Translations under genes and position numbers: made by a program
NCBI GenBank assembly: GCA_965250285.1
Contig: OZ252299.1
Coordinates: 3,712,001 to 3,776,000, forward strand
DNA from: Myxococcota bacterium
GTDB taxonomy: Bacteria > Myxococcota_A > UBA9160 > UBA4427
Length of the DNA: 64,000 nucleotides
Reading direction: 5' to 3'
Notes under the pieces: generated by a model
The model's input: the letters and a program-made list of their open reading frames with translations, nothing else
What the model was told of the DNA's origin: nothing
The model's database searches: none
Shown here: one piece after another, positions 1 to 64,000 of the stretch
Position numbering within the stretch: the stretch's first letter is position 1
Layout of the letters: each line of letters starts with the position of its first letter

Positions 1-771
1 CGGGGTCTCGGTCTTCTGCATGACCATGGGCATCTCACGCATCGGCCGACCAAAGCCGAGCTGGTACACCGCCCAGCTCGCCTCGAGATGATCGATATCC
101 TCGAAGGGCTCGCACATGAACGCATAGTCCTCTTCCGCGAATGCGCCCTCCGACGCCCAGAGCCTGTGCTCGTAGAAGTCGCGCACGTAGCGATGACAGC
201 GCTCGGGGGTGTCGAGCTCGGCGCGGAGTGCAGCCGGGTCCCGCCCCTGTCGCACGCGGTAGTCGCCCGTCGGGCCCTCTTCGAGGGGCGCCATCGTGAG
301 TCCGTGCGCGGCGTACCACTCGGCTTCTTCCGGCACGATCGGGGCCGCGGTGTTGAAGAGAATCATGCGGTCGACGAAGCCGGGGAATCGATTCGCCAGA
401 TCGACGATGACCATCCCGCCGACGTCGCCCGCGACGAGGCCGACACGCTCGTGGCCGAGGATCTCGTGCGCGAGCGTGTGCACATCGCGTGAGTAGAAGA
501 CGAGGTCGTACTCGTCCTTCGACGAGAGATCGGAGTCGCCGTAGCCGCGAAGATCGGGAACGATCACCTCGTAGCCGGCTTCGACGAGCGGGCGGATGTT
601 GCGCCACCAGATCCGCTTCGTCTCGGGATACCCGTGCAGCAGAACGAGCGGATAGCCACCCACACCCTCACGTACGTATGCGATTCGAAGGTCGGGCTCG
701 ACCTCGGCGAAGTGGATCTCGAACGCATCGGGGGCAGGCGTTTCGGGCTGCGCGGGGCGCGGAGCGCTCAT
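1..771 (-). CDS. Alpha/beta hydrolase, epoxide hydrolase/dehalogenase-like (3' end runs off window)
   Basis: Absent from ORF track; manual translation from ATG 771 gives MSAPRPAQ...LVLLHGYPETKRIW...PDLRGYGDS...AGDVGG (HGxP, DLRGYG and Asp nucleophile elbow). Confidence 0.85.
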   Translation of the reverse strand, partial: MSAPRPAQPETPAPDAFEIHFAEVEPDLRIAYVREGVGGYPLVLLHGYPETKRIWWRNIRPLVEAGYEVIVPDLRGYGDSDLSSKDEYDLVFYSRDVHTLAHEILGHERVGLVAGDVGGMVIVDLANRFPGFVDRMILFNTAAPIVPEEAEWYAAHGLTMAPLEEGPTGDYRVRQGRDPAALRAELDTPERCHRYVRDFYEHRLWASEGAFAEEDYAFMCEPFEDIDHLEASWAVYQLGFGRPMREMPMVMQKTETP

Positions 772-1206
772 CTTGGATCCCTCTCATGGGTTGTGCGTCG
801 AACATCGAACACGCGGGGTCGCTCGCCGGCTGCCGAACCGGCCTCGATTCGCGGCGAGACTTCGACGCGATCGAGCGATGGCGTAGCGCGGATACGCGGG
901 CGTGCACGTCGACCAACGTGATGATCGCGCCGGGCCCGGGCCGGCAGAGGGTGCGCTCCACCACAGTCGATGCGCCGGTCTTCGCACGGCGAAGCCGCGG
1001 CCTCTCTTTCGGCGGCGCGGCGCGGACCGCACGGCGCTTCGAGCGCTCGCGGACGCCACGCGCGTTCGCCCATTCGGGCGGAACAAGTGACGCAGAGCAC
1101 CAAACAGCCGGGCCCGGCGGGTGCGATCCTTTCCTATTGTCCCGGTGTCACAATGACCGCCTCGGCTATGGGGCGCTCCGCAGATGGGCGATGAACTCGC
1201 GACAGA

Positions 1207-1821
1207 ATGAAGATGACCTTACGGCCCCCCCGCCTTCGCGCCCTCGCCTATTCGGCACTCGTCTGCTTGCTGCCTGCGTGCACGCTGTTCTCTGGCGGCG
1301 CGCCGCCGCCGGAACCCGTCGTTGAGCCACTGCCGCCGCCGACGCGTGTCGTTTGTGCCGAGCCCGTCCCGCCCGCGGTGAAGGAGACCGGCCCTCTGAC
1401 GATCGGTGCCACCGAGCGCGTGATCCTCCAACCAGAGGGGATCGCGTTCGAGGCGCGCATCGACACGGGGGCGGAGACCTCTTCGATGGGTGCGGCCAAC
1501 ATCACCGAGTTCGAACGCGACGGGAAGACCTGGGTGAGCTTCGATGTGACCGGTCAGGGCGGCACGACCGAAGAGATCAAGCGACCCGTCGTGCGCTTCG
1601 CCCGGATCAAGGTGCATCGCGGTGAGCCCGACCGCCGTCCGGTCGTCAAGCTTCGCGTGATGCTCGGCCCGCTGGAAGAGATGCGTGAGTTCACGCTCGC
1701 CGATCGTTCCCAGTACGAGTATCCGGTGCTGATCGGGCGCAACTTCATCCGCGACAACGCCCTGGTGGACGTCAGTCGCGAGAACACGCAGCGCCCCGCT
1801 CGCCGCAGCGAGAGCCGGTAG
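1207..1821 (+). CDS. Retropepsin-like aspartic protease (RimK/LysX-associated 'ATP-dependent Zn protease' family), probable lipoprotein
   Basis: Lipobox-like LLPAC; ARIDTGAETSS, RRPVV, EFTLADRS, PVLIGRNF motifs. Confidence 0.85.
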   Translation: MKMTLRPPRLRALAYSALVCLLPACTLFSGGAPPPEPVVEPLPPPTRVVCAEPVPPAVKETGPLTIGATERVILQPEGIAFEARIDTGAETSSMGAANITEFERDGKTWVSFDVTGQGGTTEEIKRPVVRFARIKVHRGEPDRRPVVKLRVMLGPLEEMREFTLADRSQYEYPVLIGRNFIRDNALVDVSRENTQRPARRSESR

Positions 1822-1827
1822 CACACG

Positions 1828-3372
1828 GTGTCCCCCCGCCTTCAGCTCTCGGTGGTGATCGCGCTGTTGGTGGCGCTCGGTTCGGGGCTCGCGATCTACA
1901 AGAGCCGCGTGCTGGGGTTTCCCTTCGTCCCGGGTGAGGCGACCCGTGTCTTCGTGGCCGAGGCGAAGATCGAGTTCGAGGCGGAGGGGAAGCCCGTCCT
2001 GGTCTCGTTCGCGCTGCCCGAAGACACGCGCACGCTTCGCGTCACCGACGCGAACTTTGCATCGCCCGGCTACGGCTTCTTGCGACAGAAGATCTCGGGT
2101 GACAGCCGCGGCGTGTGGAGCAAGCGCGAAGCCAGCGGCTCGCAGACGCTCTACTACCAGGCGCACGTCTTTGCGTCGCCCGGCAACCCGCCAGCCGACG
2201 ACGAAGAGGCGCCGCCGACGCCAGAGCCGCCCTTCTTCGAAGAGCCGCAGAAGACGGCCGCGCGCGCCGTCGTCGATGCCGCGTACAACCGGTCGGCCTC
2301 ACCCGAGACGCTCGCCGGCGATCTCATGCGTCGGCTCAACGAAGCGGCGCCTTCTCAGAACGTCGAGCTGCTCGTGGGCGACGTCGAGACGGCGGAGCAG
2401 CAGGTCGCGCTCGAGGTCAAGCTGCTCGCCCTGGCCGAGATCTCGGCGCGGGTCGTCCGCGGGATCCAGCTCGAAGACGGCCGCCGACGCCAGAAGCTCG
2501 TCGAGTGGCTCGAGATCTGGAACGGCGACGAGTGGGTCCCCGTCGACCCCGAGACGGGTCAGCTCGGCTTTCCGCCGAGCTTCCTGCCCTGGCAGCGGGG
2601 CGGAGAGTCGTTGCTCGACGTCACCGGTGGCCACGGATCGAGCGTCCGCTTCTCGACCCTCTCCGAGCTGCGGCCCGCGCGTGCGACGGCGGTCTCGATC
2701 GGCGCGAGAGAGCACGCCGCGCTCGTCGACTTCTCGATCTACAGCCTCCCGATCGAAGACCAGAACGCCTTCAAGCTGCTCCTCCTCGTGCCCATGGGCG
2801 CCCTGGTGGTCGTCGTCATGCGTAACCTGATCGGCGTGCGGACGAGCGGGACGTTCATGCCGATCCTCATCGCCCTGGCCTTCATTCAGACGACGCTGGT
2901 CACGGGCCTCGTGCTCTTCGTGTTGATCGTGTCGATCGGCCTGCTGATCCGCGCGTATCTCTCGCGCCTCGACCTACTACTCGTGCCGCGCATCGCGGCC
3001 ATCGTGATCGTCGTGATCCTGCTCTTCGGTGCGTTCGCCATCGTGAGCCACAAGCTCCAGCTCGAGGGCGGCCTGCGCGTGACCTTCTTCCCGATGATCA
3101 TCATGGCGTGGACGATCGAGCGCATGAGCGTGCTCTGGGACGAGGACGGCCCGGTCGAGGTGCTGGTGCAGGGGTCGGGCAGCCTGGTCGTGGCGACGCT
3201 CGCCTACCTGGTCATGGTGAACCGCTACGTCGCACACCTCACCTATTCGTTCCCCGAGCTGCTCCTGGTGGTCCTGGCGCTGATCCTCGCGATCGGCCAG
3301 TACACGGGCTACCGGCTCACCGAGCTGCGGCGCTTCGAGCCCCTCGTGCGCGAGGGCGACTCGCCGTCATGA
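1828..3372 (+). CDS. Inactive transglutaminase fused to 7-TM domain
   Basis: N-terminal anchor; C-terminal multi-TM region RNLIGVRTSGTFMP...FFPMIIMAWTIER...YTGYRLTELRRF; typical position between protease and ligase. Confidence 0.85.
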   Translation: MSPRLQLSVVIALLVALGSGLAIYKSRVLGFPFVPGEATRVFVAEAKIEFEAEGKPVLVSFALPEDTRTLRVTDANFASPGYGFLRQKISGDSRGVWSKREASGSQTLYYQAHVFASPGNPPADDEEAPPTPEPPFFEEPQKTAARAVVDAAYNRSASPETLAGDLMRRLNEAAPSQNVELLVGDVETAEQQVALEVKLLALAEISARVVRGIQLEDGRRRQKLVEWLEIWNGDEWVPVDPETGQLGFPPSFLPWQRGGESLLDVTGGHGSSVRFSTLSELRPARATAVSIGAREHAALVDFSIYSLPIEDQNAFKLLLLVPMGALVVVVMRNLIGVRTSGTFMPILIALAFIQTTLVTGLVLFVLIVSIGLLIRAYLSRLDLLLVPRIAAIVIVVILLFGAFAIVSHKLQLEGGLRVTFFPMIIMAWTIERMSVLWDEDGPVEVLVQGSGSLVVATLAYLVMVNRYVAHLTYSFPELLLVVLALILAIGQYTGYRLTELRRFEPLVREGDSPS

Positions 3373-4316
3373 GCCTCTTTGCATGGCCGCGGCAGCTGCG
3401 CGAGTTCGGGGTGCTCGGCATGAACGCCCGCAACGTTCGGTACATCGCGCGGCACAACCCGCGTCCCCTCTACCCGCGCGTCGATGACAAGCTCGAGACG
3501 AAGCGGTTGGCCGAAGATGCCGATCTCGCCGTGCCGAAGCTGCTCGGCGTCGTCCGCTATCAGCATCAGGTCCGTGAGCTGCCCGGCTTTCTCGAAGGCC
3601 TCGACCAGTTCGTGATCAAGCCGGCGAAGGGGGCAGCGGGCAAGGGCATCCTCGTGGTGCAGGGAAGGCAGGACGGGCTGTACCAGAAGCCGAGCGGCGC
3701 GCTGGTCGGCGAGCAGGACGTGGCTCGGCACGTCACGAGCATCCTCGCCGGGCTCTTCAGCCTGGGCGGCAAGCCCGACGTCGCGATGGTCGAATCGCTC
3801 GTCCACCTCGCGCCCACCTTCGACGGCTACTCCTACCAGGGCGTGCCCGACATTCGAACCGTCGTCTTTCGGGGCTACCCGGTCATGGCGATGGTGCGCC
3901 TCTCGACCGAGGCTTCGGATGGTCGAGCCAACCTGCACCAGGGCGCCGTCGGCGTGGGGCTCGACATCGCCACCGGACGAACCCTTCGGGCCGTGCAGGG
4001 AGGCCAACCGGTCGACGCGCATCCCGACACCGGGAGCGCGTTCGGGAAGCTCGAGATTCCGCACTGGCGTGAGCTGCTCGTGCTGGCCAGCCAATGCTTC
4101 GACGTCACGGGCCTGGGCTTTCTTGGCGTCGACATCGTGCTCGACGCGCATCGAGGCCCGCTCATTCTCGAGCTGAATGCGCGCCCGGGCCTCGCGATCC
4201 AGGTCGCCAACCGCGCGGGCCTCGCGCCCCGGCTGCGCGACATCGAGCGCCTCGACGAGATTGCGAAGCGGCCCGAGGCGCGGGTCGACTACGCGGTGCG
4301 GCGCTGGGGCGCCTGA
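3369..4316 (+). CDS. Alpha-L-glutamate ligase-like ATP-grasp protein
   Basis: ATG 3369 overlaps upstream stop (ATGA); GVLGMNARN, VDDKL, FVIKPAKG, GVPDIR, ANLHQG, LELNARPGLAIQ. Confidence 0.9.
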   Translation: MSLFAWPRQLREFGVLGMNARNVRYIARHNPRPLYPRVDDKLETKRLAEDADLAVPKLLGVVRYQHQVRELPGFLEGLDQFVIKPAKGAAGKGILVVQGRQDGLYQKPSGALVGEQDVARHVTSILAGLFSLGGKPDVAMVESLVHLAPTFDGYSYQGVPDIRTVVFRGYPVMAMVRLSTEASDGRANLHQGAVGVGLDIATGRTLRAVQGGQPVDAHPDTGSAFGKLEIPHWRELLVLASQCFDVTGLGFLGVDIVLDAHRGPLILELNARPGLAIQVANRAGLAPRLRDIERLDEIAKRPEARVDYAVRRWGA

Positions 4317-4411
4317 GCGAGCGTCCTCGTCGGGCGCGCTCCGGCCGAGCTGTCTCGCCCCCTCCAATCGACGGATCGACCTGTAACAATTCGATATTCC
4401 TCAAGTAAATA

Positions 4412-4445
4412 AAATACATACATCGATGAATAAATTTGCTACCGT
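4412..4445 (+). promoter_or_regulatory. Probable TetR operator plus extended -10 (leaderless start)
   Basis: AT-rich imperfect palindrome AAATACATACATC|GATGAATAAATTT (4412-4437); TGcTACCGT ends 6 nt before ATG 4452; no SD. Confidence 0.5.
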
Positions 4446-4451
4446 GCCGTC

Positions 4452-5048
4452 ATGCAGCGACGCACTCAGGCACAGCGATCGGCAGCGACCCGCGAGGCCC
4501 TCGTCGAGGCGACGCTCGATCTGCTGGTCGATCACGGCTGGGCGGGCGTCACATCGGTCGCGGTCTGCGCGCGCGCAGGCCTGACCCGCGGCGCCTTCGT
4601 GCATCACTTCGATGGGCTGCCCGCGCTGTTCGCCGCCGCGCTCGAGCACCGCTACGCCGCGCTCGCCGAAGCCGCGACGGCGCGTCCAACCCCGGCGTCG
4701 ATCACCGATCTGGTGACGTTCACGTGGGAGTCGATGACGACGATCGACTTCAAGGTCGTCATCGAAGCCTGGCTCGCGGCTGCCAACGACGAGGCCCTCG
4801 GTGAAGCCATCGGCCCCGTGATCGAGCGCTTCGCCAAGCTGGTCCATCCCGAGCAGCAGTCGGTTCTGCTGAGCGACGAGAGCGCCCAGGCGTTCTTCTT
4901 GCTCGCGCGCGAGAGCATGCTCGGGCTCTCACTCGGGCGCGCCACCAATCGGGCGCCGCTCGCCCACGAGGCCCGCGTGCTCGAGCAGCTGCACCGGCTC
5001 GCAGACCAACACGACGCCCGACTCGGGCACGAAGGAGCCCAATCGTGA
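4452..5048 (+). CDS. TetR/AcrR family regulator
   Basis: MQRRTQAQRSAATREAL...VCARAGLTRGAFVHHF HTH. Confidence 0.9.
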   Translation: MQRRTQAQRSAATREALVEATLDLLVDHGWAGVTSVAVCARAGLTRGAFVHHFDGLPALFAAALEHRYAALAEAATARPTPASITDLVTFTWESMTTIDFKVVIEAWLAAANDEALGEAIGPVIERFAKLVHPEQQSVLLSDESAQAFFLLARESMLGLSLGRATNRAPLAHEARVLEQLHRLADQHDARLGHEGAQS

Positions 5049-7258
5049 CGACGAAGCCCGACTCGAACGAGCGCACCGGCTACTCGATCTGCTCGATCTG
5101 CGACATCGGCTGTCAGTTCCGCACCACCGCCGTCGACGGCCGGGTCGAACGCATTCGCGCGCATGACTCCCCCGCCCTCGCCAAGAACATCTGTTACAAG
5201 GGCACGGCCGCACCGCACATCCACAACCACGCCGAGCGGCTGCGCGTGCCGCTCAAGCGCGTGGGTGCCCGCGGTGAGGACCGCTGGGAAGAGATCTCGT
5301 ACGAGCAGGCCATGAACGAGATCGCCGAGCGCCTGCACGGTGTGATCGACACATACGGCCCGGAAGCCTTCGCGGTGTCGACGTCGGGCTGGAACACCCA
5401 GGTGACCAACGGGCTCGACCGGCGGTTCATGAATCTGCTGGGCGCGCCGAACTGGATCTCGGGCGTCTCGCTCTGTGCGGGCAACACGGCCGCGGTGAAC
5501 CGACTCACGTACGGCTGGATGCCCTTCCCCGACATCGGCAACGCGAACTGTATCGTGCTGCTGGGCCACAACCCGCGCAAGCACTCGTGGACCCCGATCT
5601 ACAACCAGATCGAGAGCGCGCGCAAGCGCGGCGCGACGACGATCGTGGTCGACCCCCGCATCTCCGAGCAGGCCGAGCGCGCGACGCTCCACCTGCAAAT
5701 TCGTGCGGGCACCGATGCGGCGCTGCTGCTCGGCTGGACCAAGGTCATCATCGACGAGGGGCTCTACGACAAGGATTTCGTCCGCGACTTCTGCGTCGGC
5801 TTCCAGGCGCTCTGCGATCGCGTCGACGAGTATCCGCTCGACCGCGTCGCCGAGATCACCGGCGTCGATGCCGAGTCGATCGCCGAAGCGGCGCGCATGT
5901 ACGCCAACGCCGATGGGGCCGTCATCCCCTGGACGCCCATCACCGATCAGCAGCTCGACTCGACCTCGGGCATCCGGCTGCAGTCGATTCTGCGCGCGAT
6001 CACCGGCAATCTCGACGTCGTCGGCGGAGAGAGCCTCGGCGGGATCAACCCCGACTTCCGCACCGAGGCCGAGCTTCATCTGCACGACGTCATCTCGCCC
6101 GAGCAGCGCGCGAAGCAGCTCGGCTACGAGAAGCACCCCGTCTACACCTACCGAACGGCCGAGATCCTGAAGCCGCACATGGAGCGGGTGTGGGGCGCAC
6201 CGTGGGTCGACCAGGTGATGGGCTGCCACATGGCGAACCCCACCGAAGTCTTCCGCGCGATGGCCGACGGCGACCCGTATCCGGTCAAGGCCTTCTTCGT
6301 GCTCGGCAACAACGCCCTGCTCTCGTACCCGAATCAGCACCAGATCCACCGCGGGATGCTGAATCAGGATCTCATCGTCGCACACGAGATCTTCATGACG
6401 CCGACCGCCATGCTGGCCGACTACGTCCTGCCGGGCGACGTCTTCAGCGAACGCAATCACATCGCCGACAGCTGGGCCTGGACCTCGCGCCTCGCGCTGA
6501 ACGAGCAGATCGCCGAACCGCCCGAGCAGGCGAGCTCGACGTTCCGCTTCTGGACCGACCTCGCTCACCGGATGAACCTGGGCGAGCACTTTCCGTGGCG
6601 GTCGGTCGAAGAGCTGCTCGACTACCGGCTCGAGCCTTCCGGCCAGACGTTCGAGGTGTTCCGCAAGTCGAAGCTGATGGACATGCCGATTCCGCAGTTT
6701 CGCAAGTACCGAAAGACCGGCTTCGCCACGCCGTCGGGCAAGGTCGAGCTCGCGTCGTCGATCCTCGCCGATCTCGGCTTCGACCCTCTGCCCTATCACC
6801 GACCCGCGCCCGAGCCGAGCGCGGACTATCCCTACCTGGTCTTCTCGGGTGTGCGTGAAGATCCGTTCTTCCAGACTGGACAACGCAACATCGGCGTCCT
6901 GCGGCGGCGTTCGCCGGCGCCACAGTTCTTCGTGCACCCCGTCGACGCCGCTCGCGATGGCCTCGAAGAAGGCGGCTGGGCGCGACTCGAGACCGAGCAT
7001 GGCCACGTGTACGCGAAGATCAGCGTGCAGGACGGCATGCGACCGGGGCACGTCCGCGTGCCGCACGGGTGGTGGTACCCCGAGACGCGGGGCAGCGTCG
7101 ATCTCGCGGGCGCGTTCGTCTCGTCCGATGCGGTGCTGACGACCGACACCGACGAACTCCTCGACCGCGAGCAGGGGATTCCGCACTTCAAGGGCTACCC
7201 GGGTCGGCTCGTCGCGTGTGATCCGCCGGCGGGCATGTCGGCGACGACGCTGGGGTGA
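5045..7258 (+). CDS. Mo/W-bisPGD oxidoreductase, acetylene-hydratase-like
   Basis: GTGA overlap with TetR; CxxCDxxC...CxK 4Fe-4S motif, RRFMNLLGAPNW...LCAGNT, MANPT, PYPVKAFF, ATPSGKVEL, HGWW; no Tat signal seen. Confidence 0.85.
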   Translation: MTTKPDSNERTGYSICSICDIGCQFRTTAVDGRVERIRAHDSPALAKNICYKGTAAPHIHNHAERLRVPLKRVGARGEDRWEEISYEQAMNEIAERLHGVIDTYGPEAFAVSTSGWNTQVTNGLDRRFMNLLGAPNWISGVSLCAGNTAAVNRLTYGWMPFPDIGNANCIVLLGHNPRKHSWTPIYNQIESARKRGATTIVVDPRISEQAERATLHLQIRAGTDAALLLGWTKVIIDEGLYDKDFVRDFCVGFQALCDRVDEYPLDRVAEITGVDAESIAEAARMYANADGAVIPWTPITDQQLDSTSGIRLQSILRAITGNLDVVGGESLGGINPDFRTEAELHLHDVISPEQRAKQLGYEKHPVYTYRTAEILKPHMERVWGAPWVDQVMGCHMANPTEVFRAMADGDPYPVKAFFVLGNNALLSYPNQHQIHRGMLNQDLIVAHEIFMTPTAMLADYVLPGDVFSERNHIADSWAWTSRLALNEQIAEPPEQASSTFRFWTDLAHRMNLGEHFPWRSVEELLDYRLEPSGQTFEVFRKSKLMDMPIPQFRKYRKTGFATPSGKVELASSILADLGFDPLPYHRPAPEPSADYPYLVFSGVREDPFFQTGQRNIGVLRRRSPAPQFFVHPVDAARDGLEEGGWARLETEHGHVYAKISVQDGMRPGHVRVPHGWWYPETRGSVDLAGAFVSSDAVLTTDTDELLDREQGIPHFKGYPGRLVACDPPAGMSATTLG

Positions 7259-7262
7259 TGCG

Positions 7263-7466
7263 ATGACGACGCGAAACGAACGCGATCAATGGCTGCGAGA
7301 GCTCAAGGAGTCGCTGATGACCCGCGTCGCGAAGCGCGCGCTCTCGACGCGCACGACCGGTCTCGACGGCATGGCCAAGTCGTTGCTGGCGCGCAGCGCG
7401 AGCAGCGGTGGCGAGCCCGACCCCGAGCTCGAGCATCCCGACGACTGGGACCGACCGATCGACTGA
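7263..7466 (+). CDS. Small hypothetical protein (67 aa)
   Basis: ATG 4 nt after oxidoreductase stop; MTTRNERDQWLRELKESLM...PDDWDRPID, host-like codon use. Confidence 0.55.
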   Translation: MTTRNERDQWLRELKESLMTRVAKRALSTRTTGLDGMAKSLLARSASSGGEPDPELEHPDDWDRPID

Positions 7467-7631
7467 CGTCGAGTGCGCCGCCGCTGCGCCGTTCTTCGGG
7501 CGCGTCCCGGTCGAGTCGATGCGCCGAGCGCGACCGGGCCACTCCGCCTCGGTGTGCCGACTCGATCTCACCTGTTCGCATCGCCGATGCCCGTTTCGCG
7601 TCGCGACGCGAGCTGCGCGAAGCTCGCAGCG

Positions 7632-8624
7632 ATGCCCCGCCTGCTCCTCCGACTGTTGATCGTGTCCTGGTCCCTGTTGGGGGGGACGACTGCGCAGGCT
7701 CAGATCGTGGCCGTCGGTGATCCGATCTCGGCTTTCACGCTCGACGACATCTCCGAATCACTGATCTCCCTTGGCAGCTTCAACGTCTCACCCGGAGTTG
7801 CTGGAGCGCGCGTCAAAGGCGACTCGGGCAGCGACCTTACTCCGTTCGACATCGCGCGAGGCTCGATCGAGATCCCGATGTGGTTCTCGACGCCGATCGA
7901 CTGGCTCAGCGTGTTCGCCGAGGTGGGCTACGGCTCGGTGCGGCTCGAAACTCGGTTCGGCTTCGAGAACACGTCGGGCGAGCAGGTCGACGTTCACTCC
8001 GAGATTCGGGTGCGCACAGGTCGGATCGGTCTGGGCGTCGACTTTCTCGTGGCGCCCGACCTGCACATCACCCCGTTCTTCCTGGCCGCGATCACCGGGA
8101 TCAGCTCTGATCCGACGCTCTCGACGGGACCGGTCGATCCGGCGGTACTCAGTGATTCTGAAGTGCTGCTCTTCACCGACTGGACCGTCAATGCCTGGAC
8201 CGTCGCGGGCTTGCTCGACGTGCAGTACCTGCCGTGGATCGTGAAGGACAAGCACCGACTCGACTTCACGGCGCGCTACGCATCGCTCTGGTCGAAATCG
8301 TTCAATGAATCGGTCGACGGCGGCTCGGTCTCGGCCCTGCGTCACACGCTCTCGGCCGAGATCCTCTGGCACGTCATCCTGCGTTGGAAGCTGCTCGGGA
8401 GAAATCTGTCGCCGAATCTGTTCACCAACGCGACGACCTTTCCCGGTCAGGATCGCGACGACCTGGGGTTCAATGCGTACTTCGGGGTGGGCGCCGGGAT
8501 CGACCTGTACTCGCCCAAGCCGCTCTTCGGCCTCGTGCGGCGGGACTTCATCGGGGTGCGCGGCGCGGCCGTGCTCGGCAATGGTGTTCGCGGGTGGTCC
8601 GTGGTCGCGTCGATTCGACGCTGA
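7632..8624 (+). CDS. Outer-membrane beta-barrel protein (solitary autotransporter-like barrel)
   Basis: Signal peptide MPRLLLRLLIVSWSLLGGTTAQA; alternating amphipathic strands; C-terminal LGFNAYFGVG...GNGVRGWSV. Confidence 0.6.
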   Translation: MPRLLLRLLIVSWSLLGGTTAQAQIVAVGDPISAFTLDDISESLISLGSFNVSPGVAGARVKGDSGSDLTPFDIARGSIEIPMWFSTPIDWLSVFAEVGYGSVRLETRFGFENTSGEQVDVHSEIRVRTGRIGLGVDFLVAPDLHITPFFLAAITGISSDPTLSTGPVDPAVLSDSEVLLFTDWTVNAWTVAGLLDVQYLPWIVKDKHRLDFTARYASLWSKSFNESVDGGSVSALRHTLSAEILWHVILRWKLLGRNLSPNLFTNATTFPGQDRDDLGFNAYFGVGAGIDLYSPKPLFGLVRRDFIGVRGAAVLGNGVRGWSVVASIRR

Positions 8625-8636
8625 CTGGCGGCACGC

Positions 8637-9572
8637 TCAGACGCCCAGCCCGCGCGCCAACGCGGCGACATGGTCGGCCGCGAATCGTTTGCCCATCGCC
8701 GTCCCCGGCAGCAGCTGGAAGCCGTGGCACGCGTCGGGGTAGACGTGCAGCTCGACCGATACGCCTGCGCCGAGTAGCCGCTTCGCGTAGTCGATGTTCT
8801 CGTCGCGAAAGAGATCGAGGGCCGCGGTGAACATCCAGGTGTGCGGCAGCCCGCGGCAATCCTCGACTCGGGCCGGCACCTGCGGCGCCTCGGCCGGGGC
8901 GTCGCCGAGGTAGCTCTGCCAGCCGAAGCGATTCTGCGCGCGGGTCCAGACGAACTCACCCACCAGCGGGTCGCCCGGCTGCGCCTCGGTGCCGGTGCGA
9001 TCGTCGAGCATCGGATACGTCAGCTGCTGATGGCAGACGGCGTACTCGCCGGCGTCGCGGGCCTTGATCGCGAGGGCTGCCGCGAGGCCTCCGCCTGCGC
9101 TCTCGCCGCCAATGGCGATGCGTTCGCGGTCGATGCGCAGCGCGGCCGCGTTCTCGTGCAGGTACGCGAGCCCCGCATAGCAGTCGTCGAGGGGTGCGGG
9201 GATGGGGTGCTCGGGCGCGAGCCGGTAGTCGACCGAGAGGATGACGACGCCGAGTCGCTTGCAGAGGGCGAGGTTGGTGATGTCCGAGCCTTCGGGCGAG
9301 CCGGTGATGTAGCCGCCGCCGTGGATGTGCACGTAGCCAGGGTGCGCATCGGCGGGCGTCTTCGGCGTATAGAGCAGGCAGCGGACGTCGCCGTCGACGC
9401 CCGGGATCCGGATCTCCTCACGCACGACGCCGGCGCGATCGGGATCACCCATCACGACGCGCTCGGCCCCGACCGAGCGGATCAGCGCGAGGTTGTCGTT
9501 GCTGATCTCGACGGCCGGCATGAGGTCGAGGAGCGGATGGAGCTCTTCGGCGAGCAGCGACTGGGTCGACAT
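8637..9572 (-). CDS. HSL-family esterase/lipase
   Basis: HIHGGG, VDYRLAPEHP, GESAGG, LDLFRDE, HGF. Confidence 0.92.
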   Translation of the reverse strand: MSTQSLLAEELHPLLDLMPAVEISNDNLALIRSVGAERVVMGDPDRAGVVREEIRIPGVDGDVRCLLYTPKTPADAHPGYVHIHGGGYITGSPEGSDITNLALCKRLGVVILSVDYRLAPEHPIPAPLDDCYAGLAYLHENAAALRIDRERIAIGGESAGGGLAAALAIKARDAGEYAVCHQQLTYPMLDDRTGTEAQPGDPLVGEFVWTRAQNRFGWQSYLGDAPAEAPQVPARVEDCRGLPHTWMFTAALDLFRDENIDYAKRLLGAGVSVELHVYPDACHGFQLLPGTAMGKRFAADHVAALARGLGV

Positions 9573-9674
9573 GACACTCCACGTGTGCGCGACGACCGCG
9601 CGAGCGACGGGCGAAGGCGCGCGTCGGGCGTTGCGGTTGCGCGCTGCTTCGGTAGGCCCGAGTCGGCGCCGCGG

Positions 9675-10301
9675 CTACAGCCCGTGCTGCAGCTCCCGCA
9701 GAGCATCTCGCGTCGCGGCCTGGAGGTCGACCCCGGTCGGGTCGGCGAGCCACACCTCCATGGCCGCGTTGCTCGCCGCGTTGAGCGCATGCGTCTGCGT
9801 GCGCACGCGCAGACTGCCCACCGGCTCACCCAGCCGGCGGGCCACATCGGCTGCGATGCGGCTCAGGAACTGCTCGCCCATGGCGATGCCGCGCGGCGCG
9901 AGCTCGGGCGTCGACGCGAGCAGGGCGATGTCGGCCGCCTCGTCGGCGCTGGGCTTGATCTGCGCGACATCGGGGCTCATCGAAACGGCGATACAGGCCT
10001 CGATCGGCGATTCGTGTGCGGGGCGGGCGCAGACCGCCTCGACGATCGCCTGGGCGCGGCGGCGCATGCCCTCGAGCGCAACGCCCTCCTTGCTCTCGAA
10101 GTAGCGAAAGAAGGTGCTCTCCGAGACGTCGGCCGCCTCGGCGATCTCGGCGATGCGGGTCGCGCGAAAGCCCTGCTGCGAAAACAGATCGAGCGCCGCC
10201 CGGTGGAGACGCGCGCGGGTCTGCTGCTTCTTTCGCTCGCGCAGACCGAGCGACACGACCGGGGACGAATCCCGTTCGAGGGAGGTGGCTTCGGGCGTCA
10301 T
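9675..10301 (-). CDS. TetR family regulator
   Basis: GLRERKKQQTR...IAEAADVSESTFFRYFESKE. Confidence 0.92.
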   Translation of the reverse strand: MTPEATSLERDSSPVVSLGLRERKKQQTRARLHRAALDLFSQQGFRATRIAEIAEAADVSESTFFRYFESKEGVALEGMRRRAQAIVEAVCARPAHESPIEACIAVSMSPDVAQIKPSADEAADIALLASTPELAPRGIAMGEQFLSRIAADVARRLGEPVGSLRVRTQTHALNAASNAAMEVWLADPTGVDLQAATRDALRELQHGL

Positions 10302-10468
10302 GGCGAAGACCCTACCGCATCGGTCATCAAAGTGGAAGCTCTCTCAATTGACAGTATTTGCAATTTTTGCGAGTGTGAGGGCATGGGCGGGCCGCCCAGC
10401 TCACCGTGCCCGGCGTCCGGCCGGCGGCTCCACCCGATCGCCCCAAACCCAGCCGAGGAGTTTTCGAG

Positions 10469-12211
10469 ATGCTCGATACCGTGATTCAGGGCGCCACCAT
10501 CGTCGACGGCACTGGCGAAGCGCCGCGCAGCGGCGACGTCGGCGTGCGCGCAGGCCGCATCGTCGAAGTCGGCGCCGTGACGGAAGCGGCGAAAGAGACC
10601 ATCGACGCACAGGGCGCTCTGCTCGTGCCCGGCTGGGTCGACGTCCACACCCACTACGACGGTCAGGTCACCTGGGACGACACACTCGACCCGTCGGCCT
10701 CGCATGGCGTGACGACCGTGGTGACCGGCAACTGCGGCGTCGGCTTCGCACCGGTGCCGCCCGGCGGCTACCAGGATCTCATCGAGTTGATGGAGGGCGT
10801 CGAAGACATCCCCGGAACCGCCCTCTACGAGGGCATGCCCTGGGGCGAGTGGGAGACCTTCCCCCAGTACCTCGCGCTGCTCGACCGTCGCGCCTTTGCG
10901 CTCGACGTCGGTACGCAGCTCTCTCACGGCGCGCTGCGCAACTACGTGATGGGGGAGCGCGGGCGCGCGAACGAAGCGCCGACCGACGACGACCTGACCC
11001 GCATGCGCGATCTGGTGGAAGAGGCGATGCGCGCGGGCGCCGTCGGCTTCTCGAGCTCGCGGCTGCTCGCGCACCGATCGATGAGCGGCGAAGTCGTGCC
11101 GGGCACCCACGCCGACGAGGCCGAGCTCGTCGCGCTGGCCGAGGGCATGCAGCGCGCGGGATCGGGCGTCTTCGAGATCATCCCGATGATCGAGGAGATG
11201 GGAGGCGAAGAGGTCTGCACCCGCGAGCTCGACCTGATCCGTCGGATCGGCGAGGCCTCTGGGCGGCCCGTGACGTTCACGACGGCGCAGCCGCCGCCGC
11301 TGCCCAACGTGTGGAAGACGGTCCTCGACTACAGCGCCGAGCAGAACGCGGCCGGCGCGCAGCTGCGGCCCCAGGTGGCCTCGCGACCCGTCAGCGTGGT
11401 CACGAGCTTGCAGACCTATCACATGTTCATGCGGCGCAAGACGTATCTGTCGCTCGAGCATCTGCCGATCGAGAAGCGCATCGCCGAGATGCGCAAGCCC
11501 GAGGTCAAGGCCGCGATCCTCGGCGACGTCGACGTACCGCCCGAGAACCCGGGCTCGATGGCGAATGCGTACATGCTCTTCAAGCTGACTGCGCCGATGA
11601 TGTTCCCGATCACGGCCCCGATGGACTACGAGCCCGACCCCGACGACCGGCTCGGGGTGCGCGCCGAGCGCGAGGGCCGGTCGATCGACGACCTGATGTA
11701 CGACTACCTGCTGGAGAATGACGGCAACAGCTTCGCCGTGATGTTCCTCGCGAACTACGCCGAGGGGAACATGGACGTGATCCACACCATGCTGACCGAC
11801 CCGCACACGATCTCGGGGCTGTCGGATGCCGGGGCCCACGTCAATCTGATCTTCGACGCCGTGGCGCCGACCTACCAGCTCATCCACTGGGCGCGCGATC
11901 GCAAGCGCGGGCCCAAGCTCCCGGTCGAGTTCGTCGTGCACAAGCAGACGGGCAACAACGCCGAGCTCTACGGCTTCAGCGATCGCGGCACGATCGAAGT
12001 GGGCAAGCGTGCCGATCTGAATCTGATCGACTTCGACAACCTCGGCCTCGGCGAGCTCGCGGTGCACCACGATCTTCCGGCGGGCGGCAGCCGCATCCTG
12101 CAGCCCGCAACCGGATACCTCGGCACGTGGGTCAACGGGGTGCGCACGCGGGATCACGACACCGACACCGGCGCGCGCCCCGGCCGCGTCGTGCGCCCGG
12201 GCCAGGCCTAG
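10469..12211 (+). CDS. N-acyl-D-amino-acid deacylase family amidohydrolase (copy 1)
   Basis: SD GAGGAG, ATG 10469; [51 protein letters not shown]. Confidence 0.92.
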   Translation: MLDTVIQGATIVDGTGEAPRSGDVGVRAGRIVEVGAVTEAAKETIDAQGALLVPGWVDVHTHYDGQVTWDDTLDPSASHGVTTVVTGNCGVGFAPVPPGGYQDLIELMEGVEDIPGTALYEGMPWGEWETFPQYLALLDRRAFALDVGTQLSHGALRNYVMGERGRANEAPTDDDLTRMRDLVEEAMRAGAVGFSSSRLLAHRSMSGEVVPGTHADEAELVALAEGMQRAGSGVFEIIPMIEEMGGEEVCTRELDLIRRIGEASGRPVTFTTAQPPPLPNVWKTVLDYSAEQNAAGAQLRPQVASRPVSVVTSLQTYHMFMRRKTYLSLEHLPIEKRIAEMRKPEVKAAILGDVDVPPENPGSMANAYMLFKLTAPMMFPITAPMDYEPDPDDRLGVRAEREGRSIDDLMYDYLLENDGNSFAVMFLANYAEGNMDVIHTMLTDPHTISGLSDAGAHVNLIFDAVAPTYQLIHWARDRKRGPKLPVEFVVHKQTGNNAELYGFSDRGTIEVGKRADLNLIDFDNLGLGELAVHHDLPAGGSRILQPATGYLGTWVNGVRTRDHDTDTGARPGRVVRPGQA

Positions 12212-12223
12212 GCGGAAGCTCCG

Positions 12224-12865
12224 ATGACGCGCACGCGGTGGATCTGGCTCGTCCTGGTGGGCCTCTACGCCCTCTTCTTCGGCTGGTACACGTCGTTTGG
12301 TGGCCCGCTCAGCGACGAAGAGATCGAGCACTACATGGCGATCGTTCAGGCCCGTGAGCCCGACGCCCGGCCCGCCGACCTCGAGCAGATGCGCCGCTTC
12401 ATGGAGGAAGACAGCGGCGACGACTTCGTGATGGTCAACGTGATCGACATGTATGAGACACCGCTCGCGATCGAAGGTGTCGCGCCCGGCGAGTCGAGCG
12501 ACGAGGTGCTCGCGAAGTACATGGCCTACATGAATGGCGCGCTCATCAGCCGGGCCAGTCACCCGATCTTCTTCGGCCGCGCCGCCGCACCCGCCATGGA
12601 CCTGATGAACGCCGACGGCATGGAATCCTGGACCACCGGGGCTGGGATGCGCTACCGCAGCCGCCGCGACCTGCTCGAGATCGCCATGAACCCCGAGTTC
12701 GAGGCGGCCCACAAGTTCAAGGTCGCGGCCATGCGCAAGACCATCGCCTTCCCGATCGATCCGTGGGGCCAGCTCGGCGACCCGCGCCTGGTCCTTGCGC
12801 TGCTCTTCGGCCTGATCGGATGCGCCCTCAGCTGGCGCGAGGCGGCGCGAAGGAGCCCGTCTTGA
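12224..12865 (+). CDS. Membrane-anchored hypothetical protein (DUF1330-like core)
   Basis: N- and C-terminal TM helices; FVMVN...YMAYM...MRYRSRRDLLE...HKFKVAAM. Confidence 0.65.
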   Translation: MTRTRWIWLVLVGLYALFFGWYTSFGGPLSDEEIEHYMAIVQAREPDARPADLEQMRRFMEEDSGDDFVMVNVIDMYETPLAIEGVAPGESSDEVLAKYMAYMNGALISRASHPIFFGRAAAPAMDLMNADGMESWTTGAGMRYRSRRDLLEIAMNPEFEAAHKFKVAAMRKTIAFPIDPWGQLGDPRLVLALLFGLIGCALSWREAARRSPS

Positions 12866-13755
12866 CCGAAGAGATCCGCTCCGAGCGCATCCGGGCGAAC
12901 GGTCTCGAGTTTCACGTCAACACGTGCGGCGAGGGCGACCGACTCGCGCTCTGCCTTCACGGCTGTCCCGAGCTCGGTCTATCGTGGCGCCGACAGCTGC
13001 CGTTGCTCGCGTCGCTCGGCTACCGGGCCTGGGCGCCCGACCTGAGGGGCTACGGGCAGAGCGATCGCCCGAAGGGGATGCGCCACTACGCGATCGAGGC
13101 CCTGCTCGAGGACGTGGCCGGTCTCATCGACGCGGCCGCACCGCGCGAGACCGTGCTCATCGCCCACGACTGGGGCACGCTCATCGCCTGGCCGTTCGCG
13201 GCTCATCGCGTGCGACCGCTCGATCGCCTGGTCATCCTGAATGGCGCGCCCGCCGGCCCCCCGCAGCGACCGTCCCTCGCCGACCTCCGACGCATCGGAT
13301 ACATCCTCTTCTTCCAGCTGCCCTGGCTCCCCGAGTGGAGCCTTGCGCGCCGCAACTTCGCCGGCTTCATGAAAGCCTTCTCGGCCGCGGCCGGAAAGCC
13401 CGAACGCCTCGACCGGGACGACCTGCGACAGTTCCGCGAGGCCGCGGCGCAGCCCGGCGCCCTGACCGCGATGATCAACTACTACCGCGCGCTCATACGA
13501 GGCCGCGGCGCGCGGCGTCTGGCCGCGCGCGGCTTCCCGACGATCGAGACGCCGACGCTGATGGTCTGGGGCGCCGCCGATCCAATCCTCATCCCCGAGA
13601 CGACCGATGGCGCCGACAAGTGGGTCAAGGACCTGACCCGTCGCTTCATTCCGGGCGTCGGCCACTGGGTGCAGCAGGAGGCGCCCGACGAGGTGAACGA
13701 CATCCTCTCCGCCTGGCTGACCGACGAGTCGGTGCCCGGCAGCGAGCAGTACTAG
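12862..13755 (+). CDS. Alpha/beta hydrolase, epoxide hydrolase-like
   Basis: TTG overlapping upstream stop, SD AGGAG; HGCPE, PDLRGYG, HDWG, NYYRA, GHWVQQE. Confidence 0.9.
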   Translation: MTEEIRSERIRANGLEFHVNTCGEGDRLALCLHGCPELGLSWRRQLPLLASLGYRAWAPDLRGYGQSDRPKGMRHYAIEALLEDVAGLIDAAAPRETVLIAHDWGTLIAWPFAAHRVRPLDRLVILNGAPAGPPQRPSLADLRRIGYILFFQLPWLPEWSLARRNFAGFMKAFSAAAGKPERLDRDDLRQFREAAAQPGALTAMINYYRALIRGRGARRLAARGFPTIETPTLMVWGAADPILIPETTDGADKWVKDLTRRFIPGVGHWVQQEAPDEVNDILSAWLTDESVPGSEQY

Positions 13756-13779
13756 ATCGAAAGGCCGCCTCGAATCGAC

Positions 13780-15525
13780 TCAGACGCGCACGACCCGGCC
13801 GGGCCGTTCGCCGGTATCGGCGTCGTTCTCGCGGGTCTTCACGCCGGCCACGAAGGTGTTCCGATACCCCTGCGCTTCCTGCAGAATGCGCGTCCCACCG
13901 GCGGGCAGATCGCTCTCGACGTGCAGCGCGCTGAGCGAGAGTCGATCGAGATCGAACACGTTGAGGTCGGCACGCTTGCCGACTGCGACGGCCCCTCGAT
14001 CATGCATGCCAAAGAGCGCGGCATTGCGCTGCGTCTGCTTGTGCACCATCAGCTCGATCGGCATACGCGGGCCGCGGCTTCGGTCGCGGACCCAGTGCGT
14101 GAGCTGATAGGTCGGCCCGACGGCATCGAAGATCAGGTTGACGTGCGCGCCAGCGTCCGAGAGGCCGATCGTCGTGTTCGGGTGCGTCAGCATCTCTTCC
14201 ATCACTCGGAACGAGCCGTCGACGTAGTTGGCGCCGAGCAAGATCGCGAAGTCGTTGCCGTCGCCCTGGGTCAGGTAGTCGTACATGAACGACGGCACGT
14301 CCTGCCCCTTCGCGGCGGCGAGCATGGCGACGTTGCCCGAAGGCTCGGGCTCGTAGTCGATCGGCATCTCGATCGGGTACATCACCGGCGCCGCCATCCC
14401 GAGCAGCCCGTAGATGTTGGCCATCGTGCCGGGCTGATCGGGCGGCACGTCGCTGTCGGCGAGGATGGCCGCCTTCACCTCGGGCTTGCGCATCTCGGCG
14501 AGCCGCTGCTCGATCGGCAGGTCGGCGAGCTTCAGGTAAGTCTCGCGGCGCATGAACATGTGGTACGAGCGCAGGCTGGTGACGAAGCCGATGGGCCGAC
14601 TCGCGATCTGAGGGGTCACCTCGATGCCCGATGCGTTCGCCTCCTCGACCAGCTTGATGCAATTGCGCCACTGATCCGGTCGGTCGACGTTCTGCACGAG
14701 CGTGAATGTGCACGGTCGGTCGGCGGCGGCAGCGATCTCGGAGAAGAGCGCGACCTCCTGCTCGGTCGTCCAGCGCTCGGGCCCGGCCAGGTCACCGACG
14801 ACGCCGGCCGGGACCGCCTGGAACACGCCCTTGCCGGCCTGCTTCATGGCGCCGGCGATCGCGAGCAGCTCGGCCTTCTCAGCGAAGGTGCCCGGGATCT
14901 CGTCGCCCCCCACCGAGCGATGGCCGACCGTGCGACTCGTCGAGAAGCCGACGGCGCCCGCGGCCAGGCCTTCGGTCACGATGGCGCCCATTGCAGCCAG
15001 GTCTTCGGCCGTCGCATCTTCATGGGCGAGCGCGCGCTCTCCCATGACGTAGTACCGCACGGCCGAGTGCGGGATCTGGGCCGCCACGTCCATGCTGAAG
15101 GCGCGCGAACCGAGATAGTCGAGATACTCGGGGAAGGTCTCCCATCGCCCCCACTCGATGCCCTCGTGCAGCGCGGTGCCGGGGATGTCCTCGACGCCCT
15201 CCATGAGCTCGATCATCTGCCGCTCATGGCCTGGCGGGCAAGGCGCGAAACCCACGCCGCAGTTGCCCATCACGATGCTGGTGACGCCATGCGAGAACGA
15301 CGGCTCGATCGTGTCGTCCCAGCTGACCTGTCCGTCGTAGTGCGTGTGCACGTCGATCCAACCGGGCGTCAAGAAAGCCCCCTCGGCATCGATGACCTCG
15401 CGCGCCGAGCCTTCGCAGGCGCCGACCGCGGCGATGCGGTCGCCCTCGATGGCGACGTCGCCTTCGAAGGGGGCGGCTCCCGTTCCGTCGACGATGTGGG
15501 CGTTCTTGATGAGATAGTCGTGCAT
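13780..15525 (-). CDS. N-acyl-D-amino-acid deacylase family amidohydrolase (copy 2)
   Basis: Starts [16 protein letters not shown]; same motif set as copy 1. Confidence 0.92.
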
Positions 15526-15814
15526 CGTGGTTCTCCGATGGGTGGGCTCGAGCGCGAAGATACCGACGCCGGGCGCGCCCGGGTACTGCGTCGGATCCCG
15601 CGTGTCGGGGCCCGGCGCGGACAGCGCGAGAGGCTCCGCGGCGCCCGATGCAGGGCGCTGCCGGTGATGGACAGACCCCGGGGAGGCGTCGCTCGCGGAC
15701 GCCGTCTCTGTCATCATCGGGGGCCGGCTGCGCGATCGAGGTCGCTGACCACGACGATGCGCGGCCCCCGCGCCCCCCTCCCAACTGGCCCCAAAAGAAG
15801 GATTCGAACCCCAG

Positions 15815-16453
15815 ATGATCACGCTCTACGGCGCCAACGCGTCCCCGTTCGTTCGCAAGACCATGGCCGTGCTCGCTCTCAAGCAGGTCCCCTATGAACA
15901 CGTACCGTCGATGCCGTTCTCGGGCGACCCCGAGCTGGCCAAGGTCAGCCCGCTGAGCAAGGTGCCCGCGCTGGTCGACGGCGATCTCAACATCGCCGAC
16001 TCGAAGGTCATCTGCCGATACCTCGAGACGGCCTACCCCGACACGCCCGTGTACCCGACCGACGAGCAGCAGCGCGCCCGGGCGGATTGGCTCGAGGAGT
16101 ATGGCGGCACCGTGCTCGCCGAGTCGGCGGCCGGCATCTTCTTCCACCGCTTCATGGTCCCGAACGTGTTCAAGCGTCCGGTCGACGAGGAAGCCGTGAG
16201 CAAGATCATCGACGAAAAGCTGCCGCCGCTGCTCGACTATCTCGAGAGTCAGGTGCCGGCCGATGGGTTCATCTTCGGCGACCTCACCGTCGCCGACCTG
16301 GCCCTCGCCTCTCCGTTCGTCAACGCGGGTTACGCCGGGTACACCGTCGACGCCGAACGGTGGCCGAACTTCGCAGGCCTGGTCGACCGCGTGAAGGCGC
16401 ACCCGGTCATGGCCGAGCTGCTGAAGACCGAAGCGGCGGCGTTCGGCGGCTAG
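15815..16453 (+). CDS. Glutathione S-transferase
   Basis: SPFVRK, SPLSKVPAL, DSKVICRYL, TVADLA. Confidence 0.92.
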   Translation: MITLYGANASPFVRKTMAVLALKQVPYEHVPSMPFSGDPELAKVSPLSKVPALVDGDLNIADSKVICRYLETAYPDTPVYPTDEQQRARADWLEEYGGTVLAESAAGIFFHRFMVPNVFKRPVDEEAVSKIIDEKLPPLLDYLESQVPADGFIFGDLTVADLALASPFVNAGYAGYTVDAERWPNFAGLVDRVKAHPVMAELLKTEAAAFGG

Positions 16454-16678
16454 GGAACCTCTGCACAGTCCGTCTTGCCAGGGCCGGGGCAGGCGGGGGC
16501 ACCGTGCTCAGACATGCTCGGCGCGATCAGGCTGGGAAGCGCATTTGCTGCGCACGTCGCGCCTGCGAACTGCGCGCGGTACCCCCGCCTGCCCCGGCCT
16601 CGGAACGCCTCGGTCGCGGCGCGGCACTCTCGGCGCTGGTCTGGGATGAGGGGAGCGAGCTCTGCAGCGCATCCCTAG
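16450..16678. mobile_element. MITE-like non-autonomous element
   Basis: CTAG at both ends; imperfect terminal IRs TAGGGAACCTCTGCA / TGCAGCGCATCCCTA (12/15); internal 23-bp IR at 16482-16504 / 16577-16599 (1 mismatch). Confidence 0.55.
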
Positions 16679-16694
16679 CCCCCCTGCCGAGCGT

Positions 16695-18143
16695 TCAGTG
16701 CGGCAGGATCTCGCGGATGAAGTCGTTCGTAAAGCGTCCCTCGGGATCGGCGTCGCGCGCGGCCGCCGTGAATTCGTCGACGGCTGCATCGCCGTAGAGT
16801 CGTCGCACGTCCTCGGCGCTGAGATAGAAGAGCTTGCCGAAGTGCGGACGGGCGTCGAAAGCGGCAGCGAGGGCGCGCGTCAAGAACGATGCGTAGGCTT
16901 CGAACGGCCCGATCTCGCGGGCGTAGCTGAAGAAGCTGATCGTGTAGACCGGGCCGCCCGACGACTGCGAGAGCAGTGTGTCGTCGCGTTTCACACGCCG
17001 AAATGACATCGGGTAGTTGAGCGTGAAGGTGCCGCTTTGCTGCTCGAGCTCATCGCGCAGACTCGCTCGATCGAGCGCCTGCGCGACGGCTGTCGGCGGC
17101 TCGACCGGCTCGCCGGCGAAGCGCTGCGTCACGAACCGGACGAGCGTCGCGGCCGATGCGATGTGATGTTCGGGCACCGCGATCTCGCACTCGACGTGGC
17201 GATAGAGATGGTGCGCGAGCGTCAAGGCCCGGTCGCTTCGATCGAGCTTCGGCGTGTTGCGCAGCAGCAGAGGGCCCACGGCCACTCGGTAGAGCCACCG
17301 CAGCCGCGCTGGGCGGTCGAGGAGGTGCCCCGCCTTCGACATCAGCCAGTGAAAGCCGTGGTCCACGAACGCGAAGTAAGCGGTACGCCGGAGCCAGGCG
17401 CGCACGCGCGCGCGGCGTGATGGCGGACCGATGACCGGATGGCGGTGGAAGGCGACGAATCGCCAGTCGAAGGGCAGCCACAGAAAGTACTGAAGCGGCT
17501 CGGCCCCCAGCTGTTCGAGCACGTCTTCGATGCGGGACCACCGTTTCACGCGCTCACCCACGGTGTACTGACGCCGGCACGCGATGCGAACGCCGACGAC
17601 GAGCCCGAACGCACCGAGCCCGCAGCGCGCGGCCAGGAGCGCTCGCATGGCGCGTTCGGCATCTGGCTCGTCGGGATCGACGTCGTCGAGCGAGAGGGTC
17701 TCGACGACGGCTCGCCCGTCGCGAAAGCGCGCGATCTCGAGCCCGCGAACGTGGTGCGAGATCGAGTGCTGCCCGGAGCCATGGGTCCCCGTCGCGATGG
17801 CGCCCGCAATCGTCTGCTCGAGCACGCCACCGATGGCCGGCAGCGTCGCGTCGGCATCTTGTTGAAGGACGTGCACGAGCTTTCGCATCGTGCATCCCGC
17901 GCCCACCCTCGCTTCGAGGCCACCGTCGTGGCTCCGTGCGAGCTCGACCGAGTCGAGCCGCGACAGATCGACCAGCACCTGATCGACCTCGATCACCCGG
18001 CTCCACGAGTGCAACGAGCCGATCGCACGAATGGATCGGGTGCGGTGCTTCTCGAGCACGCGCAGCACCTCGCGTACGCTCGAAGGTCGCTCGATTTCTT
18101 CCGGGTCGAGCAGGACGTTGCCACCGAAGTTGCGCTTCGACAC
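16695..18143 (-). CDS. FAD-binding oxidoreductase (VAO-type, aldonolactone-oxidase-like)
   Basis: GTG with SD GGAGG; NFGGN, RAIGSLHSWS, QTIAGAIATGTHGSG, RPHFGK, DPEGRFTN. Confidence 0.88.
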   Translation of the reverse strand: MSKRNFGGNVLLDPEEIERPSSVREVLRVLEKHRTRSIRAIGSLHSWSRVIEVDQVLVDLSRLDSVELARSHDGGLEARVGAGCTMRKLVHVLQQDADATLPAIGGVLEQTIAGAIATGTHGSGQHSISHHVRGLEIARFRDGRAVVETLSLDDVDPDEPDAERAMRALLAARCGLGAFGLVVGVRIACRRQYTVGERVKRWSRIEDVLEQLGAEPLQYFLWLPFDWRFVAFHRHPVIGPPSRRARVRAWLRRTAYFAFVDHGFHWLMSKAGHLLDRPARLRWLYRVAVGPLLLRNTPKLDRSDRALTLAHHLYRHVECEIAVPEHHIASAATLVRFVTQRFAGEPVEPPTAVAQALDRASLRDELEQQSGTFTLNYPMSFRRVKRDDTLLSQSSGGPVYTISFFSYAREIGPFEAYASFLTRALAAAFDARPHFGKLFYLSAEDVRRLYGDAAVDEFTAAARDADPEGRFTNDFIREILPH

Positions 18144-18409
18144 CGGTGCGCCTCCATACTCGGCGGGGCGGGCGATGCTGCGCGCCCTGCCCGGGACGCC
18201 TCCGATCCCACACCGGCCCTCGCAGGCGGGACGCGGTCTTCGCGTGGTCGGCTTCGACCACGTTCGATGTTCGACCTCGCGCTCCCGCATTTCAACCGCT
18301 CATTTCGTATCCCAGACGACACGGGGCGCACGCCGCGCGGTGATAGAATCAGAGCAGCGTCCGACGAACGTGCCGTTTTGCAGCTGGTCCTGGAGCCCTC
18401 CCCCCGCTC

Positions 18410-21076
18410 ATGGCATTCAGAGTCAAGATCCCCTGGCTGGTCGATGTGTTCCTCGTCTGGCGTCCACTCGAGATTCGAGAGCTCGAGGCGACCGACGCCA
18501 TCGACCGCCCCGTGCCCGATGCAGGCGCATGGCTCAATCGGCGCATCGGCCGGCGTATGGATCCCGGCCTGCGCTTCGACGGCGTGTTGCTGCGTGTCTT
18601 TCGCAGCCGTGACGACGTGACGCGACGCGGGCCGAACGGCCGAAGCGCCCGGTTCTCTGGACTGCCGACGCACGACCCCGCGCGGCGCGCCCACCTCGTG
18701 TCGCAGCTCGCACGCTACGTCGCGGGCTACCCGGGGCCCCGCAGCGTCGGCAGCCTGATACAGGAGGCGCTCGGCACCCAGTTCGTGCCCGAGTACCGGT
18801 CGACCGAATCGCTCTACGCGGCGGCGCGGCGTATGGAGCGATGGTTCGGGATCGGGTCTGCTCTGGGGCTCGGCGCGCGACGACTCGCTTCGGCTCGGCG
18901 ACGCCTCCACTCGGCCGCCGCCGGCGACCTCGACTGCTTTCATGCAACGACCTTCGCCGTACACTCGGCGGTCGACGCCATCGAGCGGATGCGCGCGCAC
19001 GTGCTCGACGACCGAACACGCCGGCTCGCCGCTCTCGAGGCCGTCGATCGTTGCGCCCGCCCGCCGAAGCGGGCGCTGCGCACGAGCGTCCGGGCGTTTC
19101 AGCCGAGCTTCCGTCGCTCCCCGCTTCCTGCGCATGTCCTCGTCGTCTATGCCACGCGACGCGCGCATCGCATCGATTCGACGCTCGTCGATCCCTTCGC
19201 GGGCCACACGTGGAGCGAGTGCCCCGGCGATGACATGGTGCGCGCCCTGCTGCGCGACGTGTGGGAGGCGCGCCGCGCCGACTACCCGATCATCGCCCCG
19301 CGCGTGTGGTGCTATGAGCGGCTGGCACGGTTCGTTGGCGAGCGGCTACTCGGCGCCTTCACGTGGCACAAGCTGCCGGGGCTGCTCGGCGTGACGCGCC
19401 TCGTCGGCTTCCGCACGATCCTGCGCGAGCGCGTGCTCCTCGATGGCCAGCCCGCAGCCCAGGGCCCCGCCCCCACCCCGACTCGCAGCCAGCTCGCCCA
19501 CCGCAGCGCCGACGGCACGTTCAACGATCTCGACGTGCCCGACATGGGCGCCGCGGGACAGCGCTTCGCACGCAACGTCCCGCCCACGGCGCCGGCGGCG
19601 GGCGACTTGCTCGACCCCAATCCCCGCGCCGTGAGCGCCGCGCTCATGACACGAAAAGCGTTCGTCCCGGCGCCGACGCTCAACGTGCTGGCCGCGGCAT
19701 GGATCCAGTTCATGGTGCACGGCTGGTTCAACCACGATCCCGACGAGCACCGCACGATCGCACTCAGCCCGTCCGGTCATGCCGACGACCCATTCGGCGA
19801 GGCGACACTCGACATCCCCGCGAGCAAGCCGTCGCCCAGCCAAGTCGGTGAGCCCGAGAGCCTCGGTCCGTTCTTCGACAACACCGAGACGCATTGGTGG
19901 GATGGCTCGCAGCTCTACGGCAGCGACCCGGTGCTCGCCGAGGCGCTGCGCGCCCCCAGCGGTGGCCACCTCTTGCTGCCGAACGGCTATCTGCCGCTCG
20001 ACGAAGCCGGCCTCGAGCGTTCGGGCTTCGTCACCAACTGGTGGATCGGCCTCGGCGTGATGCACACGCTCTTTGCGCGCGAGCACAACGCGGTCTGCGA
20101 TCATCTCGCCCGAGCCCACCCGGGCTGGAGCAGCGACGAGCTCTACGGTCGCGCCCGGCTGGTGATCGCGGCGCTGATCGCGAAGATTCACACGCTCGAG
20201 TGGACCCCGGCCATCCTCGACCAGCCGGCGCTTCATCTCACCGGGCTCACGACATGGCAAGGCGTGCTCCGCCGGCTCCCCGACCACGTCTTCCCCCGCG
20301 AACGTTTCCGATCGGATCTCTGGCGCGGCGTGCCCGGCTCGGAGTCGACGCATCACGGCGTCCGCTACGCGATGACCGAAGAGTTCGTGTCGGTCTATCG
20401 CATGCACCAGCTGCTGCCCGACTGGTTCGAGTTTCGCCGCGTCGAGGACGACGTCGACGTCTGCGGGGCGGGCCTCGACCGTTTGCTCGGGGCGGACGCC
20501 GCCCGCGTCCTTCGGCGCGTCGGCCTCGAGAGCAGCTTCTATTCGCTCGGCATCGCCCATGCGGGTGCGATCGTGCTCGACAACTTCCCCGCGACCCTCC
20601 AGCACTTTCGACGCGCCGGTGAGTTCGACCTCGACCTTGCGGCCGTCGACATCCTGCGCGACCGCGAGCGGGGCGTGCCCCGCTACAACGCATTCCGCGA
20701 GCGGCTGCTGCTGCCCCCGATTCGTCGCTTCGAGGATCTCACCGACGACCGCTCGCTCGTGCAGCGGCTGAAGGCTGCCTACGGCGACGACGTCGACAAG
20801 CTCGACCTCCAGGTCGGGATGTGCGCCGAGGCCAAGCCAGCTGGCTTCGGTTTCGGCGAGACGGCCTTCCGCGTGTTCACGCTGATGGCGGTGCGGCGGC
20901 TCAAGAGCGACCGCTTCTTCACCACCGACTACAACGAACAGACGTACTCGCGCGAAGGGCTCGAGTGGATCGCGAACAACACCTTCGCGAGCGTCCTGGC
21001 GCGTCACGTCCCAAGCGCCGCGACGCGCGCGCAGCAGGCCGCGAACTGCTTCGCGCCGTGGCCGACGAACCGCTGA
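18410..21076 (+). CDS. Peroxidase-cyclooxygenase family heme enzyme (alpha-dioxygenase-like) with about 290-aa N-terminal extra domain
   Basis: RSADGTFND, AAAWIQFMVH, THWWDGSQLYG, REHN, HTLEWTPAI, EEFVSVYRMH, RDRERGVPRYN, RRLKSDRF. Confidence 0.88.
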   Translation: MAFRVKIPWLVDVFLVWRPLEIRELEATDAIDRPVPDAGAWLNRRIGRRMDPGLRFDGVLLRVFRSRDDVTRRGPNGRSARFSGLPTHDPARRAHLVSQLARYVAGYPGPRSVGSLIQEALGTQFVPEYRSTESLYAAARRMERWFGIGSALGLGARRLASARRRLHSAAAGDLDCFHATTFAVHSAVDAIERMRAHVLDDRTRRLAALEAVDRCARPPKRALRTSVRAFQPSFRRSPLPAHVLVVYATRRAHRIDSTLVDPFAGHTWSECPGDDMVRALLRDVWEARRADYPIIAPRVWCYERLARFVGERLLGAFTWHKLPGLLGVTRLVGFRTILRERVLLDGQPAAQGPAPTPTRSQLAHRSADGTFNDLDVPDMGAAGQRFARNVPPTAPAAGDLLDPNPRAVSAALMTRKAFVPAPTLNVLAAAWIQFMVHGWFNHDPDEHRTIALSPSGHADDPFGEATLDIPASKPSPSQVGEPESLGPFFDNTETHWWDGSQLYGSDPVLAEALRAPSGGHLLLPNGYLPLDEAGLERSGFVTNWWIGLGVMHTLFAREHNAVCDHLARAHPGWSSDELYGRARLVIAALIAKIHTLEWTPAILDQPALHLTGLTTWQGVLRRLPDHVFPRERFRSDLWRGVPGSESTHHGVRYAMTEEFVSVYRMHQLLPDWFEFRRVEDDVDVCGAGLDRLLGADAARVLRRVGLESSFYSLGIAHAGAIVLDNFPATLQHFRRAGEFDLDLAAVDILRDRERGVPRYNAFRERLLLPPIRRFEDLTDDRSLVQRLKAAYGDDVDKLDLQVGMCAEAKPAGFGFGETAFRVFTLMAVRRLKSDRFFTTDYNEQTYSREGLEWIANNTFASVLARHVPSAATRAQQAANCFAPWPTNR

Positions 21077-21111
21077 GCGGCGGGCCCCCATCCCGACGGG
21101 AGGACCAAGAG

Positions 21112-22515
21112 ATGCACGCGAACTACGAGGTCAAGAACTGGGGCGGCACGATCACGTCGCATCCGTCGCGACTCGAGCGACCGTCGTCGATCGACCAGAT
21201 CCAAGACATCATCCGGAACGAGCGCGACTACCCGTCGCCGGTGCGTGCCGTCGGCTCGAATCACTCGACGACGCGATGTGGCGTCGCCGACGGCGGGACG
21301 CTGCTCGAGATGTGCGACGTCGACCACATCCATGTCGACCCCGACGCCTGCGAGGTCACCGCAGGCGCCGGCGCGATCTACATCGACGTCGCAGAGGCCG
21401 TGGCCGAGCACGGCTTCCAGCTCTTCGTGAACCCCGAGATCGGCAACGTCTCGGTGGGCAGCGCGTGCTGCGGGGGGACGAAGGACGCGTCGATGCCGGG
21501 TGAGAAACCCCAGCTCTCGAGCTACTGCGTGCGCATGAAGGTCGTCCGATCGAACGGCACGATCGCGACGATTCACGAGGGTGATGACGAGATGCAGATC
21601 ATGCGATCGAGCTACGGCATGCTCGGCATCGTCTACGAAGCCACCTTTCGCATCAAGCCGACCGTCGCAATGCGGTTCTCGCACGAGAGCATGAGCGTGG
21701 AAGCGTTCATCCGAAACTTCGACGAGATCAGGCAGAAGCCCTGCTCGATGATGCTCTACGTGCTGCCGTTCCGAGATCGCATCGTCATCGAATACCGCGA
21801 AGAGGTCGAGGATGGCCCCTTCTTTCGCAGCGACGCGCTGAAGTGGTGGCTACGCAACAAGGTCTGGAGCTTCATCGCGCCCGCCTTCGGCCGACTCTGC
21901 TCGTTCTGGATCCCGTTTCGACGCCCACGCTACGCGTTGGTCAATCTCTTCAACGATCTCGTCATCTGGGTGCTCTGCAATGTGCTCGAAGGCCGGGGCA
22001 GTCACCCGAAGGATCAGATCATCCGGTATCCCGACAAGGGAGGCTGGGGGATGTACACGTTCAGCATCTGGGCGTTTCCCGAGGAGCGGTTCCCCGAGAC
22101 CGTTCGAGACTACGTCGCCTTCTGCAAGCGCTACGACCGCGACCATGGGTACCGGTGCAACATGCTGAACGTCGGGTACCGCTTCGCTCAGGACGAGGGC
22201 TCGATCCTCTCGTACTCGTACACGGGCGACATGTGGAGCCTCGACGTGGTCTCGACGGGCGACGACGGGTGGGACCGCTTCGTTTGGAGCTACAACCGCT
22301 TCTGCAGCGAGAAGCGGGGCAAGCCGCTCTTCAATCAGACTCGCTCGATCACGCCCGAACAGGCCGCGGACGCTTTCCCCGGCCTGCTGGAGCAGTACCG
22401 CCAGGCGATCCTCGACCAGCCGAACTACGAGCGATTCCTGAACCAGTACTTCGCGTGGCTTCTGCGACTCTCGCCGGCATCGGCGGCCGTGCCGGGCGCA
22501 CCCGGCCAACCGTAG
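21112..22515 (+). CDS. FAD-binding oxidoreductase (VAO-type)
   Basis: SD GGAGG; NWGG, VRAVGSNHS, SSYGMLGIVYE, GKPLFNQ. Confidence 0.85.
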   Translation: MHANYEVKNWGGTITSHPSRLERPSSIDQIQDIIRNERDYPSPVRAVGSNHSTTRCGVADGGTLLEMCDVDHIHVDPDACEVTAGAGAIYIDVAEAVAEHGFQLFVNPEIGNVSVGSACCGGTKDASMPGEKPQLSSYCVRMKVVRSNGTIATIHEGDDEMQIMRSSYGMLGIVYEATFRIKPTVAMRFSHESMSVEAFIRNFDEIRQKPCSMMLYVLPFRDRIVIEYREEVEDGPFFRSDALKWWLRNKVWSFIAPAFGRLCSFWIPFRRPRYALVNLFNDLVIWVLCNVLEGRGSHPKDQIIRYPDKGGWGMYTFSIWAFPEERFPETVRDYVAFCKRYDRDHGYRCNMLNVGYRFAQDEGSILSYSYTGDMWSLDVVSTGDDGWDRFVWSYNRFCSEKRGKPLFNQTRSITPEQAADAFPGLLEQYRQAILDQPNYERFLNQYFAWLLRLSPASAAVPGAPGQP

Positions 22516-22554
22516 GCGCTCCGCCCGAGCCGGTCCGACGCTCGCGTCGTGCCG

Positions 22555-23643
22555 CTACGTGGTGGGTTGCTGGTGCGGATACCCGCCCTGGATCCACTCG
22601 TCGATGAGGCGGGTCACTTCGGCGGGCGCCTCCTGCTGCATCCAGTGCCCGCACGCCACGGTATGAACCTGCAGCGGCAGGTTGGCGTGGTTGATCATCC
22701 AGTCGGCTCGTTGGGGCGGCACCAGGGGGTCGTACTGGCCCGCGAGAAAGAGGATGGGGACGGCCTGGCTCTGCGCCGCGGTCGGCGACGGCGTGTACTG
22801 CGTCGGCTTCTCGGGCGGCGTCGACGTCGCATTTGCCTCGGCCTGGCGGTACGCGCGCCAGTCCGACCCGAGGTTGCGGTACCAGTTGATTCCGCCGGTG
22901 AAGCCGGTGTGGCTGTACATGTCGATGTAGACCCGAATCTCGTCTTCGGTGAGAAAGGGGAGATCACCGAGCGGCGGATCGTCGAGGAAGATGCCGACGG
23001 GCAGGACGACCAGCTTGTCGCCGAAGACCTTCATCAGCTGGGGAAGCGTCTTCGTCGTCGTTCTCAGGATCGTGCGAAAGACGCGGCCGACGTCTCCCTC
23101 GAGGACTGTCTCGGCCACCGCGTCGTTCGGGAGGACATCACTCAGCTGGCGCTGGAAGCACACGACGTAGTTCTCACCGCCGCGCTTGGCGGCCAGCGCC
23201 TCGATCGGGTTGATCGCGAGCTTCTCTCTCATCGGAATGTTGAGTGAGACGATCGCCTTGCAGAGGCCCGGCTGCATCGCGCGCATCGCGTACGCAAGAT
23301 TGCTGCCCATGTCGTGCCCCACGAAGACGGCCTGTTCGATCTCGAGCTCGCGAAGCAGCGCGACCATGTCGCCCACGAGCGTCTTCATCTGATACTTCGA
23401 GGCGTCCTTGGGCGCGGTCGTGTCTGCGTAGCCGCGCAGGTCGGGGGCGATGGTGCGGTAGCCCCGCTCCCCGAGCGCTTTCAGCTGGTGCCGCCACGAG
23501 TACGCCATCTCGGGAAAGCCGTGAAGGAAGACGATCGCGGGCTTCTCGTCGCTCGGCTCGATCTTGTCGGAGTGCTGGTACACGCACATCTCGATCTCTT
23601 TGTCGATCTGCACGATCGTGTGCGGCGCAAAGTCGAGCGGCAT
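22555..23643 (-). CDS. Soluble epoxide hydrolase-like alpha/beta hydrolase
   Basis: HGFPE, PDLRGY, GHDMG, TGGINWYRN, CGHWMQQE. Confidence 0.9.
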   Translation of the reverse strand: MPLDFAPHTIVQIDKEIEMCVYQHSDKIEPSDEKPAIVFLHGFPEMAYSWRHQLKALGERGYRTIAPDLRGYADTTAPKDASKYQMKTLVGDMVALLRELEIEQAVFVGHDMGSNLAYAMRAMQPGLCKAIVSLNIPMREKLAINPIEALAAKRGGENYVVCFQRQLSDVLPNDAVAETVLEGDVGRVFRTILRTTTKTLPQLMKVFGDKLVVLPVGIFLDDPPLGDLPFLTEDEIRVYIDMYSHTGFTGGINWYRNLGSDWRAYRQAEANATSTPPEKPTQYTPSPTAAQSQAVPILFLAGQYDPLVPPQRADWMINHANLPLQVHTVACGHWMQQEAPAEVTRLIDEWIQGGYPHQQPTT

Positions 23644-23797
23644 CGGGGCGACCTCTCCTCGGTCAGTTGAGAAGTCACCATACCCGACGCGTCCCCTCGT
23701 CGACGGAGCGGTTCGAAGAACTGCAAACCGATTTACACACTGGCGCGAGACCGCGTGGGGTCTGCGCCTCACCCCAACACGGGGCGTTCGGGCTTCG

Positions 23798-25300
23798 TCA
23801 GGGGCGAGCCACGCGGCTGCTCACGTAGACCGACGTCGAGGGGTGATGCAGCTTCCACGCGAACCAGTACGCCTGAACGCCGACCATGCGTTCGAAGCGC
23901 TGGCCGTCGGGACCGCTGAGCCCGGCTTCTTCGACGCGCCAGCGCAAACCGGCTGCATCGACGAGGTAGTCGGCATCGGGCTCGCGCACGACGCGCTCGA
24001 AGCGCACCCCCTTCACAGCGTATGCCCGCACTTCGGCACCCGCTTCGTAGCGAAGCCGCAATCGAGTGCGGGCACTGCGCCCATCGACGCGAATCGGCGG
24101 GCGTGGCGCAACGATCACGACGGATCGATCGCCGAGGCGATCCTGCACGAGCCTTTCGCGGGTGAGATCTCGAATGGTGTAGGCGCGCACGTCGTCATCG
24201 GCCTCGAGCCCGAAGACGCGGGTCTTGGGCGGCATCAAGGGCGTCGGCTGCACCGGAAACATGGTGTCGCCCGAGGCGAAGTAGTCGGCGTAGGCCGCGC
24301 CCGGCTCGTAAGGCCGACGATGACCGGTCTGCAGCGAGAGCACCTTCGTCTCGGGGTGTCGACGGCGCCAGTCGCTCCACGTCGTCACGACGCTGGGGAG
24401 GGCCCGCAATCGAACGGCAGGACCGTCGACCAGCGGGCCCAGCACGGGGCGCCCGCTCAGCTGGTCCCACAGCGTGCGCGTCTGGCGGTCGACCATGAGC
24501 TTGTTGCTTCGCATCAACAGCCCCGACGATCCGAAGTCGTACACGGTGCCGTCCGGAGCGCGGCGATCGTATGCGATCCCCGAGCCACAGAGCGTGCAGT
24601 AGGCGAGCGCGATGGGGACACCACCGATCGTGTCGTTCGCCATCTCGTGCCAGTCGAGAATTCGCAGCGGATACGCTCGCGCGTCGCCGTCGACGACGAT
24701 GCCGAAGACGGGCTCCCCCGGTCGCAGGTACGACGCCGCGCCAGCATCGATCATGGTCGGGTCGGCGAGCGCCGGGATCCCCTCGTAGCGCACACCGCCC
24801 CAGACGATCTCCTCGACGCGGATCGCCGAAGGCATGCCCGTCGCGAGGAGCGGCCCGAACGCTGGGTCGATTCTCGAAAGCAGCTGCCCCTTCCAACCCG
24901 TGAAGCCGGGCGGCGGCTCGTGCTCATGGGCGGCATACCAGCTGACCCAAGCGGACCATGCGTCGCCCTGGGACTCGCCGCTCAGCGCTTCGAGCGAGGC
25001 GACCAGCTCATCGCGACGCAGTCCCTCGACGAGGTCGAGATCGTCGGCGCGCAGCAACTCGATGAGCGGGGCGATGAAGCGCGGATCACCCGTCGCGCCG
25101 GCTTGCCGCACGGCCGACCGCGCGGTCGTCGGATCCCGGCTCTTGAGCGCGCCCAGCAGCAGCGCGACTTCGCTCGGGGCCAGCTCGGCGGCGCGGGCGA
25201 TCGTCGGGACGGGCCCGCTCGAGACCATAAGGCCAAGGAGGAGAAGACAAGAAAGAAGATGCGATCGTCCGCGTCCCGGCGGGCCTCGGCGGCTCAGCAT
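23798..25300 (-). CDS. DUF3179 domain protein (Cys form), secreted
   Basis: Signal-like N-terminus; WGGV..EGIPAL, ARAYPLRILDWHEMAND, YCTLCGS, SNKLMVDRQT, YWFAW. Confidence 0.85.
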   Translation of the reverse strand: MLSRRGPPGRGRSHLLSCLLLLGLMVSSGPVPTIARAAELAPSEVALLLGALKSRDPTTARSAVRQAGATGDPRFIAPLIELLRADDLDLVEGLRRDELVASLEALSGESQGDAWSAWVSWYAAHEHEPPPGFTGWKGQLLSRIDPAFGPLLATGMPSAIRVEEIVWGGVRYEGIPALADPTMIDAGAASYLRPGEPVFGIVVDGDARAYPLRILDWHEMANDTIGGVPIALAYCTLCGSGIAYDRRAPDGTVYDFGSSGLLMRSNKLMVDRQTRTLWDQLSGRPVLGPLVDGPAVRLRALPSVVTTWSDWRRRHPETKVLSLQTGHRRPYEPGAAYADYFASGDTMFPVQPTPLMPPKTRVFGLEADDDVRAYTIRDLTRERLVQDRLGDRSVVIVAPRPPIRVDGRSARTRLRLRYEAGAEVRAYAVKGVRFERVVREPDADYLVDAAGLRWRVEEAGLSGPDGQRFERMVGVQAYWFAWKLHHPSTSVYVSSRVARP

Positions 25301-25595
25301 GTTTGACTCTACGCCCTCTCGTGGCAGAGGTTACGCCCGACTCGGCCCACGCGACCGACCCGAGAGAAGCGAAAAAACGAGCAAACTCAATAGGTCAAGA
25401 CCCGATCTGCACATGTGTTGCGCATCCGACCGCGGCCCCTTGGGCGACCGCCCCGCGTGCCCCCTTCGGCCTGTCACCCAGTGATGGGCCGGTGGATCTC
25501 CGCTCACGCGATCTCCTCGCGAATGCGGATCGATTTCTCGACACATTCGGTCCTCAGACGAATACGATGGGGTCTCCTGGGAAGGAGAAGTACTT

Positions 25596-26234
25596 ATGCG
25601 GCCCTTGGTACGTCTGGCCTCCCATGGAGGCCTGCGAACGTCGCTCTTGGCGTTCGTGTTCATCGCGGCCCTGGCAGTGGGAGGGTCGGCGGCAGCCGGC
25701 ACGATCCTGCCGGGCCAATACTTCCTGCTCGATCATCCCGATGGTGAGATCAGCCCTCCGCCGTACGGCTTGCGGATGGACGATCTCGGGTACACGTTCA
25801 GCACCGAGCTCAATGGTGCGAGCGTGATCCTCGACTGGGACGATCTCGCGGGAACCGCCACGATCAGTGGCACGCTCTGGAACAACCAGCTCAGCGAGCT
25901 GTGGACCGTGAGCTACACGCTGACCGGCGTCGTCGCAGAGCCCGGCAATCTGGGCTTCAAGGCGAGCGCGGGCAGCGGCTTGCTCACCGATCCGCTGCTC
26001 AACGACACGGTGCTGACCGGTGAGTCGATGGGCGGGGGTGGCCCCGTCTTCGAGTTCCTCGCCGACGGCTATCGAATCTCGGGCGACAACGACACGCCCG
26101 TGGGACGCGGCTGGCTGCTGCCGGCCGGGTCGACCGATGACTGGCTCGTGACCGCGGTGCCGGTGCCCGAGCCGACGACCGCGCTCATGCTCGGACTCGG
26201 TCTCGCCGTGATGGGTGTTCGACGACGCAACTGA
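25596..26234 (+). CDS. PEP-CTERM surface protein
   Basis: Signal peptide; C-terminal VPEPTTALMLGLGLAVMGVRRRN. Confidence 0.9.
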   Translation: MRPLVRLASHGGLRTSLLAFVFIAALAVGGSAAAGTILPGQYFLLDHPDGEISPPPYGLRMDDLGYTFSTELNGASVILDWDDLAGTATISGTLWNNQLSELWTVSYTLTGVVAEPGNLGFKASAGSGLLTDPLLNDTVLTGESMGGGGPVFEFLADGYRISGDNDTPVGRGWLLPAGSTDDWLVTAVPVPEPTTALMLGLGLAVMGVRRRN

Positions 26235-26560
26235 CGCAACGCAACGCAGCAACGTATTCGCGCCATCGAAGACGCGCTCCGGCCGACCGGCCAGGGCGCG
26301 TCTTCTTCGTTCGGGCCCGGCTCTCCGGGTGAGGATGCAGCACGCGCTGCGTCACGGCCCGATCCGCCCGCCGATCGGGACGGTCGTGCGAGGCGCACCG
26401 GCCGCCGGCCGCCGGCTGCGCTTCAGTGCGTCGTTTCACCCGCGCCCGCGCGGGCGGGCACGCATCATGCCTATGTGGGCCCTTCGATATCGATTGAGTC
26501 GAACACACGGGTACGCGTAGGATGTGGAAGGCCGCATCCACCCACCCTGAGGATCCCGAC

Positions 26561-28126
26561 ATGACCCGCTCGGTTCGACTGTGCCTCGCCCTGCTCCTGC
26601 TCCTCGTCACGCTGCCGCTTCTCGGTACGAAGTGCAGCAGCCCCTTCCTGCGCGCCGGCGTCTGCAAGCGCGACATCACGCCCATCAGCCCTTCGCTCGC
26701 GTCGGCGTACGAAGCGCAGTTCGGCGGCGTGGCCGAGGTGAATCACACCGATCCCGTCTGGATCGCAGGCTTCGGCAGCGGTCGCGCTGCGACCGGGTAC
26801 AACGATCAGATCTGGGCGCGCGGTCTGGTGCTCGAGGGGCTCGGTCAGCGCGTCGCGATCGTGTCGCTCGACCTGATCGGCTACCTGAACGGCGAGGTCG
26901 ATACGATCCGCGCCCTGGTCTCCCCCGACAGCGAGATCGACTACGCCGTCGTGACCAGCACGCATCAGCACGAGGGTCCCGACACGATCGGCATCTGGGG
27001 CCCGAGCGAGCTGGAGACCGGGATCGACTTCGGATACCTCGACTTCGTGAACGAGAGCGTCGCATCGTGCATCGATGAGGCCGCAGAAAACCTCGAGCCC
27101 GCCCGCGTCAAGTTCGCGACCACCGACAGCGTCGGTCTCAGCCTCGGCCTCGACGTCGAGGACGACGGAGACGGCGTGGCCGACAGCCGCGTCCTCGTGG
27201 GCGACGACGAGATCGCGCCCGACACCGACGGGCGCATCGTCGACTCGCGCCTGTCGATCATGCAGATCACCAAGCGGTGGGGAAAGAAGGACGTCCTCGC
27301 GACGCTGGTCAACTTCGCGAGCCACCCCGAGAGCCTCGGCAGCAACAACACGCTGATCACGAGCGACTTTCCGCACTACGCGCGTGAACGCATCGAAGCC
27401 GACGCGGGCGGAACGGCGATCTGGGTGAGCGGCGACCTCGGCGTGCTGCTCGGCCCGCTCGACATCGACGTGCTCGACCCCGATACGAACGCGCCCGCCG
27501 TGCGCCGCACCTTCCGATGGGCCGAGGTGCACGGTGACCAGCTCGGTGAGCGCGTCGTCTCGGCGATTCCGAGCAAGCGAGGTTCGTCGTTCGGCCTGCT
27601 TCGCTACTCGACGAACCCGACGGTCCCGGTGCGACTCGACAATCCGTACTTCCGCTTCTTCATCGCGATCGGCGTGCTGAACCCGCGTCTCGATCTCTTC
27701 ACCGATGGAGAGCCCGATGACGGCGTCGGCTTCCCGTACCCGCCGCCCTTCGACTCGATCCCTCTGGCGACCGGCGACGATCTCCAGACCGAGGTGGGTG
27801 TCTTTGCATTGAACCACTCGAGCTTCGCCGTCGTGCCGAGCGAGCTCGACCCGCAGATCGGCGAGCAGTACCGGGCCGCCATGACCGGCGCGGATCACAC
27901 CTTCATCATCGGGCTCGGCAACGACGAGATCGGCTACCAGCTGCCGGCCGAGAAGTGGGACGACAGCTGCCACGCCTGCGCGCCGTTCGTGCTCGGGGGC
28001 GTGCCCGAGCTGTGCCCGCTGTTCCCGAACATCGACTGCAACACGGTCTTCCAGAACAACGTCGGGCAGGAGGTGGATCCGACCATCTCTGCGGCGCTCT
28101 ACCCGCTCATCGAGGAGCTTCACTGA
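26561..28126 (+). CDS. Neutral/alkaline ceramidase-like secreted hydrolase
   Basis: Signal peptide with Cys; RAGV..DITP, STHQHEGPD, NFASHPE, GLGNDEIGY. Confidence 0.7.
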   Translation: MTRSVRLCLALLLLLVTLPLLGTKCSSPFLRAGVCKRDITPISPSLASAYEAQFGGVAEVNHTDPVWIAGFGSGRAATGYNDQIWARGLVLEGLGQRVAIVSLDLIGYLNGEVDTIRALVSPDSEIDYAVVTSTHQHEGPDTIGIWGPSELETGIDFGYLDFVNESVASCIDEAAENLEPARVKFATTDSVGLSLGLDVEDDGDGVADSRVLVGDDEIAPDTDGRIVDSRLSIMQITKRWGKKDVLATLVNFASHPESLGSNNTLITSDFPHYARERIEADAGGTAIWVSGDLGVLLGPLDIDVLDPDTNAPAVRRTFRWAEVHGDQLGERVVSAIPSKRGSSFGLLRYSTNPTVPVRLDNPYFRFFIAIGVLNPRLDLFTDGEPDDGVGFPYPPPFDSIPLATGDDLQTEVGVFALNHSSFAVVPSELDPQIGEQYRAAMTGADHTFIIGLGNDEIGYQLPAEKWDDSCHACAPFVLGGVPELCPLFPNIDCNTVFQNNVGQEVDPTISAALYPLIEELH

Positions 28127-28130
28127 GCGG

Positions 28131-29534
28131 ATGACTTCGCGGGAGCGCCGGGGCAAGCGCGTCTCTCGGGCGCGTGACACAGACCGCATCGGGTTCAGCG
28201 CGGCGGCGGGCTTGCGGTTCGGCGCACGGTCGACGCTGCTCTTGATCGCGCTCGCAGCGACCGCCGCGTCGAGCCACATCGTCTACGGGCAGCCGACCCT
28301 GATGTCGCTCGTCGGCGGGGCCGACGTCGTCGCCTACGTGCGCGTGGTCGACGCGAACGGCCACGTCGAGGTCGGGGCCCATCGTGCGCAGCACGCGCCC
28401 GATGCCCACCCACACGGCACGCCCGATCACGATCACGCGACGGGGACGAACCTGGCCGGGCACGACCACGGCCCCGATGGCGCACCGGTCTCTCGGACGC
28501 CCGATCGGCGGCCCGTCACTCGGGTCGAGGTGCTCGAGGCGCTGAAGGGCCCGGTGAGCGCGGGCGAAACGCTTCAGTTCGCGGCGCATGGTCACGGTGT
28601 CGCCGAGTACGTCGATGGCGAGCGGGCCCTCGTCTTTCTGCTACCGATCGAAACGAACCAGGAGCTCGACGTGCTCGCCCAGAGTGGTCTGCGGTGGGTG
28701 TCGTATCAGGAGCACGCGACGCGGTATCCGATCGAGGGCGAAACGGGCGAGCGCGCGCTCGCCGCCGCGAGGCGGTACGCAGCAGCGCGACGCATCGACG
28801 ACCCCGAGCAGCGCATCGCCGCTCTGCAGGTCGCCACGCTCGCTGCGTTGCGATCGGGCGACGACCGGCTCGCGGCCGATGCCGTGCAGGATCTCTCGAT
28901 GGGCGAGTCGACCCTGCAGCTCGACCCCGCGAGCGTTCCGCAGCTCCTCGACGACATCGTCCACGACGCGTCGACGTCGATCGGGGTGCGCGTGGCGCTG
29001 CTGAACGAGCTCGGACAGCGGCAGCTGGTCGAGACGGTGCCCCACTGGCTGAACCTGATCGAGACCGTCCCGTTGCCCGACCGGCTTCAGGTCGTGCGCG
29101 CGGCCGGTCTGCAGCGCTCGCCCGCCATCGAGCGTCGCCTGGTCGCGATGCTCAACGACGAGCGGGCGCTTGCCGAAGCTGCGGCGCTCTCAGACAAGGC
29201 GGCGCTTCCAGAAGCCGCGGCGCTCTCAGAAGCCGCGGCGCTCTCAGAAGCCGCGGCGCCCTCGGAAGCCGCGGCGCTCTCAGAAGCTGCGGCGCTCGCC
29301 GAAGCCGCGGCGCTCGCGCTCGGCCACCCTCACCACGCGGCCGCCGTGCCCGCCCTCGCGCTCGCCCTCGACGCCGACGCGCCGCGCACACGCAACGCCG
29401 CGATTCGGTCGCTCGGCCGCATCGGCGACCCCGCCGCCCTGCGCGCGCTCGAGTCGGCGGCCGCAAACCACGAAGACGCATCGACCCGCAGACGCGCCGG
29501 TGCCGAGATCAGGCGAAGACAGCAGGGGTCATGA
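28131..29534 (+). CDS. Exported HEAT-repeat protein with His-rich loop
   Basis: Signal-like segment, His-rich insertion, C-terminal RNAAIRSLGRIGD HEAT repeats. Confidence 0.7.
   Translation: MTSRERRGKRVSRARDTDRIGFSAAAGLRFGARSTLLLIALAATAASSHIVYGQPTLMSLVGGADVVAYVRVVDANGHVEVGAHRAQHAPDAHPHGTPDHDHATGTNLAGHDHGPDGAPVSRTPDRRPVTRVEVLEALKGPVSAGETLQFAAHGHGVAEYVDGERALVFLLPIETNQELDVLAQSGLRWVSYQEHATRYPIEGETGERALAAARRYAAARRIDDPEQRIAALQVATLAALRSGDDRLAADAVQDLSMGESTLQLDPASVPQLLDDIVHDASTSIGVRVALLNELGQRQLVETVPHWLNLIETVPLPDRLQVVRAAGLQRSPAIERRLVAMLNDERALAEAAALSDKAALPEAAALSEAAALSEAAAPSEAAALSEAAALAEAAALALGHPHHAAAVPALALALDADAPRTRNAAIRSLGRIGDPAALRALESAAANHEDASTRRRAGAEIRRRQQGS
29175..29318 (+). repeat. Intragenic tandem repeat, 8 x 18 bp (EAAALS)
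   Basis: Consensus GAAGCCGCGGCGCTCTCA; 8 consecutive units counted. Confidence 0.9.
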
Positions 29535-29558
29535 AGCGGGGCGCGTCGCCGCCCCGAC

Positions 29559-31574
29559 CTAGGCGGCGTCGCTCGGCCGCGGCCCGAGCAGCTCGGCGAG
29601 ATCGGTCTGATCGATCTTCTCGCGTTCGAGCAGGCGGGTGGCCAGCGCCTCGAGCTGATCGCGATGCGCTTCGAGCAGCGCCTTGGCTTCGGCGTACCCG
29701 CTCTCGAGGATCGCGAGCTGTTCCTCACCGAGCCGCCGCTCGATCTCGGCGGAGTGCTCGCCCGAACCGGACCGGTTCCCGAGAAAGTCGGGCTGACCCG
29801 CACCGAGCGACAGGTTCGGCATCTCCTGGCTCATGCCATACACGGTCAGCATGTCGCGAATGATCCGACTCGCCTTGTCGAGGTCGTCCGAGGCCCCGGT
29901 CGAGATGTCGCCGAAGACGAGCTCTTCGGCTGCACGACCGCCGAGCAACGTGCGCACGCGGCCCAGCACCTCGCTGCGCGACATCAGAAAGCGGTCCTCG
30001 AGCGGCGCCTGCAGCGTGTAGCCCAGCGCGCCCTGCCCGCGCGGCACGATCGAGACCTTTTGTACGGGGTCGGCACCCGGCGTGAAGTAGCCGACGAGCG
30101 TGTGGCCGCTCTCGTGGTACGCGACGCGCCGGCGCTCGGCCTCGTTCATGACGCGCCCCTTGCGCTCGAGGCCGCCGATCACGCGCTCGAGCGCATCCTG
30201 GAAGTCGGTCATCGCCACCTCGTCGACGTCTCGACGCGAGGCGAGCAGCGCGGCCTCGTTGCAGAGGTTCGCGATGTCGGCGCCCACCATGCCCGCGGTC
30301 TCACCCGCGAGCCGGTCGAAGTCGACGTCCGCCGCGAGCGGCAGCTCGGCCGCGTGCACTTCGAAGATCGCGCGGCGGCCATCGCGGTGGGGCCGCCCGA
30401 CGAGGATCTGACGGTCGAAGCGCCCCGGCCGCAATAGCGCGGGATCGAGCACCTCGGGGCGGTTCGTCGCGCCCATCAACACGACCGCCGAGTGGGCGTC
30501 GAACCCGTCGAGCTCGACGAGCAGCTGATTCAACGTGTTCTCGCGCTCGTCGAAGCCGCCGACCGGCGACTGCGCACCGCCCCGCGCGCGCCCGATCGCG
30601 TCGAGCTCGTCGACGAAGATGATGCAGGGCGCGCGCTCCTTGGCGGCCCGAAAGAGATCGCGCACGCGCGAGGCGCCGACCCCGACGAACATCTCGACGA
30701 AGTCCGAGCCGCTCAGGCTGAAGAACGGCACGCCCGACTCACCGGCGACGGCGCGCGCGAGCAGCGTCTTGCCCGTGCCCGGGGGCCCCACGAGCAGCAC
30801 CCCCTTCGGCAGCTTCGCGCCAAGGCGCGTGAAGCGATCGGGCTCTTTCAAGAACTCGACGATCTCACGCGTCTCTTCGACGGCCTCGTCGACGCCGGCC
30901 ACGTCCTTGAAGTGAACCTTCTCTTCGGCCGAAGCCTCATAGACCTTCGCCTTGCTCTGACCCATCTGAAGCGGACCGCCGATGCCGGCGCCCGACATGC
31001 GCTTCATGACGAAGCCCCAGACGATGAACAGGATCGCGAACGGCAGGATCCAATTGGAGAGCAGGTTGCGCAGGTAGTGCGTCTCGATGCGGCGGCTGAA
31101 CTCGACCCCGTGCTTGTGCAGCCGGTCGACCAGGGTCGAGTCGGTCACCGGCGTGACGACGAAGTGAAGCTTCGCTTCGGCCTCGGCGGCCGCCTCGGAA
31201 GCCTCGATGCGCGACTCGACCCCCTTGAACCAGCCGACGATGTCGAAGTGCCAGGGCGCCTTCTTGACGGGCGGCGTGTGAGGCGCCTTCGTCTCGTCCG
31301 ACTTGGGCTTGCTCTCGTCGCGCAGAAGCCCGTAGATCTTCTCGTCCGTGAGGACGACGCTCTGCACCTTGCCGGCGTCGATTCGATCAAGGAACTCGCT
31401 GTACGGCATCTGCGGGCTCGGCGAGCCACCGAACAGCGCCGAGTCGAGCAGATAGATCGAGCCGAAGATGAAGATGTAATAGAGGAGCGATACGCCGGCG
31501 CGGCCACCGAGCGACGGCATCGGGCCCCCTCCGTCGGAACGCTCGGGCGTGCCCTGGTCGCGCGCGTCAGCCAT
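29559..31574 (-). CDS. ftsH: ATP-dependent zinc metalloprotease FtsH (likely secondary paralogue)
   Basis: Two TMs, [49 protein letters not shown]. Confidence 0.95.
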
Positions 31575-31750
31575 CCCCGTTCTGATTCCTCCGGACCCGC
31601 GTGGTTGCGATGACAGCGGCCCGCCGCAGACCGGATCGCCCGTTTCGGGTACTCTGCCGGCTACGCACCCGCTTCGCCAGACGTCGCGACGCGAAGCCCG
31701 ATGGCACGCGACCGACCGACAGCGCGATGGGACCTCTTGGGAGCAGATCG

Positions 31751-31912
31751 ATGCTGAATCTACAGAGCCTGCTCGTCTTCGTGGGCCTGCTGGTCGTGCT
31801 GAACTTCGTGCTGAGCGAGGTCGACTACGGTGTCCATATTTCGATCGTCGGCAGCCTCGTGCTCACGGTGGTCGTCTCGCTCGTGATGGGCAGCTTCTCG
31901 AACCGACGCTGA
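31751..31912 (+). CDS. Small 2-TM membrane protein (53 aa)
   Basis: SD GGAG; MLNLQSLLVFVGLLVVLNFVL...ISIVGSLVLTVVVSLVM. Confidence 0.6.
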   Translation: MLNLQSLLVFVGLLVVLNFVLSEVDYGVHISIVGSLVLTVVVSLVMGSFSNRR

Positions 31913-32074
31913 CGCGACGGTGCACCCGTGATCGCGGCGTGCGTGGCCCGTGGCGGCATTCGCCGGCAGCATCACTTCCTGCGACGCCGGCGAGAGCGCG
32001 CGCGATCGGCCGAAGACGAAGCGCCGAACGCGCTGTGGAACCGACGGTGCAGGGTCGCGGCCGAACTGAACCCA

Positions 32075-32305
32075 CACTCGATGGCCGACGTCATCTGGAC
32101 GGTGAAGGCGCACCGACTCGACGAGGCGGGTTACCCGTTCGCAGCGTCGTTCCCGTGGCTCCGCGCCTGGTTCGATCGCGCGCGGTCTCGGAACAGCGAC
32201 CGCGAGGCGATCGGCCGAGACCTCGGTGCGGCTTCGCGCTTCATGCGCGTGCGGGGAGCCGTGCAGAACATGCTCGGCCGCGGGCTGCGCAGCGCGGCGG
32301 GCTGA
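32075..32305 (+). pseudogene. Probable C-terminal remnant of a GST-family gene
   Basis: HSMADVIW..RL..GYPF...FPWLRAWFDR resembles GST C-terminal helices; upstream frame shows no GST N-domain. Confidence 0.4.
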
Positions 32306-32382
32306 GCGAGAGGCCACGGCCCCGAGACGCCGCGCAGCGGGGTGCGCGGGTGGGCTTGCTTCGGCGCGCGTCCTGTGATTCA

Positions 32383-32400
32383 TTCAACCATATGGTTGAA
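32383..32400. promoter_or_regulatory. ArsR operator palindrome overlapping start codon
   Basis: Perfect 18-bp palindrome TTCAACCATATGGTTGAA containing ATG 32392. Confidence 0.75.
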
Positions 32401-32733
32401 CATTCGACGGTTCTCGATCGCACCTTCGCTGCGCTCTCCGACCCGACGCGGCGCGCGATCCTGTCTCGGCTTCGCGCGGGTCCGTGCACGGTCAGCACGT
32501 TGGCCGAGCCCTTCGACATCAGCCTGGCCGCGGTCTCGAAGCACCTGCGCGCGCTCGAGCGTGCGGGCCTGGTCGCCCGGGCCGTCGAAGGGCGCGAGCA
32601 CCACCTCTCTCTCGATGCGAACCCGCTGCGCGCCGCGGCCGAGTGGACGGCCGAGTACCGCGACTTCTGGTCGGATCGACTCGACGCCCTCGAGGCCATG
32701 CTCGAGCAGACCGATCCGCGAAGGAGTCGCTGA
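32392..32733 (+). CDS. ArsR/SmtB family regulator
   Basis: FAALSDPTRRAIL...SLAAVSKHLRALERAGLV...FWSDRLDAL. Confidence 0.92.
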   Translation: MVEHSTVLDRTFAALSDPTRRAILSRLRAGPCTVSTLAEPFDISLAAVSKHLRALERAGLVARAVEGREHHLSLDANPLRAAAEWTAEYRDFWSDRLDALEAMLEQTDPRRSR

Positions 32734-33167
32734 TGGCGCGCCCCCCGCTCGTCTTCGAACGCATCCTGCCGGCCCCGCCCGACGTGGTGTTTCGGCACTG
32801 GAGCGACCCCGAGCACCTGTCGAAGTGGATGCGCCCCGAGCCGACGATGAGCGAAGCCAAGGTCGAGGTCGACTTTCGTGTGGGCGGGCACTTTCGCATC
32901 ACGATGGTGGGTGAGCAGGAGTACACGCAGCACGGCGAGTACCTCGAGATCGAACCCGACGCGCGCATCGTCTTCAGCTGGGTCTCCGAGTGGATGCCGC
33001 CCGGCGAGCAATCAACCCGGGTCAGCGTGTCGCTCTCGCCGGTGGGCGACAGCGAGACCCGACTCGAGCTCGTGCACGAGGCGCTGCCCGACGGCGACGC
33101 CTACGCCGGCCACGAAGGAGGCTGGAATCACATCCTCGACGATCTGGCCAAGCACCTCGTCGACTGA
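32733..33167 (+). CDS. SRPBCC/AHSA1 domain protein
   Basis: TGATG coupling; VFRHWSDPE, DFRVGG, HEGGW. Confidence 0.9.
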   Translation: MARPPLVFERILPAPPDVVFRHWSDPEHLSKWMRPEPTMSEAKVEVDFRVGGHFRITMVGEQEYTQHGEYLEIEPDARIVFSWVSEWMPPGEQSTRVSVSLSPVGDSETRLELVHEALPDGDAYAGHEGGWNHILDDLAKHLVD

Positions 33168-33188
33168 GCATCGATCGGAGACACGACC

Positions 33189-33827
33189 ATGAGCCAAGCG
33201 ACCGACCTCGATCTACGCGAAGCGCTCCGCCAGGCAGAGGTCGCACTGCGCGATCAGCGCGAACGCGTCGCCGAGCTGCGCCGCGCGCTGCCCCGTGACA
33301 CCCCGACCGAGGACTACGTGTTCGAAGAGCGCGTCGGCGACGACGTGCGCACCGTTCGGCTCTCGGAGCTGTTCTCGGGTGATGCCAAGCCGGTCGTGTT
33401 GATGCACTTCATGTACGGCAAGGCCCAGACCTCGCCCTGCCCGATGTGCACGATGTGGGCCGACGGGTACGTCGGCGCCGTGCCGCACCTGTCGCGACGC
33501 ATCGACTTCGCCATCCTCGTGGCCGGCGACCTCGACGGCTTTCACGCCCACGCTGCGCGGCGTGGCTGGCAGGGCGTGCGGATCCTCTCGGCGGCCGACA
33601 GCACGATCAAGCGCGAGCTCGGCTTCGAGAACGAGGCCGGGGGCCAGATGCCGGGCGTGTCGGTCTTCGAGCGCGACGAGTCGGGAAAGCTCACGCACTT
33701 CTACTCGGTCTGCGCGTTCGGTCCCGACGGTGGTCGCATGATGGATCTGCTCTCGCCGGTCTGGAACTTCCTCGACCTGACGCCCGAGGGCCGAGGCGAC
33801 TTCATGCCGAGCCTGCAGTACGACTGA
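33189..33827 (+). CDS. DUF899 thioredoxin-like protein
   Basis: VAELRRALP, LSELF, HFMYG, CPMC, LDLTPEGR. Confidence 0.9.
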   Translation: MSQATDLDLREALRQAEVALRDQRERVAELRRALPRDTPTEDYVFEERVGDDVRTVRLSELFSGDAKPVVLMHFMYGKAQTSPCPMCTMWADGYVGAVPHLSRRIDFAILVAGDLDGFHAHAARRGWQGVRILSAADSTIKRELGFENEAGGQMPGVSVFERDESGKLTHFYSVCAFGPDGGRMMDLLSPVWNFLDLTPEGRGDFMPSLQYD

Positions 33828-34318
33828 GCCTCTGATCCGGGTGCCTGCGCTTGCAAGCGCGCGGCAGCCCGCCGTGAGAAAGCAAGATCCCGCCCCGCGG
33901 AGATCGCGGAGTGAGCTCGCATGCTTCGTTCGCGAGTCGATCCTGCGACGTGCCGATGAAGTCGATCCCGGACGAAAGCGCGCAGGATCATGCACACCCG
34001 GCGGGGGATACGGAGCATCGAGAGGGCTCTCCCCCTCACCCGAACGAGCAGCCGCGTGAGCGCGACGACGAGGATCGTTGCGAGGCCGCGCGAGAAACGG
34101 ACGGATGCGAACCGCTCGAATTCGTCGGGCACGGTGTCATCCAAGCGCAACCCTTCACGCACGCTTCGATGCAGCGGGCCGCAGCGAAGCGCCGTGCCTC
34201 GGGCGACGGTCGATGCTACGTGTCGGCCGCCGCCGACCGCATGATCGCATCTCGCGAGACGAGAGCGCTCTCAGGCCGGTCCTAAACCTGCACCGCCCGA
34301 GACTGAATTGGGGTTATC

Positions 34319-35311
34319 ATGACCCCGTCTCAGAATCGGTACGGCCAGGGCTCGACGCGGAGAGGGATCGGCATGATGAGCAGGGTGGTTCCTGCGTGGC
34401 TCCGCCGGCGTTCTGAAGCCTTCTTGACGCGTCTTCAGCCCCGTTTCGACGCCATTGGCAGTCCGCTCTTCCGCATCGCTTCCGACGACTTCAATCGTCG
34501 CCCGAGCGCAGAGGCCGTCAGAGCATCCGACACACCGTCCATCGAATCGACCCTCGAACGTCTCGATGCACGCGGCGCCTCGATGTGGGTCGTCACGACG
34601 TTCGATCGGCCCGAAGCGTGTGGAAGGGTGATCGACGGGCTCCGCCGCAGTGCGCCGTCGCTCGACGAGAAGCCTCTGGTCGTCGTCATCTGCGACGCAT
34701 GTGATGCGGACTACGGGGACGTGCGCAACTCGCTGCAGCGGGGATTCGGCGAGCGCGGTGTCTTCATCGAAGCCACACGGCACCTCGGGAAGAAGGAATT
34801 CTGGCGGATCCACCAGCTCATCTTCGATCTGGTGCGCGTGTATCGGCCATCGTCGGTGCTTCAGCTGCAAGACGACGTCGAGCTGATTCCAGGCGGGCTC
34901 GAGAGCGCGCGTGCGATCCTCGATCATCTCGGCGAGCCCGCCGTGGCTGCGCTCTCGCTGTTTCCGGGCGCCGAAGATGATCCCGCTGGACGTTGGATCC
35001 GATTCGAGCGCGAAGCGACCCCGTGTGGACGGGCCTGGCTCACGCAGTGGCTGGATCTGCCCGGCTTTCTGGCGACCCCCAGATTCTTCGAGGCGCTCGA
35101 GTACCGACTGCGCCCGATTCACGCTCTGCGCTGGGCGTTCGACTCGACCAAATCGAGCGGAGTGGGGCGCCAGATCACCCGCCGCCTGCGTGCCCACGAC
35201 GTGGGGTTGTATCAGGTGGTCCGGCCCCTCGTCCTGCACGGCAGCGAGCCGAGCCGAATGAACCCGGAGGCGCGCTCGCTGCGGCCGATGAACAATCGCG
35301 CGGACGCGTAG
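34319..35311 (+). CDS. Hypothetical protein, GT-A glycosyltransferase-like
   Basis: VVTTFDRP, ICDA, LQLQDD; start uncertain. Confidence 0.5.
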   Translation: MTPSQNRYGQGSTRRGIGMMSRVVPAWLRRRSEAFLTRLQPRFDAIGSPLFRIASDDFNRRPSAEAVRASDTPSIESTLERLDARGASMWVVTTFDRPEACGRVIDGLRRSAPSLDEKPLVVVICDACDADYGDVRNSLQRGFGERGVFIEATRHLGKKEFWRIHQLIFDLVRVYRPSSVLQLQDDVELIPGGLESARAILDHLGEPAVAALSLFPGAEDDPAGRWIRFEREATPCGRAWLTQWLDLPGFLATPRFFEALEYRLRPIHALRWAFDSTKSSGVGRQITRRLRAHDVGLYQVVRPLVLHGSEPSRMNPEARSLRPMNNRADA

Positions 35312-35470
35312 GGCTTGGCCCGAGGCTGGCCCGGCGGTCGAAGCGACCGGGCGCACAGCTCGGGCACGGTGCGCGCCCGGCCACGGCGGACCATGGGTCG
35401 CTCAAGAGGGCCTCGGGCGTCGCGCCGCAGACCGCTTGGATCTTCGCCACCCCGCATCTCGGGAGACTCG

Positions 35471-36724
35471 ATGATGAGCGATCCTGACCGCTTCGATCCC
35501 GACCGCGGCAGCGAGTACGAAGTGGTGCTCGACCGCGCTGGCACGCGCACGGCCGCACACCCGACCCGCCCCGAGATCAGGCTTCTCGACCCCGAGTTCT
35601 ATGTCGACCCCGAGCCGCTCTTCGCGTGGATGCGCAGCAAAGCGCCCGTCTACTGGGACGACGCCACCGGCATCTGGGGCATCACCCGCTACGCCGACAT
35701 CATGACCGTCTCGCGCGACGCGGCGACGTTCTGCTCGGGCCAGGGGTCGCGGCCCGAGTCGTCGGTGCCGAGCATGATCAACACCGATCCCCCCGATCAC
35801 AACCGGCGACGGGGCATCGTCTCGGCCGGCTTCACGCCGCGGCGCGTGCAGGCCCACGAGCGGTTCCTGCGGCAGAAGGTCGGCGAGCTGATCGAGGCGG
35901 TATCGAAGCGCGGGGCGTGCGACTTCGTCCGCGAGATCGCGACGCCCCTGCCGATGTGCATGATCGGCGAGCTGATGGGTCTGCCCGAAGCCGACTACGA
36001 CAAGCTGCTCGAATGGTCGGATCTCTTCGCGACCGGCGGCGACGAGATCCGCGGTGAGGTGGGCCCGGCCGTCGTCGACTACGCCGACTACATCATGGCG
36101 ATCATCGAGGCGCGCCGGGGCAGCTCGAGCGACGATCTCGTCAGCCTCGTCGTGAATGCCGAGTTCGAGGGCCAGCGCCTCACCGACCCCGACCTGATCT
36201 TCGAGACGATGCTGATCCTCGTGGGCGGCGACGAGACGACCCGCCACGTGATCTCCGGCGGCCTCGAAGCCCTGATGCGTCACCGAGATCAGTGGGATGC
36301 GCTGCGCGAAGACCGGTCGCTGTTGCCGGGTGCGATCGAAGAGATGCTGCGCTGGGCGACGCCGATCCAGAACATGAACCGCACGGCGACCCGAGACGTC
36401 GAGCTCGGCGGGCAGACGATTCGCGAGGGCGACCGACTGCTGCTGCTCTATCCGTCGGGCAACCGCGATGAAGACGTCTTCGATGATCCGGCGCGCTTCG
36501 ACATCCGACGCCAACCCAACCAGCACATGGCCTTCGGTGGCTACGGACGCCATCACTGTCTCGGTGCCCAGCTGGCGCGCCTCGAGCTCACCGTGCTCTT
36601 CGATGAGTTGCTCGACCGAATGCCCGACATCGAGCTCGCCGATCCCGGCGCGCCGCTCGTGCGCCGTCGAGGCAACTTCGTGCTCGGGCTCGAGACGCTG
36701 CCCGTCGTGTTCGGGGTCGCGTAG
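35471..36724 (+). CDS. Cytochrome P450 (resembles CYP142/125-like group)
   Basis: [26 protein letters not shown]. Confidence 0.93.
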
Positions 36725-36875
36725 CGAGGGGCTCGGCGCGGGCGGCGGCGTCACGCGGCTTCCGAATCATCCTTCGAACGCGCTGTGGCGGACCGGGTCG
36801 GCGCCCTGCCATGATGCAGGCCTGACCGGACCCGTTTCTGGGTCACGTCCGACACGCGACCGGAATCGAACCCCC

Positions 36876-38357
36876 ATGACACTCACGCCGCAGTTCGAAG
36901 CGACCTACGCCCGACTCCCCGAGCGGTTCTTTGCTCGCCTGGCCCCGACGCCGGTCGCTGCACCGAGCCTCGTGAGGCTGAACGAGCCGCTGGCACGCGA
37001 GCTCGGCCTCGACCCCGAGCAACTCGCGTCCCCGGACGGCGTAGCGATGCTGGCGGGCAACGCCGTGCCCGAAGGCGCCGAGCCGATCGCGATGGCGTAC
37101 GCGGGGTTCCAGTTCGGCAACTGGACACCCCAGCTCGGCGATGGCCGCGCGATCCTGATCGGCGAGCGCGTCGGGGCCGACGGCGTGCGACGCGACGTCC
37201 AGCTCAAGGGCTCCGGACCGACGCCGTATTCGCGACGCGGCGACGGACGTGCCGCGCTCGGGCCGGTCCTGCGCGAGTACATCGTCAGCGAAGCGATGTG
37301 GGCGCTCGGTGTTCCGACGACCCGCTCGCTCGCGGCGGTCGCCACCGGCGAGTCGATCATGCGCGAACAGCCCGAGCCCGGCGCGGTACTGACGCGCGTG
37401 GCCGAGAGCCACGTGCGGGTCGGCACGTTTCAGCTGCTGGCGAGCCGCAGCGATGAAGAGGGGCTTCGCGCGCTCGCCGACTATGTCATCGAGCGCCACT
37501 TCCCCGAGGCGGCCGAGACCGAGCACCCCTACCTCACGATGTTCGAGACGGTGCTCGACCGGCAGGCCCGGCTCATCGCGCGCTGGCAGAGCATCGGCTT
37601 CATCCATGGCGTGATGAACACCGACAATACATCGGTCGTCGGTGAGACGATCGACTACGGCCCGTGCGCCTTCATGGACACGTTCGGCTACGACACGGTC
37701 TACAGCTCGATCGATCAGATGGGTCGCTACGCGTACGGCAATCAGCCCGCCATCGGCCAATGGAACCTGATGAGCTTCGCGAACGGCCTGCTGCCCGTGC
37801 TGGGCGCCTCGCAGGAGGAAGCAGTCGAACGCGCTCAGGGGGTGCTCGACCTGTACCCAGCCCGCTTCGACGCGGCGTATCGCGCGGGGTTCGACCGCAA
37901 GCTCGGGCTGAGCGGGCGCCGCGAGGGCGACGACGCCCTCGCAGATGACCTGCTCGAGATCATGGCCGCCCAGGGTGCGGACTTCACGCTCACGTTTCGC
38001 GGTCTCGGCGAGCTCGTCGAAGGCGCCGAGGGCCCCGACGAGGTCGTTCGCTCGCTCTTCGACGACCCTGCGGCGTTCGATGCGTGGGCCACGCGTTGGC
38101 GCGCGCGCCTCTCCGACGAGGCACGATCTTCGACCGAGATTCGGCGCGACATGGATGCCGTGAACCCCGTCTACATCCCGCGCAATCATCGCGTCGAAGA
38201 GGCAATTCGCGGCGCCGTCGACCGCGCTGACCTCGGCCCGTTCGAAGATCTCATCGCGGTGCTGTCGAAACCGTACGAGCGACAGCCCGGTCGCGAGCGG
38301 TACGAAGCGCCGCCGCGCCCCGACGAGGTGGTGCACGCGACCTTCTGCGGCACCTGA
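36876..38357 (+). CDS. selO: Protein adenylyltransferase SelO/YdiU
   Basis: [44 protein letters not shown]-terminal TFCGT. Confidence 0.93.
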
Positions 38358-38652
38358 TCCCGAGCTTCTGACCAAACGCATACGCAGCGCGCATGCATGC
38401 TCTGCGCCTTCGGGCGAAACGGCACGCGTGCACACGCGATTCGAGCGGGGTCGTGAGCGGATGCGCACACGCGCACGACACGGAAAGCGCCCGGGTCAGC
38501 CCGCGAATCGTGATAGGCTCACGAGCGACGAATCGCCCCGCGGCATGGACCAGGTCGTCGGGTGCCCCATGACACGCAAGCGTCTTGGTGAGACCAACTT
38601 CGGTTGGCCGCCCCTCGCTTGCGTGCATGCAGCCAGCAGGAAGAAGCAGAAG

Positions 38653-39222
38653 ATGCAGTCGATCCCGAGCAAGACGTGGAACATGCGAGCCGCCGTCCTC
38701 ATTCTGATGCTGGCCGGGTCGGCGGGCCTCACTTCGACGGCCGAGGCGTTCCCATCGATCCGCAACGCCTGGAAGGCGCAGTACCCCGGCTCGACCACCG
38801 ATGACAACGTGCAGGCGGGCACCGGCGCCGAGTGCCAGATCTGCCACCGCTTACCGGGGGGAGGCAACGGCTGGAACCCGTACGGCTGGCAGGTGCGCCA
38901 GGGCGTCGTCGGGAGCGGCCTTTCCGCGACCGATGCGATCATCGCGGCCGAGGTCTTCGACTCGGATCTCGATCCGACCGGCTCGACGAACATCGCCGAG
39001 ATCAACGCGGGCACTCAACCCGGGTGGACTCCGGGGGCGAGCAACACGATCTTCTTCAAGAACGGAACGACGCTCGTTGCGCAGTCCCCGCCCCCGATCG
39101 CCGGTGACCTCGATCCGACGGCGACGCCCGTGCCGATCGCCGGCCCGTGGGCGCAGGGCCTTCTCGTGCTCGCGATGGGGCTGCTCGGCTCGGTCGCGCT
39201 GCGACGTCGGCGAGTGGCGTAG
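38653..39222 (+). CDS. Secreted CxxCH protein with IPTL/PEP-CTERM-like sorting tail
   Basis: Signal peptide, CQICH, NPYG, DSDLD...NIAEINAGTQPG, VPIAGPW-TM-RRRR; alternative start 38683. Confidence 0.7.
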   Translation: MQSIPSKTWNMRAAVLILMLAGSAGLTSTAEAFPSIRNAWKAQYPGSTTDDNVQAGTGAECQICHRLPGGGNGWNPYGWQVRQGVVGSGLSATDAIIAAEVFDSDLDPTGSTNIAEINAGTQPGWTPGASNTIFFKNGTTLVAQSPPPIAGDLDPTATPVPIAGPWAQGLLVLAMGLLGSVALRRRRVA

Positions 39223-39229
39223 TCACCGA

Positions 39230-39248
39230 CGCCGGGCTCAGCCCGGCG
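39230..39248. terminator. Hairpin between convergent genes
   Basis: CGCCGGGC-TCA-GCCCGGCG, 8-bp GC stem, no U-tract. Confidence 0.35.
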
Positions 39249-41265
39249 GATCGATCCAGATCGGCGACGACCAGGCGCGTTCGCGAATCGTCGCGGGCAC
39301 GCGCGGGTCGGGATCGCGCCCGAGCCGAATCGCATCGTACGTCGACCAGCGGCACGTCGGATTCTGCAAGACGCGAACGTAATAGAAGGCGCCTCGACTC
39401 GGGTCGTAGTCTTCATCCTGCCAGGCGGCCATCAGCTCACCGGCGCCGAGGCCAGCCTGCGGGCGGCAGTTCGCGAGATCGACCGAGGCGCCGTTGTCGG
39501 GGCATCGACGCGTCACGGGGTCGACCTCGAGCCCATCCGAACAGACGACGTCCTGCACCGACTCGTGCGTCTCGCCCGCCTCGTCGATCCACCCCTTCAC
39601 GACCTGAACGCGTTGCAAGGGTGCGCTCATCCAGTCGGCACCGGCCCAGACGAAGAAGGTCGGGCTCTCGTCGCCGACCTGGTTGAGCCGCAAGACACCG
39701 CCCATCGGAACCCCGCCATTGGTGGCGACGGCGACGGGCTCGCTCTCGCCGACGATCGACTCGTCGAAACCGAAGCCCGCGAAGAACCGCAGCGTGATGC
39801 GGGGACCGGATGTGGCGTAGGCTTCGCGGCGCTTCATGCCTTCGAAGATCGAGTCGCGGGTGTTCTCTTCGGCCCAGACCGCAGCGAGCCCGCCCGAACC
39901 GTGATCTTGCAGGATGCCCTGGTGCGGCTTCGCACCCGGCTGCGTGCGCAGCCTCCGCACCGCCGGTGAACCGACGGCGCCGACCTTGCCCGTGAAGTCC
40001 CACTCCTCGGCGTCCCCGGGGTTCGAGTTGTGGGCGTCGGTCGCGGCGACGAAGCCGAAAGCGAGGGGGTTGAAGCCGAGCTCGCGATCGAGCTGCATCC
40101 CGATCTTGAGACCCTGTCGGGCGAACGACGACTCGAAGGCGCAGCCTGAATCCTGCCCCGGCTCGCAGGGCTCGAGCACCTGCTCGAACGCGCACTCTTC
40201 GTCGGTCGCCCCGACACCGAGTGCGCACTCGGAGGCGCCCTTCACCTGATACATCTCGGCCAGAGGTTCATGCCGCTTGCGCAAGCGCCAGGCATCACTG
40301 TCATACGCTCCGCCGTCCCACGTATGGCGGCTGTAGAAGAGACCCCACCCCTTGTTCATGTTGTGCGGAATCGTCAGGAAATCGCAGTCACCGGTGCACG
40401 CCGCCTCGAGCCCGCGCCACAGCTCGACGGCATTGGGGACGTCCTGGGACGAGATCGCACGTTCGGGCAGCGCATCGCCGTTGAAGATCACGTTGCGATG
40501 GTGCTTGCCCGCGCCGTCGAGGACGGGCGAGAACTCGTAGGCCGCAAATGTGGTGAACACGCCGGGCTCGTTGTGCTCGTCGGCGAGCGACTTGTAGCGT
40601 GCCCAATCCGAGCGGCTGTCGCGCACGCATCGCTCCATCCCGCCCTCTCCCCGAGTGCAGATGGGGAACGCGGCCAGCGAACGCGGTGTGCGGGATCGAT
40701 TCTGATACACGCCGGCCGGCACACTCGGATCGGGCGCGAAGTCGCCCCCCCGGCTTTGGCGCTGCATTAGGAAGAAGGCGGTCATCCAACCCGGCGTCTC
40801 CATGAGCCAGCAGTTGACCTGCTCGAGCAGCGTGGTGTCGTCGTCACCGCATCGCGTGCGCAGGCCGAAGCCCTCGGCGTGGTCGGTGATCGCGACGAAG
40901 TCGAGGGGCCGCGAGAGCTGCATGAGCTCCCCGCCCGCGCTGCGTAGGGGCTCGCCCCGCGCGAACGCGTAGGCATCTTCGACGCTGGCCGTCGTGCCGA
41001 AGAGCACGGCGTCGAGGCTCTCGACCGTGTGCACGTGCACCTCGCCCCAATAGACGTTCTTGAGCTCGTCGTAGGGTCGGGGCTCGAGCACCTCGGGTGT
41101 CGGGATCTCGATCCGGCTGTCGTCCTGCAGTGCGAGGTCACCCGGTGCAGTGGCGGGCACGATGGCCTGCGACAGCTCGTACACCGGCCGCAGGACGAAC
41201 CAGCCGATGATCCCCACGACGAGCAGGGTGAGTGCGCCTGCCCCGAGCACGATCCGCTTCAGCAC
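39238..41265 (-). CDS. DUF3604 domain protein (PHP-like metallohydrolase)
   Basis: GTG with SD GGAGG; YWGEVHVHT, PLDFVAITDHAE, HRNVIF, IPHN, ATSGPR, RERAWSSPIW. Confidence 0.88.
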   Translation of the reverse strand: MLKRIVLGAGALTLLVVGIIGWFVLRPVYELSQAIVPATAPGDLALQDDSRIEIPTPEVLEPRPYDELKNVYWGEVHVHTVESLDAVLFGTTASVEDAYAFARGEPLRSAGGELMQLSRPLDFVAITDHAEGFGLRTRCGDDDTTLLEQVNCWLMETPGWMTAFFLMQRQSRGGDFAPDPSVPAGVYQNRSRTPRSLAAFPICTRGEGGMERCVRDSRSDWARYKSLADEHNEPGVFTTFAAYEFSPVLDGAGKHHRNVIFNGDALPERAISSQDVPNAVELWRGLEAACTGDCDFLTIPHNMNKGWGLFYSRHTWDGGAYDSDAWRLRKRHEPLAEMYQVKGASECALGVGATDEECAFEQVLEPCEPGQDSGCAFESSFARQGLKIGMQLDRELGFNPLAFGFVAATDAHNSNPGDAEEWDFTGKVGAVGSPAVRRLRTQPGAKPHQGILQDHGSGGLAAVWAEENTRDSIFEGMKRREAYATSGPRITLRFFAGFGFDESIVGESEPVAVATNGGVPMGGVLRLNQVGDESPTFFVWAGADWMSAPLQRVQVVKGWIDEAGETHESVQDVVCSDGLEVDPVTRRCPDNGASVDLANCRPQAGLGAGELMAAWQDEDYDPSRGAFYYVRVLQNPTCRWSTYDAIRLGRDPDPRVPATIRERAWSSPIWIDPPG

Positions 41266-41416
41266 CGAAGACGCCCTCCTCCGCGACGTCCTCCTCGCCA
41301 GACACGGCTCGGGGCGACGCGAACGGTGACCACGCGATGCGTTCACATATCACATCTGACGATGTCATCGGCGCCGAACTCGCGCCGTCGCTGCTTCGGA
41401 ACGAGGGCGAGGCCCC

Positions 41417-42940
41417 TCACACCTCGCCGGAGTAGGCCTCGCAGAGATTCCAGAGGCGCGCGCGGTCTTCGTCGGATTCACGCGTCCACGGAAGGAGGTG
41501 CGTCTTTCGCGCACGGCGATCGAAGTAGAACCGACCGCTCTCGATCGTTTCGCTGTCGCTCGCCGCGAGCCACACGACCGTATCGGCCCCCTCCGCCGGC
41601 GAGCGCAGGATCGCCTCGGTGACCCGGTGAAAGGTGGGGAGCGACGAGGCGACGGCTGGGGTGTCGGCCCAGCCCGGGTGCATCGACGTCACGGTGACGC
41701 CCTCGGCCTCGAGTCGCTCGGCCCACATCTCGGCCAGCACGACCTGCGCGCGCTTCGTCTCGGCGTAGGCGAGCACGCCGTCGTAGTCGCGCCGCGACCA
41801 ATCGGGATCGTCGAGGTTCAGCGCTCGCGTGTACATCCCCCCGGACGAGACCCAGATCAAGCGACCATCGGACGACGCCGCGAGCCGGTTCTGGAGCATC
41901 CGCGTCAGCAGGTAGGGGCCGATGCAGTGCGTCGCCCAGGTCAGCTCGATGCGTTGCGGCGACAAGACGCGCATGTCGGGCAGCACCCCGGCGTTGTGCA
42001 CCAGCACGTCGACGGGCGACTCAGCCAGCCGCTTGCCCGCTGCACGCACCGAGTCGAGATCGCTCATGTCGACCACCTCGAGATGCACCGCCGCGTTGCC
42101 GGTGCGGGCCCGAATCTCTTCGACGGCGGCGCGCCCTCGCCCCTCGCTCCGGCAGAGCAATACGACCTCGGCACCGAGATCGGCCAGCGCCTCCGCGGTC
42201 GAGCGGCCGATGCCCGAGTTGGCGCCGCTCACGAGACATCGCCGTCCGCTGAGATCGACCTCGAGGTCGTCGGGCTCGAACGTGAGCGAGTGGATGCGAT
42301 AGCCGGTGCGATCGAATGAGCCGACGATCAGCGGGTCGACGACCCGCGAGAGCGCCTCGCCGACGATGCGCTGCGCGCGTGACACCTCGATGCGCTCGTC
42401 GAGGCTGGGTGCATCGCGATCGAGCGCCGCGAGAATGTCCTCCGGGCGGGCGTGGTCACCCGCGACCTCGCTTCGATGGCTGAACGTCAGGCGCCCACCG
42501 GGTTGGATCACGAAGGCGCCGCCGAGCTGCCAGGGGTCGCCCTGGACGCCTTCCTGGCGATGCCCCGCGGCCAGCGCGCGCCCGGCATTCACGGCGAGGC
42601 GCGGTGACAGCACCTCGACGCGGCCGCGCCGCAGCCCCGCGGCGCGATAGGCGCGCAGCTCGGGGTCGACCAGGAGCGGGCCCTCGAGTGCGAAATCCTC
42701 ACGAAACGCCTCGGCGAAGGAGCGAGCGCCGTTGCCGACGATGACCAGCTCGGCGCCTTGTTTTTGGATCTCGGGAAGGGCGTCGCGCAACTGCGCGACC
42801 TGCTCGCGGCAGAACAGTCAGCCGAAGTGGCGCAAGAAGACCAGGACCGCCGGGCGGTCACGCCAGTACGAGCCCAGCGCGAAGCGGTCGCCCGCCGCGT
42901 CTTCGAGCTCGATCGGCGTGAGTTGGCGCACGATGTCCAC
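41417..42940 (-). CDS. Selenoprotein: Prx-like (AhpC/TSA-2, SelL/SelU-related) UxxC domain fused to DHRS12-like SDR
   Basis: GTG 42940 with SD GGAG; in-frame TGA 42818-42820 in VFLRHFG-U-LFCRE; then LVDPE, QLGGAFV; SDR SGANSGIG, HNAG, YAETK, MHPGWADT. 507 aa. Confidence 0.85.
42782..42812 (-). promoter_or_regulatory. Candidate bacterial SECIS element
   Basis: Just 3' of UGA: CUGC(C)GCGA-GCAGG-UCGCGCAG hairpin; alternative GUCGCGC-AGUU-GCGCGAC. Confidence 0.5.
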
Positions 42941-43065
42941 GGTCGACTCCAGTCGGTGAACCAGGCAGATGCCGGCCGCGGCCCGAAGGTCACGCTCCGA
43001 CCCCCGGGCCGGCGCTGAGGATCGTCTCGAGCGCCGGGCCGCGGCGACGCGGCGAAGCAGCCGCT

Positions 43066-43239
43066 CTACGCCACGCGTCGCAGCCTTCGCGATCGCTCGC
43101 CGCGGCTGTGCTGCGCGCGGACCCGCACTTTGGCCGTCTGCGTGCGCGCCAGGTAGCGCTCACGCAGAAACACGTAGGCGCCGCCGAAGGCGATGAACGA
43201 GATCGCCACCCCGAACGTGAGGATCTGCATGTCATTCAT
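43066..43239 (-). CDS. Small single-TM protein (57 aa)
   Basis: SD GGGAG, overlaps upstream stop; ILTFGVAISFIAFGGAYVFLRE. Confidence 0.6.
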   Translation of the reverse strand: MNDMQILTFGVAISFIAFGGAYVFLRERYLARTQTAKVRVRAQHSRGERSRRLRRVA

Positions 43240-43468
43240 GGTCATGACTCCCGATGAGCAGGTTGGCGGCCGAGAGGATCGACGGGACCCAGAGTCCGAC
43301 GAAGATCCCCTCCTCGCGCTGACCAGCGAAGAAGAGGTAGACGGAGGCGGCGAGCGACAGGCCCGCAGCAAGAAAGAAGAGCGCCTTTGGCGTGGTGACC
43401 CCGAGCGCCGAATCGATCGCGGCATCCTCACGGTCTTCGCGCCGGACGTGCTGCACCTTCACCTCCAT
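43232..43468 (-). CDS. Small 2-TM protein (78 aa)
   Basis: SD GGAGGT; FFLAAGLSLAASVYLFF...EGIFVGLWVPSILS. Confidence 0.7.
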   Translation of the reverse strand: MEVKVQHVRREDREDAAIDSALGVTTPKALFFLAAGLSLAASVYLFFAGQREEGIFVGLWVPSILSAANLLIGSHDHE

Positions 43469-43589
43469 GACTGACCTCCGCGCTGATCCGGGCGATGAGG
43501 ACCCGGCCTGGGCCACGCAGCGCGGTCTCTCGCCGCTTCGCGTCTCCCAATGGCTTCTCAGATGCACCCTCTGATCATGAAGTATCGTT

Positions 43590-43613
43590 TTTGTTTAATA
43601 TTACTTGTTCAAA
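43590..43613. promoter_or_regulatory. AT-rich operator-like site A
   Basis: TTTGTTTAATATTACTTGTTCAAA; 17/24 match to reverse complement of 49036-49059. Confidence 0.55.
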
Positions 43614-43653
43614 ATTGATATTCGGGGCATGTTCTCCGTGGGAGCACGCCACG

Positions 43654-43827
43654 ATGAGTGAGGCGAACGAGACCAATCGGCGGGAATGGGCGGCGCGAGC
43701 GTTGGGGGTTGCGGTGGGCCTTTTCGCCGCGGCCGTCGCCTGGTCGACCCTTCGCTGGCCAGCCCCTGCGATCGCGTTCGCGCTGGGCTTCGGGGCCTAT
43801 CTCGCGGCGAGCCCGAAGGAACACTGA
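43654..43827 (+). CDS. Small 2-TM protein (57 aa)
   Basis: SD GGGAG; ALGVAVGLFAAAVAW...AIAFALGFGAYLA. Confidence 0.5.
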   Translation: MSEANETNRREWAARALGVAVGLFAAAVAWSTLRWPAPAIAFALGFGAYLAASPKEH

Positions 43828-43884
43828 GCGTCGCGGCCAGGTGATCCGCGCGCGCTGGTCGGCGATCCGCCATTCGGCGTAGGC

Positions 43885-45369
43885 TCAGACCTGGCCGCGC
43901 GTGAGCCCGCGCAACAATCGATCAGCCGTCTCGAGCGTCTCAGCCCGGTCCGCCAACCTGTCGAGGCTTCGAACGGCCATCGACGTACGGGGGTAGCGAC
44001 TCAACCGGTCGCGATGTCGGTCGACGAAGCGCCAGTAGAGCGCCGTCAGCGGGCACGCCGCGTCGCCGACGCGCCGCTTCGGATCGTACGCGCAGTCGCC
44101 GCAGTGATCGCTCATGCGGTTCATGTACGCGCCACCCGCCGCATACGGCTTGGACGCCATCTGTCCGCCGTCGGCGTGGAGCCCCATGCCGATCACGTTC
44201 GGCACCATCACCCACTCGGCCGCGTCGACGAAGCTGCGCTCCATCCACGCGAGCAGATCCAGCGGACGCACGTCGGCCAGAAGCCCGAGATTCGCGAGCA
44301 CCATCAAGCGCTCGATGTGATGCGCCCAGCCCCGCTCATGCACGTTGCCGACGGCGGCGCGCACGCAGGCCATCGATGTTCGAGCCGGATCTTCGAAGCT
44401 CGGCAGCAGCTTGCGCCGCGCACCCAGTGCGTTGAGGCTTCGGTAGTCGGGCATCCAGAGCCAGTAGACGCCCCAGACGTACTCACGCCAGCCCGCGATC
44501 TGACGAACGAAGCCCTCGGCGGATGCGATCGGGACGCGCCCTTCGCGGTAGGCGCGCTCGGCCGCCTCACAGACCTCTGCGGGATGCAGCAGCCCGATGT
44601 TGAGCGCCGGGCTCAGGAGCGCGTGGGCCAGATGCCACGACCGCGTCGTCATCGCATCCTGATGCGGGCCGAACTGCGGCAGGCAGTCGTCGACGAAGTG
44701 ACGCAGTCGCTTGAGCGCCGCGCGGCGCGAAGTGGGCCACCAGCCTTCGGGATCGGCTCCAAAGCCTGCTTGCCCGATCTCATCGAGCACCTCGCGATCG
44801 ATCGCGTCGAGCTGTGAGCGTACAGGCGCCGGCCAGACGCCCTCCTTCGGCGGGGGCTTTCGGTTCTCGGGGTCGAAGTTCCAGCGCCCGCCCGCCGGCT
44901 CGTCGCCATCCATCAAGTACCCGAGTCGGGCGCGCTGCCAGCGGTAGAAGTTCTCCATGCGCAGCGCGCCGCGGTCGTTGGCCCAGGCGCGAAATGCGTC
45001 GGGATGACACAGGAACTGGTCGTTGGCCACGAGCTCGACGCCCCAGTGCTCGAGCCGTTCGGCCGCGCCGAAGCGGCTCGGCTCCATCGCGACCACGCGC
45101 TCGGGAGCGTGCTGCGCCACATGCGCTTCGAAGCCGACGCGCATGCTGGTCGCCTTGCGATAGTCGACTTCGAAGCCCGCCCCTTCGAGCTCCGAAGCGA
45201 ATCGGCGCATCGCAGTCATGTAGAGATGAAGTCTCTGACGGTGCCAACGGTGGGCGCGAAGGCGGGCCTCGCTCTCGACGAGCAGCACGCGTGTATCGGC
45301 CGGGGTGCAATCGCGCAGCGAGGCGATCTGGCGGTTCAGCTGATCTCCCAGGATCCAGACGGTCTGCAT
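43885..45369 (-). CDS. Cryptochrome/photolyase, FeS-BCP (prokaryotic 6-4 photolyase-like)
   Basis: WILGDQL, RMENFYR, GGRWNFD, EGFVRQIAGWREY, HHIERLM, KPYAAGGAY; four Fe-S Cys (MAC, HCGDC, ACP). Confidence 0.92.
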   Translation of the reverse strand: MQTVWILGDQLNRQIASLRDCTPADTRVLLVESEARLRAHRWHRQRLHLYMTAMRRFASELEGAGFEVDYRKATSMRVGFEAHVAQHAPERVVAMEPSRFGAAERLEHWGVELVANDQFLCHPDAFRAWANDRGALRMENFYRWQRARLGYLMDGDEPAGGRWNFDPENRKPPPKEGVWPAPVRSQLDAIDREVLDEIGQAGFGADPEGWWPTSRRAALKRLRHFVDDCLPQFGPHQDAMTTRSWHLAHALLSPALNIGLLHPAEVCEAAERAYREGRVPIASAEGFVRQIAGWREYVWGVYWLWMPDYRSLNALGARRKLLPSFEDPARTSMACVRAAVGNVHERGWAHHIERLMVLANLGLLADVRPLDLLAWMERSFVDAAEWVMVPNVIGMGLHADGGQMASKPYAAGGAYMNRMSDHCGDCAYDPKRRVGDAACPLTALYWRFVDRHRDRLSRYPRTSMAVRSLDRLADRAETLETADRLLRGLTRGQV

Positions 45370-45438
45370 GGTTGCGGCCCCTCGTTGAAGTCGTTCGAGC
45401 GCACGCACGCCCGATCCGGAGCCGCGGCTCGCCCCGCT

Positions 45439-46215
45439 TCAGCGCTCGTCGGCGTCCCGCGACAGCTTGAGCTGCCCGAGCGCCTTGCGACGCAGGTAGG
45501 CGTACTGCTCGAGCAGCGGCAGCCCTTTCGGACAGACGTCGTGACAGCCCATCAGCCCCACGCAGCCGAACACACCCTGGTCGCTCGCGACGACGTCGAA
45601 CCAGTCGTCCTCGTCTCGGGCGTCCCGGGGATCGCGCATGAATCGCGCAATCCGATTCAGGCCGGCCGCTCCGACGAAGTCGTCGCGCACGTTCGCAACC
45701 CCGCAGCCGGCGATGCAGCAGCCGCACTCGATGCAGCGCTCACCCTCGTAGATCGCCTGGGCCAGCTCATCGTCCATTCGTTCTTCGACGGCCTCGGGAT
45801 CGAACGGCGCCTTCTCGTGCACCCAGGCACCGACGCGCTCGGCCATGTTTCGAAACCACGTGCCGGTATCCACCGAGAGATCGCCGACCATCTTGAAGAC
45901 AGGCAGCGGCTGCAGCCGAATCGTGTCGGGCAGGTCGCGGGTGAGCGTCTTGCAGGCGAGCGCCGGCCGACCGTTCACGACCATTCCGCACGAGCCACAG
46001 ATGGCCGACCGGCACGCAAAGTCGAACTGCAGGCTCGGGTCGAGTTCTTCACGGATCTCGTTGAGCGCCGTGTACAGGGTCATGTACGGCTTCTCGACCA
46101 GCTCGAACGTGTCGAAGCGCGGCTTCGAGTCGGGGGCTTCCGGGTTCAGTCGGAAGACTTCGAACACGAGGGTGCGGCCGACGTCGATCGAGACTTCTTG
46201 CACGATCATGGACAT
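45439..46215 (-). CDS. frdB: Fumarate reductase iron-sulfur subunit
   Basis: CRSAICGSC..C, CIECGCCIAGC, CVGLMGCHDVCPK; GDLSVDTG. Confidence 0.9.
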   Translation of the reverse strand: MSMIVQEVSIDVGRTLVFEVFRLNPEAPDSKPRFDTFELVEKPYMTLYTALNEIREELDPSLQFDFACRSAICGSCGMVVNGRPALACKTLTRDLPDTIRLQPLPVFKMVGDLSVDTGTWFRNMAERVGAWVHEKAPFDPEAVEERMDDELAQAIYEGERCIECGCCIAGCGVANVRDDFVGAAGLNRIARFMRDPRDARDEDDWFDVVASDQGVFGCVGLMGCHDVCPKGLPLLEQYAYLRRKALGQLKLSRDADER

Positions 46216-46232
46216 TCGATCACTCCTGCACG

Positions 46233-48200
46233 CTACTCGCTGCGCTGCGGCGGCGACGTGTGATCCGCCGAGTCTTGCCAGCGCCCCCACCGCATCCGGC
46301 TGCCCAGCGGTTCGGAAGGGTCAGGTGCACCGCCGGCGCCCCAGGCAGCGCCGACGGCGCGGTTGTAGTCCTCGATCGAGGACTCCATCCCGACGGTGAG
46401 ACTCTTGCCGTAGCCCCGGTCGCCCGGCGGCAGATCGATCAAGCCCACCGGCTCGTACGAGAGGCGGGCCGCGCCTTCGTCGTGGGACCAGTGGGCGAGT
46501 GTGCGGTTGAGCCAGCGATCGTCGTCCCGTGCCGGATGGTCGGTTCGGTAGTGGGCACCGCGGCACTCCGTACGAGCGAGGGCGCCCTGCGCGGTGATCA
46601 GCGCGAGGCGCGCCATGCCCTCGAGGCGCAGCGCGAACGTGAGCTCGGGGTTCGCGCCGGGCGCCTTCGAACGCAGGGCCGCACGGCCGACCAGCGCGAG
46701 CTGCCCTTCGATCTCCTTCGTCGCCTGCTCGAGCTCTTCACCGTTGCGAAAGACGCCGACCTTGTGATTGAGCGTCTCGGCGATCGCGTCGCGAATCGCG
46801 TACACGGTCGGGCCATCGGCGGATCGCTCGAGCCAATCCACGAGCCGGCGGTCGACGTCGTGGTGGAACGCATGCGCGACGGCCGTGTCGAGGGCGAGCG
46901 ACGTCTGCGACGCGAACTCGGCCACGTGGCGCCCGACGAAGCGTCCGGCGACCACCGTCTCGGCGAGGCTGTTGCCGCCGAGCCGATTGAAGCCGTGCAG
47001 ATCCCAGCAGGCCGCCTCACCGACGGCGAAGAGACCGCGCAGGCCGTAGGCCTCGCCGTGCTTGTTGACGCGCACACCGCCCATCGAATAGTGCTGGATC
47101 GGCCGCACCGGGATCGGCTCGCGCGCCGGATCGAGGCCGTTGAAGTCGCGACAGATGTCCCAGACCTCGCGCAGCTTCGTTCGCAGATGCTGCTCACCGA
47201 GATGTCGAAGATCGAGCCACAGGTGCTGGCCCGCGTCGCTCTCGACGCCACGCCCATCCTTGATCTCGGCCATCATGTGGCGCGAAACGACGTCGCGGCT
47301 CGCCAGCTCCTGCTTCTCGGGCTCGGCACGCACCATGAAGCGCTCGCCCTGGGTGTTGAGCAGATACCCCCCGTCCCCGCGACAGCCTTCGGTCACGAGA
47401 ATGCCGCTCGGGACGAGCCCGGTCGGGTGAAACTGCACAGCCTCCATGTTGCCGAGCGGAACGACACCGGTATCGAGCGCGAGCGAGGCGCCAGTGCCCT
47501 CGTTGATCGTTGCGTTGGTCGTGTAGCGACCGTAGATGCGGCCGTGGCCCCCGGTCGCGACGACTGTCGCCTTGGCGACGAAGGAGGTCAGCGCGCCGGT
47601 GCGCAGGCATCGGGTCACGGCGCCCCAGCAGCGGCCAGCGTCGTGGATCAGCGAGAGCGCCTCGATGCGATCGATCACGCGAATGCCGAGGCGCACGACC
47701 TCGCCATCGACGGCGTACAGAACGGCGTGGCCCGTGCCCGCCGACGCGTAGCAGGCGCGCCACTTCGCGGTCCCGCCGAAGTTGCGGTGCATGATCAGGC
47801 CGGCCTTCTCGTCGGGCTCGTCGATCTCGACCTTCTGCCCCTTGACGAAGTAGGTGTTTCGGCCGGGGCGCACGCGCGTCCAGGGCACGCCCCAATGCGC
47901 GAGCTCGCGCACGGCGACGGGCGCCTCTTCACTGAAGATCCAGGCGACCTCCTGGTCGGCGCCCCAGTCGGATCCACGCACGGTGTCGAGGAAGTGCAGC
48001 GTCGGGTCGTCGCCCTCGGCCTTCACGCAGTTGCCGAGTGCCGCCTGCATCCCGCCTTGGGCGGCGCAGCTGTGGCTGCGGCGCGGCGGCACGAGTGAGA
48101 GCAGCGTGACGTCGTGCCCCGCGACTGCGGCCTCGATGGCGCAACGTTCACCGGCCAGCCCGCCGCCGATCACGAGGACGTCGGTCGATCGCAGGTCCAT
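46233..48200 (-). CDS. frdA: Fumarate reductase flavoprotein subunit
   Basis: DVLVIGGGLAG, RRSHSCAAQGG (covalent FAD His), QFHPT, TEGCRGDGG, RDVVSR, HYSMGG, NRLGGNSL, PPGDRGYG. Confidence 0.92.
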   Translation of the reverse strand: MDLRSTDVLVIGGGLAGERCAIEAAVAGHDVTLLSLVPPRRSHSCAAQGGMQAALGNCVKAEGDDPTLHFLDTVRGSDWGADQEVAWIFSEEAPVAVRELAHWGVPWTRVRPGRNTYFVKGQKVEIDEPDEKAGLIMHRNFGGTAKWRACYASAGTGHAVLYAVDGEVVRLGIRVIDRIEALSLIHDAGRCWGAVTRCLRTGALTSFVAKATVVATGGHGRIYGRYTTNATINEGTGASLALDTGVVPLGNMEAVQFHPTGLVPSGILVTEGCRGDGGYLLNTQGERFMVRAEPEKQELASRDVVSRHMMAEIKDGRGVESDAGQHLWLDLRHLGEQHLRTKLREVWDICRDFNGLDPAREPIPVRPIQHYSMGGVRVNKHGEAYGLRGLFAVGEAACWDLHGFNRLGGNSLAETVVAGRFVGRHVAEFASQTSLALDTAVAHAFHHDVDRRLVDWLERSADGPTVYAIRDAIAETLNHKVGVFRNGEELEQATKEIEGQLALVGRAALRSKAPGANPELTFALRLEGMARLALITAQGALARTECRGAHYRTDHPARDDDRWLNRTLAHWSHDEGAARLSYEPVGLIDLPPGDRGYGKSLTVGMESSIEDYNRAVGAAWGAGGAPDPSEPLGSRMRWGRWQDSADHTSPPQRSE

Positions 48201-48205
48201 CGCAG

Positions 48206-48997
48206 CTACCCCTTCAGCAGGAAGGCGAGCGGCGGATCGGCCCACCCGGCCAGCACGACGAGCGTGACGGCGCCGAGGCCGAGAAAGCCGACGAGCAGCA
48301 CGCGCTCGATTCGGAGCAGGGTGCGACGACCCAGCCGGGCCCCGATGCCCCACTTCACGGCAAAGCGATAGAGCCCGACGCTCGCATGGAATTCGACGCA
48401 GAGCAGAAGTACGGCGTAGACGACCCAGAGCCCTGCCCCCACCCGGGCCTGCGACGTCGCCGCCTCGATCCCCGTGCGCTCGCCGAACAGCGGCGTCAGC
48501 ACGTCGACGGCGACCAGCACCAGATGGAAGCTGCCCAACACGAGCAGCGTCATGCCCGTCCAGACCTGCCAGAGCCAGAGAGACGACTCGACATGCGGCG
48601 TGTAGCCCGTGCCGCGTGCCTTCAGCTCGTCGCCGAGAGCGCGCAGCCGCCTTCGCTCGCGAATCTGGGCGGGGATCTTGCGGCTCGCGAGGGCGGCGTG
48701 CGTGAGAAAGAGCGCCGAGATCGCAAACACGGTTGGCTGCGCGATGTAGACGTGCTCGAGCCCCGACGCGAGCCAGTCGAAGCCGCGCGCGCCCGTGAGG
48801 ATCGAGCCCACCAGCACCATGTGGCCCCACATGAAGAAGGCCAGTCCCACCCCCGAGAGGCCACTGGCCAGCTCGTACACGAGCTGGCGCTGGGCCTCCC
48901 GGCGGAGAGACGTTGCCCCCGCCCGCCGCTGCCAGGGGAGAGGGGATGCGCGGCGGGCGGGGGGTGAAGTGCGGTCCTGGGGGGTGGCAGCTGCCAT
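48206..48997 (-). CDS. frdC: Fumarate reductase diheme cytochrome b anchor (5-TM, type B)
   Basis: SGLSG..FFMWGHM, LTHAALA.RKIP, WLWQVWTG..FHL, VEFHASVGLYRFAVKWG (four His ligands). Confidence 0.88.
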   Translation of the reverse strand: MAAATPQDRTSPPARRASPLPWQRRAGATSLRREAQRQLVYELASGLSGVGLAFFMWGHMVLVGSILTGARGFDWLASGLEHVYIAQPTVFAISALFLTHAALASRKIPAQIRERRRLRALGDELKARGTGYTPHVESSLWLWQVWTGMTLLVLGSFHLVLVAVDVLTPLFGERTGIEAATSQARVGAGLWVVYAVLLLCVEFHASVGLYRFAVKWGIGARLGRRTLLRIERVLLVGFLGLGAVTLVVLAGWADPPLAFLLKG

Positions 48998-49003
48998 GAC
49001 TGG

Positions 49004-49079
49004 AACGTATGGCACCCGCATCCCAATGTAAACTCTTTGAATACATTTTATTTGACAAAGAGTGTTCTTTCGATAGCTT
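49004..49079. promoter_or_regulatory. Divergent sigma70-like promoters with operator-like site B
   Basis: Minus: TTTACA(49032-27)-N17-TACGTT(49009-04), 6 nt before frdC ATG. Plus: TTGACA(49052-57)-N16-TAGCTT. IR ACTCTTTG-N16-CAAAGAGT (49032-49063). Confidence 0.65.
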
Positions 49080-49237
49080 CCCGTTCGTCGAGATATAGGA
49101 CCGCGCGGCTCACCGGCCCGTCGGCTCGCGCACAAATCCTCGAACCGGGCAGGAACAGCGATCGTGTCCACGTTCTAGTCGGCAAAAGATGTACCGTCGG
49201 CGAACCCGTCGACGCGAGAAAGAGGAGGTCGACGGCG

Positions 49238-50272
49238 ATGACCCCGCAGCCCCAGGGACCGTCCAATGGAGGGGGAGCACACGTGGCCCAGCAGGATCCC
49301 GATCAGTCGCTGTATCGCGTCGGCACGGCGGCGCAGCTGAGCGGCGTGCCGCCGGCCACCATCCGTGCCTGGGAGCGGCGGTACGGTGCCGTCGACCCGA
49401 AGCGATCCGAGACCGGGCGGCGACTCTACGACGATGAAGACGTCGCGCGGCTGCAGTTGATGAAGGCGCTGACGGATGTCGGCGATCCGATCAGTGCGAT
49501 CGCCAACCTCGATTATGCCGAGCTCCGCGATCGACTCGATCGCCACGCTGCCCGGCCCCAGCCCATCGACGGCGATTCGACGATGGCGACGCGGGTTGCC
49601 CTACTCGACCCCGAGATCGAGGAGCAGATCCGCGCGAACCCCGGCGACTTCTCGCCGCTCGAGGTCGCCGGGGCGGATGGCTCGATCGACTCGTTCATCG
49701 AGCGGCTGCCGGGCATGCAGGCCGACGCGCTCGTCATGCACATCGACCGACTCGGCCCCGACCCGGTGACCGCCGTCGATCAGGCGCTCAAGGCGGCCGG
49801 CGCGAACGTGGCGGTCGTCCTCTACCACTTTGCCGCTGCGCCCACCCTGCGGCGACTCGCCGATCGAGGCGTGCGGCTGCTCATGCTGCCGACGCGCGTC
49901 TCGTCGCTTCGACGCACGATCCGCGACTTCATCGACATCCGCCGGGCGACGGCGGTCCGCGACGCCCTCATCGCGATCGAGTCGCGCGCACCGGATGACC
50001 GCGCGTCGGCGGCCGCCGAGCGACGCTTCACCGATGCCCAGCTGGCCCGGCTGCAAGAGATCACCAGCTCGGTGGAGTGCGAGTGTCCGAGCAACCTGTC
50101 GGGTGTGATCAAGAGCCTGGTCGCGTTCGAGCGCTACAGCAGCCAGTGCGTGAGCGACAGCCCCCGAGACGCCGAGCTGCACCGGGCGCTCGAACGCGGC
50201 ACCGGCCACGCCCGCGCGCTCATGGAAGAGCTGCTCATGCGCGTCTGCGAGCACGACGGGCTGACGATCTGA
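49238..50272 (+). CDS. MerR family regulator with Cys-rich C-terminal domain
   Basis: SD GAGGAGG (alternative GTG 49283); YRVGTAAQLSGV..TIRAWERRYG..P.RS..GRRLY; C-terminal CECP..L...FERYS.QC...LH. Confidence 0.9.
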   Translation: MTPQPQGPSNGGGAHVAQQDPDQSLYRVGTAAQLSGVPPATIRAWERRYGAVDPKRSETGRRLYDDEDVARLQLMKALTDVGDPISAIANLDYAELRDRLDRHAARPQPIDGDSTMATRVALLDPEIEEQIRANPGDFSPLEVAGADGSIDSFIERLPGMQADALVMHIDRLGPDPVTAVDQALKAAGANVAVVLYHFAAAPTLRRLADRGVRLLMLPTRVSSLRRTIRDFIDIRRATAVRDALIAIESRAPDDRASAAAERRFTDAQLARLQEITSSVECECPSNLSGVIKSLVAFERYSSQCVSDSPRDAELHRALERGTGHARALMEELLMRVCEHDGLTI

Positions 50273-50300
50273 CCCCCGCGCTGCCTGCGAGCCCCCTGCC

Positions 50301-50747
50301 GTGACCACCGCCCTGCTGCTCGTCCACTTTGCGTGCACCTGGTACCTCGTCGGTCTCTGCTGGCTCGTGCAGCGCGTGCAGTACCCGCTGATGAGCGCCG
50401 TCGGCGAGGAAGCCTTCACCGAGTACGAGCAGGGTCACGTCGCGCGTATTACGCCCGTCGTCGCACCGCCCATGCTGCTCGAGGCGGCGAGCGCGATGGC
50501 GCTGGTGATCGCGGCGCCCGCCCTGCTGACCTCCCCGCTCTTCTTGGCCACGGGCGTGCTGCTCGCCGTGATCTGGATCTCGACCTTCGCAGTGCAGGTG
50601 CCGCTGCATACCCGGTTGAGCGAGCGATTCGACGCCGCCGCGCACCGACGACTGGTGCGCACCAACTGGATCCGGACGGTGAGCTGGTCCCTTCGCGGGC
50701 TGCTGCTGCTCCCGATCGTCTTCTCGTGGATCCGCGGGACGGTGTGA
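50301..50747 (+). CDS. Conserved hypothetical membrane protein (4 TM)
   Basis: GLCWLVQRVQYPL, VVAPPMLLE, STFAVQVPLH, NWIRT. Confidence 0.75.
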   Translation: MTTALLLVHFACTWYLVGLCWLVQRVQYPLMSAVGEEAFTEYEQGHVARITPVVAPPMLLEAASAMALVIAAPALLTSPLFLATGVLLAVIWISTFAVQVPLHTRLSERFDAAAHRRLVRTNWIRTVSWSLRGLLLLPIVFSWIRGTV

Positions 50748-50795
50748 GCTGAAACGCCTTCAGGCGATGCGCAGGACGGCGTCGCCCGTGCGTGC

Positions 50796-51935
50796 TCACG
50801 GCGTAGCGGCCGGTTCCTCGCGCGGCGCCTCGGCTTCCGTACGGCGCAGCACCACGGTCCAGTACCAGAGCTCACAGGCGTAGCGGGTCGTGTGACGCCG
50901 GTAGAGCGCCTCGAAACGGCGGTAGAAGGCATCGCTGAGTCGCTGCACCTCCGTTTCGTTCTCGGCCGACGGCTCGAAGAGCTGCGTCCGCAACGTCGAG
51001 TCAGCGAAGGCCCGCGTGTAGCCCGTGTAGCGCTCGGCATACAGATCGGGGCGATCGACGAGATCCGCGAAGACGTCGCCCGGGTTCACCGCCGCGGGCT
51101 CGACCGCGACGTGCTCGATCTCGAACGCCCGCGCGAGCGCCGCATCTTCGACGAGCGGCCGTCGCACCTCGGCTTCGGTCATGAACCAGAGGCCGAAGAC
51201 GAACGCGTCGAGCACGTCCGGGCGCAACAGGCCTTCGTCGACCATCTCGCGTGCGACCCGCTGCAGAGCGCGGTAGATCCCCCGCCCGGAACACGCCGAC
51301 CCGTTCGCCTCGTTCGCATCGGGGACCGAGCCGAGGGACGAGACCAGCAGCGCACCGCCAGGGCGAAGCTCACTGGCCCGGCACTTCAAGAAGCGCCGCC
51401 AGTCACGCTCGGCGAGTGCGGCGAGCGCATCTCTCGGTGCGCCGTCGAGATCAGCGAACCAGACTGCGTCGGGCGCCTCGACGTGCGGCGCCGCGCTCAG
51501 CCAGTGGGCCGCCGCGAACGAAGTGCCCAGAACGATGGACCCCGGCGCAGCACATACGTCGTAGAAGCTGCCGATCGACGCCTCGGTGCGCACAGGGCCG
51601 GGACCAGCGCCGTACCCCTGCTCACCGGTCGCGCGCCGAAAGAGGGCGTTCCAATCGTTCCCCGGCTGATCCACGTGGCGCACCGTGATCGGCGCTTCGG
51701 CGAAGCGCGCGCGCAGCGCCTGCACCGCTGGAACGACGGCCTGCACGGCGGTGGGCCCCGGGCCACAGCCGTAGTCGGCGATCTCGATCTGGGCCGCGCC
51801 CACGTCCACCCGAGCCGCGAGCGCTCGGATCCGCGCTTCGTGAAATCGGATCAGCTCGAACTGCGCCCGCGAGTTCTCGCCGTACTCGACCATGCCCTCG
51901 GTCGAAGGGGGCGCGGCTCGCTCCGTTTCCTGCAT
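50796..51935 (-). CDS. SABATH-family SAM-dependent carboxyl methyltransferase
   Basis: IADYGCGPG, DQPGNDWNALF, GSFY, AAHWLS, DWRRFLKCRASELRPGG. Confidence 0.85.
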   Translation of the reverse strand: MQETERAAPPSTEGMVEYGENSRAQFELIRFHEARIRALAARVDVGAAQIEIADYGCGPGPTAVQAVVPAVQALRARFAEAPITVRHVDQPGNDWNALFRRATGEQGYGAGPGPVRTEASIGSFYDVCAAPGSIVLGTSFAAAHWLSAAPHVEAPDAVWFADLDGAPRDALAALAERDWRRFLKCRASELRPGGALLVSSLGSVPDANEANGSACSGRGIYRALQRVAREMVDEGLLRPDVLDAFVFGLWFMTEAEVRRPLVEDAALARAFEIEHVAVEPAAVNPGDVFADLVDRPDLYAERYTGYTRAFADSTLRTQLFEPSAENETEVQRLSDAFYRRFEALYRRHTTRYACELWYWTVVLRRTEAEAPREEPAATP

Positions 51936-52265
51936 GTGTTCCTCGCGTCGGCTCACTCGACGAATCGCCGTCTTCCGCCCGGACGGCCGACTTCACGTCG
52001 ATCAAGATACCAGGACGGCTCGCCTCCGAGCGGATCGCGAGGGCGTGAGGAGAGGTAGCGGAGCGCTCCGCGACTCGGAGGTCGCGGGGTCTCGCTCGTC
52101 GCAGGGCCCGGCTCGCCGGCTGCTCGCGACGCACACCCGATCCGGCCCGTTCGGGCCGTCTCCGAGTGCACGCTCGGCGCGAGATCGGGCGTAACCTCGA
52201 GCGCGCCAGGGCGTATCGAGATCTGCGACCCGCGATGTCGCAACGCCTCGCTGAGGAGGGACTCG

Positions 52266-53288
52266 ATGAGACCGACAGCATCCTTCGCACCGACGGTGCC
52301 CCTGCCTTCCTTCGTCGATCGCCGCCGACGCGCAGCGCTGTGCATGATGCTGGGCGTGATCCTCGCGGCGATCCAGCCACAACCGACCCACGCAGACGTG
52401 CCCCCCGAGCTCGGCCGCGTCGACTGGCAGCGCGATCTCGACGCCGCGCTCGCCGAGTCGGCCCGCTCGGGGCGGCCGGTCTTCGTGCTCTTTCAGGAGG
52501 TCCCGGGCTGCGCCACGTGTGTCTCGTTCGGACGCAACGTGCTCGATCACCCGCTGCTTGCCGAAGCGATCGAGACCGCGTTCGTTCCGATGCTCGTGTA
52601 CAACAATCGCGGCGGCCGCGATCGTGCGTGGCTCGCGCAATTCGGTGAGCCCGCCTGGAACAATCCGGTCGTGCGACTGCTCGATGCGAACGCCCGCGAT
52701 CTGGTGCCGCGTCGGTCGGGCGTCTGGACCCCCGAAGCCATCGGCGCACGCATGATGCAGGCCCTGCAGGCGGCAGGGCAGCCCGTACCCGACTATCTGT
52801 CTCTCGCCGTCGAAGAGCTCGACGCGCGGCCGGCGCGCCGGGCCGTGTTCGCCATGCACTGCTTCTGGGTCGGTGAAGCGTGTCTGGGTGAGATCCCGGG
52901 CGTGCTGTCGAGCCGTGCGGGCTTTCTCGCGGGTCGAGAGGTCGTCGAGCTCGAGTTCGACGAGCGCGTCGTCTCGTACCCGGCGCTGCTCGCAGCGGCC
53001 CGTGCGCAGGGTTGCGCGCGGGCCGTCTACGCTCTGACGCCGAGCGACCTCGAGGTGGCACGCAAGGTCTTCGGCGACGCCGCGAGTCTGGCCGAGACGA
53101 TTCCGCGCAGCGCACCCGACTCGGATCAGAAGCGTTCGCTGCGTGGCACACCCTTCGCGCAGCTCGAGCTCACGCCCCGCCAGCAGATGCGCGTGAACGC
53201 CGACCTCGCAGCGGGCCGATCGCCGGTGCGCCACCTGAGCCCACGCCAGCGCCGTGCGCTGTCCGCCGCGAGCGGCCGAAACTCCTGA
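52266..53288 (+). CDS. Exported thioredoxin-like (VPGC/VPGU type, Cys form) protein fused to MsrA-like domain
   Basis: ELGRVDW, LFQEVPGCATC, EPAWNNPVVR; second domain MHCFWVGE...GREVVE. Confidence 0.8.
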   Translation: MRPTASFAPTVPLPSFVDRRRRAALCMMLGVILAAIQPQPTHADVPPELGRVDWQRDLDAALAESARSGRPVFVLFQEVPGCATCVSFGRNVLDHPLLAEAIETAFVPMLVYNNRGGRDRAWLAQFGEPAWNNPVVRLLDANARDLVPRRSGVWTPEAIGARMMQALQAAGQPVPDYLSLAVEELDARPARRAVFAMHCFWVGEACLGEIPGVLSSRAGFLAGREVVELEFDERVVSYPALLAAARAQGCARAVYALTPSDLEVARKVFGDAASLAETIPRSAPDSDQKRSLRGTPFAQLELTPRQQMRVNADLAAGRSPVRHLSPRQRRALSAASGRNS

Positions 53289-53414
53289 ACCTCCCGCGAG
53301 CACACCGCGCTGCGGTTCGCCCGCGCGAAGCGGCGCCCAGAGCGCGCACATTCGCCTTCGGGGCTTCGAAGGCGCGCATCCGGCCCCACCCCTTTCGAAT
53401 AGCGTGGTACTCGA

Positions 53415-53436
53415 TATAATTAGAGCATGGCTCTAA
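53415..53436 (+). promoter_or_regulatory. -10 box and TetR operator centred on the start codon
   Basis: TATAAT 53415-20; perfect IR TTAGAGC-ATG-GCTCTAA (53420-53436). Confidence 0.75.
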
Positions 53437-54077
53437 AAAAGACTCGAGTCGCGGGGCGCCGTCGACGAGGCAGACCGCCTGCGGATGCAGCCGCCACCCA
53501 CGCCTGCCGCGATCGCATCGTCGATACCGCCGCGGCCCTGTTCGCGCGCAACGGCTTCGCGCGCACCACCACCGCCGCGATCGCGCGCGAATCGGGCACA
53601 TCCGATGGAACGCTCTTCCACCACTTCCCGACCAAGCGCGCCCTGCTGGCCGAAGTCGGCCGCCGCGAGGGGCAGCGCGTGCTCGATCTCGCCTTCGACG
53701 GAGTCGATCCGGCCGCGCCCCCGCCCGATCCCCGACAGCTGATCGGCCCGCTCTTCGACTACGCCCATCGCGCCCCCGACACCTATCGACTCTTCGCGAT
53801 GGACGGCGACCTCGAAGATCTCGAGAGCGGCTTCTCGGCAAAGCGAGACCTCATCGTCGGTGGTCTCGCCGGGCTGCTGGCGGGCTGGAGCGCACGCGGA
53901 TTCGTTCGCCGGATGGATCCCGACGTCGTCGCGGCACTGGTCTTCGCCGTCGTCGACGCCGCCGTGCGCCGGCTCGTGCTCGAAGACCGCTGGTCGGAGC
54001 GCGAGGTGTGGGAGTCGGAGTCGTGTCGCGCGGTGCGCACGCTCCTCGGCCTCGCGGCGGCTCCGAGCACCGGGTGA
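53427..54077 (+). CDS. TetR family regulator
   Basis: RGRP...RIVDTAAALF..GF..TT..IA...TLFHHFPTK. Confidence 0.92.
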   Translation: MALKKTRVAGRRRRGRPPADAAATHACRDRIVDTAAALFARNGFARTTTAAIARESGTSDGTLFHHFPTKRALLAEVGRREGQRVLDLAFDGVDPAAPPPDPRQLIGPLFDYAHRAPDTYRLFAMDGDLEDLESGFSAKRDLIVGGLAGLLAGWSARGFVRRMDPDVVAALVFAVVDAAVRRLVLEDRWSEREVWESESCRAVRTLLGLAAAPSTG

Positions 54078-54093
54078 TCGAGAGGAGACGAGC

Positions 54094-55035
54094 GTGGATC
54101 GAAACGACGGCGCACATGTCACACGAAGGCCCACCACCTCGATCGCCCGCCGCATGGCGGCCGCGATGTGGCGTCAAGCCGAACGCAGTGTCGTGTGCCC
54201 GGCCGAGCCCCGGCTCGACGAACGCGTCGCCCTCGTGACCGGCGGCGGCCGGGGGATCGGGTTCGAGACGAGCCGCGGGCTCGCCCGGCGCGGCGCCGAG
54301 GTCATCCTCGCCGCCCGCGGCGAAGCTGCGGGGCAGAGCGCGGCCCGCGCGCTCGAGGCCGAAACGAACCGACCCGCCCACTTCGCGCCCCTCGATCTCG
54401 CCGACCTGCAGCAGATCCCCAGGGCCCTCGATCACATCGAGAAGCGGCTCGCTGGGCGTCGGCTCGACGTGCTGGTGGCCAACGCCGGCCTGTGGCCCGC
54501 GCGCCATGCGCGCTCTGCGCAGGGATACGAGATCGCGTTCGCGACGAACGCGCTCGGTCATCACGCCCTGATTCGAGGGCTCCTCGAACGCGGTCTGGTC
54601 GGCGACCAGGCGCGCGTCGCGGTGCTGACGGGCGACATCTATGTCTTCTCGAACGAGTGCACGGCCGACTTCGAGTATCGCGGGCGACTCGGCGGCCAGC
54701 TCGCGTACTGTCGAAGCAAGCTCGGCAATCTCTGGTACGCACGGGAGCTGGCGCGCCGTCAGCCGCGCCTGCGCGTGCACGCAGTGCACCCCGGCGTCGT
54801 GGCGTCCGAGCTCGGGGGCATCGAGGGCGGGCTCGCGGCCTGGTTCAAACGCAGGACGATGATCTCGCTCGAGCAAGGCGCCCAGGCCTCGCTCTACTGC
54901 GCGACGCAGCGCGACCTACCGAGTGGCAGCTACTTCCACAACGTACTGGGCCGCATGGAGCTCGATCCGCGCGACGCCGGCGCCGACGAGGCGAAGGCGC
55001 GCGCCTTCTGGGACTTGCTCGAGCGCCTGTGCTGA
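54094..55035 (+). CDS. Short-chain dehydrogenase (retinol-DH/WWOX-like)
   Basis: SD GAGGAG, GTG; TGGGRGIG, ANAG, YCRSK, HPG. Confidence 0.88.
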   Translation: MDRNDGAHVTRRPTTSIARRMAAAMWRQAERSVVCPAEPRLDERVALVTGGGRGIGFETSRGLARRGAEVILAARGEAAGQSAARALEAETNRPAHFAPLDLADLQQIPRALDHIEKRLAGRRLDVLVANAGLWPARHARSAQGYEIAFATNALGHHALIRGLLERGLVGDQARVAVLTGDIYVFSNECTADFEYRGRLGGQLAYCRSKLGNLWYARELARRQPRLRVHAVHPGVVASELGGIEGGLAAWFKRRTMISLEQGAQASLYCATQRDLPSGSYFHNVLGRMELDPRDAGADEAKARAFWDLLERLC

Positions 55036-55072
55036 CCGGCGGCGACTCGAGCAGGCGCTTGGTTCGGCTCGA

Positions 55073-55783
55073 TCACGCGTCGCGCATGATTCGCCGCGCG
55101 AGCCCGGGGGCGAGCCGCATGAGGGGAGGGAGCAGGCGCGCCTTGCCGATGTAGATCTCGTCTTGACCGGCGTCGAGTTTGGCCAGCAGCGCAGCACAGA
55201 ACGCGCCGGGCTCGATCGCCCCGTCGTGGCGCCCTTCGGTCATGGGCGTGCGCACGAGCGGCGTCACCACGTCGACCACGCGCACGCGACGGCCCGCGGT
55301 CTGGTACCGCAGCGTCCGTGAGAAGCTCGAGAGCCCGGCCTTCGCCGCGCAGTAGATCGGCGCGCTGGCCTTCGGTGCGATCGCGAGCCCCGACGAGAGA
55401 TTCACGATGCAACCCGAGGCCGCCTCGACCTCGCCCATCAACCCCGCGCAGAGATGCATCGGCGCCACGAGATCGATCGCGATCTCACGCTCGATGTCGC
55501 CTGACTCGAGCTTCGGACCCACCTCGCAGAGCTGCTGCACGCCGGCGTTGTTCACCAGCAGGTCGAGCCGGGGCGCTTCGCCGCGTACCCAGTCGATCAG
55601 TGCATCTCGCTCGGCTCGCTCCGCCAGATCGAAGCGGCGATAGGTGGCAGCGGTGGCCAGCTCTCTCGGCGCGTCGGCTCGGGATCCGGTCGTGAGTACG
55701 CGCATCCCGCGTTCGCAGAGTCTCGACACGAGCTCGAGGCCGATCCCCGAGCTTCCCCCCGTCACGAGTGCAGTGGCTTCCAT
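55073..55783 (-). CDS. Short-chain dehydrogenase (DltE-like)
   Basis: TGGSSGIG, NNAGVQ, SSGLA, YCAAK. Confidence 0.9.
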   Translation of the reverse strand: MEATALVTGGSSGIGLELVSRLCERGMRVLTTGSRADAPRELATAATYRRFDLAERAERDALIDWVRGEAPRLDLLVNNAGVQQLCEVGPKLESGDIEREIAIDLVAPMHLCAGLMGEVEAASGCIVNLSSGLAIAPKASAPIYCAAKAGLSSFSRTLRYQTAGRRVRVVDVVTPLVRTPMTEGRHDGAIEPGAFCAALLAKLDAGQDEIYIGKARLLPPLMRLAPGLARRIMRDA

Positions 55784-55872
55784 CCTGCGTCCTCCTCGAT
55801 GCTCGATCTTGCCGGCCGCGTGGCTGCGGGGCTTGAACGATCGCGCCAGAATCGAGGCGGAGAGGAGAATCG

Positions 55873-56823
55873 ATGTCACGACGCACGCCGACGACCGACG
55901 ACGCCTTCGCGCACGCCGGCCTCGTCGCGCTGATCCTCGCTTCACTGCGCCAGGACGCGCCCGAGCTCATCCCGGCCGAGCTCGCGGCGCCCGACGGCGT
56001 GCGCCGGGCCCACGCGCCTCTCCACCTGAAGCGCGACCTGCTCGTTCTCGCCTGGCAGACCCGCGGGCCGCGCTTCGTGTTCGACATGGGGCGCTGCATC
56101 GAAGGCTTCGAGACGCACCCGATCCTCGAAGCGATGCTGCGATCTCGGGACGGCGACGTCCTGCTCGAGAAGTGGGCGCGATACGAACGCTATGCGCACG
56201 GCCGCCACCGCACGCGTCGACTGCGAGCCGCGGCGGGCGACTACGAGCTCGAGCACTTCGCACGCGCGGGCGCGCCCCCGACCCCGGCCGAGGACATCTT
56301 CATCCTCGGTTTCCTCGCCGCCCTGCTCGAGCGGCTCGCGTTGCCCGACATCGGGGTCGGCTTTTCGCGCCGCGATCGCCGCCTGATCGAGGGGGGCGTG
56401 CGACTCGAAGTCGGCGAAGAAGCGTTCCAGGGCGACACGTCGCGCTGGCGGCTGACGTTCGCGCCCGGGTTGCACGCGATCAGCGCAGCCCCCGCGCCGG
56501 CCGACCCCGGTGACGCCGCCGGGTGCGTGCGTGCGCTGCTCCGGGAGGATCCGGCCCGAAGCTGGAGCGTCGCACAGGCCGCGCGCGCCACCGGCCAATC
56601 TGCTCGCTCGCTGCAACGTCGGCTCGCCGCGAGCGGAACCGCCTTCGCCCAGCTCGTGCGCGAGGCCCGGGTGGCCGAAGCCTGTCGCCTGCTCGAGACG
56701 ACGTCGCACTCGCTCACCGAAGTGGGCTACGCCGCCGGCTTCAGCGACGCGGCCCACTTCTCCCGCGACTTCCGGGCATCGACGGGCGCCACCCCGACGG
56801 AGTTTCGGGTGGTGGTTTCCTGA
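55873..56823 (+). CDS. AraC family regulator
   Basis: SARSLQRRL, GFSDAAHFSRDFR..TGATP. Confidence 0.9.
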   Translation: MSRRTPTTDDAFAHAGLVALILASLRQDAPELIPAELAAPDGVRRAHAPLHLKRDLLVLAWQTRGPRFVFDMGRCIEGFETHPILEAMLRSRDGDVLLEKWARYERYAHGRHRTRRLRAAAGDYELEHFARAGAPPTPAEDIFILGFLAALLERLALPDIGVGFSRRDRRLIEGGVRLEVGEEAFQGDTSRWRLTFAPGLHAISAAPAPADPGDAAGCVRALLREDPARSWSVAQAARATGQSARSLQRRLAASGTAFAQLVREARVAEACRLLETTSHSLTEVGYAAGFSDAAHFSRDFRASTGATPTEFRVVVS

Positions 56824-56888
56824 CCGAGACCGAGAGGGGTGTTGTTGCGCACTCATCGCTCATGATCGATGAATGGAACGTTGTCGGC

Positions 56889-57773
56889 TCAGGCCTCTCC
56901 GACCGTCCCCGCCCAGGGTTCGAAGTCACCGCGAAAGGCGAACTTGCTGCGCATGATCCGCGGCGCCGCGCGCGCGTTCGGCGCCCCCGAATGCCCCACC
57001 AGGGGGTGGAGCAGCCAGGCGTCCCCGGCTCGGCCAACCATCTCGTGCACGCGCAGCACGATCGGCTCCTCGAGATCTCGCCCCCCGACCGACTCGACGA
57101 TCTCGTCGCGCTCCATGAAGGTTCGGATGCGCTCGTCTCGCGAGCGCGCGCCGCCCTGCTGGAGCTCGTCGAGCCAGGGATGACTGCGAAACACGGCCGC
57201 TCTTTGCACCGCCTGCTTCGCGCTCCGCTCCTCGTCGGTCCACGTGCGGTAGAGATGCACCGAATAGGCGTGCAGGCCCTCGATGAAGAGTGTGGTGCCC
57301 CCGCCCGGCTCGTGATCCTCGAGCAGAACGAACAAGTGCACGCCCGGCGTACCGGGCGCACGCCAGTCTGCGTAGGGCGCGATCGGACTGTCCCAGTGCC
57401 AGCGCTGCTCTGGCAAGAACCACTGATCGACGCGCTCCAGCTGGGGAAAGGTGAACATCATCATCCCCCAGTCGGACCCGCCGTGAAGCGCCCATTCAGG
57501 CGAACTGAAGACCTCGCTCAGGGCCGCGTCGAGGTGCGGCGAGCCTCGCTCGTGAACCCGCGCGAGACGACGGGGGCGCTTGAGATTCTTCGGCGGTTGA
57601 ACCCACGTGCCCGGATCGCCCCGCACGACCCCATGCAGGTCGGCGAGCTCGCGCCACGCGGTGTCGACGATGCGCTCTCGCTCGGTTTCGTCGATCGCGC
57701 CCGCGAGCCGGCCGAATCCGCGTCGGCGGATCCCGTCGAGATCGAGCTCGGTCGTTCGCGTCGACTGCATCAT
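56889..57773 (-). CDS. Phytanoyl-CoA dioxygenase-like 2OG-Fe(II) oxygenase
   Basis: WHWD, GGGT..IEGLH, GRAGD.WLLHP...H...N....R. Confidence 0.75.
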   Translation of the reverse strand: MMQSTRTTELDLDGIRRRGFGRLAGAIDETERERIVDTAWRELADLHGVVRGDPGTWVQPPKNLKRPRRLARVHERGSPHLDAALSEVFSSPEWALHGGSDWGMMMFTFPQLERVDQWFLPEQRWHWDSPIAPYADWRAPGTPGVHLFVLLEDHEPGGGTTLFIEGLHAYSVHLYRTWTDEERSAKQAVQRAAVFRSHPWLDELQQGGARSRDERIRTFMERDEIVESVGGRDLEEPIVLRVHEMVGRAGDAWLLHPLVGHSGAPNARAAPRIMRSKFAFRGDFEPWAGTVGEA

Positions 57774-57806
57774 GTTCGCAGCGTGCTCAGCCGTCGTGGC
57801 GCGTGC

Positions 57807-60800
57807 TCACGCCACCTGCTGAAGCAGTGACCTCGCCGTACCGAGCTCGGGGAACACCGCTGCGTCATCGAAGCGTGCACACGTCGAAGAGAGCACGGCC
57901 CGCGCCTCGTCGGTTCGGCCCTCGGTCAGGCGAAGTCGCGCGAGCCCCGCGACGGCTCGTAGCTCGAAGAGGGTCGCACCCTGCGCGCGGGCGGTGGCGA
58001 TCGCCTGCTCGAACGTGCTCGCGGCCGCGAGACCGTCCCCGGTCTGCGTCAGGACGTGGCCCTTGTCGGAGAGCAGCCACGGATCACTCCAGATCTCGCC
58101 GGTCTGGCTGCTGAGACCGAGGCCGCGATCGAGGGTGGCGATGGCCTCTTCGTGCTGTCCGGCGAGCGCGAGCGCACGCGCCAGATGGCGCATGCCGGTC
58201 GGCGCGAAGATCAACCCGCCCGTCGCGCCATAGCTCGCGAAGCCCGCCTGCATCTCGACGAGCCCCTCTTCGACGGCGCCGCCCTCGGCGAGCGACAGCG
58301 CGTGAAAGACCCGCGCCATCCGCCAATTGGGAAACTGCTCGTCGCGCGCATAGCCCATCGCCCGCTCGGCGAGGTCGGCGAGCTCGTCGCCGCGGCCTTC
58401 GAGGGTCGCCGCGAGCCCGGTCGCGAACGTCAGCGAGTAGCCGATGCTGTGGATGTGCCCGAGCTGCTCCGAGTGCGCGATGCCCTCTTGGCTCGCCTCC
58501 CAGGCCGACGTCGGATCGCCGCGGACGGCCAGAATGAGCGGCAGGTAGCAGAGTGACGTCGTCTTCTGATCCTGCGCGTTGATCGTCGCGTGCTCGAGCT
58601 CGGCCGGGGACGCCATGTCATAGAGCTCGATGGCGCGGCGGATGGAGCGCTCGGCCGTCTCGTGCTCGGCCATGGAGAAGGCGGCGCAGCCGATCGTTCG
58701 CGTCGCCGCGACCCGGTGGATCAATCGGCCGTGCTGCTCGGCCGTCTCGTGGAACTCACGGGCCACCTGCTTCGCCTGCTCGAGACGACCACCCATGTGG
58801 TGGAAGCCGAAGAGCCCCGGATAGGCTTGCAGCTTCGCATCGGCCACGTCGAGACGAGCCGCCGTCTCGAGTGCGTGCGTGTACGCCTCGCCGGCGGGCG
58901 GCGACGCGAAACCGACGGCCCCTGCGTGCGCCTCGCCGAGGCCGAGCCGCAGCTGCATCTCGGTCTCTTCCCGGTCGGTGTCGTCGGGCAGGTGCTCGAG
59001 CAGACCGATCGCCGTGTCGTAGGCCGAGATCGCCTCCGAGAAGGACGACCGCGACGCCGCGCGTCGACCACCGCGAAGCCACGCCGCGATGCTCTCGGGG
59101 AACATCCGCGCCTCGCCGTAGTGCCGCGCGAGGAGCTCGGGCTGAAGCCTGGCGACGTCTTCGAACTGCCCTTCGATCGCCAAAGCGATGCGCGCGTGCA
59201 GGTCGATGCGCTCATCGCGCAGCATCAGGTCATACGCCGCATTGCGCAGCAGGTCGTGACGGAACGCATAAGCCGCTTCTCCGTCGCCGAAGACACGCTG
59301 CAGCACGCCCGCGCGCTCGAGCGCCTCGAGACTGTCGACCAGCTGGTCGCCTGCGAGGGCGCTGACGGCTTCGAGGAGCGCGTGCGAGAAGCTCCGCCCG
59401 AGAGCCGACGCCGTGCGCGCCACCCGGCGCGCCGAGCCGAGACCGTCGAGGCGCGCGACCAGCGAGTCGCGAACGAGCAGCGGCATGTCGTCGGGCTTGC
59501 CGCTCGATTCGAGTGCATCGGCGCCCACGTCGATCGCCGCGCGCGTGAGCTCTTCGACGAACAACGGGACGCCAGCTGCCCGGTCGATGATCGATTCGAC
59601 GACTTGGGCGGCGAGCGGCGACGAACCCGTCATGGCGTCGATGATGCCCTCGGCCTGCGTCCGGTTGAGCCGATCGAGCGGGACGTGTTCGACGTGCTCA
59701 CCGAGGGCGCCGGCGAGTCCATCGGTCCAACGCGAGGTCACCAGGACGAGCATGCGACGATCCCGCGCCCGCAGGCAGAGCTCGCGCAGCACGTCGGCCG
59801 TCGACGGATCGATCCAGTGCGCGTCTTCGAAGATCGCGACCGCGACACCGTCTCGGGTGAGGGCATCGATGGCGTCGAGGGTCAGCCGCGTGACGTCCGA
59901 CTTGATCTGCGCTTCAGCGGCGGCCGTCCGGGGCTCGGCCGCCGCGTCGGTGAGGCCGAGCATCTCGGCCGCGACCGCGGCGTACCGATCCTCATCGAGC
60001 GAGAGGGCAGACAGCAGCGCGCGAATGCGATCGGGCGTCGAGCTGCCGGGCGGCGTCGCGATCCGCGCGAGGCTCGCTCGCAGCTGACCCACGATGGGAT
60101 GGAAGGCCGTCGCCTGATGGTCGGCCGAGCACTGAAGTAGGTGACGCCGCCCTCGCGCCCCTCCACCTGCTCGCGAAACTCGGCGACGACGCGCGATTTG
60201 CCGATCCCGGCTTCGCCCGACACGAAGACCGCGCCGCCGCGTCCGGCCCGCGCCTCGGCATAGCGCGCGTCGAGATCGTTGATCTGAGCCGTACGACCGA
60301 CGAGCGGGGCGTGGGGCGCGACCCGGGCCGCGAATCGCCCCTCGACCGCGCGCGGCGCGTCGACGCGCCAAGCGGGCACGGGCTCGGAGAAGCCTTTCAG
60401 CCCCGAGCGACCGAGCGAGACGCCGTCGAAGTAGCCCGCCGTCAGGCTCCGCGTCGACTGACACACGATGACTTCATCGGGGGAGGCGAGGTTCTGCAGG
60501 CGCGCCGCCAGCGGCAGCGCCTCACCATGCGCCGTGAGCTCGCGGGCAGGACCATGGCTCTGCACCTCACCCACGACGACCTCGCCCGTCGCGATCCCGA
60601 CCCGCGTGTGCAGGGGCCCGCCATGGGGGACGTCGAGCTTCGGGATCGCCTCGGCGAGTGCGAGACCGGCGTCGATGGCGCGGCGCGCGTCCTCGCCCCC
60701 CGACTGCCGCACACCGAAGTAGGCGAGACTGCCGTCCCCCGCGTAGCGAGCAATCATGCCCCCGTGCTCGTGGATGATGCGCGTCCCGCACTCGTTGAAG

Positions 60801-60985
60801 ATGTGGATCGTCTGCTGAACGTCTTCAGGGTCGAGCCCCGACGCCAGCTTCGTGTAATCGACGAGGTCGTAGATGAGCACGCTCAGCGGGCGTCGTTCGA
60901 CGACGATCTCGGCCGTCGGCATGCCGCACTGCGAGCAGAATCGGCTGCCCTCGGCGAGTTCGAACTGGCAGCTCTCGCATCTCAT
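57807..60985 (-). pseudogene. Zn-ribbon / class III cyclase / STAND ATPase / TPR protein, frameshifted near 60134
   Basis: 5' frame: CESC..CSQC, DLVDYT, GDG, AARLQ, GEAGIGKS up to ...GVTYF. 3' frame from CAG 60134: QCS..HQ..AFHP, FEDAHWID, GVPLFVEEL, FRHDL, TPR. Confidence 0.85.
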
Positions 60986-61187
60986 CGAGTGGGCCCCGTT
61001 CGTGCGCTTCGCGGACGCACCCGCGGCGGCCCCGAAGCGAACGTGGCGCACCGGCTGGACGACGTCGCCCGGCCGGGGTGCGTTCAAGCCCACACCTTAT
61101 CATGAGGGACTCGCGCCTACCGATCGAAGTCGATGGGCGCTTCTGCTGGGGACGTGTCAGGGGCGACCCGTGGCCCCGCGACGGCGA

Positions 61188-62531
61188 TCAGAAAGTCGCC
61201 AGATCGAGTCGGCCGGCGCCCACATAGCGCGGCAGCGCATCGGGGACGGGCGTCACGGCGTGCCGCATCAGATCGCGTCGGATGTCTGCCGGCAGCGCAG
61301 CGCAGCCGAGCCGCAGGCGCTCTTCGATGAGCAACGCCACGGCCCCCGCAACGATCGACGTCGCGACCGATGTGCCACTCGATCGAACGAAGAGCTCGGA
61401 TCGCCGGGTCGCCGATGCCGATGCTTCGGGACCGAGGCGCGCAGCCGGAGCCGTCGACCACACGTTCAGGCCCGGCGCCACGAGGTCGGGCTTCTGGCCG
61501 AGCGGAGGTTCGACCTGGGCGCCGAGGCGGGCCGGCTTCGCCCCGCTCGCCGGGGCCGTCGCCACCGTGATCGCGCCCGGTGCCGCGGCGGGACACGTGA
61601 TCGCGTGGCGCGTGGGGGCGCTTCGGCCGTGCCCGCAGCTCTGGACGAATTCGTTGCCCGCGGATGCCACGACCACGTGCCCGAGCGCCACGGCCGTCTC
61701 GACCGAACGACACAGGACGCACTCGGCGGCGCGGCAGAGCCAAGCATGGCCGTTGCGACGATCCGCAGATTGATGATTGAAGCCGAGGCTCAGGGAAAGG
61801 ACGTGTGCCCCGCCCGCCACCGCCGCCTCGATGCCGCGGATCACGTTCGTGTGGCGCCCGCGGCCATGAGCATCGAGCGCCTTGACGTTGAGGAGCTCCG
61901 CATTCTGCGCGATGCCTCGATGGATCGAGTCGCGCGAGGCGATCGTGCCGGCGCAGTGCGTGCCGTGTAGACCCGGGACGCGGTCGGATTCGTCGCACAC
62001 CGAGACCGACTCGGCGACCTCGAGATACGGGTGATCGAGGTCGACACCCGAGTCGATGACGGCGACGCGCACCCCTTCGCCTCCGCAGCCCGGATGATTG
62101 CGCGTGAACGAGTCGAGACCGATCTCAGGGGGCCCGAGGTGAACGCCGCCCCCCGCCGTGACGAGATGGGGGTCGTCGAGCTCGATGCGCTCGACGCCGG
62201 GCAGCTCGGCCAGACGTGCGATCTCGTCGGGATCGGCGCACAGAGCCAAGGCGTTTGCCGAGGGCAACGCGTGAATCCGGGCCGCGACCGACGGCTCGAG
62301 CCGTTCGCCGAAACGCTCGATCGCGTTCTCGGCGCGTCCACGGTACGCGACCCAGCTCGAGGACGCCGCGGGGGCGATGCGCGGCAGGCGCACCGAGATC
62401 GGCAGCGCGTCGGCGGCAGCGGTCGTGCCGCTGCATGCGCCGCCACCGAGCTCCTCGGCCAGTGCGGCGCGCACGCCGCTCGAGGACGCTTCGAGTTGAC
62501 TCATCGCATCGAGAAGTCGGTCGGCGATCAT
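61188..62531 (-). CDS. S8 subtilase, no signal peptide
   Basis: SD GGAGGTGAT; VAVIDSG, HGTHCAG, SAGN, KPDLVAPG, SGTSVAT, GAGRLD. Confidence 0.88.
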   Translation of the reverse strand: MIADRLLDAMSQLEASSSGVRAALAEELGGGACSGTTAAADALPISVRLPRIAPAASSSWVAYRGRAENAIERFGERLEPSVAARIHALPSANALALCADPDEIARLAELPGVERIELDDPHLVTAGGGVHLGPPEIGLDSFTRNHPGCGGEGVRVAVIDSGVDLDHPYLEVAESVSVCDESDRVPGLHGTHCAGTIASRDSIHRGIAQNAELLNVKALDAHGRGRHTNVIRGIEAAVAGGAHVLSLSLGFNHQSADRRNGHAWLCRAAECVLCRSVETAVALGHVVVASAGNEFVQSCGHGRSAPTRHAITCPAAAPGAITVATAPASGAKPARLGAQVEPPLGQKPDLVAPGLNVWSTAPAARLGPEASASATRRSELFVRSSGTSVATSIVAGAVALLIEERLRLGCAALPADIRRDLMRHAVTPVPDALPRYVGAGRLDLATF

Positions 62532-63085
62532 CGATCACCTCCAATTGCACGCTCGAGTGTCGGGACGGAGTGGGGGGCGGGCGAATCCTGCGACGCTGCA
62601 CCGTGCGCCGCGGATGGATACGCCCGCCCCAAGCTCAGGGCGCCCGCCTGCCCCACCCGGTGCAAGCACACACGGTGGTTCGACACGGCCTGCGGCGGTC
62701 GGCCCGACTGCGGCTGCAGTCGAAACCGGCGCGTCGCACACCTAGGCCCCCACGAGCCCGATGACCCGCTGCGGCGGTGAGGGTCATCCCGAGCCCCGAG
62801 TACTCTCGGGTCCCAACCGGTCGGTTTCGAGTCGAGCTCGACGAGGTGGTCGACGCGCCCGTCGGATTGCCGCGCGTCGCGGCCACGCGACGGCGTCCCT
62901 GGCATCGCCACGCTCGAGCGATCGTGGTCGCACGATCTCTGCTCATCCTCTCCTCCGATCCCGGTTGACCGAGTTCGGAGACGAGCGTGGCATGCGATGC
63001 GATCTGGATCTGTAAAGCAGGCGACAGGCCCGGCGAGGTGTCAACCAGATCACACGGGCGCCCGCGAGGCGGGCAGAGGCGCGCC

Positions 63086-63823
63086 TCAGCCGGTCCGGGT
63101 GACTCGGCTCGGCGCCCGGCCATCGAACGCGGCCGACGCCAGCGCTTCGAAGTCGGGGATCGTGATGGTGCGACGCTCGTAGGAGATGAGCCCTGCACGA
63201 CGCCACTCGGAGAGGTGCCGGTTCACGCTCACGCGCGTGAGCCCCACGCTGTCGGCCAGATCCTGCTGCGAGAACCCGTGCTCGATCACGATGGTGCCGC
63301 TGGGCTTGCGCATGCCGTACTGCTCGGCGAGGCCCCGGATGCGCAGAAAGAGCCGAGCCGCCGCGGGCAGCAGCACCGCGCTCTCGGCGAAGCTCGATGT
63401 CTGGCGGATCCGCTGGCAGAGCACGGCCATCAGCTCGCGGCTGGCGTCGGGATGCTCGGCGAGCACGTCGAGAAAATCGCTGCGTTCGATGACCACGGCC
63501 GTCGTGCGGGCCGCGGCGATCGCATCGGCGCAGCGGGGCTCACCGTCGAGGAGAGACATCTCGCCAAAGAGCTCACCCGGCTCGATCACGTTCAGGATCA
63601 CTTCGCCGCCGTCCGGTGCGAGCGCGCAGATCTTGATGCGCCCCTCGAGCACGACGAAGACCGACTCGCCCTCGTCGTCGCGCCGAAACACGAACTCCCC
63701 ATCGGCCAGCTGGACGTGGCGGGCGCGTGCGGCGAGATCTTCGAGGTCGTCGCGGTGCAGGACACCGAGCAGAGTCGAGGCCGCGAGCGACTCGACGACT
63801 TTTTCGTTGGGCGTGCTGGACAT
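63086..63823 (-). CDS. Crp/Fnr family regulator
   Basis: FGEMSLLDGEPRCA cNMP pocket; SQQDLADSVGLTRVSVNR HTH. Confidence 0.92.
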   Translation of the reverse strand: MSSTPNEKVVESLAASTLLGVLHRDDLEDLAARARHVQLADGEFVFRRDDEGESVFVVLEGRIKICALAPDGGEVILNVIEPGELFGEMSLLDGEPRCADAIAAARTTAVVIERSDFLDVLAEHPDASRELMAVLCQRIRQTSSFAESAVLLPAAARLFLRIRGLAEQYGMRKPSGTIVIEHGFSQQDLADSVGLTRVSVNRHLSEWRRAGLISYERRTITIPDFEALASAAFDGRAPSRVTRTG

Positions 63824-64000
63824 GGCTCGTCATCTCGCTGGTGCGACGCGATCACGGGCGCTCGAACGATCGCTTGATCATCGCGCGTCTCACCGTGCAC
63901 CGCCAAGCCCCGGCCCGTAGATCCGGGGCCACGAGCGGTCGCTTGGGCGCCCGTTCGGGGCGTAATGAGGCCGCCTGCGCGACGCGCGGTACGGGTCAGC

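Follow-up and report, generated by a model that had tools for sequence, protein, structure and literature searches.

The window, that is, the whole stretch of 64,000 nucleotides that was analysed, carries an open reading frame for an 888-residue protein in which two domains are joined; it is present as the first-pass annotation had described it (Table 1). A gene for an oxidase with an FAD_binding_4 domain lies on either side. The downstream one is read in the same direction, with its likely start 36 nt past the stop codon of the fused gene. Its nearest solved structures are L-galactono-1,4-lactone dehydrogenase and xylitol oxidase, and a homologue (28% identity, E 3e-51) also adjoins the fused gene of another locus, L099. 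The divergent oxidase gene is separated from the fused gene by a 119-bp intergenic region that ends at position 18409. A minus-strand reading frame that overlaps the fused gene (17993..19207) fails the codon composition filter.

Table 1. Features of the fused gene and its neighbours (positions in the window; residue numbers refer to the 888-residue protein)
Feature	Position	Strand	Basis
FAD_binding_4 and ALO-type oxidase, divergent from the fused gene	16695..18290	-	Domain matches
Whole gene, two-domain mini-P450 and alpha-dioxygenase	18410..21076	+	Stop included; 888 aa
Mini-P450 domain, aa 1-292	18410..19285	+	AF2 model, structural matches, family of 152 representatives
Long central helix, aa 174-199, assigned as I-helix	18929..19006	+	DSSP; family column counts
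K-helix to beta1-4 segment, aa 208-226, with P219 and R224; holds AVDRCARPPKRALR	19031..19087	+	Column counts, hhalign
Cys loop F263-AGHT-W268-S-E-C271-P272-G273, predicted haem-thiolate ligand loop	19196..19228	+	Invariant W268, C271, P272
Linker and first helix of the dioxygenase part, aa 293-317	19286..19360	+	Full-length AF2 model
Alpha-dioxygenase-type haem dioxygenase domain, aa 318-886	19361..21067	+	4kvj, 4hhr, Pfam An_peroxidase
His437, equivalent of distal haem His157 of rice alpha-DOX	19718..19720	+	Alignment; role from accessible part of PMC8720084
Y663-R-M-H666, catalytic Tyr and proximal haem His (rice Y379, H382)	20396..20407	+	Alignment; accessible part of PMC8720084
R829-R830, equivalent of rice R558/R559, fatty-acid carboxylate binding	20894..20899	+	Alignment; accessible part of PMC8720084
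FAD-linked oxidase (FAD_binding_4), co-directional, downstream	21112..22515	+	Start inferred from alignment

The sole Pfam match of the protein is An_peroxidase (PF03098; residues 365-875, E 1e-98), and the plant alpha-dioxygenase (alpha-DOX) structures 4hhr and 4kvj align only from residues 298 and 318 onward. Since both kinds of alignment begin after them, the approximately 290 N-terminal residues are an addition, as had been claimed at first pass. One could imagine that they are an annotation artefact: with a start at M276 (nt 19235) the product would be a normal alpha-dioxygenase of 613 residues, and the 275 upstream codons a chance frame. The N-terminus would then have a length like that of plant alpha-DOX (query residue 318 corresponds to chain residue 43), and long spurious reading frames do occur in GC-rich genomes. 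However, codon-position GC is that of coding DNA from 18410: over 18410-19309 it amounts to 0.78-0.86 at the third and 0.51-0.59 at the second position, equal to the dioxygenase part. Residue 276 is Leu in the closest homologue, P0002, which is homologous over the full length of the fused protein (53% identity). The 152 homologous representative clusters align from their own Met1, M1 being kept in at least 90% of 84 family members, and fused reading frames recur in independent assemblies (P0002, P0121, P0122, P0142, L099). The M276 start was rejected on these grounds and is extremely improbable. With a coding-like GC pattern in this frame, and with homologues that share both its start and its whole length, the N-terminal 292 residues or so are to be regarded as a genuine translated domain and not as a product of GC-rich sequence. 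In the full-length AF2 model (pLDDT 88.5, pTM 0.80), this domain is followed by a stretch in which pLDDT falls to 66 (residues 291-300); a helix at 297-313 comes next.

The dioxygenase domain has its closest solved relatives among alpha-DOX. It matches the rice enzyme 4kvj (E 1.2e-113) and the Arabidopsis enzyme 4hhr (E 1.4e-105), with weaker matches to lactoperoxidase (2.7e-28) and COX-2 (2.6e-14). Over their full length, the C-terminal 570 residues can be aligned with the plant and cyanobacterial enzymes (4KVJ, 4HHR, CalDOX, LepDOX), and the catalytic Tyr, the proximal and the distal haem His are all in place; the YRMH motif with its Tyr and His, noted at first pass, is found at 663-666. H594, W598 and T599 match rice H311, W315 and T316 and would act together with the R829-R830 site, while F659 and F823 match rice F375 and F552. 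The carboxylate-binding pair His311/Arg559 and Thr316, which positions C2, have their equivalents in H594, R830 (with R829) and T599, the roles of the rice residues being those given in the accessible part of PMC8720084. In an alignment of 50 homologues (A4), H594, W598, T599, F659, Y663, H666, F823 and R829/R830 are invariant (50/50), and H437 is conserved in at least 90%. It is the alpha-DOX (C2) type to which this dioxygenase belongs, not the fungal 8R/10R type.

For the N-terminal domain there is no sequence match in Pfam, NCBIfam or the PDB. Its AF2 model, built from an alignment of 84 family members, has a pLDDT of 91.1 and a pTM of 0.89. Foldseek gives 131 matches in the PDB at E<=1e-3, all of them P450s among the matches listed; the similarity to P450s proposed in the first-pass annotation is thus borne out at the level of predicted structure. 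Re-checked with VIA-align, these matches have Z 18.0-19.1 and rmsd 3.2-3.8 A over 269-282 of 295 residues. A VIA-align scan of 48,161 representative chains, independent of Foldseek, yields 96 chains at Z>=8 and 97 at Z>=5, and this single chain between Z 5 and Z 8 marks a sharp break in score. The best 50 of the 96 are all P450s (Z 16.6-18.8; 259-280 of 295 residues). Across the structural matches to P450s, rmsd ranges from 3.2 to 4.1 A. The best matches are small bacterial and archaeal P450s such as CYP175A1 (Z 18.8, 271 residues at 3.6 A), CYP134A1 (Z 18.8) and CYP119.

The predicted order of elements is beta1 strands, helices B, C, D, E, F, G, I, K and K', Cys loop and L-helix, the helix names being our own assignment from the DSSP order in the model. 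The predicted model therefore has the beta1 sheet, helical core, long I-helix and L-helix that make up the P450 fold. It begins at the beta1 strands (residues ~29-38 of the matched chains) and ends with the L-helix (residues ~360-374), so that it has neither the N-terminal segment of a full P450 nor its C-terminal beta-sheets. For the first 292 residues or so, the predicted fold is thus that of a reduced cytochrome P450, referred to here as mini-P450, with approximately 60-110 residues fewer than the matched chains. Even in comparison to compact P450s such as CYP175A1, CYP119 and CYP134A1, whose solved chains count 354-397 residues and carry the Pfam signature that the mini-P450 lacks, the family appears from the models to be about 100 residues shorter.

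Four residues, R33, W268, C271 and P272, are invariant in all 84 aligned family members, so that the conservation of Cys271 expected at first pass is complete. F263 is kept in 78 of the 84, and P219, R224 and H178 each in 83. The Cys-pocket-like stretch PFAGHTWSECPG, with F263, W268 and C271-P272-G273, and the PP..R-like stretch AVDRCARPPKRALR (residues 211-224) lie where they had been reported, and given the conservation among 84 members the resemblance is beyond chance. The family signature of the Cys loop is F-x4-W-[SAN]-x-C-P-A. In the predicted model, C271 directly precedes the terminal L-helix (274-291, by DSSP), at the N-terminal end of which P450s have their proximal Cys. The structural match extends 24 residues beyond it, the same distance as from Cys400, the proximal cysteine of P450 BM3, to the end of the BM3 range at 424.

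The textbook motifs are otherwise missing. PF00067 (threshold 22.8 bits) does not match the domain alone at E<=10 or the whole protein at E<=1, nor does it match any of the 84 family members; a whole-genome scan gives 47 other P450 matches, none of them at the 18410-21076 locus. In comparison to the Cys-pocket motif FxxGxR/HxCxG, the spacing from F to C is one residue longer, the family signature has no Gly, and neither Arg nor His stands at C-2, which is Ser in the present protein; nine canonical P450s from the same genome retain F-G-x-G-x-H-x-C-x-G. The only stretch that profile-profile alignment places on real P450s is 209-255, which hhalign lays on the ExxR..PP..R region of these nine (E 0.035, probability 1.5%). 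The first-pass reading of a K-helix and PP..R region is therefore right as to place, but ExxR itself is absent: in the aligned K-helix, 209-216, the columns opposite E and R are variable. The oxygen-activation motif (A/G)Gx(D/E)T is likewise absent from helix 174-199. The family has H178-A-T-x-I-A-V-H185-(N/S)186 there, with H-N at what would be the place, relative to the haem, of the acid-alcohol pair of oxygen-activating P450s. Residue 186 is Asn in 69 of 84 members and Ser in the present protein, which also deviates from its family at Arg62 (Pro in 79 of 84) and Gly273 (Ala in 80 of 84).

Fold and conservation make up the case for haem binding, and on these the first 292 residues or so likely bind haem through the invariant Cys271. 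The domain could also keep the P450 fold but bind no haem, and play a structural or regulatory part, dock to membranes or deliver substrate, the Cys having another role. The loss of all classical sequence motifs would be in accordance with this, as would the absence of the C-terminal beta-sheets by which the active site is closed. Yet the invariant Cys sits exactly at the ligand position, and R33, R67, R72, R224 and H178, all invariant or nearly so, are of the kind that holds the haem propionates in P450s and may do so here. Furthermore, the lasting conservation of a stand-alone protein of about 290 residues suits an enzyme better, and a haem-free module seems quite improbable.

If haem is bound, the domain could still be a conventional monooxygenase, dependent on O2 and NAD(P)H and served by a separate ferredoxin and reductase, which hydroxylates the fatty acid or a product of alpha-oxidation. 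The predicted P450 fold would allow this, and in a genome with 47 PF00067 matches redox partners are presumably present. But the I-helix has H-N/S instead of the acid-alcohol pair, large parts of the P450 surface are missing, and no ferredoxin or reductase gene adjoins in the window or in the inspected loci, except for L101, a locus without dioxygenase in which a 4Fe-4S protein is encoded about 2.3 kb from the mini-P450. A conventional monooxygenase is therefore distinctly unlikely.

The mini-P450 domain belongs, by sequence comparison, to an undescribed family of 152 representative clusters, mostly stand-alone "hypothetical proteins" of about 300 residues. The stand-alone homologues beside peroxidases for which the first pass suggested looking do exist: in 61 of 80 metagenome loci, the mini-P450 gene directly follows an alpha-DOX-like gene read in the same direction, the median distance between the aligned ends being 22 nt. 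One further locus is fused and 18 have no alpha-DOX-like gene. These loci were gathered with two motif patterns that came from a sub-alignment of 14 sequences, and many are derived from related soil samples, so that the sample is biased and its members are not independent; when the loci are merged at >=90% nucleotide identity, the dioxygenase adjoins in 28 of 42 clusters. Six of the 14 clusters without it have less than 300 bp of upstream DNA. Among the 36 clusters with at least 399 bp, 8 lack the dioxygenase neighbour, and therefore the family is not tied to alpha-DOX in every case; some of the loci without dioxygenase adjoin an Old Yellow Enzyme, a RoxA-like dihaem cytochrome c or transporters.

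All seven fused proteins that were found join the mini-P450 to An_peroxidase. It is N-terminal in five (P0001, P0002, P0121, P0122, P0142), an order that forms a small clade, and C-terminal in two (P0152, P0171); an eighth fused reading frame is that of locus L099. Two adjacent genes, dioxygenase then mini-P450, are thus the usual form, and fusions occur in both orders. The reversed-order bacterial analogue of the fungal enzymes that the first-pass annotation had proposed holds for the N-terminal P450-fold domain of the present protein, but not as a description of the family. In P0036 and P0118, members of the same dioxygenase clade, the N-terminal partner is a catalase-related domain. In one genome, G359, the mini-P450 gene abuts a gene for a 779-residue An_peroxidase protein; a patatin-like phospholipase and a DyP-like gene are found nearby.

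Sequence and analysis show that the mini-P450 is translated and conserved, with a predicted P450 fold, an invariant Cys271 and a link to alpha-DOX-like genes by gene order and fusion; its haem binding, redox-partner independence and substrate are inferred. It is rather probable that the protein is a two-domain enzyme in which the mini-P450 acts as a haem-thiolate catalyst, independent of a redox partner, that converts the 2-hydroperoxy fatty acid made by the dioxygenase. In this scheme, a free fatty acid would receive O2 at C2 by way of the tyrosyl radical of the dioxygenase and become a 2(R)-hydroperoxy fatty acid, which by itself decays within minutes to the Cn-1 aldehyde and CO2. For the mini-P450, this hydroperoxide would be both substrate and oxidant; the haem-thiolate iron of the domain would break the O-O bond, and the product would be diverted, possibly to a 2-oxo acid, a 2,x-dihydroxy acid or the product of a catalysed C1-C2 or C2-C3 scission. 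Such a working mode would be that of the LDS, AOS and EAS partners of fungal 8R/9R/10R-dioxygenases, of plant CYP74, and of PGIS and TXS. The lability of the hydroperoxide would explain why the two genes are mostly adjacent and have been fused at least twice.

In corals and cyanobacteria, fatty-acid hydroperoxides are handled by a catalase-related haem fold, and the catalase-related fusion in the same dioxygenase clade would be a parallel case of a hydroperoxide-handling partner. In the coral AOS-lipoxygenase fusion and the Nostoc 10S-DOX with its catalase-related lyase, a second haem protein likewise lies beside or is fused to a dioxygenase and processes its hydroperoxide; these converters have a catalase fold with Tyr-ligated haem, whereas the mini-P450 has a Cys-bearing P450 fold. 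One point against the proposal is that plant and cyanobacterial alpha-DOX, single-domain proteins of about 580-640 residues, work alone, their 2-hydroperoxide decaying spontaneously; the accessible part of PMC8720084, from which this is taken, mentions no partner gene for them.

A haem-thiolate mini-P450 might also leave the 2-hydroperoxide aside. It could be a peroxygenase whose oxidant is H2O2 or the lipid hydroperoxide and whose substrate is the fatty acid or else the Cn-1 aldehyde, with oxidation or deformylation as examples of its action, or it could set the peroxide tone that activates the tyrosyl radical of the dioxygenase. The evidence of fold and Cys is shared with the main proposal, and the peroxygenase CYP152N1 matches the model about as well as other P450s do (Z 17.5). 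Alpha-DOX requires peroxide activation, to which the title of Zhu et al. 2013 reportedly refers, and some family members have no dioxygenase neighbour. Tight and recurrent coupling to one dioxygenase clade, and the catalase-related fusion in that same clade, rather suggest that a labile intermediate is handed over. An Arg-type carboxylate anchor like that of CYP152 was not apparent either, and these peroxide-dependent roles are on balance unlikely.

With regard to the hand-over of the 2-hydroperoxide, the fungal Ppo/linoleate diol synthases (8R/9R/10R-DOX with an LDS, AOS or EAS P450) are among the nearest in design, likewise combining on one chain a tyrosyl-radical dioxygenase with a Cys-bearing partner of P450 fold. 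Both dioxygenases belong to the peroxidase-cyclooxygenase superfamily, and the fatty-acid hydroperoxide that the fungal one makes would be the kind of product expected here. According to the accessible part of PMC13049297, the fungal P450 partner needs no redox partner and isomerizes the hydroperoxide. The likeness drawn at first pass thus stands for the pairing, but the present dioxygenase is of the C2 type (E 1e-113 with rice alpha-DOX versus 3e-14 with COX-2), the host is a bacterium and separate adjacent genes are commoner. The fungal order, dioxygenase first, is reversed in the 888-residue protein and found only in P0152 and P0171. The fungal P450 domain is full-length and recognizable by sequence, with HxC (PMC13049297, accessible part), whereas the mini-P450, at about 290 residues, is unseen by PF00067, lacks FGxGxHxCxG and ExxR, and has S-E-C in the present protein.

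CYP74 allene oxide synthase and hydroperoxide lyase, prostacyclin synthase CYP8A1 and thromboxane synthase CYP5A1 have the P450 fold in common with the mini-P450 model (allene oxide synthase 3dam, Z 17.7). The Asn that replaces the oxygen-activating Thr in the I-helix of most family members resembles the axial Asn described in the accessible part of PMC13049297 as typical of PGIS, plant AOS, LDS and EAS. In contrast, there is no detectable sequence relationship to these enzymes, the mini-P450 is some 150-200 residues shorter, its Cys loop W-S-x-C-P-A is unlike those of CYP74 and CYP8, and the 888-residue protein has Ser at the Asn position.

On the whole, the first-pass interpretation is supported in silico by sequence and models. 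The wider proposal, to which we give an even chance, is that bacterial alpha-dioxygenases have as their dedicated haem-thiolate partner a minimal, unrecognized branch of the P450 fold of about 290 residues. The two would form a two-haem oxylipin synthase, encoded in an operon or fused in either order, with a product new to alpha-oxidation and with the smallest working P450 scaffold known, free of a redox partner. If so, the pairing of dioxygenase and P450 on which oxylipin pathways of fungi, plants and animals are built would extend to bacteria and to alpha-oxidation, the hydroperoxide of which has so far been treated as a dead end that falls apart. A mini-P450 without C-terminal sheet or textbook motifs, the Cys excepted, would, if haem-binding and hydroperoxide-driven, set a new lower limit for the P450 fold and, being small, be attractive as a scaffold for biocatalysis driven by peroxide. 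Bacterial alpha-DOX are under development for fatty-aldehyde production (accessible part of PMC8720084), and a gene overlooked directly downstream in most loci could alter the products of such systems. The family is also carried by cultured bacteria, Halomonas ventosae and relatives, which makes the question directly testable.

The only Pfam domain in the fused protein is An_peroxidase (residues 365-875, E 1e-98), and an NCBIfam search with the same protein gave no match. Its top match among solved structures is the alpha-dioxygenase (alpha-DOX) of rice (4kvj, E 1.2e-113), with residues 318-886 aligned on 43-619 of the chain. The Arabidopsis enzyme (4hhr, E 1.4e-105) aligns with residues 298-885 on 38-634, and lactoperoxidase (2.7e-28) and cyclooxygenase-2 (2.6e-14) are far behind these plant proteins. 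Since the plant alignments begin at residues 318 and 298, about 290 N-terminal residues are extra, as the first-pass annotation had claimed on reading them as a miniature P450-like domain. The strings quoted for that reading are also at their places: PFAGHTWSECPG with F263 and C271, AVDRCARPPKRALR at 211-224, and YRMH at 663-666.

Long open frames occur by chance in GC-rich DNA, and a start at M276 would give an alpha-dioxygenase of normal length; the reality of the extension was therefore tested, the alternative being an annotation artefact. GC at codon positions 1, 2 and 3 in the frame of the gene is about 0.73, 0.55 and 0.8-0.86 from 18410 on, with the same pattern in the dioxygenase part, while upstream of 18410 the pattern fits another frame. 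The closest homologue, P0002 (886 residues, from a metagenome), is 53% identical from residue 1 to the end and has a Leu at the position of M276. Furthermore, M1 is kept in at least 90% of the 84 aligned homologues of the N-domain, the mini-P450 family. The coding composition, this Leu and the conserved M1 all argue against the internal start. A minus-strand ORF (17993..19207), considered as a replacement for the N-domain, was dropped by a composition filter on all ORFs, which retains the fused gene. In short, the extension is translated and conserved as a domain.

The dioxygenase half can be compared with the rice enzyme residue by residue, the chain numbering of the latter being the native numbering plus three. 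In the alignment, His437, His594, Trp598, Thr599 and Phe659 correspond to rice H157, H311, W315, T316 and F375, and Tyr663, His666, Phe823 and Arg829/830 to Y379, H382, F552 and R558/559. In the rice enzyme the catalytic tyrosine is Y379, the haem has H157 as its distal and H382 as its proximal ligand, H311 and R559 serve to bind the carboxylate, T316 sets the position of C2, and the tyrosine has F375 and F552 stacked on it (PMC8720084). In an alignment with 49 bacterial homologues (45-51% identity) all of these residues are invariant except H437, which is kept in at least 90%. Because the catalytic and binding residues match those of rice alpha-DOX and are conserved, the C-domain is taken to be a true C2-oxygenating alpha-dioxygenase, an activity predicted from sequence.

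By sequence, the N-domain belongs to an orphan family. Among 1.84 billion proteins, the search with the N-domain alone gave 152 representatives at E<=1e-3, of which 90 reach E<=1e-10 and 4 reach E<=1e-30; most have 285-345 residues, and their alignment with the query starts at their own Met1 and extends to about its residue 288. Pfam gave nothing for the N-domain alone at E<=10 and no consistent family for the 84 members, p450 matching none of them, and NCBIfam matched 0 of 14 members. Neither Pfam nor NCBIfam has a model for the family, and every source name met was "hypothetical" or "uncharacterised". Searches of PDB sequences with the N-domain and with the family profile gave no meaningful match; the best profile match, a short stretch of PdxS (E 0.0035), was taken as chance. 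A PF00067 scan of the 6.25-Mb genome gave 47 matches, none at the locus of the fused gene. When the family was aligned by hhalign with nine canonical P450s of this genome, the probability was 1.5% (E 0.035) over residues 209-255 only, which fall on the region from the K-helix/ExxR to beta1-3 of those P450s. Among the looks at sequence level, a pointer to P450s came from language-model look-alikes alone: 21 of the 30 nearest atlas clusters carry PF00067 (score 0.92), and this was treated as a lead. The 47 matches represent about 44 canonical P450 genes, which is unusually many for a bacterium.

In its predicted structure the N-domain is a P450. An AlphaFold2 model of the N-domain, made with the 84-sequence alignment, has a pLDDT of 91.1 and a pTM of 0.89. 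Foldseek with this model gave 131 PDB matches at E<=1e-3, and all matches listed are cytochromes P450; the best E is 2.6e-5 and query-normalised TM-scores are 0.40-0.63, with a high rmsd in Foldseek's own alignments. VIA-align on the Foldseek top 1000 gave Z 18.0-19.1 and an rmsd of 3.2-3.8 Å, with 269-282 of 295 residues aligned. In a scan of 48,161 representative chains that was independent of Foldseek, 96 chains reached Z>=8 and only 97 Z>=5; the best 50 are all P450s (Z 16.6-18.8; 259-280 of 295 residues aligned), and the matches listed include allene oxide synthase 3dam (17.7), the peroxygenase CYP152N1 (17.5) and P450nor (17.0). The P450-like character proposed in the first-pass annotation is thus borne out by the model and by both kinds of structural match, and its interpretation is supported as far as computation reaches; the N-domain is almost certainly a real P450-fold domain. 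The model spans P450 chains from about residue 29-38, at the beta1 strands, to about 24 residues beyond the haem cysteine. On BM3 the matched range is 38..424, its haem ligand being Cys400, and C271 is 24 residues before the end of the N-domain model. The model lacks the N-terminal segment, the greater part of the meander and all of the C-terminal beta-sheet region, and stand-alone as well as C-terminally fused members of the family end right after the L-helix. The N-domain has the same secondary structure in a full-length model (pLDDT 88.5, pTM 0.80), which shows a dip in confidence at 291-300; such a pTM for a chain of 888 residues suggests that the two domains have a defined position relative to each other.

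Elements of the N-domain model (putative names, from DSSP order), genes of the window and one locus of another genome
Feature	Position	Strand	Remark
beta1-1, beta1-2	aa 2-16
helix B	aa 19-27
helix C	aa 41-54
helix D	aa 90-104
helix E	aa 113-122
helices F + G	aa 133-169
helix I	aa 174-199
helix K	aa 208-215
beta1-4	aa 222-226
beta1-3	aa 244-247
helix K'	aa 249-255		followed by a short meander and the Cys loop
helix L	aa 274-291
Glutathione S-transferase	15815-16453		near the fused gene
Second FAD_binding_4/ALO oxidase	16695-18290		divergent from the fused gene
Fused gene	18410..21076	+	888 codons; window GC 68%
FAD_binding_4 oxidase, aldonolactone/alditol oxidase type	21112-22515	+	downstream of the fused gene, 36 nt past its stop if ATG 21112 is the start (putative, from alignment)
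Alpha/beta hydrolase	22555-23772		near the fused gene
PEP-CTERM protein	25596-26234		near the ceramidase-like gene
Neutral/alkaline ceramidase, N-terminal part	26522-28126	+	weak match, 29.2 bits (cut-off 32.1); a few genes from the dioxygenase
P450 gene (PF00067 match)	35315-36724	+	whole-genome Pfam scan
SAM-dependent carboxyl methyltransferase, plant SABATH type	50796-51956	-	Methyltransf_7, E 2e-26; in a bacterial genome
Locus L017 (G359:C134:3000-22900)	3733-4743, 7207-9546, 9549-10736, 10705-12243	- (all)	four one-strand genes: in this order, patatin-like phospholipase, An_peroxidase, mini-P450, weakly DyP-like protein

All 84 aligned members share the invariant residues R33, W268, C271 and P272; H178, P219 and R224 occur in 83 each, A273 in 80 and F263 in 78, and R67, R72, Q118, G122 and W285 in 76-78. 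The family signature is F-x4-W-[SAN]-x-C-P-A and the I-helix motif H-A-T-x-I-A-V-H-N. Compared with the Cys-pocket signature of P450s, the distance from F to C is one residue longer and both the Gly and the Arg/His at C-2 are lacking; unlike canonical P450s, the family has neither ExxR nor the acid-alcohol pair. The window's protein has the whole invariant set, but three of its residues are not those of most members: Arg62 (Pro in 79 of 84), Ser186 (Asn in 69) and Gly273 (Ala in 80). With such a degenerate pocket it could be imagined that the domain is a haem-free scaffold; the cysteine is nevertheless present in all 84 aligned members, and haem-thiolate binding is predicted as the probable state.

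The mini-P450 is repeatedly found together with a dioxygenase. Seven of the proteins found fuse it to An_peroxidase, with the mini-P450 N-terminal in P0001, P0002, P0121, P0122 and P0142, and C-terminal in P0152 (residues 624-907) and P0171 (648-931); a retrieved metagenome locus, L099, contains an eighth fused ORF. In a tree built from the mini-P450 domain, the two C-fused proteins pair with each other, and the six N-fused ones form two supported trios within a clade that includes stand-alone proteins; a single clade for the N-fused domains is not rejected (p-AU 0.73). With domain orders that are opposite, fusion is implied to have happened at least twice. The full family alignment is too diverse for locus searches, for which a 14-sequence sub-alignment and two conserved motifs were used. 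In the resulting 80 metagenome loci with a stand-alone mini-P450, which are motif-selected, largely soil-derived and non-independent, tblastn with the dioxygenase part of the fused protein found a dioxygenase gene (39-51% identity) directly upstream of the mini-P450, in the same orientation, in 61, with a median gap of 22 nt between the aligned ends. It is downstream, and actually fused, in one, and absent in 18, eight of which have less than 300 bp of upstream DNA. Merging at 90% nucleotide identity or more left 42 clusters, 28 with the dioxygenase and 14 without, six of the latter having too little flank.

Already known are the dioxygenase-P450 fusions of fungi and, in bacteria, the alpha-dioxygenases of cyanobacteria. 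Passages of a February 2026 review treat DOX-CYP fusions as fungal and give only 10S-DOX and alpha-DOX for cyanobacteria (PMC13049297). In open-access full texts we found no description of the mini-P450 family, of a P450 fold of about 290 residues or of a bacterial alpha-DOX/P450 pair. In comparison to the known dioxygenase-plus-P450 oxylipin module, what is new here is the minimal, sequence-orphan P450-fold family, the alpha-DOX type of the partner and the bacterial host.

The product of alpha-DOX is an (R)-2-hydroperoxy fatty acid, which spontaneously loses CO2 to give the Cn-1 aldehyde and some 2-hydroxy acid (PMC8720084). Fungal 8R-, 9R- and 10R-dioxygenases form fusions with self-sufficient P450s, which split the hydroperoxide at its O-O bond, homolytically in AOS and heterolytically in LDS and EAS; plant CYP74, PGIS and TXS perform the same cleavage on hydroperoxides or endoperoxides, often with a distal axial Asn that is dispensable (PMC13049297). 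By analogy, the mini-P450 would bind haem via Cys271, capture the labile 2-hydroperoxide from the adjoining dioxygenase domain and convert it, without a redox partner, to a product not given by spontaneous decay. Such a role is suggested because the domain is almost constantly adjacent to a dioxygenase gene, because fusion has occurred repeatedly in either order, and because the same dioxygenase clade is also fused to a catalase-related domain. That the domain has no oxygen-activation motif and no redox-partner genes close by likewise points to hydroperoxide conversion instead of a conventional monooxygenase, the rival function that the P450 fold itself would bring to mind. A peroxygenase, for which CYP152N1 is a structural match, or a peroxide regulator is a further rival. 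On balance, the redox-partner-free conversion of the dioxygenase's 2-hydroperoxide at a Cys271 haem seems somewhat the better reading.

The catalase-related domain gives the alpha-DOX-like clade a second type of haem partner. It is N-terminal in P0036 and P0118 (948 residues, from a metagenome), which are 48% identical to residues 276-888 of the window's protein; Pfam gives Catalase at 55-151 (30.4 and 28.2 bits; cut-off 25) and An_peroxidase at 416-928.

Occurrence of the family is rare and patchy. Carriers with a name are Halomonas ventosae, H. ramblicola, H. rhizosphaerae, Halomonas spp. and Billgrantia gudaonensis; in all of them the annotation reads hypothetical or uncharacterised protein, and one UniRef entry bears the name "DUF4388 domain-containing". 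In the window's phylum the domain occurs in two of 401 sampled genomes, the window's own and G359, and in the phylum of another genome, G427, an N-domain homologue was found in 0 of 401. Among 60 related genomes, no N-domain homologue was found, three other matches (E 3e-4 to 1e-3) spanning just 63-141 residues, nor a close alpha-DOX orthologue, with peroxidase paralogues at 33-40% identity only. This patchiness and the lack of a close orthologue in relatives would fit acquisition of the whole fused gene by transfer. A weak match of 36 residues from the genome-contig search, locus L014, was taken as chance, and its genome has no family member.

In G359 the mini-P450 gene, with a C-terminal tail of about 70 residues, abuts a 779-residue An_peroxidase gene with an N-terminal extension of about 230 residues. 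A gene for a weakly DyP-like protein is upstream and one for a patatin-like phospholipase downstream, and this locus (L017) is a possible oxylipin gene cluster. Of the loci without a dioxygenase neighbour, L040 (1411-4615) and L079 (4270-6216) have an Old Yellow Enzyme (Oxidored_FMN) directly downstream of the mini-P450; others have transporters, or a thiamine-diphosphate (TPP) enzyme with a Zn-dehydrogenase. L040 also encodes a RoxA-like dihaem cytochrome c; the Pseudomonas oleate dioxygenases belong to the dihaem cytochrome c peroxidase family. The TPP enzyme and Zn-dependent dehydrogenase (11-1648 (+) and 1868-2947 (-)) are near a stand-alone mini-P450 in L095, and the TPP family includes the 2-hydroxyacyl-CoA lyase of alpha-oxidation. 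The upstream ORF of L095, considered as a dioxygenase, resembles DUF3034 instead. MlaD/MlaE lipid-transport genes are near the mini-P450 in L095 and L101. Nine long members (416-550 residues; P0164, P0169, P0196, P0200, P0210, P0211, P0230, P0254 and P0260) have 100-250 extra C-terminal residues without a Pfam match, the mini-P450 part being N-terminal in all except P0254.

In both fused loci examined, a FAD_binding_4 oxidase adjoins the fused gene, downstream in the window and directly upstream in L099 (2200-3978 (+); 28% identity, E 3e-51). It could be speculated that this conserved oxidase may act on the product. The nearest solved relatives of the oxidase in the window are L-galactono-1,4-lactone dehydrogenase and xylitol oxidase.

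Follow-up and report, generated by a model that had tools for sequence, protein, structure and literature searches.

The gene on the minus strand at positions 41417–42940 of the window (the whole stretch of 64,000 nucleotides that was analysed) is, judged from its sequence and that of its relatives, a real and mis-annotated selenoprotein fusion in which two known domain families are joined in an architecture not found in the literature searched. An in-frame UGA at codon 41 is almost certainly decoded as selenocysteine (Sec), placing this residue at the first redox position of a thioredoxin-fold domain that continues into an SDR. The gene constitutes neither a new decoding mechanism nor a new fold. 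The features that define its reading frame are the following.

41417..42940, minus strand: full gene for a 507-aa Sec-containing SelL-related/SDR fusion (GTG start, TGA stop), from translation with TGA read as U.
42947..42950, minus strand: Shine-Dalgarno-like GGAG, 6 nt upstream of GTG 42940.
42818..42820, minus strand: in-frame TGA, codon 41, predicted Sec (UxxC with Cys44), from TGA in all 40 fused loci, Cys in the ortholog P0014 and alignment to Cys44 of PRXL2B.
42782..42799, minus strand: bacterial SECIS hairpin GTCGCGC-AGTT-GCGCGAC within the coding sequence, from pairing, covariation and loop-codon conservation.

Translation with TGA as U yields 507 residues and a stop, codon 41 being the sole internal TGA, in the context VFLRHFG-U-LFCREQVAQLRD. 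This bears out an earlier note made from the letters of the window, which had extended the frame to the GTG behind a Shine-Dalgarno word and located a single TGA exactly at the first redox position of RHFG-U-LF-C. Codons 1–40 are coding-like (GC3 0.93). Among the 21 fusion loci listed, 17 have a start 40 codons upstream of the TGA, and four have candidate starts 38–56 codons upstream of it. The mechanical ORF opens at TTG 42790, upstream of which no Shine-Dalgarno-like word was found. Since the hairpin loop contains this TTG, and since Leu51 is encoded by TTG in 21 of 21 fusion genes (TTG accounts for 5.6% of their other Leu codons), the false start is the SECIS loop itself. Database proteins are affected alike: 119 of the 120 best protein hits begin after the TGA and are devoid of the first residues and the active-site motif, while the remaining one, P0014, is full length and carries a natural Cys at the Sec position. 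As to an assembly error, which the earlier note had considered, contigs from three runs of one study (X1–X3, of which X1 is possibly the window's own source) cover the TGA and the linker with no differences.

The machinery for Sec insertion, which the earlier note had proposed to look for, is complete in the source genome: selA, selB, selD and tRNA-Sec (selC) are all encoded and score above their family cut-offs. The tRNA-Sec (62.6 bits) was accepted on the default ARAGORN call and Rfam only; a relaxed ARAGORN threshold gave many spurious tRNA-Sec calls. Sec machinery was likewise detected in all 21 fusion genomes, selB in 18 and selA in the other three. The alternation of Cys and TGA at codon 41, also foreseen, was found as well, with TGA in the fusions and Cys in P0014, in the Cys paralogs and in PRXL2B.

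The hairpin lies 18 nt downstream of the TGA; it was judged by the usual rule for the loop G and the spacing of bacterial SECIS elements. Folded alone, it is no better than shuffled sequences (z −0.41 to −1.71), so that the stem-loop cited in the earlier note as a Sec signature is borne out only through its conservation in relatives. Across 23 sequences, 98.8% of cells are paired and two pairs have changed on both sides in a compensatory manner. In a shuffle control, inflated by the relatedness of the sequences, none of 500 alignments matched the pairing or covariation score and 32 of 500 matched the two-sided pair count. None of the 266 codon windows scored shows stronger synonymous conservation than the SECIS codons, and the loop core occurs in all 40 fusions and in 14 of 15 Sec genes that stand alone but in none of 14 Cys paralogs. 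That the TGA instead terminates translation, marks a pseudogene or stems from misassembly, with the protein beginning at TTG 42790, would accord with the annotated starts of the 119 database hits and with a hairpin that is not significant by itself, but it is exceedingly improbable in view of the same-codon TGA at 40 of 40 loci, the conserved residues upstream of it, the Cys ortholog, the SECIS covariation, the identical contigs and a TTG that has no Shine-Dalgarno word and sits inside the hairpin loop. A reading of UGA as Trp was rejected, as TGA doubles as the stop codon here and in most loci.

The protein is divided into two domains and a linker.

42425..42919, minus strand: thioredoxin-fold SelL-related/PRXL2-like redox domain, aa 8–172, from NF040769, PF13911 and PDB 9us9.
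42374..42424, minus strand: linker, about aa 173–189, of variable sequence and near-fixed length, from the GDH-to-DP distance and a start-codon scan.
41420..42373, minus strand: SDR domain with an N-terminal helical extension, SGANSGIG (238–245), R264, S366, Y392–K396, and His338 at the presumed tetrad Asn site.

The N-terminal domain matches the NCBIfam family NF040769 ('SelL-related redox protein') with 142.6 bits at a cut-off of 120, over model positions 4–172 of 173, and also Pfam PF13911 (AhpC-TSA_2). Both of its PDB sequence matches are human PRXL2B (9us9, E 2.6e-13). The R-x-F-G-C/U-x-x-C-R motif is present within the thioredoxin fold, RHFGULFCR of the fusion aligning with RRFGCVVCR of PRXL2B such that Sec occupies the position of the nucleophile, Cys44. 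The earlier assignment to AhpC/TSA-2 and to the SelU/SelL-related proteins thus stands at the family level, but the domain is not a peroxiredoxin proper: the peroxidatic motif PxxxTxxC/U, given for AhpC/BCP in the accessible part of PMC13188914, is absent from the N-domain (FLRHFGULFC), which by sequence is SelL-related and closest to human PRXL2B. Stand-alone Sec and Cys members of the NF040769/PF13911 family are also present in relatives, and the NF040769 model spans the 173-position domain only, whereas here an SDR of about 320 aa follows. PRXL2B (FAM213B, prostamide/prostaglandin F synthase) shares the aligned motif but differs in being a Cys-containing, single-domain protein with an eicosanoid substrate; the activity of the bacterial domain is a prediction. 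According to the sections of PMC12938796 available, the CxxC of PRXL2B reduces the endoperoxide of PGH2, and the enzyme is NADPH-dependent, NADPH keeping the CxxC reduced. Another NF040769 subfamily, with the motif HRHL-[HR]-U-LPC and a similar CAGTTG loop (L137:1500-1995 and L138:1500-2001), outscores the fusion on the NF040769 model.

In the C-terminal half, Pfam adh_short matches aa 236–432, and a classical SDR extends over residues 229–477. The Ser-Tyr-Lys set is kept (Y392-x3-K396 corresponding to YAETK), the motifs are of the NADPH type (R264 after beta-2), and none of the residues G239, G243, G245, R264, S366, Y392 and K396 varies among the 23 fused SDR rows. What had been called an intact NAD(P)-binding SDR is therefore intact in its Gly-rich motif and its Ser-Tyr-Lys residues but not in its tetrad, where Asn is replaced by His338. 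Position 338 is taken as the tetrad Asn site on the basis of SDR motifs. All 23 fused rows have His there. Of the 55 rows counted as unfused, 42 have Asn and 12 have His, one of the latter being L078, which is actually fused. AlphaFold2 predicts both folds with a mean pLDDT of 84.7 and a low-confidence linker, and in a Foldseek search the 40 rows listed are all of SDR type, protochlorophyllide reductases leading and 3rd5 among the near structures. With DHRS12-type classical SDRs the domain shares the Rossmann fold, a TGxxxGIG-type motif, the Arg after beta-2, YxxxK and HPGW, from which it differs by the His in place of the tetrad Asn and by the N-terminal Sec domain. The label DHRS12 (SDR40C) derives from JGI names of hits only, and no substrate is given for the DHRS12-type family in the literature listing. 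Of 150 representatives listed for the same SDR family, 22 long ones were scanned, and 14 of these carry the SDR joined to SRPBCC, a lipid-binding domain. In one protein record each (P0241, P0140), the family is apparently combined with a CarH-like HTH/B12 protein and with DUF2878.

The GDH-to-DP distance across the linker is 40–42 aa in all 36 measurable loci of the 40, and 41 aa in 31 of these 36. No conserved internal start for the SDR was found, Shine-Dalgarno-linked start codons occurring scattered in five of 36 loci, so that the SDR would be made only via read-through of the UGA.

The earlier note had asked whether the fusion recurs. Of the 61 genomes searched, 21, the source genome included, gave a match over the full length that was interrupted by a single TGA, in every case at the same codon. 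A GTDB scan, for which 80 of 594 confirmed loci were kept, contributed 23 fusions, all with the TGA. After removal of four duplicates, the distinct fusion loci number 40, and the TGA accompanies the fusion in 40 of 40. Record titles of the fused loci refer mostly to Myxococcota or Deltaproteobacteria MAGs, a few bearing other submitter labels. Among 300 genomes sampled from the phylum, matches crossing the linker were confined to the window's own class; in the other classes with matches, only the N-domain was present, nearly always with TGA, and the ten loci checked proved to be stand-alone. A long open frame in G234 was rejected as a fusion. In a quick tree, the fused SDRs form one clade (SH-aLRT 97; L078 is labelled as solo there but is fused). 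Two stand-alone Sec domains (L051, L052) are nested among the fusions, a position which suggests that these arose by secondary loss of the SDR. Because of such nested stand-alone domains and of the stand-alone forms common in the phylum, the fusion must be regarded as dispensable. L095 and L190, from two other lineages, encode the same SDR next to a Sec domain as two unfused genes in the reverse order, the SDR gene coming first.

In the window, several features upstream of the fusion bear on its regulation.

43066..43468, minus strand: two small hydrophobic ORFs (78 and 57 aa), upstream of the fusion and probably in the same operon, from codon-trained gene calling.
43592..43611, minus strand: AT-rich site TGAACA-N8-TAAACA upstream of the small-gene operon, a possible LitR-type operator, the pattern having been defined after the site was seen.
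43885..45369, minus strand: photolyase-related (DPRP) gene, a light-regulon marker, from PF04244.
49283..50272, plus strand: MerR regulator with the CarH/LitR RxWERRY helix, class II LitR-like, from the motif; no Pfam B12-binding domain.

Homologues of the 78- and 57-aa ORFs occur near five and four, respectively, of the 40 fusion loci, this locus included. These small hydrophobic proteins, for which no Pfam match was found, recur upstream of the fusion or of a stand-alone SDR in several genomes. A scan for sigma-70 promoters gave no site. Within the genome, the operator variant with 14-nt spacing, defined post hoc, matches at four AT-rich positions, and one of these lies about 2 kb from a photolyase. 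Between the LitR-like regulator and the photolyase-related gene, and divergent from the former, lies a succinate dehydrogenase/fumarate reductase operon (45439–48880, minus strand), and 3 kb downstream of the fusion a SelO-family adenylyltransferase is encoded (36876–38357, plus strand), its called ORF being free of internal TGA.

At related loci the neighbours comprise B12-binding CarH, photolyase, CFA-type methyltransferases, UfaD- and UfaO-like proteins, DUF2867, ABC1 kinase, FolE, BLUF and fasciclin. CarH-like genes are found in 19 of 21 fusion genomes versus 12 of 40 others, and photolyase in 18 of 21 versus 16 of 40; selB, used as a control, displays no comparable split (18 of 21 versus 32 of 40). 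The trend for CarH and photolyase persists among genomes of at least 5 Mb, although kin are not independent. Owing to this non-independence and to the larger size of the fusion genomes (5.5 vs 4.4 Mb), the p-values for co-occurrence are overstated. Of the other fusion loci, 15 of 39 have a light marker nearby, as do 20 of 57 loci with a stand-alone SDR, compared with five of 357 genome tiles, as counted by tblastn with queries from the source genome only, the codon-trained caller having missed genes in L180; a previous count (15 of 40 loci versus two of 119 tiles) was partly circular. On the other hand, no light marker was found nearby at 24 of the 39 other fusion loci, among them that of the same-genus genome G001, and neither CarH nor photolyase was found in the fusion genome G013.

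A palindrome TGTnnA-N9-TnnACA with an AT-rich spacer is located upstream in ten of the 40 loci, in L064 at 112 nt before the start, and two further loci have hits elsewhere that are not AT-rich. It also occurs at the CarH/ufa cluster of the source genome but is absent from the window, whose own upstream site does not match it. In the accessible sections of PMC9304148, both the RxWERRY helix and the operator word TnnACA are described for CarH/LitR. The spacing of the palindrome (15 nt) differs from the published operators, which in the parts of these reports available consist of 11-bp repeats and N12 sites; tandem 11-bp CarH repeats are not enriched upstream of the fusion operons. As far as the available portions extend, the CarH/LitR regulons of PMC9304148 and PMC9758184 share with these loci photolyase, a UfaM-like methyltransferase, an FAD oxidoreductase, FolE, RudS, an SDR and TnnACA words, and the neighbourhood resembles the light-inducible clusters of PMC9758184 and PMC11417400; no selenoprotein was seen in the regulons as covered in those portions of PMC9304148 and PMC9758184. 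Taken together, this context, which is enriched but partial, points to membership of the fusion in a CarH/LitR light-stress regulon in a good part of the lineage. The source genome harbors a second light-stress cluster (G000:C1:4304300-4311368; L136:9306-16369), in which a CarH-like regulator is divergent from an operon encoding a methyltransferase, a UfaD-like protein, UfaO/DUF1365, a Cys-containing SelL-related paralog and RudS (TudS-DUF1722); the cluster also contains the palindromic site TGTCAAG-N7-CTTGACA. Directly behind ufaD-ufaO in the source genome lies this Cys paralog of the N-domain (32% identical).

The lipid-peroxidation clean-up proposed in the earlier note is a role that we, too, infer, backed by a neighbourhood of CarH/LitR regulators, photolyases and furan-fatty-acid genes. 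On balance, we lean towards a light-stress-induced, two-domain selenoenzyme whose UxxC domain would reduce lipid peroxides and whose NADPH-type SDR would reduce lipid carbonyls. SelB, docked on the hairpin, would insert Sec41; if selenium is lacking, translation would end at residue 40, leaving the SDR unmade. Under light or singlet-oxygen stress, repression of the gene by CarH/LitR-type proteins would be lifted in a good part of the lineage. Sec41 may attack a lipid endo- or hydroperoxide, by analogy to Cys44 of PRXL2B and PGH2, whereupon Cys44 of the fusion would resolve it to a Se–S bond that the cellular thioredoxin system could re-reduce. Finally, the SDR would use NADPH to reduce the aldehydes or ketones arising from that lipid damage. 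The chemistry of PRXL2B, the SRPBCC-fused kin of the SDR and the light-stress context make this two-step clean-up of photo-oxidised lipids the most likely function. A partnership of the two activities is also supported by the side-by-side SDR and Sec genes of L095 and L190 and by the single clade of fused SDRs. A bolder version, which we advance only tentatively and consider doubtful, is a selenium-gated, light-induced lipid repair on one chain, in which a bacterial Sec counterpart of prostaglandin F synthase would reduce endoperoxides of the membrane, such as those that singlet oxygen may form from furan fatty acids, and pass the resulting carbonyl to its own NADPH reductase.

It seems rather unlikely, by comparison, that two light-regulon enzymes with unrelated substrates are merely co-regulated and were joined by one chance fusion, the N-domain acting as a protein thiol-disulfide reductase. 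Such a history would fit a tree that requires just one origin, the secondary loss of the SDR half, the other partners of the SDR family (SRPBCC, DUF2878, CarH) and the variable linker sequence; it is at odds with the near-fixed linker length (41 aa in 31 of 36 loci), with the adjacency of the same two unfused genes in two other lineages and with the retention of the fusion across several families.

The reaction of singlet oxygen with a furan ring yields an endoperoxide. A recycling of furan fatty acids (FuFA), in which the Sec domain would reduce the furan endoperoxide made by singlet oxygen and the SDR the ring-opened dicarbonyl, is conceivable, if improbable. DUF1365 (UfaO-like) is present in 11 of 21 fusion genomes versus seven of 40 others, ufaD/ufaO-like genes lie near five of 39 other fusion loci, the Cys paralog follows ufaD-ufaO as described above, and 9M5-FuFA is lost under singlet oxygen according to the accessible part of PMC7380195. 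Yet DUF1365 was not found in ten of the 21 fusion genomes, and the ufa operon of the source genome holds the paralog rather than the fusion.

SDRs are flavin-free and are known to transfer hydride to carbon, which counts against a self-sufficient peroxidase whose SDR would use NADPH to re-reduce the Se–S bond directly, in place of thioredoxin reductase. This arrangement, which we judge very unlikely, would fit the His in place of Asn in all fused SDRs and would parallel the NADPH dependence attributed to PRXL2B in the available text of PMC12938796, but the Ser-Tyr-Lys residues that serve carbonyl chemistry are all retained and the His recurs among the rows counted as unfused (12 of 55, including the mislabelled fusion L078).

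No description of a SelL-related/SDR fusion was found in the open-access literature searched, which leaves room for a listing in supplementary tables. NF040769 and the SDR fusion are absent from the full table of 119 prokaryotic selenoprotein families in the 2026 inventory PMC13188914, and neither was found in the accessible sections of PMC2398784. The Prx-like UxxC selenoproteins listed there (Table 1 of PMC13188914; PMC2398784) are likewise thioredoxin-fold UxxC proteins, some of them fused to other domains. Elsewhere in the source genome, three thioredoxin-fold genes with an in-frame TGA in W-U-P-x-C (G000:C1:1311589-1311888, 2346317-2346613 and 3873756-3874031; L023, L024, L025) are likely further hidden selenoproteins split by gene callers. 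SelD (G000:C1:5312234-5313154, L010) is of the Cys type (CGGCAAK) and belongs to a 749-aa ORF whose N-terminal portion is oxidoreductase-like, an arrangement similar to the Ndh-SelD fusion described in the available portion of PMC2398784.

The fusion exposes a systematic annotation error, given that 119 of its 120 closest database proteins are missing the first residues and the active site, and it adds a domain architecture that the family table of the 2026 selenoprotein inventory does not contain. The natural Cys ortholog P0014 eases expression and assay. Should the bolder, one-chain version hold, a selenoprotein would operate within CarH/LitR photoprotection, and a substrate class would become available for two orphan families, the PRXL2/SelU-like and the DHRS12-like proteins. 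The fusion also connects, in the manner of a Rosetta stone, two families that have human members but are poorly understood, and it suggests photo-oxidised lipids as a substrate class that can be tested.

Follow-up and report, generated by a model that had tools for sequence, protein, structure and literature searches.

A diheme fumarate reductase operon linked to a LitR-like regulator and photolyase genes in Myxococcota, a candidate light-regulated complex II

Fumarate reductase is best known from oxygen-free respiration, and the closest described relatives of the enzyme considered here are the diheme FrdCAB complexes of Wolinella succinogenes (1QLB, 2BS2) and Desulfovibrio gigas (5XMJ). Regulators of the LitR/CarH group, in the papers examined, control pigments, DNA repair, folate and lipids. 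CarH operators are described as 11-bp TnnACA repeats across the -35 box (PMC9304148), and class II LitR as a dark repressor with phrB, cryB, folE and ufaM as targets (PMC9758184). Complex II itself has been connected to light in two studies, one in Campylobacter jejuni (RacRS), where oxidase genes go down and frd goes up under violet-blue light (PMC9426514), and one in Vibrio cholerae (ChrR/MerR), where complex II is a source of ROS under blue light (PMC5241685). The operons concerned, however, are housekeeping ones that respond within a global programme, which the C. jejuni authors credit to RacR, whereas the locus described here is a dedicated extra copy, physically tied to a light island, whose rise in light is predicted. 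A further study found no ROS from the diheme Frd of Bacteroides but did find it from E. coli Frd, and attributes the ROS-free behaviour to the Fe-S subunit rather than to haem (PMC5210497). None of the papers searched ties an operon for fumarate reductase to a photolyase or to LitR/CarH.

The window analysed is a 64,000-nt stretch of contig OZ252299.1 (Myxococcota bacterium, GCA_965250285.1), and all coordinates are positions within it. On the minus strand four intact reading frames follow one another in the order frdC (48206..48997), frdA (46233..48200), frdB (45439..46215) and photolyase (43885..45369), separated by 5, 17 and 69 nt, and a MerR gene on the plus strand (49238..50272) diverges from frdC; both the spacing and the divergence had been noted in a sequence-only reading and are confirmed. 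A public contig matches the window from 41000 to 53000 unbroken and with zero differences, although it is possibly the source of the same assembly. In the 69-nt gap between frdB and the photolyase gene a generic scan found no terminator or promoter, and there was no motif match; the fold computed for the gap, at -33 kcal/mol and with no U-run, does not decide the matter.

That reading had also assigned the enzyme to the single-anchor, five-TM diheme Wolinella/Desulfovibrio type, with all four haem His and the Glu of a VExH helix present, and profile comparisons bear this out. FrdA, the flavoprotein, scores 913 bits against PRK08626 (equivalog cut-off 663) and matches 5XMJ_A at E 4e-226, and FrdB, identified as the iron-sulfur subunit also by its Cys positions, scores 373 bits against PRK13552 (cut-off 264). 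FrdC, a predicted five-helix cytochrome b anchor (type B) with five hydrophobic segments, matches PF01127 and the 5XMJ_C and 1QLB_C profiles, and since its best NCBIfam match, PRK13553, reaches 117.6 bits against an equivalog cut-off of 187, we class it as a divergent anchor subfamily. In the alignment to 1QLB its residues H60, H101, H159 and H205 correspond to Wolinella H44, H93, H143 and H182, and E82 and E203 to E66 and E180 (numbering follows P0001, which has one extra residue ahead of Met); among 119 homologues H60 and H101 are each kept in 118, and H159, H205, E82 and E203 in all 119. These two Glu are the quinol-site and E-pathway residues of the Wolinella enzyme. All six FAD and dicarboxylate-site motifs occur in 23/23 FrdA sequences of the order. 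Similar to the Wolinella and D. gigas complexes in gene order, diheme five-helix anchor, haem ligands, paired Glu residues and FAD/dicarboxylate motifs, the enzyme is, judged by its residues, a diheme quinol:fumarate reductase in which the positions for haem, quinol and catalysis are all preserved. Unlike them, it stands under a predicted LitR operator, outside any anaerobic-respiration gene setting, and with a FrdC below the PRK13553 cut-off.

The host differs as well. Three haem-copper oxidases, but no bd oxidase, were found in the genome, no DcuA/B antiporter was found, and no reaction centre is encoded, so that a phototrophic host was rejected. Two further complex II operons are present, an E. 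coli-type frdABCD and a third of b558 type; frdCAB being the cell's only complex II, a circumstance that would have spoken against the earlier proposal, was thereby rejected. Since menB scores over its cut-off and no ubiG does, menaquinone is apparently the only quinone that the host synthesises.

The photolyase is assigned to the FeS-BCP group (prokaryotic 6-4 photolyase/CryB type) by PF04244, by PhrB/CryB homology (3ZXS, E 6e-117; 4DJA, E 1e-107) and by all four cluster Cys (335, 423, 426 and 439), with (6-4) repair predicted; tblastn against the genome gave no match other than this gene.

The MerR protein (PF13411) has an HTH, a receiver-like middle domain and a C-terminal CECP-x20-C segment, and its structure model (pLDDT 83.5) gives fold matches to CarH and to receiver domains. 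It had been read as a Cys-rich, CarH/LitR-like regulator. The first description was too generous, there being four Cys only, but three of them, C281, C283 and C304, are invariant (alignment A2) and share the C-terminal domain with an invariant His. Of the second, the LitR-like part stands and the B12-type CarH part was ruled out, since Pfam returns MerR matches only, with no B12-binding domain, and the CarH NCBIfam score is 34.7 against 400. It matches a Ralstonia MerR (32% identity, E 5e-47) whose gene precedes folE, cfa and a cryptochrome/photolyase gene, and the CECP-x20-C segment and full-length homology are common to such Burkholderiaceae genes. Based on the MerR HTH, B12 independence and full-length homology to these LitR-island regulators, we place it as class III LitR-like, with light sensing predicted. 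The class III LitR of Burkholderia multivorans (Sumi, 2018; described in PMC9758184) likewise has a MerR HTH and no B12 domain. The LitR regulon of that species is not known to hold a complex II gene, unlike the co-occurrence of LitR and FrdCAB here. The host genome encodes two LitR paralogues.

The putative sigma-70-like promoter TTTACA-N17-TACGTT proposed earlier lies on the minus strand at 49004..49032, with TTTACA from 49032 and TACGTT 17 nt on, and because its -10 box ends 6 nt ahead of the frdC ATG the transcript is probably leaderless. A generic promoter scan missed it and instead gave a site at 49073-49045; the -35/-10/ATG pattern recurs in 13 of 25 genomes. By motif score, a predicted TnnACA-type operator of the LitR/CarH kind overlaps this promoter (49027..49058; 23.3 bits, rank 5/3029). 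In it, two inverted half-sites flank an AT-rich spacer of 8 nt, and another half-site, 11 nt further along, falls on the -35 box. The motif was trained on nine non-frd light-gene promoters of the host genome and scored on 3029 intergenic regions, among which the promoters of the other two complex II operons rank 104 and 1914. It is loose and AT-rich: half-sites alone put the frdC promoter at rank 8/3029, and the spacer alone at rank 20. Three sites of at least 15 bits occur in the window, one of them another predicted operator, which precedes the next operon on the minus strand (43591..43612; 21.6 bits, rank 7/3029). Operators of CarH/CarA and class II LitR (PplR, PmlR2) share with this one the TnnACA half-sites, the 11-bp period and the position over the -35 box. 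The motif here, however, combines two inverted half-sites, separated by 8-10 nt, with a single direct repeat, and it differs from the P. mendocina site, TGTACA-N12-TGTACA. Upstream of frdC a site of at least 15 bits is found in 14/23 regions of the order, versus 3/63 outside it and 0/19 housekeeping regions. A site near frdC or heading a co-directional upstream gene is seen in 19/25 genomes, two of them with unrelated upstream genes (G023, G161); four (G022, G116, G124, G125) have no site near frdC.

The neighbourhood in relatives had been expected to show whether the linkage is general, and it does recur: core light-response genes lie near the operon, within a fetched span of at most 20 kb, in 18/25 genomes of the order (17/24 omitting the window's own), and of the seven without a core marker four are on short or cut contigs. 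The marker proteins were drawn partly from the very loci counted. The same markers are absent from all 20 other complex II loci in 19 of these genomes and from all 66 further frdCAB loci, mostly gammaproteobacterial, which are flanked repeatedly by multihaem cytochromes, MtrB, NrfD and ApbE. These include the sister clade (Woeseiaceae and other Gammaproteobacteria), which has the same operon at about 65-72% FrdA identity but Mtr-type surroundings, with a CECP LitR away from the operon in two of five genomes checked. CECP LitR accompanies 20/25 genomes with the operon versus 13/162 without (11/11 versus 2/20 in genus g14), and FeS-BCP 20/25 versus 20/162; the 13 genomes carrying LitR without the operon indicate that the operon is dispensable. 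The link of frdCAB to light genes is not chance. What is conserved is the promoter motif together with the island rather than the frdB-photolyase tandem; a conserved tandem was rejected, since the direct arrangement occurs only in 2/25 genomes (G000, G161) and gene order is shuffled, with about ten kinds of upstream context. In three genomes (G044, G068, G135) LitR lies on another contig and the motif is still at the frdC promoter. Further afield, none of 80 metagenome LitR-type loci, many of them short and most other than CECP type, held frdCAB, and zero complex II genes were seen in 20 CECP-LitR loci (21 turned up across 400 genomes of the class to which G525 belongs). A strict first-pass search of 401 phylum genomes gave three beyond the order with a distant frdC and no light marker close by. 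No carotenoid genes were found at the frdCAB locus.

On the FrdA tree, which omits G138 and G135 because of split genes, all enzymes of the linked kind fall into one branch (SH-aLRT 96), and families are intermixed on the tree. One branch implies one recruitment, so that the 25 genomes count as one event and the Fisher significance of the association is overstated.

Taken together, neighbourhood, co-occurrence and shared motif lend genomic support to the part of the earlier proposal in which a complex II had been recruited into a photo-stress regulon; light induction and quinone draining are what we infer from it. Membership of frdCAB in a LitR-type regulon is highly probable, and its induction by light, or by oxidants that light produces, is likely; if membership is granted, light or a photo-oxidant is a good bet as the signal. 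If both are granted, an electron drain is somewhat favoured over a replacement role. The full reading, an extra diheme complex II repressed by LitR in the dark and released by light or oxidants to give menaquinol an O2-independent outlet to fumarate, is our working preference and falls a little short of even. LitR, either paralogue, would bind the motif and block RNA polymerase, as suggested by CarH and class II LitR acting so at their own promoters, and a single transcript would carry frdCAB and the photolyase gene, given a 69-nt gap with no terminator or promoter match. The enzyme would then work in the fumarate reductase direction, considering the retained Wolinella quinol-site and E-pathway Glu and the apparently menaquinone-only host. 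This could keep the quinone pool oxidised while light harms the aerobic chain, and the enzyme's flavin would autoxidise less than that of the host's E. coli-type Frd. No DcuA/B was found that could supply fumarate to such a drain, which counts against it.

The same negative result would suit a spare succinate dehydrogenase, induced through LitR by light on the same regulon evidence, that stands in for a light-damaged housekeeping complex II and sustains the TCA cycle. V. cholerae sdh genes rise in blue light (PMC5241685), C. jejuni type B Frd is bidirectional (PMC9426514), and on a Caballeronia plasmid about 4-8 kb separate sdhCDAB-hemH from an operon of CECP-LitR and folE. Against this, the E-pathway Glu is kept in 119/119 homologues and presumably makes the enzyme electroneutral as in Wolinella, which leaves menaquinone oxidising succinate uphill without help from the proton gradient, in a host seemingly without ubiquinone synthesis, and we consider the replacement fairly unlikely. 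The signal might instead be redox, oxygen or nitrosative stress read at the three-Cys site, photolyases being included since light and oxygen covary at sediment surfaces. The invariant Cys and His could hold a metal, SOD, Nei glycosylase, HiPIP and an F420-dependent reductase are among the island genes, and nitrosative stress induces a V. cholerae photolyase (PMC11976125); but the islands' CPD photolyase, FeS-BCP, BLUF, folE and RudS are known light-induced genes, and PMC9758184 reports a light-dependent spectral change in class III LitR, which makes this improbable.

A single origin and the mixed families, which fit lateral spread of the island, would also be expected had the operon entered a LitR island once as a passenger, with its own AT-rich promoter and another regulator or constitutive expression; in the window's genome the loose intergenic site could serve MerR autoregulation alone. 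The motif nevertheless stays at frdC across the varied upstream contexts and where LitR is elsewhere, its half-sites alone still rank high, and one falls on the frdC -35 box while the MerR start is about 200 nt off, so we regard a passenger as quite improbable. Even less credible is a biosynthetic side role, as electron acceptor in making porphyrin, folate or furan fatty acids, or in binding spare haem: folE, cfa-type methylases and wax ester synthases adjoin the islands or share the motif, and hemH sits in the Caballeronia sdh operon, but haem-pathway genes are absent from the annotated recurring neighbours and the dicarboxylate site is unaltered.

A broader version of the drain reading, possible but rather doubtful, is that non-phototrophic Myxococcota took an anaerobic fumarate reductase from a gammaproteobacterial lineage and placed it under the control of a B12-independent photosensor; light would then shift respiration from O2 to fumarate as a photoprotective valve. 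If true, the valve would give the first case of a respiratory complex wired directly into a LitR/CarH regulon, and a direct handle on class III LitR light sensing via the Cys3-His site. Finding a dedicated complex II under such control would mean that light makes non-phototrophs rebuild the respiratory chain itself, and would unite isolated hints from transcriptomes (V. cholerae sdh, C. jejuni frd) into one defined circuit with a predicted operator. The pair of about 70% identical enzymes in anaerobic-respiration and light-island contexts could reveal what adapts complex II to oxidative conditions, and promoter and regulator are compact enough to be testable in a laboratory host, with no culture of the source organism needed. 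The third, b558-type complex II of the host could fill a ROS-safe role instead.

Smaller genes flank the locus. A 148-aa membrane protein with no Pfam family (50301..50747, plus strand) lies 28 nt 3' of the MerR gene and has homologues at 7/26 loci of the order, and also at L013 and L016. On the minus strand an AhpC/TSA-like and SDR fusion (41417..42940) is likely a selenoprotein (U-x-x-C), and two small membrane proteins of 78 and 59 aa (43066..43468), recurrent in LitR islands, have a second copy elsewhere in the genome that adjoins a CPD photolyase.

The frdC-frdA-frdB-photolyase operon and its divergent MerR gene have the strands and gaps described by the sequence-only reading, and the promoter TTTACA-N17-TACGTT is present, ending 6 nt upstream of the frdC ATG. 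Its assignment to the Wolinella-type quinol:fumarate reductases also stands, with FrdA and FrdB scoring above the equivalog cut-offs of PRK08626 and PRK13552, respectively; the best match of FrdC is PRK13553, at a score below its cut-off, and the sole PDB matches of a 24-sequence FrdC profile are the anchors of D. gigas and W. succinogenes. Alignment with these anchors bears out the claimed four haem His and Glu, in that H60, H101, H159 and H205 are the haem ligands and E82 and E203 the equivalents of Wolinella E66 and E180, and all six are conserved in 118-119 of 119 homologues. A single FrdC (P0051, locus L020 of genome G159) has Gln replacing ligand H101, and frdA of G135 (L111 9164-11133) is split into three tblastn pieces, either a broken gene or a sequencing error. 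The photolyase is an FeS-BCP.

We found the FrdA clade of this operon in 25 of the 187 genomes surveyed from the order of the host, with a distant form in one more (G033). Core light markers (LitR, photolyase families, BLUF, folE, RudS, DUF2256, fasciclin, cfa and DUF1365, identified by Pfam, or by typical N-terminal sequence plus plasmid annotation) lie inside the fetched stretch in 18 of the 25, versus 0/20 other complex II loci (19 of the same genomes) and 0/66 further loci with an frdC of this family, a comparison in which the markers were partly drawn from the tested loci and contigs are unequal in length. The proposed linkage to light genes holds for the neighbourhood, but a photolyase directly following frdB occurs only in the host genome G000 and in G161. 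A LitR gene adjoins the operon directly, or one small gene off, in 11/25, be it divergent, upstream in tandem or downstream. A HiPIP gene is seen in 7/26 order loci, often adjoining frdB or frdC (e.g. L014 9517-9867, L022 14289-14621), and its product may serve the regulon as an electron-transfer partner.

LitR with the C-terminal CECP-x20-C motif and no B12 domain (CECP LitR) was found in 33/187 genomes of the order, 20/25 with the operon and 13/162 without (11/11 versus 2/20 within genus g14), and FeS-BCP in 20/25 versus 20/162, although the genomes are incomplete and related, so that Fisher values overstate these associations. In an FrdA tree of 87 rows, 23 order rows and one further Myxococcota row form a single branch (SH-aLRT 96) that sits among gammaproteobacterial rows with families mixed inside it; one acquisition and one recruitment, followed by rearrangement and lateral spread, would be the simplest reading. 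The mostly gammaproteobacterial loci have multihaem cytochromes, MtrB, NrfD and ApbE as recurring neighbours. Beyond the order, no second instance was found in 80 metagenome loci or in 20 CECP-LitR loci taken from genomes of the G525 class, and the LitR-linked frd operon is so far confined to one uncultured order. In a single case, the Caballeronia sp. SBC1 plasmid (NZ_CP049159.1; L132 13536-22998), CECP LitR-folE-SDR, a partial sdhA, a sigma-70 family gene and a full sdhCDAB-hemH follow pyp, both sdh elements within about 9 kb of CECP LitR, folE and pyp and with IS elements around, which may be an independent instance of complex II within a light island.

The MerR regulator has a MerR HTH and lacks a B12 domain; besides the HTH, its predicted model (pLDDT 83.5) shows a receiver-like domain of five strands and a C-terminal region that is helical, with fold matches to CarH and receiver domains. 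None of C281, C283, C304 and H315 varies among the 23 sequences aligned. A Ralstonia MerR aligns along its length (32%, E 5e-47) and is the first gene of a folE, cfa and cryptochrome cluster, a setting typical of class III LitR. According to PMC9758184, class III LitR is Burkholderia-type, has no known sensing domain and changes its spectrum in response to light. By homology we regard the regulator as class III LitR-like. In G008 a second CECP LitR copy adjoins a beta-carotene 15,15'-dioxygenase and a flavin amine-oxidase-family gene (L234 2773-7350), which suggests a retinal cluster.

A palindromic half-site model was trained on nine G000 intergenic regions, picked because their genes are homologous to light markers and excluding the frd island, and finds strong sites in six. 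Among 3029 G000 intergenic regions the frdC promoter comes 5th and the following operon of the island 7th, and the other two complex II promoters rank 104 and 1914; with half-sites only the frdC promoter ranks 8, and with the AT-rich spacer only 20. High-scoring sites outside the training set lie at genome positions 176530, 799709-800154, 2480419-2480697 and 5908415-5908661, that at 176530 preceding a gene for a fasciclin-repeat protein, with a second folE nearby. Across genomes, fixed 400-nt windows 5' of frdC (two order regions cut by contig ends, three short outside regions dropped) reach at least 15 bits in 14/23 order regions versus 3/63 outside and 0/19 housekeeping regions, and at least 18 bits in 11, 0 and 0. 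Where frdC stands in tandem behind another gene the predicted site often shifts to the operon head, bringing the total to 19/25 genomes; no nearby site was predicted in G022, G116, G124, G125 and two cut contigs of the 25 scanned. A -35/-10/ATG pattern upstream of frdC suggests a leaderless transcript in 13/25 genomes, most of which carry a TnnACA-like half-site overlapping or adjoining the -35 box, a likeness to the CarH operators, given in PMC9304148 as 11-bp TnnACA repeats across the -35 element.

Each component is a member of a known family; their combination in a LitR-type light island was not found in the main text of the open-licence papers searched, including passages of PMC6175931, PMC11417400, PMC6739363 and bioRxiv 10.64898/2026.07.10.737566. 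On comparative-genomic grounds, a LitR/CarH regulon that takes in the frd operon is well supported as a candidate variant of the known regulons.

Whether this is the only complex II of the host, a question raised by the sequence-only reading, is answered by two further operons in G000 (a single 6.25-Mb contig, 68.6% G+C), one nearest E. coli frdABCD and one a b558-type sdhCAB. Light genes are dispersed along its chromosome (two CPD photolyases, folE-BLUF, a second LitR with a cfa cluster, fasciclins). It has menB and three haem-copper oxidases, and our searches of G000 gave no ubiG or mqnA-type match above cut-off and no bd oxidase, DcuA/B or reaction centre. We tentatively favour, at somewhat under even chances, a mechanism in which LitR would repress the operon in the dark, light or photo-oxidants would lift this repression, and electron flow from menaquinol to fumarate would act as a safety valve. 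In Wolinella the E-pathway makes the enzyme electroneutral. The reductase direction is favoured because E66 and E180 are kept and the host appears to be menaquinone-only; a spare succinate dehydrogenase is the less likely reading, at roughly one chance in four.

Precedent for the safety valve comes from three reports: in C. jejuni oxidase genes go down and frd goes up under violet-blue light, a response that the authors credit to RacR, noting also that the enzyme is bidirectional (PMC9426514); in V. cholerae complex II is a source of blue-light ROS and sdh increases (PMC5241685); and Bacteroides diheme Frd, unlike E. coli Frd, makes no ROS, a difference that the study attributes to the Fe-S subunit (PMC5210497). 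Against it count the DcuA/B not found in G000 and the third complex II of this genome, which could already be ROS-safe. That the regulator answers a redox signal instead of light seems improbable, that the operon is a passenger slightly more so, and a biosynthetic side role is the most doubtful of all.

Further genes lie in and around the island. An AhpC/TSA-SDR fusion (window 41417-42940, minus strand) carries a TGA codon in frame within a U-x-x-C motif, present also in loci L220, L221 and L222, and G000 carries selA and tRNA-Sec, making it a likely selenoprotein. Two small membrane proteins of 78 and 59 aa without a Pfam family (window 43066-43468, minus strand; second copy at genome 4593701-4594091) recur behind predicted LitR operators, twice in G000 and also in several relatives, and a 148-aa membrane protein, likewise without a Pfam family (window 50301-50747, plus strand), recurs in LitR islands of the order. 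A SABATH-type SAM-dependent carboxyl methyltransferase gene (PF03492; window 50796-51935, minus strand), of a family known mostly from plants, converges on the MerR operon and was not seen in the related loci compared. Nor were the thioredoxin-like/MsrA-like fusion (window 52266-53288, plus strand) and SelO (window 36876-38357, plus strand), which flank the island and are both redox-related.
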